Shown here: positions 1-32,628 of the stretch, piece after piece
How the letters are laid out: the number at the start of each line of letters is the position of its first letter
Numbering within the stretch: position 1 is the first letter of the stretch
Assembly (NCBI GenBank): GCA_000934665.2
Contig: JYFJ02004364.1
Coordinates: 1 to 32,628, forward strand
Reading direction: 5' to 3'
DNA length: 32,628 bases
Source of the DNA: Catajapyx aquilonaris
Taxonomy: Eukaryota
Position numbers and translations under genes: made by a program
Notes under the pieces: model-generated
What the model was told of the DNA's origin: nothing
The model's database searches: none
The model's input: only the letters and a program-made list of their open reading frames with translations

Positions 1-98
1 CGCGAGGTCCCGCGACGTGGCGGCTATCCTGAGGCGAGCTCGCCAGCTTCTGGCGACCTAGCGGCAAGCTCGCGGCTATGTTAAATTTTGGTAAGGGT
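1..98. mobile_element. right end of a GC-rich DNA-transposon/MITE-like element
   Basis: GC-rich subrepeats ending ...TTTTGGTAAGGG followed by TA, then an abrupt switch to AT-rich DNA. The partner end is not in the window. Confidence 0.3.
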
Positions 99-547
99 AA
101 ACCAGACATTGGCAAACTGGTTTGATACATCAGGCCTATTCTCCTTATTAAGAAAATGTTGCAATATACGGTATTATTTTATGGCATCACCTGTCTTTTG
201 CTAACATATTCTGAATTGCCGTCATTATCTTGCGTACCTTTATCATGAAACGGTGATTCTGATGCTTTAATTCTAAAGAACTGTGAATGACATCGTTATT
301 GTTATAATTTATATTGTAATTGTAATAGATTGTAAAACCGCTGCACTGGTTGTGAGTAACATTTCGTGTGATTTTTATGGGCGATCTATAGTTAATGCTT
401 TACATTATTTTCCCTCCAGAGAAATTCCAGACCTTGTGCAACCAGTAATAGATGAGACATTTGCATAAAATTACAGGTCACACATGCTAAGGAAATTGTC
501 AAGAAGCAATGGCCGGGTTGAATGAGCAAACACAACAAGTCAGGGGC

Positions 548-912
548 ATACTCCTCTGAAGGGTATGCCATCGAAACACAAGTTAGATTATAGGCTGGAT
601 GATACGGAGGGCGTGGGTTGTAAGAGTGTGGAGAAAACTAGACTGAAATAATATTAGCTGTACTAGTAAACACATTGATTGGAAGCATTCAAAGCAGTAC
701 TGCCGTCAGTTGTAAGAAGACCGTAACTCAAAAACTAGTAAGGGCGAAAGTCGCATGCATGCCGTGCACTAATACACCCTGGCTCAGAGGGGATTAGTGC
801 AGGGCGTGCATGCGACTTTCGCCCTTAGTGGTTTTAGAGGTTACGGTCTTCTTACATCTGACGGCAGAGTAGCTATATTGCCATCAATTGCACAGACTAA
901 GACGCTGGTATA
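548..912. repeat. dispersed repeat, copy 1 (copy 2 at ~5015-5195)
   Basis: atactcctctgaagggta...gctggatgatacgg-gggcgtgggttgtaagagtgtg...cattgattggaagcattca...aagacgctg-tatagt is present at both sites. Confidence 0.8.
700..867. mobile_element. hairpin MITE-like insertion
   Basis: ~75-bp inverted arms ctgccgtcag-tgtaagaagaccgtaac...gttacggtcttcttaca-ctgacggcag. Absent from the 5015-5195 copy of the host repeat. Confidence 0.75.
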
Positions 913-1043
913 GTGACAGCTTTTGAACCACTGGCACATTTGAGGTCAATGGCTGAAACAATCTTTCGACGTTTTAACCCTCCCTAATTAGTTGAAAATA
1001 ATTCAATTGAATTCAATTAAACATTAGATATAAGCAGAAATCA

Positions 1044-1320
1044 ACCGAAGCAGTGGTGGCGGAGGGGATATGGTATCCGACTGCTAATCGGGAGGTCCTG
1101 GGTTCGAATCCCGGTGCCGGCAACTCTAACCGTGGTTTTCTGTGGTTTCCCACGGATCCTCCAGGAGAATTCCGGAGTTGTTTCCTAAACTAATAGGCCA
1201 CAGCCGCCTCCTTCCTTTCCTATCCTATCCCAAAAAGCGCAGTAAAAACGAAAACGAAGAGTTCCAGTCAAAACAAAAAATATCCCCCCTAAGGAGCCGC
1301 CGGCTGATAACGGGGAATGA

Positions 1321-1389
<69 letters not shown>

Positions 1390-1401
1390 TTTATTTTTAT
1401 T
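1044..1401 (+). mobile_element. full-length tRNA-derived SINE with (ATT)n tail
   Basis: A box TGGCGGAGGGG, B box GGTTCGAATCC and (ATT)n tail at 1321-1400. Perfect 16-bp TSD ATATAAGCAGAAATCA at 1028-1043 and 1402-1417. Confidence 0.92.
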
Positions 1402-2832
1402 ATATAAGCAGAAATCACGAGATAATATTGTAGAAGGGGTGGATATCATTGGAAAAGGTCGTTCACCATATCGGGAAATGGAATACCGTAATGACTTTGT
1501 GACAGTTTTTGAGGTTTTCCGTATCAACAGAAACGGTTTAATGATTTTCCATGAAATGTTTTGTTGGTTTTTGTAGCCTCATCCTTCCTCTACATACCCG
1601 TGTGCAGATCATCTAGATAACTTCATCCGTTACAAAAATATTCACATTTACACATTTGTCACAAAGTCACCCCGCAATGCGGAGTGACTTTGTGACAATG
1701 CATGGTCATGCGAGTATTTACACCGAGATGTGTCATATCTCCAGTGAGAGCTTGAGGGCCGATAGCCTGCTCTCTCAGCCACTTATTATAAATAAAACAA
1801 TATAAACACTTTCCACGGTCCAGGCATCAAGAAAATAGAAATAAAAACAGGAGATGGAACGAGTGTTAATAAAGTAGGAAAAAATTATTGGAGGTGTTTC
1901 CATTTACTCTGTCTCATTTGTTAACTTTTTCCGTATACTTTCCAAGAGCTGCACAGGTGACACTGATGATAATCACGCCAAAGAGGACAGTCATTTTGTC
2001 ACCCCAAAAGGTCGGTGTATATACTGCAATCAGATGTATAGGCTACGTACATTTGGTTGGATATGCAATTATTTATTCGCGAGTAGATGATATGCTTCAC
2101 TATTATTAACATTATAAATGTGTCCAGCCGTCAAGCTTGTTTGAGTATAAAATAACCCATCAATAGAGGAGAGTCAGGCTGATCGTGTCCTATAAGGTTT
2201 CCATTTCATACGCAACTTATGTTGATTACATCCGCCGGGACACTTTCGCTCGGGTTTTAGCCGGAAATATTGACTTCAGGGCTTACGCGTATATAAAGCA
2301 GGCAATTGCTTCAAGCAGGTAGACCCGTTCCCAGAGGTACGATACTATTCTTTCTTGATATAGTCACGAAGTCTATTCTAATAGCCTTTGATTATGCGTT
2401 CGTTGAATGACAACAGAATGGGGCTATAATTAAGGACGATTATAGATGCTTTCAAGGCAGAACGATATATATAGTTTGTAGAATAATGGTTTTCTACAGA
2501 ATCAGAGAGAAAATCATTGAAATGAATGCAATATATTATGTACGATGTTAATTTTCTACAAGCACATGTAATGCAAGGCATATATGTTAGTGTAGACGGC
2601 ATCTGTCACAGTTGAATGCGACGATGGGGCAATGGGGCCATTGCCTTCCCTCACGCAGACCGAGTTAGCTGACCTTGCCTGAACAGCCCCTTTTTGTTAT
2701 GGGACTCACTCCCTTTTTGAGCTTCACAATGTGGGGGTGACCAAGAGGAGCTGCTGATATTTGGGAGTCCCTTTGCTGAGGGTATTGTAACTATTGTTGA
2801 GCCGGGGTTCTGGGTTCATTGTTGAGGGATTT

Positions 2833-3020
2833 GGGGGCAGGTTGAACGCACGTGTGCTGAGGTTCAGTGAGTTGCATGTCTTATTCTTCCCATTGTTACA
2901 TCATCAGATATTCTTTATTTTGGGGAAATGTTGAACGCACTTTAAAGTGTATATTCAGTGAATTTATGCGACCTATCCTCCCCCATTATTGCATCATCAA
3001 GTGTTCTTTATTTTTTGGAG
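2833..3020. repeat. diverged tandem duplication (~89 bp x2)
   Basis: gttgaacgcac...ttcagtga...cccatt-tt-catcatca...ttctttattttgg occurs twice in tandem. Confidence 0.7.
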
Positions 3021-3384
3021 TCTATTGTTGCAAAGGTTAAATGAGTAATGTATGGATTGATTCTTTGATTGTGAAGAGGTATTATTTGATTGATGTTTTG
3101 GATGCAACAGGGGAAAGGAAGAGGGATTCGAAGCATATGTCATAGTGTGTTGAAAAGCAGATGCATGGTCTGGCATGTGTGTAATGTGTTTTGTTGGGCA
3201 TTAAATGAGGCAAATTGCCATTATATGATCATTAAGTCCACTGCGCTTGATTTATCACGGACCTATGACCAATAGGTTCCGTTTGGGCCTCATCCTCTCC
3301 TTGTCCTGTGACAGCATCACTTGACCGAAAATTGATTAAAGAAAATACTTGATTGTATAGTGAGGAATGTCTAATTAACTTATA

Positions 3385-3508
3385 CAGGGTGTCACAACTT
3401 TTTTGTCCGATCAGTTATTGGAAAAGCCTATGTATCTTCTAGCTATGTAGCCAGAAAATACATAGGCTTTTCCAATAACTGATCGGACAAAAAAGTTGAG
3501 ACACCCTG
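3385..3508. mobile_element. Tc1/mariner-type hairpin MITE
   Basis: TA|CAGGGTGTC...GACACCCTG|TA, near-perfect 124-bp palindrome. Confidence 0.85.
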
Positions 3509-3918
3509 TATATTATACCTGCAGCTGTAGAATAGTTCTTACACAAGCCCTTAGGCTTAATTACTCTATACCAGTCGTTTCATTATATATTATGTTGCCC
3601 ATAGTGACCTCAGTACTATACTGTAAAATAATGTGAACATGTTGTAACTTTGTAGGCATGACTCGATGCTTTCTCGTGGTGCATCAACACATTTGAAGTG
3701 CCCCAGCCATGCAGCAGAGAGATATCATGTCAATAAGATGGTGTCAGTACACTCTTGTGGTTGCAGACAGAACTGGGAACTGATCGTAAGTATCCTTTTA
3801 GCCAACTCTGTGCAGTGACCTTGCCTATGTGGCAGTATCCTGCCACTACCATGAAACCGCGTGCATAACTTTCTCTGCACTCGCGCACCCAATGTAAATG
3901 GGCTTTGGACGTGTGTTT

Positions 3919-4330
3919 CTATAGTACCTTGTTGCAGTCAGTTAGGTACAGCACCCATGCTTCATCCAGTGACATGATATGTTTTCGTCTTTCACCAGCT
4001 AATTGTCTCTCGTACATCTTTCTCCAGTTGGTCTTGCTCTCTGCAATGTGACTCAGTTTCAGCGCATGAACTTTGACTTTGTGACGTACTTCCAAGTTCA
4101 GATCTTGCGATGAACAGTTGACGGGGACACTGCCACACATGCTGCGAGGTGCCCTTGGGTGTTTGGATTCTCCTTTGTCACCATTACGTGTCTTCGTCAC
4201 CTCCGGTGTTCGGTGCAGTGTGGGGTGTCACTTCTGGCCGTGCCCTGAGGTACCAGCAACAGTTGATGTGGCGAATTTGTTATACGATTCAACACTGTGT
4301 TGATTGATCCCTCTGTCTGGCATGGTGAAA
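3919..4330 (-). pseudogene. Tc1/mariner-superfamily transposase fragment (HTH to first catalytic Asp)
   Basis: ...RTPEV...QDLNLEVRHKVKVHAL...NWRKMYERQLAG...IMSLDEAW resembles the Tc1/mariner linker and DE motif. Frameshifts and stops are present. Confidence 0.65.
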
Positions 4331-4469
4331 TATTTTAGCTCATACTGATTCCTGATCTGACTGTACTTATATTCCGCGTTGGAAAGAGCAACAATATACC
4401 TTTCCCAAAAGGGAATTATTTTTGAAGGCATGCCCCAAAAAGGAATCCCCCAAAATGGTAAATTCAAGG

Positions 4470-4885
4470 TGGTGCAAAACTATTTCTTGGTGGTACAAAA
4501 CTCGCCACACTCTGTAGAGTCATATTCTAGCGTTTATTCACCAAAAAGGTGAACCTGGAGTGCTATATAATACCACTTTTTTTCAAAATCACAATTTGAA
4601 TAACCCGCGCTCCTGCGTGAAACTTTGAGTGGATTTTTTTTCGCATAAGGAGAGGGTTGCAAAACTGGATGTTGGTGGTACAAAAGGGTGCAAAATGAGG
4701 AGAATCTGATAGGCCAAAGAAACCGTTACTTTGAGTGACTTGCGCTCCAGCGTAAACTTGGAGTGCAAATTTGTTTCCTTAATAACTCAGTAACTATAGG
4801 GATGCAAAACTCTTTCTTGATGGTACAAAATGTTGCAAAATTCCTGCACATGTTTTATTGTTCTAGCTCAACCTTGCACTCCAAG
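4470..4885. repeat. three diverged ~150-185 bp subrepeats, probably a subterminal DNA-transposon region
   Basis: tgcaaaact.....ttg-tggtacaaaa at ~4473, ~4658 and ~4804. gcgctcc-gcgt-aaactt-gagtg occurs twice. Confidence 0.55.
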
Positions 4886-5870
4886 TTAATAGACCTTTTA
4901 AAATTCCATACACAACCGGCCTGCGAGCTCGAAGACCTCGATTTTTGGCACGACCAATTGGTGCCCTTAACCTGCACCTCACAGTGTTTAGGGGCAGTTC
5001 ATTGGTTGGGGACAATACTCCTCTGAAGGGTAGGACATTGAAACACAAGTGAGATTATTCGCTGGATGATACGGTGGGCGTGGGTTGTAAGAGTGTGCGG
5101 AAAACTAAACAGAAATAATATTAGCTACATTGATTGGAAGCATTCACTGAAGTACCGTAGTATATTAATATTACCATTTAAGACGCTGCTATAGTCTCTT
5201 AATATTCAGTAACCTGGTCAGTTTGATTGAAGTAGGCCTAATATTTTCCTCTCATTGGTACTTTACCTGAAACATTTTCTTTCTCAATATGAAGCAATTT
5301 AATGGCGATCGATTTCATTATAGGAACGAACTCTTCATAGCTCTGTGAATAGGAGAAAGGGTATGGTAAGGTATCCTGGAAATTAATCAGCAGTACTGGT
5401 TTGCGTTACTTAGAGTAACGCGGATCTTATTCACTTGCTTTACACACGTGTCAACTACACATCAAGACCAAATTTTTATCAAATGCAGAGTAATATTATT
5501 CACAAGCCTAAACATGACATATAGCCTAATATTACTGCGTGTGGAAAATATACTGCATGAGCATACGATATTATTTCTTTCAGTCCATATTAGTTTAGCC
5601 GTCACGGCTCGGGATAGGCTAATTAGATTACGATGTTATTGAAGGTAGAAATACGACTGGGCGTTTTAAATCCGGATTTGTGCTTGACTATGACGAAATA
5701 TTAAAAAAGTGCACTTGACAGAGTGAGAGTGTGCCACTGTGTTTTTACCCCTATTTCGCTGATTTTCATGTGTATACCAGTGATGGGATGAGTTTACGTG
5801 AAGAGGATCGGTCAGAAGCTTTGGTAGAAATCAACATTTTTAAAGTGAAAAAAGTGAAAAATTTAATATA

Positions 5871-6297
5871 CAGGGTGTATCTGAACTCAGTGCCCCGACG
5901 TATATGACTGCCTTCCTAGCCACCAGAGGATCGATTTAAGTATAGGAGTCATTATGTCTGGGCAGCCTCATTACTGAGACACACTCTTCAGCGATTTTTG
6001 CCTAATCGCTCCTTCTGACTTTTAAATAGAATTTTCTGGTGTAACTAGCCAAAGAGGCCTTACCACCTGTGGGCAACAAACCAACAAAGTCCGGCCCCCA
6101 GACCTTCCAGAGCCTTCTGACTGGGGGAGGGTTCGATGGGTGGCCTAACCGACAGGATATTTTGTACTACATGTTTGCGGCCAATTATCTCCGTAATGAG
6201 GCTGCCCAGACATATGACTCCTATACTTAAATCGATCCTCTGGTGGCTGGGAAGGCAGTCATATATACGTCGGGGCACTGAGTTCAGATACACCCTG
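5871..6297. mobile_element. Tc1/mariner-type MITE
   Basis: TA|CAGGGTGTATCTGAACTCAGTG...CACTGAGTTCAGATACACCCTG|TA, with ~105-bp TIRs. Confidence 0.9.
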
Positions 6298-8429
6298 TAT
6301 ATAGCCAATGCTACCAGAGGAGCTGTGTTACAGAGAAGATCAGGCCAAGAAAAAGATAAGACATTCCATACAGCAATAAAAATCGGGGGAGTGGTGTTAA
6401 CATAGTATAAACAGGAAACCTTGGGTTTCAATGTTTTGTTGGTTTTTAAAAATTCAATTTTACCTGTGTGCCTACCTAGCTAATCCTCTTCACAAGTTTA
6501 TACATTTTCTCTGTGAAGGCCTATTTCTAGTTCCTTCAGTTAGTATTCGTTAGTATTATATGTCTAATTGTTTGCAATTCGTTTCCAGTTGTATAGGCCT
6601 ATTTCGTTCTTGTAACAATCTCACCCCCTTATATCCCCCCCTCACTTAGCACAGAAATTATTTTCACACATGAACTGATATGTGAGATGTGCAGCAATGT
6701 TGTGTATTATTATATTAGTTCAAGATATCGATATTATTCTGGTTTGCTCGTAAGAAAAACCTCAAATTGTGGCACAGTCTCACCCCGTTTGACCCTCCGC
6801 TACGAATTACATGTATGCTCATTCTGCTTATTAACTTTACAGAAGGAATGGTGGGGGGGGGGAGGCGGTAGATAACTAACTGCCTACCCGCGAGAAAAGT
6901 GTAAATACGGCCTTGCTGGTAATACTAATATAACAAGACAATTTGTGTATCCATTACATGCAATTACATATGCTGGGAAAATAAGTTGTTGCTCATGTTC
7001 TCCAACCTGCTGTAGACTATGAATAAACCACATTTGAGCTTCATGAAGTGACAGTGAGCAAGCACCACATCTGCAGTGATTATTTTAAATGAATTTTATG
7101 GCATTGTTTGTTAGACCTATATCACCTATATCACTGCAAATCGGTGCTCATAGTGCCCCGTGCTAAAGCTGTACTGATCCAAAAATTAATGTTCTGTCAC
7201 TCCATTGTTCCTGTGATATATGTATTAATAGCATGTGTATATAAAATTACTCATTATGTGTTTACGAAATGGTATTATTTTATTAGATTACTTTACTCAT
7301 ATTTACAGGAGCAGTGGTATATTTTAACAGGCCACACAAGAGCTGGTGGCCTTATAGAAGAGAGAGAGAATAATTGAAGAAAAGGGTTGTGCCCAAGGAG
7401 ACAAACAAGACTTTGGAGTTGACAGGCAAAACAAGACCAAGCCTACTCCTGTTCATTTGACATTACATCAGAACGGATATGATTATCCAGATGATGAGTT
7501 CTTAGGGCTTCAGCAATGGCTGAGAGAAAACTCCACTACACATAGTTTAATAATTCTGGAATACATGAAGAAGACTTTTGCAAAACTACATGATGGTATT
7601 CAAAAGAGAGCAGGCGCAGTTTCAGCCAATATTGATGTTATGGCGACTTTGTGATACAGCTGCGTGGTGAAGCGATCTTGACTGCAAGTGACAGCCTATA
7701 CCATTCATTAACAAATAATGTACATGTAAAATTCCCTGATCTACTTTACAGGTGGAGCAAGAGCTTGTGAGGCTGCATGGTCAAGAGATAAGTGAACAGT
7801 TCTGCAGGAAATTAGGTTCAGTTTCACAACAAATAATTACGTACGCCGAAAAATGTGGCCATACAAGCACACAAAAACGTGCCAAAGAGATTAAAGAACA
7901 GCTAGACTGTTTGCCATCAGAAGGTTAGTAAATTGTTGCAATTTATAAGTGAACATTAAATATCTTATCAGTATATCAATGGGAGGGGTCACCTAGAGTT
8001 TGGTGTTTGTTTCAATGAAAGGGCCTTTAAAATATCTATGGAATACATAATTATTCACATTGCTTGTTCCCATTTGGGAAAGTATGATTTTTATATTCTC
8101 ATATTATTGCACTGCCAAGACCCTTGAGCAAGGAAGATGCTGAAAATGTCCACGAAAAAATTATTAACAAAGATTAAACACAGTTAATTATTTAGGCATG
8201 AACATAATTAAAAAGCAGACACATATGGGTTATGCTTTGTAATAACTTTTCCATGCCATTGGCTTTATTTCAGTGCAAAGCATCAATACAGCTTATCCAG
8301 CTTACCATACATTTTTTGCCACAAGAGGTCATAAGAGTTAAGAAAGGATCAAAAATATCACAGATCAGACTTCCTGTGGAGACATACAGCAGATATTTCA
8401 TCGACTATGTACCAGTAAGTGAGAACATA

Positions 8430-8887
8430 CAGAGTGGACCAACTTCAAGTGTCGTTTTATAACGGCGATCAATAGCAGTGATTTTGAGATGACGCGTCAT
8501 CTCAAAATCACTGCTATTAATCGCTATTAACCGCCACATTTTACACGTCGCAGCTACGTCATGACGTAGCTGCGACGTGTAAAATGTCCCACTTCGGCGC
8601 CATCGAAAATATTAGCTGCCGATAGCAGCTCATGTGTAATCAACCCTGCTGCTGGGTTGACCTGGAAAAAGTAGGTGCACACATGACCTGAAATCACCTG
8701 AGATGCGCCTGGGTGAAATGGGTGACGCCCAAGGCACCGGATGGACCTGTAATGCATTTGCTGCTATTGGCAGCTAATATTTTCGATGGCGCCTAAGTGG
8801 GCCATTTTACACGTCGCTGCTACGCCAATCGTAAAGCGCTTCTATTAATAGCCGTTATAAAACGACACTTGAAGTTGGTCCACCCTG
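8430..8887. mobile_element. Tc1/mariner-type MITE with internal hairpins
   Basis: TA|CAGAGTGGACCAACTTCAAGTGTCGTTTTATAACGGC...GCCGTTATAAAACGACACTTGAAGTTGGTCCACCCTG|TA. Confidence 0.85.
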
Positions 8888-8913
8888 TATATTGGCAATG
8901 AAACAATGTTGTA

Positions 8914-9074
8914 CAGTACTGGCCAATAATCGAGGCAACGACTAGCGACATTTTCCCGAAGCGGCATAGAAGGAATCATGCTCGCCCGGCTTGAAGCATG
9001 CTTATCTTCGATTCCTTCTTCTGCCGCTTCGGGAAAATGTCGCTAGTCGTTGCCTCGATTATTGGCCAGTACTG
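8914..9074. mobile_element. Tc1-type hairpin MITE
   Basis: TA|CAGTACTGGCCAATAATCGAGGC...GCCTCGATTATTGGCCAGTACTG|TA, with ~65-bp arms. Confidence 0.88.
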
Positions 9075-9447
9075 TACGGTCTTATTTACTTTTAATTTAC
9101 AGTTGGGAACAAGAACAAACATAGACTAGTTTGTCAAGCATGATCGGACTCTTGACAACAACAGTCGAACACAGCCGTTCATAGTTGTGACAGCCGACAG
9201 GAAGGAGTAGTAATGCTGTAGTGTAGAGTCCAGCACAGCAGCTCTTTATTATCTTTGAGAACGAGGCAGTACCCATACCCAGCCTCATCAAAGCTGTGGA
9301 TCTCTGCTATAAGTATTTTCATATACTACATGTTCACTATCCAATCCAGGTAAAAAAATGTGTTGTTATTCATAAAAACTGCTTTGTACAAGATGGTCAC
9401 AGAGACCAAAACATTACCTTCATGTGTTCTTGATAGCAATCAGTCCC

Positions 9448-9710
9448 CGGACACTTATACTACATTCTGAGCTTATCGCCTGCCGAGGGGTTTTGCAGCG
9501 GGTGCTCACCACCATGAGACATTTCCCGGAGCAATTTTGTGGCGACCCTTCCGGACTAGGCTGAACTTTATAGGTACGAAAGGGAAGCGCTACATGTGGG
9601 CCCAACATGGCCGCCGCTCCGGGAAATGTCTCGTGGCGCTCTCAGGTGAGCACCCGCTGCAAAACGCCCCGGCAGGGGGTGGGTGGGAGTGACCTAACCT
9701 GAGTCTTCTA
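9448..9710. mobile_element. palindromic non-autonomous element, internally deleted copy (same family as 13546-13910)
   Basis: Shares arms cctgccgggg-gttttgcag-ggtgctcacc...ggtgag-acc--ctgcaaaacgccccggcagg and similar flanks with the 13546-13910 copy. Confidence 0.75.
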
Positions 9711-9773
9711 AAACCATGATAGCAATACTCATCTCGATTTGTAAACATCCTACATTACATTACCATGATAAAA

Positions 9774-10330
9774 ATGAAGTGCGTTTAAATGTTTGAAAAC
9801 TTACAACACTGCACAAATTATGTGCTCACTTGAATAAGTATCACCTACTTCAAGATGGGGATACAATTCGTTGTATTCAAGAAAATTGTTCAGGAGTGTT
9901 TACTAAACTATTTAACTTTATAGGATACATTTAATACGAGCTCGTGGCAATGTTACAACACATACAACAAGTACCGGCAAGAGCTCTTGGTACCGGTAAC
10001 GGCAGACTTGATTATCCATCAGATCAATATAGGTTTACCAAGAATCACTGCCAAGAATGTTACACCCACAGCTTCCCCGCAGGGAGACAGCAATGTTGAC
10101 TTTCTAGAAATTGCAGCATGATTTTGCTCCAATCTGCTCAGTTTACCCACCATGATGACTTGCAGTAACGCTTTCCTTGCAGTAGGAATGGCATCCAACA
10201 TTATTTCAGAGAAGTAGCACCACATTTGAAAAAAGAGATTATACAACAACCATCCAACAATGTTGATGTCAGTCCTGCCCAAGAAAGCAAGAAATCATTC
10301 TAACCCCCTCTGGATGCAACATGACCAATG
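9774..10330 (+). pseudogene. decayed N-terminus of a probable EnSpm/CACTA-type transposase (C2H2 fingers)
   Basis: Frameshifted MKC-FKC...LCAHLNKYH...IRCIQENCSGVFTKLFNF-RIHLIRA, then AA*FCSNLLSLP and NPL. Lies directly downstream of the SAMD3-like gene and is cut by a MITE at 10331. Confidence 0.5.
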
Positions 10331-10913
10331 TAGTAAAACTTCTATGTCGAATCTCCATGTGACCGGAAAAAAAACTTCCAGTTACCGTATAGAAGATTCG
10401 AGTTAGAGAAGTTTGGATTTTTTAAAGCACATAACTCTGGAAGCCTACCTTTATATCCAGCGACAAAAGGTGTTCAAAACTTAAAAATAACGGTCATTGT
10501 TACGCTTACAATGTTCCTCGCTGTTTTGTTGTAAAAAGAAATCTCCGTTGTGGACATTTGCCTACTCTTAGATTCAAGGATTCAATTGTCACAATCGAGT
10601 CAAACACTTCTTTCGGTACATCTGGTAGACAGAGATCAGGAAATTGAGCCTTTCTGTACATGTGGCCTACTCTCGACCCTTCGGCTGGGAAATGAGAAAG
10701 TTCCGGTACTCGCCAACATGAACTTTGACTTAGGGAGACTGAAAATATATTGATATCCCATCGTAAGGCTCTGCCACCACTTCGAGTTATGGAGAACTTC
10801 GAGTTATAGAAATGCGAGTTAGGGAAGTTTATTTCCTATTATTTTACATTGTGACCAACCAAGCTCATCATTTTCTTCGACTTAGGGAAGTTCGACTTAT
10901 AGAAGTTTTACTG
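10331..10913. mobile_element. pogo/Tigger-like MITE
   Basis: Ends (c/t)AGTAAAACTTCTAT..TCGAA and TTCGACTTATAGAAGTTTTACTG|TA, with repeated TTCGAGTTA motifs. Confidence 0.75.
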
Positions 10914-11037
10914 TAATTTAAAATGTGGCAATAGAGTGGCAGTATCTCAATCTCCATAAGTGTGGTACCTAAACTATTTCAGTAACCTCCATTAAGCAGT
11001 TATTATATTTTCTAAAAGCTCAAGTAGGTTTGGGCCA

Positions 11038-11371
11038 TCACAATGTAAAATAATAGGAAATAAACTTCCCTAACTCGCATTTCTATAACTCGAAGTTCTC
11101 CATAACTCGAAGTGGTGGCAGAGCCTTACGATGGGATATCAATATATTTTCAGTCTCCCTAAGTCAAAGTTCATGTTGGCGAGTACCGGAACTTTCTCAT
11201 TTCCCAGCCGAAGGGTCGAGAGTAGGCCACATGTACAGAAAGGCTCAATTTCCTGATCTCAGTCTACCAGATGTACCGAAAGAAGTGTTTGACTCGATTG
11301 TGACAATTGAATCATTGAATCTAAGAGTAGGCAAATGTCCACAACGGAGATTTCTTTTTACAACAAAACAG
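11038..11371. repeat. inverted duplicate of 10521-10854
   Basis: 334-bp reverse complement with two mismatches seen by eye, separated by a 183-bp spacer. Confidence 0.92.
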
Positions 11372-11474
11372 AAAGAGCGACTAGAACAAACATTAAGCCA
11401 CAGTATTGTAGCTGCAACTACGGTGAGTTAGAAAAACCTCATCAATGTTCAGGTACAGCAATTCATTCCCGAAC

Positions 11475-11550
11475 TCCCAGGCGGGGATTGAACCCGCGGG
11501 ATCTTTCGCACAGCTAGCCGAGACGTTACCATCTCGCCCACCACGCCTCC
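11475..11550 (-). mobile_element. tRNA-like SINE head / tRNA pseudogene
   Basis: Minus strand GGTGGGCGAGATGGTAACG...GCGGGTTCAATCCCCGCC has A/B-box-like motifs but no clean cloverleaf. Confidence 0.5.
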
Positions 11551-13545
11551 CCCATTGGGAATCATATTAAACATAACAATAATGGTGTACATATTTCGTT
11601 TTAAAAAAGGTGAGTTTGAACAGGAGTTTTGCCTCAAGTATTGATTGTTCTTTGAATTGAGCAAGCAGGTCTTTTAAAAACAATTTAAAAACTATACACT
11701 AAAACAGCACCCACAATAATATTAATGTTCGGCAAATGCAAGGTTTTTTTATATCAAAAGTATACCGTAGTGTACTGGACTACATGCTCACATGACTTGC
11801 AGCAGAAAGTTTTCGAGTGGCATTCACATCACATGAGACGAACCTGCAACTGAGCTAGTATATGAAATTCAGTTAACAGGAATGGCAGAATCTTAACACA
11901 CATTGTCATTTGCCATAAAGCAAAATACTTGGCGCACCAGGTATAACCATAAACTAGTTGAGAAGTCAACCTGGTCGATGACAAACGTATGGCGCTGGCC
12001 GCCGGGGGAACAAGCTAAAATCTATTAGTAAAAATGAACAGCTCAATCGAGCACGGTGGCACCATACAACTATATTAAGAACATTATGCACAGCTTATGC
12101 TGAAGTTACAAACATATCTAGGGTGTTACTTGTTCAGACTTTGTACATAACAGTGGCTTAATTCAGAACTGCAACCAATTGTTGCTACAATTTTTTTTTT
12201 TTTTTTGAAAGACAGAAATCTTGTTGAACACAAAAACATACAAAGCAAGCACATCAGTGACGTGCTACATCAACTAGCAATAATCAAAATTATTTGTGGC
12301 AATAAGGTCACATGGGTCCCACATAATTCTATTGGTATCAACAAGTTTATGATGACCATTGAAGAATGAGAGAAGATGAGCATTGCATGGGTGAGATATG
12401 TGGATGAGCTTAGAGCATTTTGAAAAGAGGATGCTTTAGAGAAAGTGGATAAAGTACCTGTATTGTGTGGAACCCATAAAACTTGCCTGCAGAGCTGAGG
12501 TATATCGTTTGAAAAACACACGCTTCGGCATGTGGTTGTACTTGATACTTGGACAAAATAATTGATACGAAATTATTCCTCCATGTTACACACAAATGTC
12601 AGTACACATCTTACATTAAAACTTATGTAATTGTGCTCCCTTGAGGAGTTCTTTGCTCCACAGCATACCACTACAGCTGAATGGTAAAATTTAAAAACTG
12701 AGGAGAAAAAAAAAACATTGGCTACTTCTCGTTTCACTCGAGTTCCTTCTAAAAGTGACAAATAAGCTTAGTTAATAACATTCAAAAGGATTCCTCTTCA
12801 GATGAGGAAATCATCCTAATTTAGAGTCAAGACTCAAGAGTAGCACACAGCACATCACAAACACTACAGATGCATGGAACTGTCACATCTTACTGCTCAA
12901 TTCCGCTACTGCCACCATTTAGTCCAGGTACTTCACACTTCACTGAAGGTGTTAACTCTTCCTAGAGGTACTCACGCTGATTACTGAGGATGTGGTAACC
13001 CAATCAAAAACATCTATGCGCAATTCTGCACCATGCATGCTGGTGTCTTGTCCAAAAACCTTAAGGTATGCACCGTTTTTCAGTCATGTTTCCAAGAAGC
13101 ACTGTTTCAACTTTCAACCTCCTCAAATGCATGGTTCGGGGACAGGCACTATGAGGATCATAAAGTTGTCTCTCTGTGGCAACCGATTGGAGGTATGCCT
13201 AGTAGCTAAGCTTGGTGCAGGCACTGTATGTAGTCTAGCTTGGAGGGCAACACGTTCCATGACTCAAGAAGCTGCAAGAACCTCCGAGTTTAATCCCACC
13301 ATTCTTGGAGTGTGTCACCGGACAGCGCTGGCATGATGCTCTATAAAGTTGATGCAAAGTTAATTAGGTGACAACGTGCCGAGAAGGCAGGGTGAAAAAA
13401 TATATTTAGTGTGTTTCAGAATATAGTTAGCTTCAATATTGGTTGAAATGTCACCAACTCTCCTGCATCCAGTTGGTACGCTACAGGAAAAATTGTCTTG
13501 TACCCTGGAAAGCAGCGCAGCGCCTGGAAGCATTGTCTGAGCCAG

Positions 13546-13910
13546 CCTCCGGACACTACCTCTACGTTCTTATCTTATCACCTGCCGGGGCGTTTTGCAG
13601 GAGGTGCTCACCTGAGAGCGCCATGAGACCTTTCACTGCACTGCTATGTGGCGACCCTACCGGACTACGCTGAACTTTATAGGTACAAAAGGGAAGCGCT
13701 ACATTGGGGGACCCAACCTGGTCGCCGGCGGCCTTGCATGTTGGGCCCGCATGTAGCGCTTCCCTTTTGTACCTATAAAGTTCAGCGTAGTCCGGTAGGG
13801 TCGCCACATAGCAGTGCACGGAAAGGTCTCATGGCGCTCTCAGGTGAGAACCTCCTGCAAAACGCCCCGGCAGGGGGTAGGTGGGAGTGTCCAGACCTTA
13901 GTATTCTATG
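13546..13910. mobile_element. palindromic non-autonomous element
   Basis: ~135-bp near-perfect arms (13579-13715 vs 13739-13875). Additional degenerate outer inverted arms at ~13488-13540 and ~13935-13988. Confidence 0.8.
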
Positions 13911-14419
13911 ACCATGGTCTGTGCACAAGTTGATTTAGTCATGCTTCCACCTGCGCTGCTTGCCAGGATACTGCATAAGGCAATTTTTACTACTGTGCCT
14001 GGCAAATAGCCAAAAGAACCAAAGGATCACGTCTCTTGTGGAATTCCCCTTATGGCCGGCGCAAACGAGAAAATGTGGGAGGGAGGTAACTTGCACGCAC
14101 ATATCCAAGTACTCGTGTTGCCCGCTAGAGGGTACAAGTGTCGCGGCCAACCCAGCCCATGCTGGCATGCCAGCACGCAGATCGGCTCCAAATTTTTTGG
14201 CTGCAGGAAATCTGCACGCGCACATTGCCTGAGGAGAGCGCATGTGCTGTGCTGTCCTAGGTGGGCGGGTTGCTCCCAAGTTGCCTCCAAATTGCCCCGT
14301 TTGCGCCGCCGGCCCTTATTCACCATTCCCTAGCCCCTGAAGGGCAGCATCAGGACTTGAGGGTGTGATATTTCTGCTCATATGACTAAGAGTTAAATTT
14401 TGTAACACACAACATGTTC

Positions 14420-14572
14420 AAGCATGGTGATCAAGAAGAAAACGGGAGAACCCCGAGAAAACCCATGCAAACACAGCGAGAATCCAAAGAAACTCTTCCA
14501 CATAAGTGTCCTCCGCGTCCGACCCGGGGAACGAACTCGGGACCTTAGAGGTGGAATGCTGTGGCGTTAACC
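14420..14572 (-). mobile_element. truncated tRNA-derived SINE (same family as 19491-19791)
   Basis: aaacgggagaaccccgagaaaaccca-gc-aacac...gacccgggga-cgaactcgggaccttag-ggtggaa is shared with the 19491-19791 copy. Confidence 0.8.
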
Positions 14573-15795
14573 CAGGGCCGGATCTAGGGGGGGGGGGGGG
14601 NNNNGGGGGCGGCATGTCTTGCCCCTTGAAATGTACTTGTTGCTTAAAATAATATTTTAACCCAATTATTTGCTCAACCCCTGAAAGCAAAACTTTGAAC
14701 AACAGGCAACTGGCCATATTTGGCTCTTTTTTTGGGATATTTTTTGAACTTTTTGAGGCAATTTCTGGACTTTTTGGGCCTATTCTGGACCTATTTCCTT
14801 CAGATGCATTTGTTGTGCTCCTGAAAGGACCAAAATCCTTCAGAAGTAATACGACATAGTTTCCGCTTTCCCTAATGAAAATCAAGAAAAATATTTGGGG
14901 ACATACTGTGCAAGAGTGGAAACGGGCTATGAACGGTAGAGTTCAAAGCAAGTCATACTTGCTGGCACTTTGATTTGTATTTTTCCCACATTTTGTGATT
15001 TTCTGTCAGTTCATCTTTGTCATTAGATTTTTTCTCTGGTTTGTGACCTTATATTTATACTTTAGGCCTATAAAAATTTGTGTCTAGCTTTTTGATTTTC
15101 TGTAACATTATCTTCCGTATAACTCTCGCAAATAAGTAAATTTTTGTGAGTATATATTTTAGGTTTTTTCCCATGTATTGAAGGGTTTATTTGTGCCAAT
15201 TTCAGGTATTTTCTTGCCTAAAAATGCGGGCTTTACTTATTACATTAGTACAGTAATTCCAGCCAGTACTGTGCTCCACGAAGCATCTACGAAAAGATTG
15301 GAAAAAACAATAAATGTGTGAGCTTCCAAATGGCGAAATAATTTAGAGAAATTCTAGATTCCGACATAGCCTACCTGGAGATATCTTAAATTAGTTCTAA
15401 GTGCCTCCACTATATTTTTCTTGATAATTTCAGTTGTTATTTTCTTGAATAAGAATTTCACGAAAAAAATTATATCGAAAACTTTTAGGTTGTAAGCCCA
15501 TACTCGGCTGTGTCGCAAAGGTATAGGCCCGTCTGACATCGCAGGAGTATTGAACGCTTAATTGGTTTGAGTCATTTGACATACAGTAAGATTACGCCAT
15601 AAAATATTTAGAATTTTGCAACTAAGAACTCACTATCAGAATTTTGGTGCCTGGTACAGTTCTTTAAATTGCCTGAAGTAGGTAAGTTACTGAACATAAT
15701 ACATGCATGCCAAAAAAAAGTAAAATGAAGTGACGCTTTCAAAATGCGTGGGTGGTCGGGTGGGAGCGGCACCAAAGGCCTTTGCCCCCCCTAGA
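14573..15795. mobile_element. hAT-like element ends (right end truncated; interior probably composite)
   Basis: Left end CAGGGCCGGATCTAGGGGGG..., partial right end TTTGCCCCCCCTAGA. No TSD is visible, and NNN lies in the G-run at 14601-14603. Confidence 0.4.
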
Positions 15796-15821
15796 CTAGA
15801 AATTGTTATTTAAAAACTCAC

Positions 15822-15890
15822 GGGTCCTGCTTCCTTCTTCTCTATGGCCGGCTGGATGAGTAATTGGGTGTCGCGGAGTACAATCATCTC
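15822..15890 (-). CDS. bol: boule-like copy 1, exon B (RRM C-terminal strands): EMIVLRDTQLLIQPAIEKKEAGP
   Basis: Acceptor cttgtttcccttcgcatcacAG and donor CCC|GTGAGT. 69 nt, phase 0/0. Resembles the Boule segment ECVVLRDRKLNIAPAIKKQ and continues exon A in frame. Confidence 0.85.
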
Positions 15891-16008
15891 CTGTGATGCG
15901 AAGGGAAACAAGAAGTAATCCTATAATCATGCAATATGGGAACCTCATGCAACTATGCCACACTCTGCAATAATGTAAGCCTGCAGTTGTACCAGATATT
16001 TGATAAAA

Positions 16009-16290
16009 TCTATATAAATAAAGAAGGATGTGATCTGTCTGTGTCCGTCCGCCCGCCAGTGCCATTTGTGGTCCTACTCCAACACCTTCAACCTCTCCCG
16101 CCTGTATAACACCAACCTGCCATCTGAGGTCCACCCCAAACACCTCCCACCTCTCCCGTTCTTCCGACCTGGCCTTCCTAAAAGTGTCATGGCGGCTCTC
16201 TGTGCGTGAAAATTTTTACGGGGCTACAGGTAGGTGTTATCCCTTCATTCATTTCTTCCCGGGCAACGCCGCGCCGGGTGCCGCAGCTAG
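16009..16290 (+). mobile_element. non-autonomous Helitron in the copy 1 intron
   Basis: A|TCTATATAAATAAA start, subterminal hairpin CCCGGGCAACGCC...GCCGGG and CTAG|T end. Absent at the paralogous position in copy 3 (~32290). Confidence 0.85.
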
Positions 16291-16539
16291 TACTATATAA
16301 AGAAACTCAAAACCACCAAAAATGAACTTTGTGAGTTTTTCTAGTCTGCAGGCAACACAGTAGCCTATATTACAGTATAACAGCATCACAAGTATGATGT
16401 AGCCTACATCATAATTTTTAACATTTTACTCTATGATAGGCCTCCTTGCTTTATACAGTGATTTACAGTGGTACGTGAACACAATTATTTTGGGGTTACG
16501 CGAAAGATATCGTGCAACAGTCTCTACATATATCTAATT

Positions 16540-16941
16540 CAGCGGTTCTTAATCTGCGGTGCTCGCACCCCCAGGGGGTGTGAGGTGGCTCCGTGCGAGC
16601 AGGGTTGCCAGATGTAATTTCCGGGTCCATATCATGTACCATAATGGTACACAAATGATTTCACCACAAAATGTGTGACCTTGAATCCAAAGAAATTTTC
16701 GGCTGCGGCCGGCTTGCTCCCCACCCTTTACGACATGATCAACTTTTTCATTGGCGAGTATTTCCCCCCCAATTTATATCACTTTGCTTTAAATACTCGA
16801 TTTGCAAAAAGTACCATAATTTCCGTGGGTTGGTATACCATAATTCGATTCCGCGATCTGGCGAGCAAGGTGCACCTCTAACTATGAACGTCCAACTGTT
16901 TTCAAAGGGGTGCGGAGGCCCGAAAAGGTTAAGAACCACTG
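16540..16941. mobile_element. hAT (Charlie-like) MITE with a nested AGGGTTGCCAGAT-type element (~16600-16866)
   Basis: TIRs CAGCGGTTCTTAATCT / AGGTTAAGAACCACTG. The 8-bp TSD is not clean. Confidence 0.65.
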
Positions 16942-18079
16942 TTCTCAACTTCTAATTCAACAAGAACTTATGAGAAAAACACAGAAAATGGCCCAACTCA
17001 TTCGCATCTTTCTTTTATGCTAAGTTATTATTATTTTCGTGAAGATTTATTATATGCCGAGGCATTTTCTGACTGATGCCATTTTTCATTCAGCACACGC
17101 GTTGAAACTCAAGAAGCAACAATGGCAGTGTTACCTCGAACAACTGCTTCAATTCTACCATTGCGCTTTGTGAGGATTTAAAAATAAACTCTGGGGCTGC
17201 AGGTGCTGATCTACCTAGCCTAACAAGTTTCGATTATATCAACGAATGAAACTGAGAGCCTTGAAAAAAAAAATATCCATCCTGTTGTTTCAAGCCCTTT
17301 TGATTTACAGGCAAATGGCAAAGTTCATCATTTCGGCGGTTCTTTGTAAGACCATAAAAGTGCCAGTTACCAAAGTTTTATCGTACATATATGTACTATA
17401 TCGCTCAAGTGCGGCCTACACTTGAATCAAATTCAAAATCGTGTTTTTGAGCGATATAATAGTACATATTCTGAAAGGCCAAGATCTACTCTACTTTCAG
17501 GAAGTGAAAACCAGAACACCCCATCTTGAATAGACACCAAACAGTAGGCTTTTTTCAGAACCCTTGCAAATGCTCGTTTTTGCTCGCCGTCGTGAAGAAA
17601 AATGAGTATAAATCCAACATGGTGGCAGATAAAAAATTAACGAAAATTGTTTTGAGCAATTCAATACCAAGGCTACCTATGCTGTGGTGAAAAAATAAAA
17701 AATTAACTAGATGGTCGAGCAACCACCATGGACCATTTCACATGGAATGACTCTCAATAAAAAATCAGCCACGTGATCACTCCAATTCAGTGGCTATCGC
17801 AAGCCAATGAAATGTCTGTTCTCATAGGCGCATGTAGTGGTCACGCCAGCGAGTGCATATCACACAATAATTATTTGCCCCGCCATATAATACACATCAT
17901 ATCCACACTTAACCATTAAGCAGTGCGCTGGGGATTAACTGACCACCACGCATCGTAACATCCCATTTAGTAGTGTTGCCACATTGTGCAACCAGCATTT
18001 ATTTTTATTAAATAATGCTTTTTGTGCGCAATATATGACTCGAAAAATTGGTCGCCATCTACCTTTGTCAAAATAATAA

Positions 18080-18702
18080 TAGTCAAATCCCGATAACTCG
18101 AACCACCATGAGACCAAGAAAAAAAAAATCCACTTATCGAATATGGTGGGGTAAACAGCACCCGCACAAATTAAACACCTGCAGTATGTTGTGTATACTG
18201 TATCTGTATAGTGTAGACTGTAGAGTGTTGTTTATTGCTTTTATAGTGCTGAAACCCGTTTTAGGGGTTATAACAGCACTTTGCAGTAGCCTACAGTGTA
18301 GCCTCTGAGCTCTGACTGCTCTGAGCCAAAAGGCATGTCACTACCGCAAAGTAATGCATGAGGCACTACCTACAGGAAAGGGAGCTTAAAACACGTGGCT
18401 TTCAGAGGGCTTCGTGCATTCCTTCGCGGCTTATCGAGAATATTAACCAGCTGGGGTGGAAATCTCCAAAAATGAATCCTACCACATGTTTGCCCAACTT
18501 GGAAATTCCCCGGTGTTGACAAAATTCGACTTATTAATAGTGAAAGTGCTGCGGAGTTCACAAAATATATTCGACTTATTGAGAAAATCGAGTTATCGAG
18601 TTATCGGAGTTCAATTTGCATTACAGTATAATTATGGAGAATCCGCCAAGTCCAAGATTTTCTTCGACTTATCGAGAATTTCGAGTTATCGGAATTTGAC
18701 TG
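18080..18702. mobile_element. pogo/Tigger-like MITE
   Basis: (t)AGTCAAATCCCGATAACTCGAA...TTCGAGTTATCGGAATTTGACTG|TA, with repeated TCGA(C/G)TTAT motifs. Confidence 0.75.
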
Positions 18703-19030
18703 TAATAAAACATCTTGGATGGTTTCTGGTGCCTGCTGTGCTGCTGCTGTGGCCATTTCTAATGCGACAAAATTGGCAATTTCTCAATGTTCCAGCTCAA
18801 CTTTTCACTATTCAGATAACAAATATTTAAAACTGGTTTTCACTTTTCATACATTATAGGAATGGCTAGGCTACAGTTTGCGATCGGGGTTGGGGAGGGA
18901 GGGGGGGGGGGGGCTCCCAACGGTTGGCAACGGTGCGTCTCAAACAATCGGGTGCATTGATACCAAATTCGAATGCCTTCATGCTTTGCTTGATTAGAGA
19001 GGATATACAGTACGTAGGCTACAGTACAAT

Positions 19031-19285
19031 GAAGAAGGGAGAATTGAATGTCCAGGTCACGTTGTGGAAATTGACGAAACCAAAATAGGTTAGTCCTTCA
19101 CGCTTTCTTTTATCATGACATGTGTGAGGGTGTGTGTTCTTGTCTTCAATAAGGTATGGGGACGGAAACAGGTGTGTTACTGTAACTCTGGGGACGTTGA
19201 CCCAATTGTGGGGACATTTTAGGTCCCCACAGGGCAAAACTGCTTCACACACGAGAATCTCACATCGGACGAATATGTACGGCGG
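19031..19285 (+). mobile_element. Merlin/ISXO2-like transposase fragment with possible right TIR
   Basis: EEGRIECPGHVVEIDETKIG matches the Merlin GGPG.xVEIDEx.FG motif and is followed by G|GTTAGT. GACGAATATGTACGGC resembles a Merlin terminus. Confidence 0.6.
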
Positions 19286-19293
19286 GCAAACTG

Positions 19294-19485
19294 TAGTATT
19301 TGATATCAGAAAAAACACGATCGAAAATGATAGCTCCTCAACAAAACCGTCTAAGTACGTAAAAAAAACCTGTCTCCCCATGTTTTAGAGGTCGCTGATT
19401 TCAATTTTCAGGTTATTTTGAACCTGGACATACAGGGTGTACCAAAAAGTCGCCATGGAATTCAAGAACTTCTAGACAAAAACAC

Positions 19486-19558
<73 letters not shown>

Positions 19559-20720
19559 GATACCCCGTGATAGGCCCCTTGGGCCTCTTAGGGGATCATC
19601 TTTTGAATAACCGATTTTAATCATTTTGCCTGTAATGTGATGGATTTTGATAGTGGGAGGAAACGGGAGAACCCCGAGAAAACCCACGCGAACACGGAGA
19701 GAACCCATCGAAACTCTATCCACATAAGTATCCTCCGTCCGACCCGGGGATCGAACTCGGGACCTTAGCGGTGGAAGGCTGTCGACCAGTGAAAAACACT
19801 ATAAGTAGGTGTAAATAACAATTCCCGATGTTTCCGCGGTCACTGATTTTGATTTCAAGGTTATTTTGAACCAAGACCTACAGGGTGTACCGAAAACACT
19901 GTCGAATTTGTATAGGATAAATGGTATAAATGATTGCAAATAATGTTCTTAATAAAATGAGAGGGTTACTAAGAGAATTAAATCATTTGTTTATTTACTA
20001 ATTATTTTTAATTTTGATAAAATAAAATTTTAAAAATAGCTTGATTTTTTTTTTGGTGTTCGTTTGATAAATCCTATCATGAAAAAGGCGCGACACGCAA
20101 CGACATCATGAAATTGCTGTTATGGTGACCTTCAGGATGTACTGTAACTAGAATATCATAATCCAGCTGCTAATATCTGCTAGCCCCAATTTTAGAAATG
20201 AAAACACCTGAGAGGTGCATGCGAGGGAGGTTCTATTTATGACCTAAACTGAATTTCAAAGATCATTAATTAATAACTTCTACATTTTTCAGAAGCACAG
20301 TGTGTTTTCTAAAGTTCTGAGTGCCTACATAACAAAAAACTACATAATTTAAACAGCAATCGCGATTTTGTGCAGAAACATCATTTTCAACTAATTCCAC
20401 TATTTATTCCATGAGCTCTCACATTTGATGGTGTTTTTGATACAGGGGTGTAGGTCCGGGTTCATTATAGCTTAAAAATCAAAATCAGTGTTCCCCAACA
20501 CATTGGATTTTTTTTTCACCTATCCGTACTTATAATGTAGATTCTACAAGTTCTTAAATTCGGTGGTCTTTTATGGTACACCCTGTATGTCCTGGTTCAA
20601 AATAACCTAAAAATTGAAATCAGCGACCCCTAAAACATGGGGAGACAGGTGTTTTACGTACTTAGACGGTTTAGTTGAGGAGCTATCATTTTCGATTGTT
20701 TTTTCTGATATCAAACACTG
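19294..20720. mobile_element. non-autonomous Tc1/mariner-type element with long (~300 bp) subrepeated TIRs, in the copy 1 intron
   Basis: (t)AGTATTTGATATCAGAAAAAAC...GTTTTTTCTGATATCAAACACTG|TA. Internal direct repeats ggttattttgaacc..gac.tacagggtgtacc. A SINE is inserted in the left arm. Confidence 0.82.
19491..19791 (-). mobile_element. 5'-truncated tRNA-derived SINE with (TTA)n tail
   Basis: B box GAGTTCGATCCC and (TAA)n on the plus strand at 19488-19556. 13-bp TSD AAAAACACTATAA at 19478-19490 and 19792-19804. Confidence 0.9.
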
Positions 20721-20828
20721 TATGTCGTCTGGTGATTGGGTGTGAATCGGGCAGATATATTGGTGTGATACCACTGTAATACGCTAACTAAAATTCGAAA
20801 TTCCAAACATATAAAGAATGAAGCTCAC

Positions 20829-21188
20829 CTCTCCGAGAACCCTCTGAGCTTCGCTGTCTGATTCGAAGGTAACAAATCCATACCCCTTCTTAACCCCAGC
20901 TCGGTCATAAATTATCTTGACTCCCGTGATGACACCAAAGCAAGCGAAGCATGCGGTCAGTTCAGTCTTAGTAGTCCCGGCAGGAAGCCCTCCTACGAAT
21001 ACACGGTTCGGGACCAAGGTCCCGTACGTAGGAACTTTCTTGGCAGCAGCCGCTGCTGCAGTACCATAATTTCCTCCACTACCTCTTCCGCTGCTCCCTC
21101 CAGTGCTAATTTCGCTCGGTGGGGCCATTCCACTGGATGTCTGGTTCATAGAGAGCGGGTTGGTCTGGCTATTCCAGCATGAATCCGG
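20829..21188 (-). CDS. bol: boule/DAZ-family RNA-binding protein, copy 1, exon A (N-terminus plus most of RRM)
   Basis: Encodes ...KKVPTYGTLVPNRVFVGGL...DRAGVKKGYGFVTFESDSEAQRVLGE, matching the Boule signatures YGTLxPNRxFVGG (RNP2) and DRAGVxKGYGFVTF (RNP1). Acceptor ctgatctgttgttctttcAG, donor GAG|GTGAGC. 360 nt, open throughout, candidate ATG at 21149. The symbol denotes the family; orthology is not established. Confidence 0.92.
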
Positions 21189-21240
21189 CTGAAAGAACAA
21201 CAGATCAGTGTTCGTATTTACAAGTTCAATATTGATTGAG

Positions 21241-21600
21241 GTTCATTAGGCCTGAACAATGAGAAGCAAGAGCATTTCATCAGACTGAGTGAGTACAGTA
21301 TGTGAGAATGATAATGAGTCACTTGGCAATTATTATTGGTAGACCTATCTAAGGCAATAAGAAGTAGCCTACTGGAATAAAATAAGTTTTTAAAAAAAAT
21401 ACAGCCTATTGCATAACTTGCAGTGCGTATAAACCATAGATATCTATTGTTGTGCATTGTCATTGACGTCATGATGTCATTGACGATGTGACAGCGCAAT
21501 CCTGTCCTTTACGCTGCTAGAAACATGTGCTGGTGCAGTCCTCAGACTGCCAATGTTGATTCGGGACTGTTTAGCCCTATATTGTTCCCAAACGGACGTT
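21241..21600 (-). promoter_or_regulatory. conserved upstream non-coding blocks of copy 1 (putative promoter / 5' UTR intron)
   Basis: Aligns by eye with 25245-25500 and 25965-26050 upstream of copy 2 (for example gctgctag-aac--gtgctgg-gcagt and tgttgatt-gg-actgttta-cc-t). Function is inferred from position only. Confidence 0.4.
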
Positions 21601-21699
21601 TGGGAACAATAGGGCTAAACAGTCCCGAATTAACGTCCCCCGGGCAGTGCAGCCAATTTCTATTCCTACACAATGTGTCAAAGGGCCGCTAGGAAATGT

Positions 21700-22092
21700 T
21701 GTATTTGTCAATGCCGTTTTACGATTTCTAATTATGGGGAAGTTGAAAGGGGTGTTATGTACAAGATGAAGCCTCGCACCTAGGCAGACCTGAGAGAACC
21801 ATCTAAGCAGCTATTGCAACCATTGATGAAGCGACGCGACGCTGCATAGGACGTTTGACAGTTTGAAGCATTGCAGTGAGTTAGTCTGTGTCTGGACCAC
21901 GGCTGGATGATGTCGACGGTGGCCACTTACACAGCACTTACTGTGATGTAGTCACCTTTCACAACATACGTGGAATCACTGGAATGTTGTAAACAAAATA
22001 TAGCCTACCGTACACTGTCTTTATTTTCTTGCGTTCTGTGGGGGTTAGGAAGCTACTGTACATTCGGGTCAACTACCTCGTGAATCTACCTG
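21700..22092 (+). mobile_element. Tc1/mariner fossil (transposase C-terminus plus right TIR), paralogous to 31091-31620
   Basis: Degenerate DF.LWG.LK..VYK.KPRT..DL...AIATIDE...GGH..HLL*. The TIR ggtcaactacc..tgaatc..cctg is shared with the copy 3 region. Confidence 0.65.
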
Positions 22093-22193
22093 GTATTAAT
22101 TCCAGTCACCACCGTCAAATTATTATCATCATTGTCATGTCATCAGGAGGGGGAAATGAACCCACACGCCCACGATCATTCAAGTTAGGCGCC

Positions 22194-22471
22194 TTAGTCG
22201 TGCGGGATTTTCCTCCCTTCCAGATAGATGCTTGCCCAACATTTCCATTGGTGCAACCTAAACTTTGGCATTTTCTGACTGCGAATCTAAAAGTCACTTA
22301 CGATTATGATTGCATTTTTACAAATGTTATTGAAAACTTCTAAAATATATTGTTCTCAGTCCTGGGAATGTAAAGTACCAAGGCACGTCACAGTTAGCTT
22401 ACCCACATGCATAATAAACCATAAAATATTTCACAACAACAATAATAATTGCTCAGTAACATTGATTGCCT
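22194..22471 (-). CDS. candidate 3' exons of copy 2 (22403-22471 and 22194-22286)
   Basis: Acceptor tttttgctcctctAG, donor TGG|GTAAGC and second acceptor gacttttAG are all shared with copy 3. Phase-0 reading gives RQSMLLSNYYCCCEIFYGLLCMW + IRSQKMPKFRLHQWKCWASIYLEGRKIPHD*. The frame is not conserved in copy 3, so this may be largely UTR. Confidence 0.35.
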
Positions 22472-22492
22472 CTAGAGGAGCAAAAACAATTA

Positions 22493-22936
22493 CTATCCGT
22501 TGTGTTTGACTCTAAACAATAACTCCCAGGCAAATTATCAAAAAATAAAAAATAAAGTTACCGGTATATATCGTTCGAAAGCTTGTTTAAATCCCCGTTT
22601 CATATGTGCGAGTTGTTTTCCTATCGTCAGTCTCTAATTCTTTTTCGTAAAAAGAAGGCGGAAAAGTGTCATTTTTTGACTAGTTGCCGACGTTGCACCG
22701 CAAAGTGAATATTTTATGACACTTTCAGGAGCCCCCAAAAAATCCCCCTGTGAACCCTGGATAGTGCACATCTTTGTCTATCTAATTATATATTTGAAAC
22801 ATTGAGATTGCCATTTCTGTAATCAGAATTAAGTTAATTGCACATCTCTGTTATCTCGGCTGTTTATAATTCGAACTTTGCCTGGGAGTTGTTTAGAGTC
22901 AAATACAGGGCTCAATAGTATTAAATAAACGGATAG
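22493..22936. mobile_element. TA-flanked MITE in the copy 2 intron
   Basis: TA|CTATCCGTT...AACGGATAG|TA with inner inverted arms. An empty site (aacaattggtcca) is seen in copy 3 at ~32008-32020. Confidence 0.8.
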
Positions 22937-23000
22937 TAGTCCAGTTTTTCTTTCTTCGACACACTGACACAAGCAGATGAACAGGATAATACAGTAATAA

Positions 23001-24143
23001 CACTATGCAACAAAATTTGACTTTTTTTTGTCCATAGAAATTCATCGGCATATACGTGTTCCTTAGGTCACAAGTAACTTATAATGGGCATTCATTTTGT
23101 CTTTGATTTGTTTTTGACCTTTGGGCAGTCCAAAAACCAAAATTCTCAAATATAGCAGTTTTTCCGAATCAAGTGGGCCTAAATGTTGCTAGACGATCTC
23201 GGATTTTCCTGAGCATAATCACAGCTGTACACACCTATGCCGTAACACTGCTTATCAAGTTTCAGCCAAATTGCGAAATATCGCGGTGAGGGAAAAAATC
23301 GCGAAATTATGAAAACATGGGTTTTTTTGGATAATTTTTTTCGGTTATTGGAAGTGGTCAAAACCCAATCAACATATACGGTACATCAAATGAAAGAGAA
23401 ACGTGAGTAGAATGCGCCTATGGAATTTGTGTTTCTCGAAAATGCACTCAGAAAAAAAGTATGGCATTCAATCGGTCACATGCTCAGTAACATGTCCAAG
23501 TGTTTAGACCCCAACAATTAGTGATGTATTTGCGTAAGAGAAGCCATATTTGGTGACAGGAGTTGTGACCCATACCAATAAGATTCAATATGCTCAGTTT
23601 TAATCCTGGGTCATGCATGGCTCGCGAGAAAATAATAGATATGTTTCTCCGAATTACCATTAACTTTAATGGAGCCAAATTCGTGGAAATGTGACTGGCG
23701 AAATGCCACACATGCTTTTATGAGTGCATTGTCCAGAAAAACAAATTCCATGGGCGCATTCTACTCGCGTTTCTCTTTTATTTGATGTATATGTTGATTG
23801 GGTTTTGACAACTTCAAATAACCGGAAAAAAAATCATAAAAAAAACCATTTTCAAAATTTCGCGATTTTTTTCCCTCCCCATGGTATATCGAAATTTGGC
23901 TGTAACTGGATATGCAGTGTTACGGCATTGTGTACAGCTGTGATTATTTTCAGAAAAATCCGAGATGATCTAGCAACATTTAGGCCCACCTGATTGGGAA
24001 AAACTGCTATATTTGAGGATTTTGGTTTTTTGACTGCTCCGAGGTCAAAAACAAATCGAAGACAATCAATATGAGTTACGAGTGGCCTAAGGAGCATGGA
24101 AATAGCAATAAATTTCCATGGACAAATATCGTGTTGCATAATG
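23001..24143. mobile_element. CMC-like (CACTA/Transib-type termini) non-autonomous element with ~450-bp TIRs
   Basis: CACTATGCAACA...TGTTGCATAATG, flanked by TAATAA on both sides (TSD length ambiguous). Long inverted arms. Absent from copy 3. Confidence 0.78.
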
Positions 24144-24194
24144 TAATAACAAGTAATGTAATAATAAACCAAGAATTTTAAAAAAAAAACTCAC

Positions 24195-24260
24195 GTTTGC
24201 GGTTCTTGAAAATCCCGGTGAAATTATTAGATTGCACCCTCCCCATCGTATGCGGCCAAT
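24195..24260 (-). CDS. bol: boule-like copy 2, exon B: IGRIRWGGCNLIISPGFSRTAN
   Basis: Acceptor ccttttatatcccatcacctcatAG and donor AAC|GTGAGT. 66 nt, phase 0/0, no stops. Upstream intron is homologous to that of exon B in copies 1 and 3, and the L-x-I-x-P pattern is kept. Confidence 0.75.
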
Positions 24261-24815
24261 CTATGAGGTGATGGGATATAAAAGGTAATCTTGTAATCAT
24301 GCAACTGGAACTTCTTGCAAATATGCCACACTCTGCATTTAAATGAAACAGAAATTGAGTAATGCTGTCAAATAACTCAAAGCTGCCGAAAGAGGCCTTT
24401 CTGGGGTTTTCTCGTGTTCATATGATATAATAACTTACCAAGTAAAAGGCATAAAATGTACCCACCCAGTAAACAGAAACCCTGCATAAAGACACCATTA
24501 CGGGGACTGATATGCACCCTTCAAATTCATAAGGCCTGTCCCATCTACTCCCTTGCATAGTCTGACACTAACATTGCCCTGCAAAGAAGTTGCTATACGT
24601 ATACCATACAGGAACTCTGCCGCGAATTAAAGTTGGGCTCTACAAAAAATATCACTATTTAGACTATCACAAGTCCCCAGTATATAATATTGTATTACAA
24701 TTTAGTAATAGATACATTGAAGTAATGCAGATGGATAGTGGGGTTTCTCCTATTTCCATGGACTATAATGGCTAAGTGCAATTCCAAACAATATGGGCTA
24801 AAGAATGAAGCTCAC

Positions 24816-25004
24816 CCATTTTATGAGCCTCCAGGCCTCTTCCTCTGTTGCGAAGGTAACAAACCCGTACCCCATCGAAACCCCAGCTCGGCCAGAAATG
24901 ATCTTCACTCCCTTGATTACACCAAAGGGAGCAAAAAGACTAGTTAATTCCATTTCTGTCGTTTTGGGAGTCAGGTTTCCTACAAATACTCTGTTCAGGA
25001 ACAT
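24816..25004 (-). CDS. bol: boule-like copy 2, exon A coding part (RRM); the exon may start at 25106 or 25198
   Basis: MFLNRVFVGNL...SGRAGVSMGYGFVTFATEEEAWRLIKW, 37/63 aa identical to copy 1. Same donor context GTGAGCTTCATTCTTTA as copy 1. The frame is open upstream to a TAA at ~25137-25139. Confidence 0.85.
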
Positions 25005-26476
25005 TGTGACCGTTCTGTCGTCACTATCAGTTGCAGGAGAGGCTTCATGCAGTTCACAACCTCTGCTGCTCCTACCAGAGATGGACGACGCTATTTCTCT
25101 GGTTACCTGGTTGATGAAATAAATAAATAAATAATTTTAATTTAATTTTAATCAATATAAATAGACAGAATGGGTATTGGGAACTTAAAGCCCAAATACT
25201 GAAACAACAGCAGGTGTTCACAAGTCTAAATGCTTGATATTTATTAGTCTGAACAATGAGATATTTCATCAGACTGGGTCAAGTATTTATAGCTACAGTA
25301 TGTGAGAATAATAATGAGTCAATTTGTGATTATGGGTAGGCCTATCTATTAAATAGACCTACCCATAATCACAAATTGACTAATTATTAAGTTCTAAGGC
25401 AATAATGAGAACTCCTGGAATAAAATTAATTTATTATATTACCGCCTAGTGCATAGCTCTCTTGCAACTTGCAGTGTGTATCATGTATAAACCATGATAT
25501 ATCTTGCTATTTATATTTTTAGAGTGCGCAGAAGTAAAAAAATAAAAAATACGGTAGCATGTCATGCCCCTAGGTAGGCCTACTCACCTTCAAGGCAAGG
25601 CCCAGTCCATCTTCTCATTGGGTTCAAATAACACGTAGGCCTACAATGGTAATAATCTCTTACACTCCTTTATTGCCTCTCTACACTATATTGTCCTGTG
25701 TCTCCAAAATTTTAATGCAATCATGTCAAATAGTCAATTATGAGACCCTACCATTGTAAAGATGAAATCTTTGTGCAGGACGCCTACAAGTAGTTCGTCT
25801 TTTTCCAGATTAACGACGCGTTTCGCGACAAAAGTTTATTACTTTATTTCCCTGCGATATGCGTTACTGTATTTATGCTACTGTCTACTGAGCAGCCTTA
25901 ATCCTTGGCGATGCGACGTGACACACAGTAGTATAGTAGCCCTGTAGACTTACTTTATCGATTCAGTGCTGCTAGGAACGCGTGCTGGGGCAGTGGACTC
26001 CCATTGTTGATTTCGGAACTGTTTACCCTTATTGTTTCCAAACTGACAGGGACAGCAGAGCAGGCCAATCCAAAATGTCAGGTCGCGTGTTTCAAAACCG
26101 GAAGAAATACTGTGACTTATTTCTGTCGGTTATGGTGCTACCACCTGTCATAGAATGGGGCCCTAGCCTTGGCCTGGGATTTGGGTAATTTGTACACGAA
26201 TAGCTCATTCATGCATATAAACCTGCATTCCACCACTTTTCGGCATCAAAATGTCTAATTGATTAATTATCGGGGGTTTATTAAAAGTCACTCGCAAATT
26301 GGCGGGAAAAACGGGGGCATGGCCTAAAAAGCGCATTCCCACTCCTGCCTAACCAAGCCAACAACAGTGACGTCAGCAGACCGTTGCCTGGCGGTCGTTC
26401 GATTCTGCTTATTTACTGGCGGTCCTGTTCGATTCCGTTGTTAGGCAACAAACACAGGCACCTTAGACTGTATATA

Positions 26477-27060
26477 CAGGGTGTTAATGAATTCAATCGA
26501 CAAACTTGTAGGGTTGATAGAGTATAGAGGGGACCAAGACAAACATTTTTGACATAGGAAACCGTGTCCGGAAACGCCATCTGGAGGGGGTTCATAGACA
26601 AGGAACGGGTGCGCTCGGACGCGTCACGCGAGAGGCGCTAGTCGAGCGGACTGTTTTTTTGATAGATGGCGCGCAGGTGTTGCCAGGTTATGGCGTATCG
26701 TCGTGTCGTTGTAAGTAAACACAAACGCGATACGCCATAACCTGGCAACAACAGAATAACCGCTGTTGACTATCCGCGCGTCTCCTAGGAGGCGGACTTT
26801 AGTTGCTAGATGACTCTGTTGTTGCCACGTTATGGCACATCCAGGCACATCGCATCGTTACTATCCGAGCGCCATCTATCAACAAAACAATCCGCTCACC
26901 TAGCACCTCTCGCGTGACGCGTCTGAGCGCACCGCCCGTTCCTTGTCTATGAACCCCCTCTAGATGGCGTTTCCGGACACGGTTTCCTATGTCAAAAATG
27001 TTTGTCTTGGTCCCCTCTATTACCCCTACAAGTTTGTCGATTGAGTTCATTAACACCCTG
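26477..27060. mobile_element. Tc1/mariner-type MITE
   Basis: TA|CAGGGTGTTAATGAA...TTCATTAACACCCTG|TA, with ~195-bp TIRs and an internal hairpin at ~26678-26750. Confidence 0.9.
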
Positions 27061-27605
27061 TATACCAGTAGACGCTCCCCTCCCGTTTACGAGCAAGCGC
27101 AAAAGTGATGCCAACATCTCCGAGGGGGGGATCACGTGACTTAGGGCAAAAGGGAGGCGGGAAGACGAAATTAACATGGCGCCTTATGGGGATTCCGACT
27201 ATCTTGGCGCCGTCACTGTGAGGCGCATATTGGGACTAAAAATATGCAATGGGTACCAAATGATAGCTCCATTCATGCCCCGTCTCATGCCGTACATCTC
27301 CATCCGAGAGGTTGAGCGGGGAAGGACATATAAAATCCTACACTTTGTCATTGTTTCTCGCCGTAAGTGCAGTTTGTGTCACTACATCACTCAAACACCA
27401 CATTAAAATGTTCCAAATTTTAATATGTTGTACCTGATTGTACAGACAGTCTCCCTCTACATGTTTCACCAACTCGGGGCCGATTATCGAGGTTAATTTA
27501 ATTATGCGAAAATAAAAAAGTGAGCATATGAGTGATATCAAGGTGATATCGGAACTTAGGGCAGCTTCAGTTAGGTACTGATTGATCAAAGTATGTGCAA
27601 AATCT

Positions 27606-27701
<96 letters not shown>

Positions 27702-27745
27702 GCAGCAGCAGCAGCAATAGTAGCAGTAATAATAATAATTGTGCC

Positions 27746-27823
<78 letters not shown>
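27606..27823. repeat. inverted microsatellite pair (AAT)n...(AGC)n...(TAT)n
   Basis: Directly visible. Extends the foldback stem almost to a gtgcc loop at ~27741. Confidence 0.95.
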
Positions 27824-27825
<2 letters not shown>

Positions 27826-28116
27826 GTTTTGCACGGACTTTGATCAATCAGTACCTAACTGAAGCTGCCCTAAGTTCCGATATCACTCATATGCTCACTT
27901 TTTTATTTTCGCATAATTAAATCAACCTCGATAATCGGCCCCGAGTTGGTGAAACATGCAGAGGGAGACTGTCTGTACAACATATTAAAATTTGGAACAT
28001 TTTTATGTGGTTGTTTGAGTGATGTAGTGACACAAACTGCACTTACGGCGAGAAACAATGACAAAGTGTAGGATTTTATATGTCCTTCCCCGCTCAACCT
28101 CTCAGATGGAGATGTA

Positions 28117-29438
28117 GGGTAAAGTAAGGTTGGATGGCAAATTTTCCAAGCAAATTTTTTTTACGAGGTTAGGTTCACCATTTTAACCAAAGTTTTGGGC
28201 CAATATCATTTTTCAAATATCCTTCACCATAAGTAAATAATTACAGAAAGCAAATAAGCAATACATTATATGTCAATTAACTTCTAAATTTCAGCTGCAA
28301 ATAGTAAGATTTTTCAAAACAGTAGGTTGAATGGCAAGCCCATCAGGTTGCATGGCAAAGTGTAAAATTACATGGCAATTTATTAGGTATATCAGAAATA
28401 ATAATCACTATTAAAGGGGGGTTCACACTAGCTGACGGGAGCATACGAAAAGACCGATCCGAAAGAGTGGACCAATCAGAGCCCACTTGAGGATGACGAA
28501 AAGTGAAAGGGATTACGAAACGGAAAAGACGGGAGAAATCAACTTTTGACGGACACGGAATACGGAATACGTAGGCTTACGGACCTATCCACCAATGGAA
28601 GAGCCAGGAAAGCGGCAGGGGTGTGGCGAGCGAAAGTGAAAAGAAAATCCGGCAGCGCCTCTGGCGAGGACAGGACGAAGGACATCAGTCGGGAGTCGAG
28701 ACCCAGGGGGAGCGGGCCTCGGGAGATGGGAGAAGAGAAGGGTATGATACCGGTCCGAAGGGAGGGAGAGCCCGAGGGAGATCCGGCTTCCTCCCCGAGA
28801 ATTCAAGCACAGCGCATGCGCTGCGGGATACAGAGGCTAAAGCCACGCCACTCGCTTTTGTGTCTGAACACCTTTCCCCTCTTTCCGTTCGTTCCGTCAT
28901 ACCGTTCCGTTCGTTTCGTAGCTAGTGTGAACGCGCCTTAAAGCTGTTTAGTGGGACCAGACCCGCTCCTCTGAAGGCACCTTGAATGTTAGTGACCACA
29001 AGTCCAAGTTGGAAAATGAGTGCCTCCATGACAGGTGCAACCTTAAAAATTTGCCAACTTTGTTAAGGCCTGTACGAGCGCTATTGTGAATTTTTCAAAA
29101 CTGTGTTTAGTCACAATTGTTCTTTAAACTCTCTAAATTGGATTCATATGCATTAAATTATGAAATACTGACTTTCTAACTCACTATTAATCTGTTTTTG
29201 ACCGTGAGGTCCGGCCGCGCTCCAGCAGACGCCAAAAAATTTCCAATATGGCTTCCTCTTCGGATAATTAGGTTGTCACACAATATATGGCAGTGAAGTA
29301 TTTTTTGTAACACAGCTGGAAGGTGGCTCCACACTATGAATAAACGGCAACTTTAGAAAGGCGCGATTTCATAACTATTTTAATTTAACAAAAATCTTTG
29401 CCATCCAACCTGACTTGCCATCCAACCTAATTTTACCC
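28117..29438. mobile_element. TA-duplicating non-autonomous DNA transposon nested in the foldback arm
   Basis: TA|GGGTAAAGTAAGGTTGGATGGCAA...TTGCCATCCAACCTAATTTTACCC|TA. The left arm shows the empty site with a single TA (~27294). Confidence 0.85.
28415..28938. mobile_element. PIF/Harbinger-like MITE (innermost insertion)
   Basis: TAA|AGGGGGGTTCACACTAGCT...AGCTAGTGTGAACGCGCCT|TAA, with a 3-bp TAA TSD. Confidence 0.8.
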
Positions 29439-30059
29439 TACAGCATGAGACGGGGCATGAGTGGAGCTATCATTTGGTAACCATTGCATATTTTTAGTCC
29501 CAATAGGCGCCTCACAGTGACGGCGCAAAGATAGTCGGAATCCCCATAAGGCGCCATGTTAATTTCGTCTTCCCGCCTCCCTGTTGCCCTAAGTCACGTG
29601 ATCCCCCCCCCCCCCTCGGAGATGTTGACATCACTTTTGAGAGGGAGAGGGAGCGTCTACTGGTATATATGGTCTAAGACAGGAACAAAGCAGCCCGGGT
29701 GCATTTACTGCCTCTGCACCGATCTGTTTAGCAACACTGACGTCAGAGGGTAATACGATACCGTATAATTATTATGATCTTAGACTTAGATCGATCATAG
29801 CTCGAAGACTAATGTGTATTTCTTCAAACAAAAAACACCAAAATTTATTTAAAAATAGTGATGATTTTTTACATGGGTTTGTAAAATGAAGGCTAGGACC
29901 CCATTTGGTGTCTCTCACACGCAAAGGGTGTTACGGAACACTAAGCTTGCCAGGCAATCACACATGCATTATCCACACGCATGGCGGAAGGTGATCAACA
30001 AAATAATGCACAGGGTGAATGTAAAGTCAGGACACATAGGTAAATGGATTGTATCGATA

Positions 30060-30811
30060 CAAGGGCAAATCAATAAGTAACGCACAATAATTTTTTTCGA
30101 GCCAAGTTTAATGTCTATAACAAATGTTTTATAGGTGACAGCAAGGAACAATCTTTGGCTATATTTTAAAGCATATGAACCGTTTCTGTTGATGCATTTG
30201 TCTCACTATGGCACAAGGTTTAAAATACCATGTTTTTATAGCTCCGTTTTTTGCCTTTTTTTCTTTGTCTTTTTTTTTGTCTTTTTTTAAAGAAGGCAAA
30301 GAGACGAAAGTCGCTCGGCGTAAGGTCAGGTCCATGGCCAGGTCTGTACACATTTGCATGAGGGTGCCCCCAAGTGCATCAAAAGAGAACGAGCCAGCAA
30401 AGATGGCGAATGTGTTAGCATCGTCCACCCTTATTGAGCAATAAGCTGCTGTTCTTTTTTTGTCGGAGAAAGGGAAAACACTCACCCAAATTCACACGGA
30501 CATGACAGAAGTGTATGGGAACACATGCCTGGACCATACCAACATTTCAAGATGGTGTACTTGTTTTTTGAGACCGAGAAGACATTGCCGATCAGCATCG
30601 TCCCGGCCCCCCAGTGAAAAAGGTATTTATGGCAAAAAACGGAGCTCTAAAAACCTGGCATCTCTTGTGCCACGGTGGGACCAATGCATCAACAGAAACG
30701 ATTCATATGTTGAAAATTAGCCAAAGGTTGTTCCTTGCTGTCACCTATATAAAACATTTGTTAACTTTGTTCGAAAAAACTAATTGTGCGTTACTTATTG
30801 ATTTGCCCTCG
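30060..30811 (+). mobile_element. internally deleted mariner element with expanded TIRs
   Basis: TA|CAAGGGCAAATCAATAAGTAACGCAC...GTGCGTTACTTATTGATTTGCCCTCG|TA. Remnants MANVLASSTLIEQ*..IHTDMTEVYG..ISRWC..F and LVPRWDQCINRNDSYVEN*. The catalytic domain is missing. Confidence 0.9.
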
Positions 30812-31090
30812 TATAATTATGTTGGTTGCAGTTCTACCAGCTATTACTAGTAGGTTGTTGACAGTCAGTAAAGGTTGAATATTATACAGTACATTTAAAA
30901 ATACTGTGTTTTTCCTAGGAAAAGCGGTTTCTCCATTGGTCTCTCCAAATCATTCCCCAGTGAATTTCCACGCCCTTTCAAGAGTTGAATATTCCCTATT
31001 AAATACAGGTGCACACTAATTGTCTCCCAGTTACATTCTAATTGCTGCGATCTCTGTCACTCACTATACAGGCATCAACCCCTGCTAATA

Positions 31091-31620
31091 CAGTGTGATT
31101 CACTAGGTAGTTGACCCAAGTAAATGTGTGTAGTTTTCCTAGTAATACACGGAAACAGATAGATATTACGCCAATCCCTTCAACATTTCCTTCGCCGGGA
31201 GGTGTTACGTGACGCGGCTCATGAGTCACCAAAAGTCATGGCGCAAATTATCGCGAGAGACTGGATGTTCCTTTTCAAAGCGTCAAAGGGTCTTCGTCCG
31301 TATCGTGTGACGACTTTTACTTGTGGGGAGATTTAAAGGGGACTGTGTACAAGACGAAACCTCGCACCTTGGCAGACATGGAGAGGAACATTGAAGACGC
31401 TATTTAAACCATTGATCGATTGATGGAGCGAAGTTTGGTGTCCATAGATATTAAAGGCTGTGTCTGGACATCGGCGCGGCGGCCATTTTTAGCACTCACT
31501 GTGATCACTCGTCGCCTTTAGCATCATACGTGGTATGTTTGAAACAAAATACAGACTTTGCTTGCGTTCTATGCGGGTTAGGAAGTTATATTCAGGTCAA
31601 CTACCAAATGAATCACCCTG
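31091..31620 (+). mobile_element. Tc1/mariner fossil with both TIRs
   Basis: TA|CAGTGTGATTCACTAGGTAGTTGACC...GGTCAACTACCAAATGAATCACCCTG. Remnant DFYLWGDLKGTVYKTKPRTLADMERNIEDAI. Confidence 0.75.
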
Positions 31621-31982
31621 GTATTACAAGTAATACCAATCACCACGATCGTCAAATTATTATCATCACTGACGTCATCAGCAGGGGAGAAATGAACCCA
31701 CTCGCTCACGATAATTCAAGTTTGGTGGGATTTTTCTCCCTTCCGGAGAGATGTTTGCCCACATGCCAATTAGTGCAACCCGTGCACTTTTGCATTTACT
31801 GACTGTGGATCTAAAAACCACTTGACTGCACACTTACAAATTGTTGAAAACTGCTGAAATTGTCCTCAGTCCTGGGAGTTTACCCAGGCACGCCACCGTT
31901 AACTTACCAATATGCATAAACCATATAAGCATTTTACAACAATAATACCTTAATGGCACAGTGACATTGAGTTGCCTCTACT
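31621..31982 (-). other. candidate 3' exons / 3' UTR of copy 3, paralogous to 22093-22471
   Basis: Clear nucleotide similarity with indels to copy 2. Acceptors at 31982/31977 and 31810, donor at 31908. The tested splice paths hit stops early (SRGNSMSLCH*, IHSQ*). Confidence 0.4.
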
Positions 31983-32103
31983 CTAGAGGAGCAAAAAAAA
32001 ACAAAAAAACAATTGGTCCAGGTTTTCCTGCCTCAACACACCGACACAAATATATGGACATGATCTTATTTAATAAGCCGGAAATTGTTATTTAAAAACT
32101 CAC

Positions 32104-32178
32104 GGGCGCCGCTTCCGATCCCTGGGTCATCCTGGCCGGACCAATGGTAATTTTGTTGTTGTCCATGAAGATGAATTC
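32104..32178 (-). CDS. bol: boule-like copy 3, exon B: EFIFMDNNKITIGPARMTQGSEAAP
   Basis: Acceptor cttgtattccttctcatcacAG and donor CCC|GTGAGT. 75 nt, phase 0/0, with an IGPA motif. Flanking intron aligns closely with copy 1. Exon A is presumably outside the window. Confidence 0.8.
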
Positions 32179-32628
32179 CTGTGATGAGAAGGAATACAAG
32201 AAGAAATCCTATAATATGAAATATTGGAACCTCATGCAAATATCTCACACTGTGCAATAATGTAGGCCTACAGTACTACCCAAAATAGGATAATACCGCA
32301 AATAACCTCAAATCCTCCAAAACGAACTTTGTGGGTTTCTCTGGTCTGCAGGCAAAAGGTAGTGTCCGGGTTGCGCGCACCTAGGCAACGCCATTGGCAA
32401 CACTGCATGCATTTCGTTCAAAATCGATACCATCCGATACCACTGACATCTTTTAGTATTTTTAATTGTTGCAGTCATCTTGCAGCAAATACGGTACTGT
32501 AATGGGCTCTTAGGTACAATAAAAATCGAGTGTACCGAGCAGAGAAGTCCACAGTGGTTCATACCAGCTAGCAAGCAACTGAGACTGCGACTCAGTTTCC
32601 GTGCTACCGAAAATAAAGTCAACATAAT

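Follow-up and report, generated by a model that had tools for sequence, protein, structure and literature searches.

Within the DAZ family, Boule is regarded as the ancestral member, slow to evolve and equipped with a single RRM; through the RRM, proteins of the family bind the 3'UTRs of germ-cell mRNAs and promote their translation. A typical member of the Boule family measures about 30 kDa and has one RRM close to its N-terminus. In arthropods (Drosophila boule, Athalia rosae Boule, the boule-like proteins of ticks and horseshoe crabs) these RRMs are near-identical to one another, and two motifs that follow the RRM, NGxPYxYxNGxAFF and a DAZ motif rich in Y, P and Q, are strongly conserved. 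Primate DAZ1 and DAZ4 contain three and two RRMs, respectively, as a result of tandem duplication limited to the RRM-encoding exons and ending inside the next intron. Tsai et al. (2014, PMC3988571) describe the RRM copies of DAZ as identical and recent, and report DAZ proteins with several RRMs from certain primates only. Being identical, such copies are uninformative on functional divergence. Lineage-specific rises of boule-type RRMs also occur in invertebrates, namely macbol1-3 of Macrostomum lignano and two Boule-like genes of a sea anemone, which are full genes, each encoding an RRM together with a DAZ repeat (PMC3158854; PMC2904765).

The window analysed here is a stretch of 32,628 nucleotides of Catajapyx aquilonaris DNA. 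It contains at least three RRM-encoding modules at one locus, two of them complete. Judging from the sequence, we put at roughly 60% the probability that this is one boule-type locus, in which at least two tandem duplications of the 5' RRM module were followed by divergence of the copies, rather than three genes. The exons, in the minus-strand order B3-A2-B2-A1-B1, and the leader of A1 are as follows.

20829..21149, minus strand: exon A1, ATG at 21149, donor GTGAGC after 20829; S/G/A-rich N-terminus, then RNP2 (PNRVFVGG) to RNP1 (GVKKGYGFVT), ending with helix 2
21150..21188, minus strand: A1 leader, acceptor TGTTGTTCTTTCAG followed by CCG (AG at 21190-21189), A1 frame open for 13 codons
15822..15890, minus strand: exon B1, EMIVLRDTQLLIQPAIEKKEAGP, acceptor ending in CATCACAG, donor GTGAGT; last RRM strand and an AIKKQ-like tail
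24816..25106, minus strand: exon A2, candidate new acceptor AACCAG followed by GTA (AG at 25108-25107), donor GTGAGC after 24816; RNP2 LNRVFVGN, RNP1 GVSMGYGFVT
24195..24260, minus strand: exon B2, IGRIRWGGCNLIISPGFSRTAN, acceptor ending in CCTCATAG, donor GTGAGT
32104..32178, minus strand: exon B3, EFIFMDNNKITIGPARMTQGSEAAP, acceptor ending in CATCACAG, donor GTGAGT

Direct reading and translation found all five segments open and every junction in phase 0, with GTGAGC or GTGAGT donors throughout and a YAG acceptor behind a pyrimidine-rich tract at each of the three B exons. Together with the alignments, this bears out the exon order, open frames, canonical splice sites and homologous intron flanks given in the first-pass annotation, whose junctions 20829/15890 and 24816/24260 proved exact. 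The open 13-codon leader of A1 would be expected by chance in about half of cases. The A2 frame is open from 25136, including the N-terminal region, and its first in-frame ATG is at 25004, where an out-of-frame ATG overlaps it. The A exon that should pair with B3 lies beyond the window end, as just 450 bases upstream of B3 fall within the window.

The Pfam RRM_1 matches of A1 (E 1.4e-13) and A2 (E 4.5e-16), together with the homologous intron flanks, place the exon array beyond chance. The B exons are short (69, 66 and 75 nt for B1, B2 and B3), and tblastn of Boule proteins against the window aligned B1 at E 0.044-0.5. B2 and B3 were undetected by protein searches and absent among the best 80 of these tblastn matches, so their status as exons rests on flank homology to B1, position, frame and splice sites. 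B2 is strongly diverged and in its last strand still follows the pattern x-L-x-I-x-P-G.

The assignment of the A1 and A2 RRMs to the Boule/DAZ family, already proposed in the first-pass annotation, is supported by their sequence through named best matches, profile scores and a tree. The best single-domain matches of A1 among 1.84 billion representatives were 47-62% identical, the named ones being protein boule of Drosophila navojoa (P0155), Anabrus (P0136) and Nilaparvata (P0166) and Boule of Athalia (P0111); a 5.8-billion-sequence collection held no A1-like protein at near length. On a profile built from 15 named arthropod Boule RRMs, A1B1 scored 113.7 bits and A2B2 80.5 bits, compared with 115 for bird Boule, 76.5 for primate DAZ and 62 for the best non-DAZ RRM. 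Adding B1 lifted the score of module 1 from 96.1 to 113.7 bits, and adding B2 gave 0.6 bit. In an RRM tree of 67 rows and 86 columns, a check suggested at the first pass, the branch dividing 23 DAZ-family rows, A1B1 and A2B2 included, from 44 other RRMs had support 99/98 and appeared in 100% of 200 bootstrap trees, which places the RRMs of the window inside the DAZ family and not outside it. The copies had been called divergent, and for Boule they are unusually so: their end branches are 0.59 and, for A2B2, 1.28, whereas other arthropod Boule range from 0 to 0.37. The residue composition of the A2B2 row is odd.

The Boule signature is printed as PNRIFVGG / GVSKGYGSVT by Shah et al. (2010, PMC2904765), and the RNP1 position reads GVSKGYGF in 19 arthropod Boule. 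It is clear in A1, which matches the RNP2 at 7 of 8 positions, and weaker in A2 (6 of 8). Among the 34 columns at least 90% conserved across the 19 arthropod Boule, A1 keeps 29 and A2 26. The junction between A and B (…VLGE/EMIVL…), an intron after helix 2, is shared with arthropod Boule: database models P0158 and P0157 enter the intron at this point, P0158 reading through it, as does P0102 with an unspliced in-frame insert. The other RRM introns described by Shah et al. (PMC2904765) are absent from this locus. The Pfam Daz model (PF18872) matches primate DAZ and none of six named or presumed arthropod Boule, and is thus unusable here as a test for the DAZ motif.

What was duplicated can be read from the module edges and from the sequence between modules.

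15799..15821, minus strand: 3' breakpoint, 23 intron bases past the B1 donor, identical to those past B3
21715..22489, no strand assigned: spacer between B2 and A1, homologous to 31304-32000 in the B3-A2 spacer, 69.6% over 799 columns
23027..24126, no strand assigned: inverted-repeat element immediately downstream of B2, an insertion with arms 23027-23481 and 23689-24126 (82%)

Positions 15799-15824 and 32081-32106 are identical at 26 of 26 bases, and the homology between B1 and B3 stops at 15799/32081. As it ends 23 nt past the donor, and the sequence following B2 and B3 has no further match in 1-15798, the duplicated segment was limited to the A and B exons, the intron between them and the flank upstream of A. 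The homology of 21715-22489, together with two further spacer pairs (22939-22987 with 32016-32064, and 21513-21597 with 25968-26047), indicates that the entire inter-module spacer was duplicated. The B3-to-A2 and B2-to-A1 spacers are collinear homologues, with a break in homology at the inverted-repeat element. An old Tc1/mariner-like fragment lies on the plus strand inside 21715..22489. The local tandem origin suggested at the first pass is upheld by this collinear homology of flanks and spacers.

The count of three genes in the same annotation did not hold. Apart from the early end of the segment, no post-RRM Boule motif was found across the window among the best 80 tblastn matches of 15 Boule proteins, although such motifs are strongly conserved in arthropod Boule, and the ancestral start codon of A2 has changed from ATG to ATC (25115-25113; alignment gaps of 12 and 9 nt). 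These three observations imply that modules 2 and 3 lack private 3' exons. Further exons that follow B1 may be situated outside the window, past its start. On these grounds, with no Boule C-terminal motif between the modules or elsewhere in the window among those 80 matches, a head-to-tail cluster of at least three boule paralogues, each a complete gene by itself, is very unlikely. It would agree with the conserved block, a possible promoter, upstream of each A exon in the window, and three boule paralogues have been described in flatworms (Kuales et al. 2011, PMC3158854). In the flatworm and sea-anemone cases, however, full genes were multiplied, while here it was the RRM part alone.

For the same reasons (a segment confined to RRM exons, no post-RRM motif in the window, A2 without its ancestral ATG), the parallel first drawn with the DAZ gene cluster is better replaced by the RRM-exon-block duplication inside DAZ1 and DAZ4. 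Both cases concern the same family and a tandem duplication limited to RRM-encoding exons that ends inside the next intron, and a primate DAZ with three RRMs and nine Daz repeats (P0023) was among our database matches. Unlike the primate copies, those described here are old, 59% identical in exon A and each provided with an upstream flank. The locus likewise departs from the single RRM typical of the Boule family in having at least three RRM-exon copies.

In the single-locus reading, each duplication would have copied a module for the whole RRM: the flank ahead of exon A, exon A itself with RNP2 to helix 2, an intron, and exon B with the last strand and the tail. Because the segment ends 23 nt past the B donor, solely the 3'-most module, A1/B1, is continuous with downstream sequence; this module also resembles Boule most closely and is the sole one keeping the ancestral ATG. 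Modules 2 and 3, having no 3' exons of their own, would be usable only within the transcription unit of module 1. The most likely mode would be serial splicing, so that, as in DAZ1 and DAZ4, a single Boule chain would hold two or three divergent RRMs. The module copies are compatible with it: B3, A2 (from 25106), B2, A1 (from its acceptor) and B1 joined in silico make a stop-free frame of 287 codons, with phase 0 at each of the joins B3-A2, B2-A1 and A1-B1. The route into A2 is affected by an insertion.

25107..25198, minus strand: inserted AT-rich stretch that separates the ancestral A-type acceptor (CTGCTGTTGTTTCAG followed by TAT; exon starting at 25198) from what was the start-codon region of A2

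Entry from B3 at this conserved ancestral acceptor leads to a stop after 16 codons, and the in-frame route requires the different, putative acceptor at 25106. As a second option, the modules may be used alternatively, as exchangeable RRM cassettes. With several divergent RRMs, the protein would bind more messages or different ones.

It is highly improbable that each module is a stand-alone RRM mini-protein terminating in a retained intron past exon B. Read-through at the B1 and B3 donors does give VSF and then TAA, and the 23 intron bases identical in modules 1 and 3 include an AATAAC string. However, read-through from B2 continues for 35 codons, the GTGAGT donor kept in all three B exons points to splicing, and A2 has no good start codon.

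Sequence conservation extends into the non-coding flanks of the modules.

21233..21351, minus strand: non-coding block upstream of A1, partner of 25231-25348, 72% by blastn
25231..25348, minus strand: non-coding block upstream of A2, partner of 21233-21351
15891..15990, minus strand: intron upstream of B1, conserved 100 nt with partners 24261-24360 and 32179-32278

Between 41 and 170 nt upstream of the acceptor, the sequences ahead of A1 and A2 are 0.87 identical, and the block at 21233..21351 may be a promoter-proximal or splicing control element. The B2 flank is 0.79 identical to that of B1 over 100 nt; for B3 the figures are 0.86 upstream and 24/26 downstream. Overall, intron flanks are 0.75-0.92 identical, whereas identity in exon B is no higher than the 0.62 obtained by shuffling. 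Dscam, a mutually exclusive array of tandemly duplicated alternative exons, likewise combines diverged exon copies with intron flanks that are well conserved. The unit here differs in consisting of two exons and an upstream flank, and 12 duplex tests between flanks (z -1.35 to +0.77) revealed no docking/selector-type pairing. A variable-first-exon cluster was considered and rejected. In such clusters, of the protocadherin/UGT1A type, every unit starts from a promoter of its own, lacks an acceptor and is spliced to shared constant exons; here both A exons have a good acceptor, and constant exons were absent from the window among the best 80 tblastn matches.

The separation of the modules is old, with synonymous divergence of at least 0.8, saturated in exon B. 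Over 63 codons, A1 and A2 differ by dN 0.34 and dS 0.81 (Fisher p 0.0064). Their dN/dS of 0.42 is not the value near 1 that the first-pass annotation had linked to pseudogenes, but taken alone it also fits one constrained and one neutral copy, and what opposes that option is the relative-rate test alone, on few sites. Compared with nine outgroups, A1 carries 6-10 unique changes and A2 9-12, and as none of nine Tajima tests was significant, A2 has drifted no faster than A1. All four indels or length differences (gaps of 12 and 9 nt; B lengths of 69, 66 and 75 nt) are multiples of 3. At the sequence level, the open frames, indels in threes, intact splice sites, equal protein rates of A1 and A2 and strong constraint on the flanks show that these old modules have been kept as coding exons.

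We find it rather doubtful that A1/B1 alone forms the working first part of boule, with A2/B2 and B3 as dead remnants of partial duplication that have not yet acquired stops. A fair number of observations would suit such decay: the lost ancestral ATG of A2, the out-of-frame ATG overlapping the one at 25004, the altered RNP1 lysine (K to M) and conserved aspartate before RAG (D to G) in A2, the 0.6 bit contributed by B2, the failure of B2 and B3 to appear among the best 80 tblastn matches, the A2B2 end branch of 1.28, and the want of 3' exons in modules 2 and 3. Nevertheless, A2, B2 and B3 stayed jointly stop-free in about 1.5% of simulations at 0.4 changes per site, with substitutions alone and indels not counted; the indels preserve frame in four cases out of four, unique protein changes in A2 do not exceed those in A1 by the relative-rate tests, and A2 retains most (26/34) of the strongly conserved Boule columns. 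Flanks of 75-92% identity beside exons with saturated silent sites would be hard to explain if the exons were unused.

If one locus with duplicated, retained modules is the right description, it is possible, though we propose it tentatively, that this arthropod Boule carries two, three or more old, diverged RRMs per polypeptide, or alternative cassettes on a shared tail, as an independent and much older counterpart of multi-RRM primate DAZ, with selection keeping different RNA-binding surfaces in a regulator of germ-line translation. If RRM modules have indeed been kept apart for so long, the conservation of their splicing flanks and the divergence of their RNA-contact segments would make the locus a natural experiment on how targets change or widen in a germ-line RNA-binding protein. 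For annotation, gene predictors would be expected to miss or mis-join the B exons of 22-25 codons and the start-less A2.

The minus-strand array in the window is more plausibly a single boule locus whose RRM modules were tandemly duplicated and long maintained. The exons were established by direct reading of the minus strand and translation, which confirmed the order of five exons, B3-A2-B2-A1-B1, reported in the first-pass annotation and found its junction coordinates exact. Exon A covers the RRM from RNP2 to helix 2 and exon B the last RRM strand and a tail; A1/B1, A2/B2 and B3 are termed modules 1, 2 and 3. The exons are as follows.

32178-32104, minus strand: exon B3
25136-24816, minus strand: open frame of exon A2, which ends at 24816, then donor GTGAGC
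24260-24195, minus strand: exon B2
21149-20829, minus strand: exon A1, from its ATG at 21149, then donor GTGAGC
15890-15822, minus strand: exon B1

All five exons are followed by GTGAG(C/T) donors, the three B acceptors are YAG behind pyrimidine-rich tracts, and every junction is in phase 0. An acceptor, TGTTGTTCTTTCAG/CCG, sits 39 nt 5' of the A1 ATG. Both A exons match Pfam RRM_1 (E 1.4e-13 for A1 and 4.5e-16 for A2). A third exon A is absent from the window, because just 450 bases lie upstream of B3. An assembly artefact was ruled out, since the copies are merely 67% identical in DNA.

Membership of these RRMs in the Boule/DAZ family, rather than outside it, is supported by named matches, profile scores and a phylogenetic tree. 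Among solved structures, the top single-domain match of A1 was mouse DAZL (2xs5, 58 bits, residues 43-105), and poly(A)-binding protein outscored DAZL for A1 only through its summed RRMs. An exhaustive phmmer search with A1 retrieved 10,925 proteins at E ≤ 0.001; among the matches listed, those aligned in one stretch were 47-62% identical to A1. The named profile search identified the one-stretch relatives of A1 as boule proteins, including retrieved proteins from Drosophila navojoa (P0155), Anabrus (P0136), Nilaparvata (P0166) and Athalia (Boule, P0111), together with boule-like proteins of tick, scorpion and horseshoe crab. A word-indexed protein search with A1 alone gave no match at near length and generic hnRNP-like RRMs only at longer lengths, and the ESM Atlas gave nothing beyond generic RRM clusters. 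Against a Boule profile made from 15 named arthropod Boule RRMs, A1+B1 scored 113.7 bits and A2+B2 80.5 bits, the reference scores being 150-173 for arthropod Boule, 115 for bird Boule, 76.5 for primate DAZ and 62 for the best other RRM. The maximum-likelihood tree (67 RRMs, 86 columns) split 23 DAZ-family rows, both window copies included, from the 44 other RRMs at 99/98 and placed the window copies among arthropod Boule, on end branches of 0.59 and 1.28 versus 0 to 0.37 in other arthropod rows. The Boule signature is printed as PNRIFVGG and GVSKGYGSVT in a passage of Shah et al. (2010, PMC2904765), and arthropod Boule rows read GVSKGYGF at the position of the second motif. The corresponding motifs are PNRVFVGG and GVKKGYGFVT in A1, and LNRVFVGN and GVSMGYGFVT in A2. 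Nineteen arthropod Boule share 34 exon-A columns conserved at 90% or more, of which 29 persist in A1 and 26 in A2.

The extent of the duplicated segment was delimited by self-comparison, alignments and sensitive search. The B3-A2 and B2-A1 spacers are collinear homologues, broken by later insertions such as the inverted-repeat element at 23027-24126, and they correspond over the following stretches.

32064-32016: homologous to 22987-22939
32000-31304: homologous to 22489-21715, holding an old Tc1/mariner-like fragment
26047-25968: homologous to 21597-21513
25348-25231: homologous to 21351-21233

Downstream of B1 and B3, 26 bases match perfectly (15799-15824 versus 32081-32106) and homology then ends; the sensitive search found no match in 1-15798 to the sequence behind B2 or B3. 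The copied segment thus started 1.1 kb or more 5' of exon A and stopped 23 nt beyond the donor of exon B, and we infer that private 3' exons were lacking in modules 2 and 3 from the outset. When 15 Boule proteins were compared with the window by tblastn, both A exons were matched at E 1e-13 to 2e-25 and B1 at E 0.044-0.5, and neither NGxPYxYxNGxAFF nor the Y/P/Q-rich DAZ motif, two post-RRM motifs whose good conservation extends from ticks to birds, was found in the window. The A2 codon matching the A1 start is ATC, and the following in-frame ATG lies three codons ahead of the first strand. The lack of 3' exons in the duplicated segment, of post-RRM motifs in the window and of the A2 start codon speaks against the array of at least three separate genes that had been proposed initially.

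Several lines of evidence suggest that the extra modules were kept as coding sequence through most of their history. Over 63 RRM codons, A1 and A2 differ with a dN of 0.34 and a dS of 0.81 and show an excess of silent changes (Fisher p 0.0064); a ratio near 1, which the first-pass annotation had linked to pseudogenes, was not seen, although the observed 0.42 alone could also fit one constrained and one neutral copy. Relative to 9 outgroups, A1 carries 6-10 and A2 9-12 unique protein changes, with none of the nine tests significant, which suggests similar protein rates in the two copies. All four coding indel or length differences are multiples of three (a 12-nt and a 9-nt gap in the N-terminal part, and B lengths of 69, 66 and 75 nt); the adjoining introns are gap-rich. 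When substitutions were simulated under neutrality (0.4 changes per site, indels left out), A2, B2 and B3 were jointly stop-free in 1.5% of trials. The intron flanks are far more conserved than the exons: identity is 0.75-0.86 over the 100 nt ahead of each B exon, 0.69-0.92 in the first bases after donors and 0.87 in the block 5' of the A exons, whereas exon B identity equals the shuffled baseline of 0.62 and the silent sites of exon B are saturated. Alternatively, A2/B2 and B3 could be dead left-overs of partial tandem duplications. A2 has replaced the lysine of RNP1 and one conserved aspartate, B2 raises the Boule profile score by 0.6 bit only, and B2 and B3 were undetected by the protein searches run, all of which fits such relics; dead exons with conserved splicing flanks would, however, be hard to explain.

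If modules 2 and 3 act at all, they must share a transcription unit with module 1, since they cannot make a complete message alone. Serial splicing of B3, A2, B2, A1 and B1 would then yield a Boule protein with tandem, divergent RRMs. Joined in silico, with A2 entered from a candidate acceptor at 25106 and A1 from the acceptor at 21188, the series is stop-free over 287 codons. This mode is favoured by an AT-rich insertion ahead of the former start region of A2, and by a further 33 codons that are open, with gaps in frame, although the A2 ATG is lost; against it, a frame continued from B3 through the ancestral conserved A2 acceptor (exon start 25198) meets a stop after 16 codons. The modules could instead be alternative cassettes used on common downstream exons, but both A exons retain good acceptors and no flank pairing that would enforce a choice was found in 12 duplex tests. 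Docking/selector pairing between flanks was accordingly rejected, all 12 tests falling within shuffles, as was structured RNA in the conserved flanks, whose consensus folds are weak (-8.1 and -6.4 kcal/mol, 2 compensatory pairs each). The conserved blocks 5' of A1 and A2 may be either promoters or splicing elements.

Humans have four DAZ genes, two of them with RRM duplications (excerpt of VanGompel and Xu 2011, PMC3329454). According to passages of Tsai et al. (2014, PMC3988571), DAZ1 has three RRMs and DAZ4 two, with no differences between the copies, and DAZ proteins with several RRMs were found in certain primates only. Full boule paralogues are mentioned for a flatworm (excerpt of PMC3158854) and perhaps for a sea anemone (excerpt of PMC2904765). 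In a non-exhaustive literature search, no publication described tandemly duplicated boule RRM exons in an arthropod. Among 275 proteins collected, with match lists limited to the best 150 and best 120, Boule-type RRMs occur more than once in only three: the DAZ of a primate, a gene model from a bird and a 221-residue model with two partial copies. The last, P0074, is a predicted protein of another organism that runs through two near-identical, divergent boule-like exon-A copies about 107 residues apart; it joins A1 at 82/80 in an exon-A tree, where long-branch attraction is possible. Tandem exon-A copying may thus not be limited to this genome. The bird protein P0192 (boule-like, 534 aa) contains the entire Boule sequence twice in succession, its two RRMs each scoring 115-116 bits; either gene prediction fused a tandem duplicate or the assembly contains a repeat.

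Pfam searches of 34 other open frames in the window gave just two sub-threshold matches. One, a Mos1/mariner-type transposase HTH fragment at 30445-30717 on the plus strand (PF17906, E 1.9e-4, under the Pfam cut-off), lies within a repeat with inverted arms of roughly 200 bases (30057-30255 versus 30631-30814, 82.6%); together they form a degenerate mariner-like element between B3 and A2. The other, a minus-strand frame at 12273-12572 with CxxxCFxNxxxxxC, weakly matches crustacean CHH/MIH/GIH neurohormones (E 0.0093, 16.3 bits, cut-off 25), probably by chance, and was dropped as no nearby partner exon with the remaining cysteine pattern was found. Across the whole window Rfam gave a single tRNA-like match, distant from the boule locus (1050-1122, plus strand, RF00005, E 0.0046, 32 bits where the gathering score is 29); it adjoins a long AAT/ATT microsatellite at 1320-1403 and may represent either a tRNA gene or a repeat of tRNA origin. 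Long AAT/ATT microsatellites also occur at 19487-19557 in the A1-B1 intron and, as two oppositely oriented arms, at 27604-27830 in the B3-A2 spacer. The inverted repeat 10521-10854/11038-11371 (334 bases, 99.4% identity, 183-base gap between arms) resembles a foldback or palindromic element of very recent origin. An assembly gap of 4 N at 14601-14604, 1.2 kb downstream of B1, adjoins a repeat shared with 19658-19782 (88%).

Follow-up and report, generated by a model that had tools for sequence, protein, structure and literature searches.

Three tandem boule/DAZ-like units in Catajapyx aquilonaris with an exon B less alike between copies than the neighbouring intron

Boule counts among the reproductive genes that are held under strong purifying selection: its junctions are conserved and the Drosophila gene has a Ka/Ks below 0.1 (PMC2904765). 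Lineage-specific paralogues of boule are known from the flatworm Macrostomum lignano, where macbol1-3 are described as having diverged in their roles in male and female gametogenesis (PMC3158854). The stretch of Catajapyx aquilonaris DNA analysed here, called the window below (the 32,628 nucleotides of contig JYFJ02004364.1), is AT-rich and repeat-rich eukaryotic DNA, whose minus strand carries tandem boule/DAZ-like units (n=3), made of an exon A and an exon B; the exon A that belongs to the third exon B, B3, lies past the end of the window. Like canonical Boule, the units have a single RRM, an RNP2 motif VFVGG and an RNP1 motif KGYGFVTF (both carried by exon A1), DAZL as best structure match and an RRM-splitting intron at the same place as in the predicted proteins P0003 and P0019. 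Unlike canonical Boule, they occur as three tandem copies, with at most about 60% identity and an omega of 0.37-1. They resemble macbol1-3 in that several boule-derived genes are found in one invertebrate genome, but differ from what is described of the latter in being tandem, in lying in an arthropod-type genome, in having a much more diverged beta4 and in being known from sequence alone.

Exons that diverge faster than the introns beside them are familiar from venom phospholipase A2 and conotoxin genes, which encode secreted toxins and combine accelerated exons with conserved introns and a dN/dS of about 1 or above. Here too, the exons of the paralogues, synonymous sites included, are more diverged than the introns, but omega does not exceed about 1 and the product would be an intracellular RRM protein. 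Conserved intronic flanks are reportedly a property of regulated cassette exons, and conserved regulated exons are usually well conserved themselves. The marks of regulated exons include a 3n length and conserved flanking intron, according to one account (PMC1635713). Exon B resembles exons of this kind in its 3n length and 0-0 phase, in the roughly 100-240 nt of conserved sequence upstream and in a conserved donor flank, so that conservation is found on both sides (77-87% in the upstream block; 23/23 and 16/23 in the donor flank). It differs in being poorly conserved itself (30-54% identity across the pairs of copies), in the shortness of the conservation downstream and in that paralogues, not orthologues, are compared. 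A peak of divergence at opsin exon 5 is also said to have been reported. Exon 5 in the red/green opsin pair is more diverged than the flanking introns, which is ascribed to selection opposing homogenising conversion (PMC3924837). The present units share with that case the tandem paralogues and an exon more diverged than its flanking introns. Compared with what is described of the opsins, however, their divergence is much deeper, its borders are razor sharp, the comparison is within paralogues only and every coding part has diverged, whereas one exon and two key sites are concerned in the opsins.

Two RRM exons, A1 and A2, stand in minus-strand stop-to-stop frames of the window (Table 1). Pfam RRM_1 matches A1 with E=1.6e-13 and A2 with E=4.4e-16, and the best single-domain PDB match of A1 is DAZL (E=8e-15). 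The closest database proteins are arthropod boule or boule-like proteins with at most about 60% identity; neither word-index nor full HMMER protein searches returned a relative above about 60%. The RRM parts of A1 and A2 are identical at 37/60 residues and 121/180 nucleotides. All three B exons are bordered by AG before and GTGAGT after, and all are in phase 0-0. The preliminary description gave their lengths as 69, 66 and 75 nt, all multiples of three and free of stops, and this is confirmed: frame 0 is open in B1, B2 and B3, while frame 2 holds one or two stops in each, and the chance that the three exons stay stop-free is 0.39 x 0.25 x 0.33. B1 matches the boule stretch ECIVLRERKLNIAPAIKKQ in tblastn (11/19 identities, E=0.036). 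Against PDB, B1 has no match and B3 only chance matches to leucine-rich repeats. The predicted proteins of the homologues P0003 and P0019 have a read-through intron at the place of the A/B junction, with RLQQE before it and AECIVLRE after it. Because of the match of B1 to boule and the position of this junction, the window can be taken to hold three tandem boule-derived units, in which exon B is predicted to encode beta4 of the RRM and the C-terminal tail. The anatomy of the array, like the counts and rate ratios given below, can be read directly off the DNA. A 221-aa predicted protein of another organism, P0119, contains two near-identical copies of a boule-like RRM exon, each followed by the same read-through intron; thus, tandem repetition of a boule-like RRM exon occurs elsewhere too.

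Table 1. Exons and non-coding blocks of the three units (positions are those of the window)
Feature	Position	Strand	Remarks
Exon A, copy 1 (A1)	about 20829-21188	-	N-terminus and RRM beta1 to alpha2; RRM part 20829-21008
Borders of exon A1	acceptor ends 21189; ATG 21147-21149; donor after 20829	-	predicted from the sequence
Exon A, copy 2 (A2), RRM part	24816-24995	-	Pfam RRM_1; RNP1 and RNP2 kept
Exon B, copy 1 (B1)	15822-15890	-	69 nt, phase 0-0; encodes EMIVLRDTQLLIQPAIEKKEAGP (RRM beta4 and tail)
Exon B, copy 2 (B2)	24195-24260	-	66 nt; encodes IGRIRWGGCNLIISPGFSRTAN
Exon B, copy 3 (B3)	32104-32178	-	75 nt; encodes EFIFMDNNKITIGPARMTQGSEAAP
Proximal intron block, copy 1	15891-16006	-	just upstream of B1; 96/115 to copy 3 over 116 nt
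Donor-side intron flank, copy 1	15799-15821	-	23/23 to 32081-32103
Copy-1-specific insertion	16007-16298		292 nt, GC-rich; splits the intron block; absent from copies 2 and 3
Distal part of intron block, copy 1	16299-16355	-	84% to 32300-32355, across the insertion
Intron block, copy 2	24261-24425	-	24420-24261 aligns with 32350-32179; 24348-24261 aligns with 15978-15891
Intron block, copy 3	32179-32355	-	matches copies 1 and 2
Donor-side intron flank, copy 3	32081-32103	-	23/23 to copy 1
Non-coding block before exon A1	21189-21351	-	matches about 25180-25348 before A2; includes the shared acceptor
Further upstream block, copy 1	21513-21597	-	shared with 25968-26047; 80% by BLAST; 63 matches, 20 mismatches
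Non-coding stretch downstream of copy 2	21701-22489	-	collinear with 31290-32000
Non-coding stretch downstream of copy 3	31290-32000	-	collinear with 21701-22489

When eight boule-type proteins were run against the window with tblastn, only exons A and B were matched; neither downstream exons nor the DAZ motif, which is of low complexity, were found. A candidate short exon after B2 and B3, with a pyrimidine tract and AG about 100 nt downstream, was rejected, its frame not being kept between the copies. Copies 1 and 2 have in common the acceptor before exon A (24996-25348 compared with 21009-21351). In copy 2, stops follow this acceptor and the only ATG stands three codons before the RRM, so that the N-terminal region encoded by copy 1 has probably been lost from copy 2.

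The remainder of the window contains several repeats. An inverted repeat at 10521-10854 and 11038-11371, with 334-nt arms that are 99.4% identical and about 180 nt apart, represents a foldback element of very recent origin or else an artefact of the assembly. Another, at 23027-23481 and 23689-24126 (arms of about 450 nt, 82%), lies about 70 nt downstream of B2, has no equivalent in copy 3 and probably represents an element of foldback or MITE-like type. Rfam, at the gathering score, detects nothing in the whole window except a weak tRNA-like match at 1050-1122 on the plus strand (32 bits for a gathering score of 29), for which ARAGORN makes no call and which is possibly a tRNA-derived SINE. 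Dispersed repeats of 78-90% identity, direct and inverted, pair 9441-9718 with 13543-13916, 14437-14562 with 19658-19782, 19295-19476 with 20543-20719 and 27055-27294 with 29439-29673; some of them lie inside the 4.9-kb intron between A1 and B1. Long ATT/AAT microsatellites occupy about 1326-1400, 19500-19560 and 27600-27850, the last with an embedded GCA run. The minus-strand stop-to-stop frame 14421-14942 contains an X, which means that there is at least one N near 14.6 kb.

The contrast between exon B and its intron had been pointed out in the preliminary description for copies 1 and 3, and its counts are exactly reproduced. A codon alignment of B1 with B3 gives 38/69 identical nucleotides, 8/23 identical residues and one in-frame 6-nt indel; by codon position, 12, 15 and 11 of 23 are identical at positions 1, 2 and 3. 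The adjacent intron, for which about 13 differences in about 97 nt had been claimed, indeed shows 13 (15891-15987 against 32179-32274: of 97 columns, 84 are matches, 12 are mismatches and one is a gap). On the other side of the exon, copies 1 and 3 do not differ in the 23 intron bases that follow the donor (23/23), and the homology of these two copies ends abruptly past this flank; the same 23 nt are 16/23 between copies 1 and 2. Copy 2 also has the upstream block, with an identity of 81% to that of copy 1 and 77% to that of copy 3. All three pairs display the contrast when matches and mismatches are compared between flanks and exon B: 117/48 against 17/40 for copies 1 and 2 (Fisher p=1e-7), 163/37 against 37/32 for copies 1 and 3 (p=1.2e-5) and 112/57 against 27/35 for copies 2 and 3 (p=2e-3).

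Upstream of exon B, similarity is lost at about the same point in all three copies, whichever pair is considered. The similarity of copies 1 and 3 is an island that extends from exon B over about 240 nt in the upstream and 23 nt in the downstream direction; nothing else aligns by collinear BLAST. The insertion that splits the block of copy 1 has similar short direct repeats at its two ends, which look like a target-site duplication. Around exon A, where copies 1 and 2 can be compared, about 160 nt before the exon are alignable (K2P 0.19 over 139 aligned bases) and no difference is seen in the 17 intron bases that follow the donor (17/17). The central part of the intron between exons A and B, with a length of 355 nt in copy 2, 4.6 kb in copy 1 and 273 nt or more in copy 3, is not aligned by BLAST in any pair. 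The further upstream block, found between copies 1 and 2, is 85 nt long, stands about 325-410 nt before the acceptor of exon A1 and could be either a promoter or a first exon without coding sequence.

Another stretch is shared downstream of copies 2 and 3. Over its 813 alignment columns there are 546 matches against 141 mismatches, and the number of gap events is 24 (K 0.24), windows along it being about 80-90% identical except for 21813-21887, at 36-48%; BLAST between units finds no counterpart after copy 1. It looks like neutral DNA and is far more similar between the two copies than the B2 and B3 exons or even their near flanks. This was interpreted as meaning that the ancestry of the array is mosaic, with at least one later exchange or partial re-duplication.

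The intron block itself was examined for signs of function. Rfam returned nothing at E<=1 for 15700-16400, RNAalifold found no compensatory pairs in the block, and single folds compared with shuffled sequences gave z values of +0.5, -2.7 and +0.5, two of the three copies being no better than the shuffles. Coding on either strand was considered and rejected: no frame of copy 1 is free of stops, and the sole short frame does not survive a 1-nt indel in copy 3. The RBFOX-type motif TGCATG has two sites in the block of copy 1 and a single one in that of copy 2 as in that of copy 3; with 36 sites against 24 +/- 4.6 expected, it is frequent in the whole window, and it serves as no more than a lead. 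A metagenome scan with a degenerate consensus of the block gave no matches.

What has become of the protein is best seen by comparison with ten canonical boule proteins, from nine arthropods and an oyster. Among themselves these have a mean identity of 75% in the part corresponding to exon A and 78% in that corresponding to exon B. Mean identity to this set is 57% for A1 and 60% for A2 (62% between A1 and A2), and 47%, 32% and 19% for B1, B3 and B2, respectively. A1 and A2 share several derived residues, which puts them on a branch of their own. The stretch RKLNIAPAIKKQ, almost invariant in canonical boule, is not kept in the window copies, and none of the B exons matches the beta4/C-terminal signature (K/R)KLN(I/V)APAI(K/R)KQ. 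The only core positions of exon B that survive are I, L/I, I and P, the second being L in B2. The basic residue of PAI(K/R)KQ, which we take to be R115 of DAZL, is replaced by E, M and S in the window copies. In DAZL, the R115G change makes RNA binding defective or abolishes it (PMC4966976). The omega of 0.37-1 found here, against a Ka/Ks below 0.1 in Drosophila Boule, likewise suggests that most of the constraint of the family has been shed in these copies, a loss that both relaxation and adaptation would fit.

The rates of substitution, all of them estimated from 23-60 codons and three sequences, bear on whether the exon is fast or the flanks are slow. For B1 and B3, NG86 and LWL85 give dN 0.57-0.62, dS about 1.0 and omega 0.54-0.62; the values obtained by maximum likelihood on exon B are unstable, the exon being too short. 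B2 and B3 give an omega of about 1.0-1.5 on saturated counts. For exon A of copies 1 and 2, three methods agree on dN 0.33-0.37, dS 0.80-0.90 and omega 0.37-0.46. Pairwise dN/dS is significantly above 1 for neither exon. The K2P distances of the flanks are 0.16-0.19 between copies 1 and 3, 0.19-0.23 between 1 and 2 and 0.45 between 2 and 3. In codons that keep the same residue, 17 differences are counted for 29.3 synonymous sites of exon A (copies 1 and 2), compared with 87/306 in non-coding DNA (p=0.0014), and 4 for 6.0 synonymous sites of exon B (copies 1 and 3), compared with 37/200 in the flanks (p=0.015). The flanks of these tandem paralogues are thus less diverged than the linked synonymous sites (K 0.16-0.23 vs dS 0.8-1.0), at face value 4-6 times less, as in divergence peaks of the opsin or RHCE-RHD type. 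The fourfold sites of exon A, taken alone, are not significantly above flank level (8/21 differences), which makes the size of this effect uncertain. No significant heterogeneity of synonymous change was seen along exon A (p=0.32). At the non-synonymous sites of exon B, copies 1 and 3 have 23 differences for 54.5 sites, compared with 37/200 in the flanks (p=0.0005), about 3 times more; the ratio of exon B dN to flank K comes to about 3 in each of the three pairs. With neutral flanks, dN/K would be about 1.6 for exon A and, against a K of 0.24, about 7 for exon B of copies 2 and 3. Since both values are implausible, the former for an RRM core that keeps 37/60 residues, the contrast is read mainly as a matter of slow flanks. 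In the proximal block, 3 changes are specific to copy 1, 6 to copy 3 and 16 to copy 2, and the variable sites are evenly spread, the longest invariant run being 6 (P>=0.98) among 48 runs. In short, the flanks look slow, whereas a fast exon B is not demonstrable from these data and positive selection is unproven.

These figures lead us to part with the interpretation of the preliminary description, in which an exon less alike than its intron was attributed to positive selection on the C-terminal strands of the RRM. The exons do appear to encode beta4 of a DAZ-family RRM whose usual conservation is lost, but the omega of 0.54-0.62 for B1 and B3 speaks against selection of that kind, and within the exons synonymous sites have diverged as much as non-synonymous ones. 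To a large extent, both observations that the preliminary description had named as refuting its view are made here: dS is near saturation with omega below 1, and, for copies 1 and 3, the high intron identity is restricted to a short island with nothing else alignable around it. Gene conversion restricted to the intron, the alternative it had named, stays alive as the main rival, possible if on the whole doubtful.

The explanation that we tentatively prefer, without holding it to be established, is that of old paralogues in which exon B has lost its constraint while purifying selection acts on the splice-proximal intron, copies 2 and 3 having later exchanged sequence at least once. The array would be made up of three or more RRM genes derived from boule, old and lineage-specific, with a synonymous divergence of about 0.8-1 or more. 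Exon B would have lost the constraint of canonical boule almost wholly, save at four core positions, and would change at about the synonymous rate (omega 0.5-1). The splice-adjacent intron, over about 170-240 nt ahead of the acceptor and some 20 nt behind each donor, would evolve 4-6 times more slowly, mainly because sequence that serves splicing and cis-regulation is under purifying selection; this would be most marked in copy 1 and least so in copy 2. Lastly, one or more later exchanges between copies 2 and 3 would have made about 900 nt downstream of exon B alike again. We infer a function of the flanks, expression of the genes and an old age of the array. In favour of constraint, dS is high by three methods and synonymous differences exceed those of the flanks; with the exception of 21513-21597 and of the stretch that copies 2 and 3 share downstream, non-coding DNA can be aligned only close to the exons; similarity changes razor-sharply where exon meets intron, with 17/17 at the donor of exon A (copies 1 and 2, the most distant pair) and 23/23 at that of exon B (copies 1 and 3); the outer boundary upstream of exon B is common to all pairs; and the lineage rates agree, 3, 6 and 16 flank changes going with 47%, 32% and 19% identity to boule in copies 1, 3 and 2. 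All three B exons, moreover, keep a 3n length, an open frame and their splice sites. Against it, the selection needed is strong (a rate reduced by about 80% over 170-240 nt), the variable sites of the block are spread evenly instead of grouping into motifs, and the 292-nt insertion sits in the block of copy 1, the best-kept copy; there is no conserved RNA fold and no Rfam match, TGCATG is common in the window, and exon B itself is poorly kept. Nor can constraint explain the 813 columns shared downstream of copies 2 and 3, with their K of 0.24 and 24 indels; this stretch shows that exchange takes place in the array, and thereby raises the odds that the flanks of exon B were homogenised as well.

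Interlocus gene conversion would account for the contrast if it homogenised the non-coding DNA while selection for difference between the paralogues purged the exons of conversions, as in the opsins; we regard this as a possibility, not as a likelihood. The exons and their linked synonymous sites would then retain an old divergence, and the flanks would date the last exchange, a part of the scheme that we hold with equal reserve. It agrees with synonymous sites 4-6 times more diverged than every alignable non-coding piece, with flank differences spread evenly, as expected from a more recent common ancestor, with the K of 0.24 next to saturated exons in copies 2 and 3, which indicates mosaic ancestry, and with the way in which the identity of this pair climbs away from exon B (70% in the first 23 nt, then 51-64%, 74% and 80-90%). 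The same pattern of exon 5 and introns in the red and green opsins is proposed as a signature of selection against conversion (PMC3924837). However, the tracts would have to stop repeatedly at the exon borders, where 17/17 and 23/23 identical intron bases lie beside diverged exon ends, and conversion could not act on stretches as short as 17-23 nt by themselves. The flank of copies 1 and 3 is most alike nearest the exon, the opposite of the gradient expected; flank and exon divergence scale together over the three pairs, which a shared genealogy predicts and independent dates of conversion do not; and similarity is lost at the same upstream point in all three pairs. Positive or diversifying selection on the RNA-contact strand of exon B in young duplicates, with neutral flanks (K about 0.2), seems improbable to us. 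So does a variant in which a hypervariability focused on the exon also raises synonymous change; we give it little credence. The excess of non-synonymous change in exon B, about 3 times the flanks (p=0.0005), the nearly equal spread of B1/B3 differences over the three codon positions and the fact that a segment near-invariant in canonical boule is the most changed part here all speak for such selection. So do the residues E, M and S at the presumed equivalent of R115 of DAZL, where R115G is defective in RNA binding (PMC4966976), and the fourfold count of 8/21 in exon A, not significantly above the flanks. Yet omega is below or near 1 in the exons, with dS at 0.8-1.0 or saturated; selection on the protein leaves the synonymous excess over the flanks unexplained (p=0.0014, p=0.015); young duplicates should align through the whole intron, the middle of which does not; and neutral flanks force the dN/K of about 1.6 for exon A and about 7 for exon B of copies 2 and 3. 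The fit is therefore poorest for positive selection alone with neutral flanks, on account of the synonymous divergence and the unalignable middle of the intron. Least credible of all to us is pseudogene decay, whether of all copies or at any rate of copies 2 and 3, which would leave the pattern without functional meaning. B2 is barely recognisable (19% to canonical boule), copy 2 has probably lost the N-terminal coding stretch that copy 1 shows, and downstream exons and the DAZ motif were not found with tblastn and eight proteins, but neutral decay cannot push the divergence of an exon above that of its own flanks. Furthermore, all three copies keep the open frame, the 3n length, the AG/GTGAGT borders and the four core residues, and exon A of copy 2 keeps RNP1 and RNP2, with its RRM_1 match at E=4.4e-16.

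As a matter of method, the locus warns that an exon less alike than its intron is not by itself evidence of positive selection, since slow or homogenised flanks give the same picture. If exchange keeps the regulatory and intronic DNA alike while selection holds apart the RNA-contact strand (beta4 and tail, with the presumed equivalent of R115 of DAZL), which we consider unlikely, the array would be a germ-line RNA-binding set with diversified targets, and an opsin-like peak of divergence would exist in an extremely conserved family. Tandem copies that keep the RRM core and the flanks but rewrite the beta4/C-terminal segment would show a conserved germ-line regulator spawning fast-changing offshoots.
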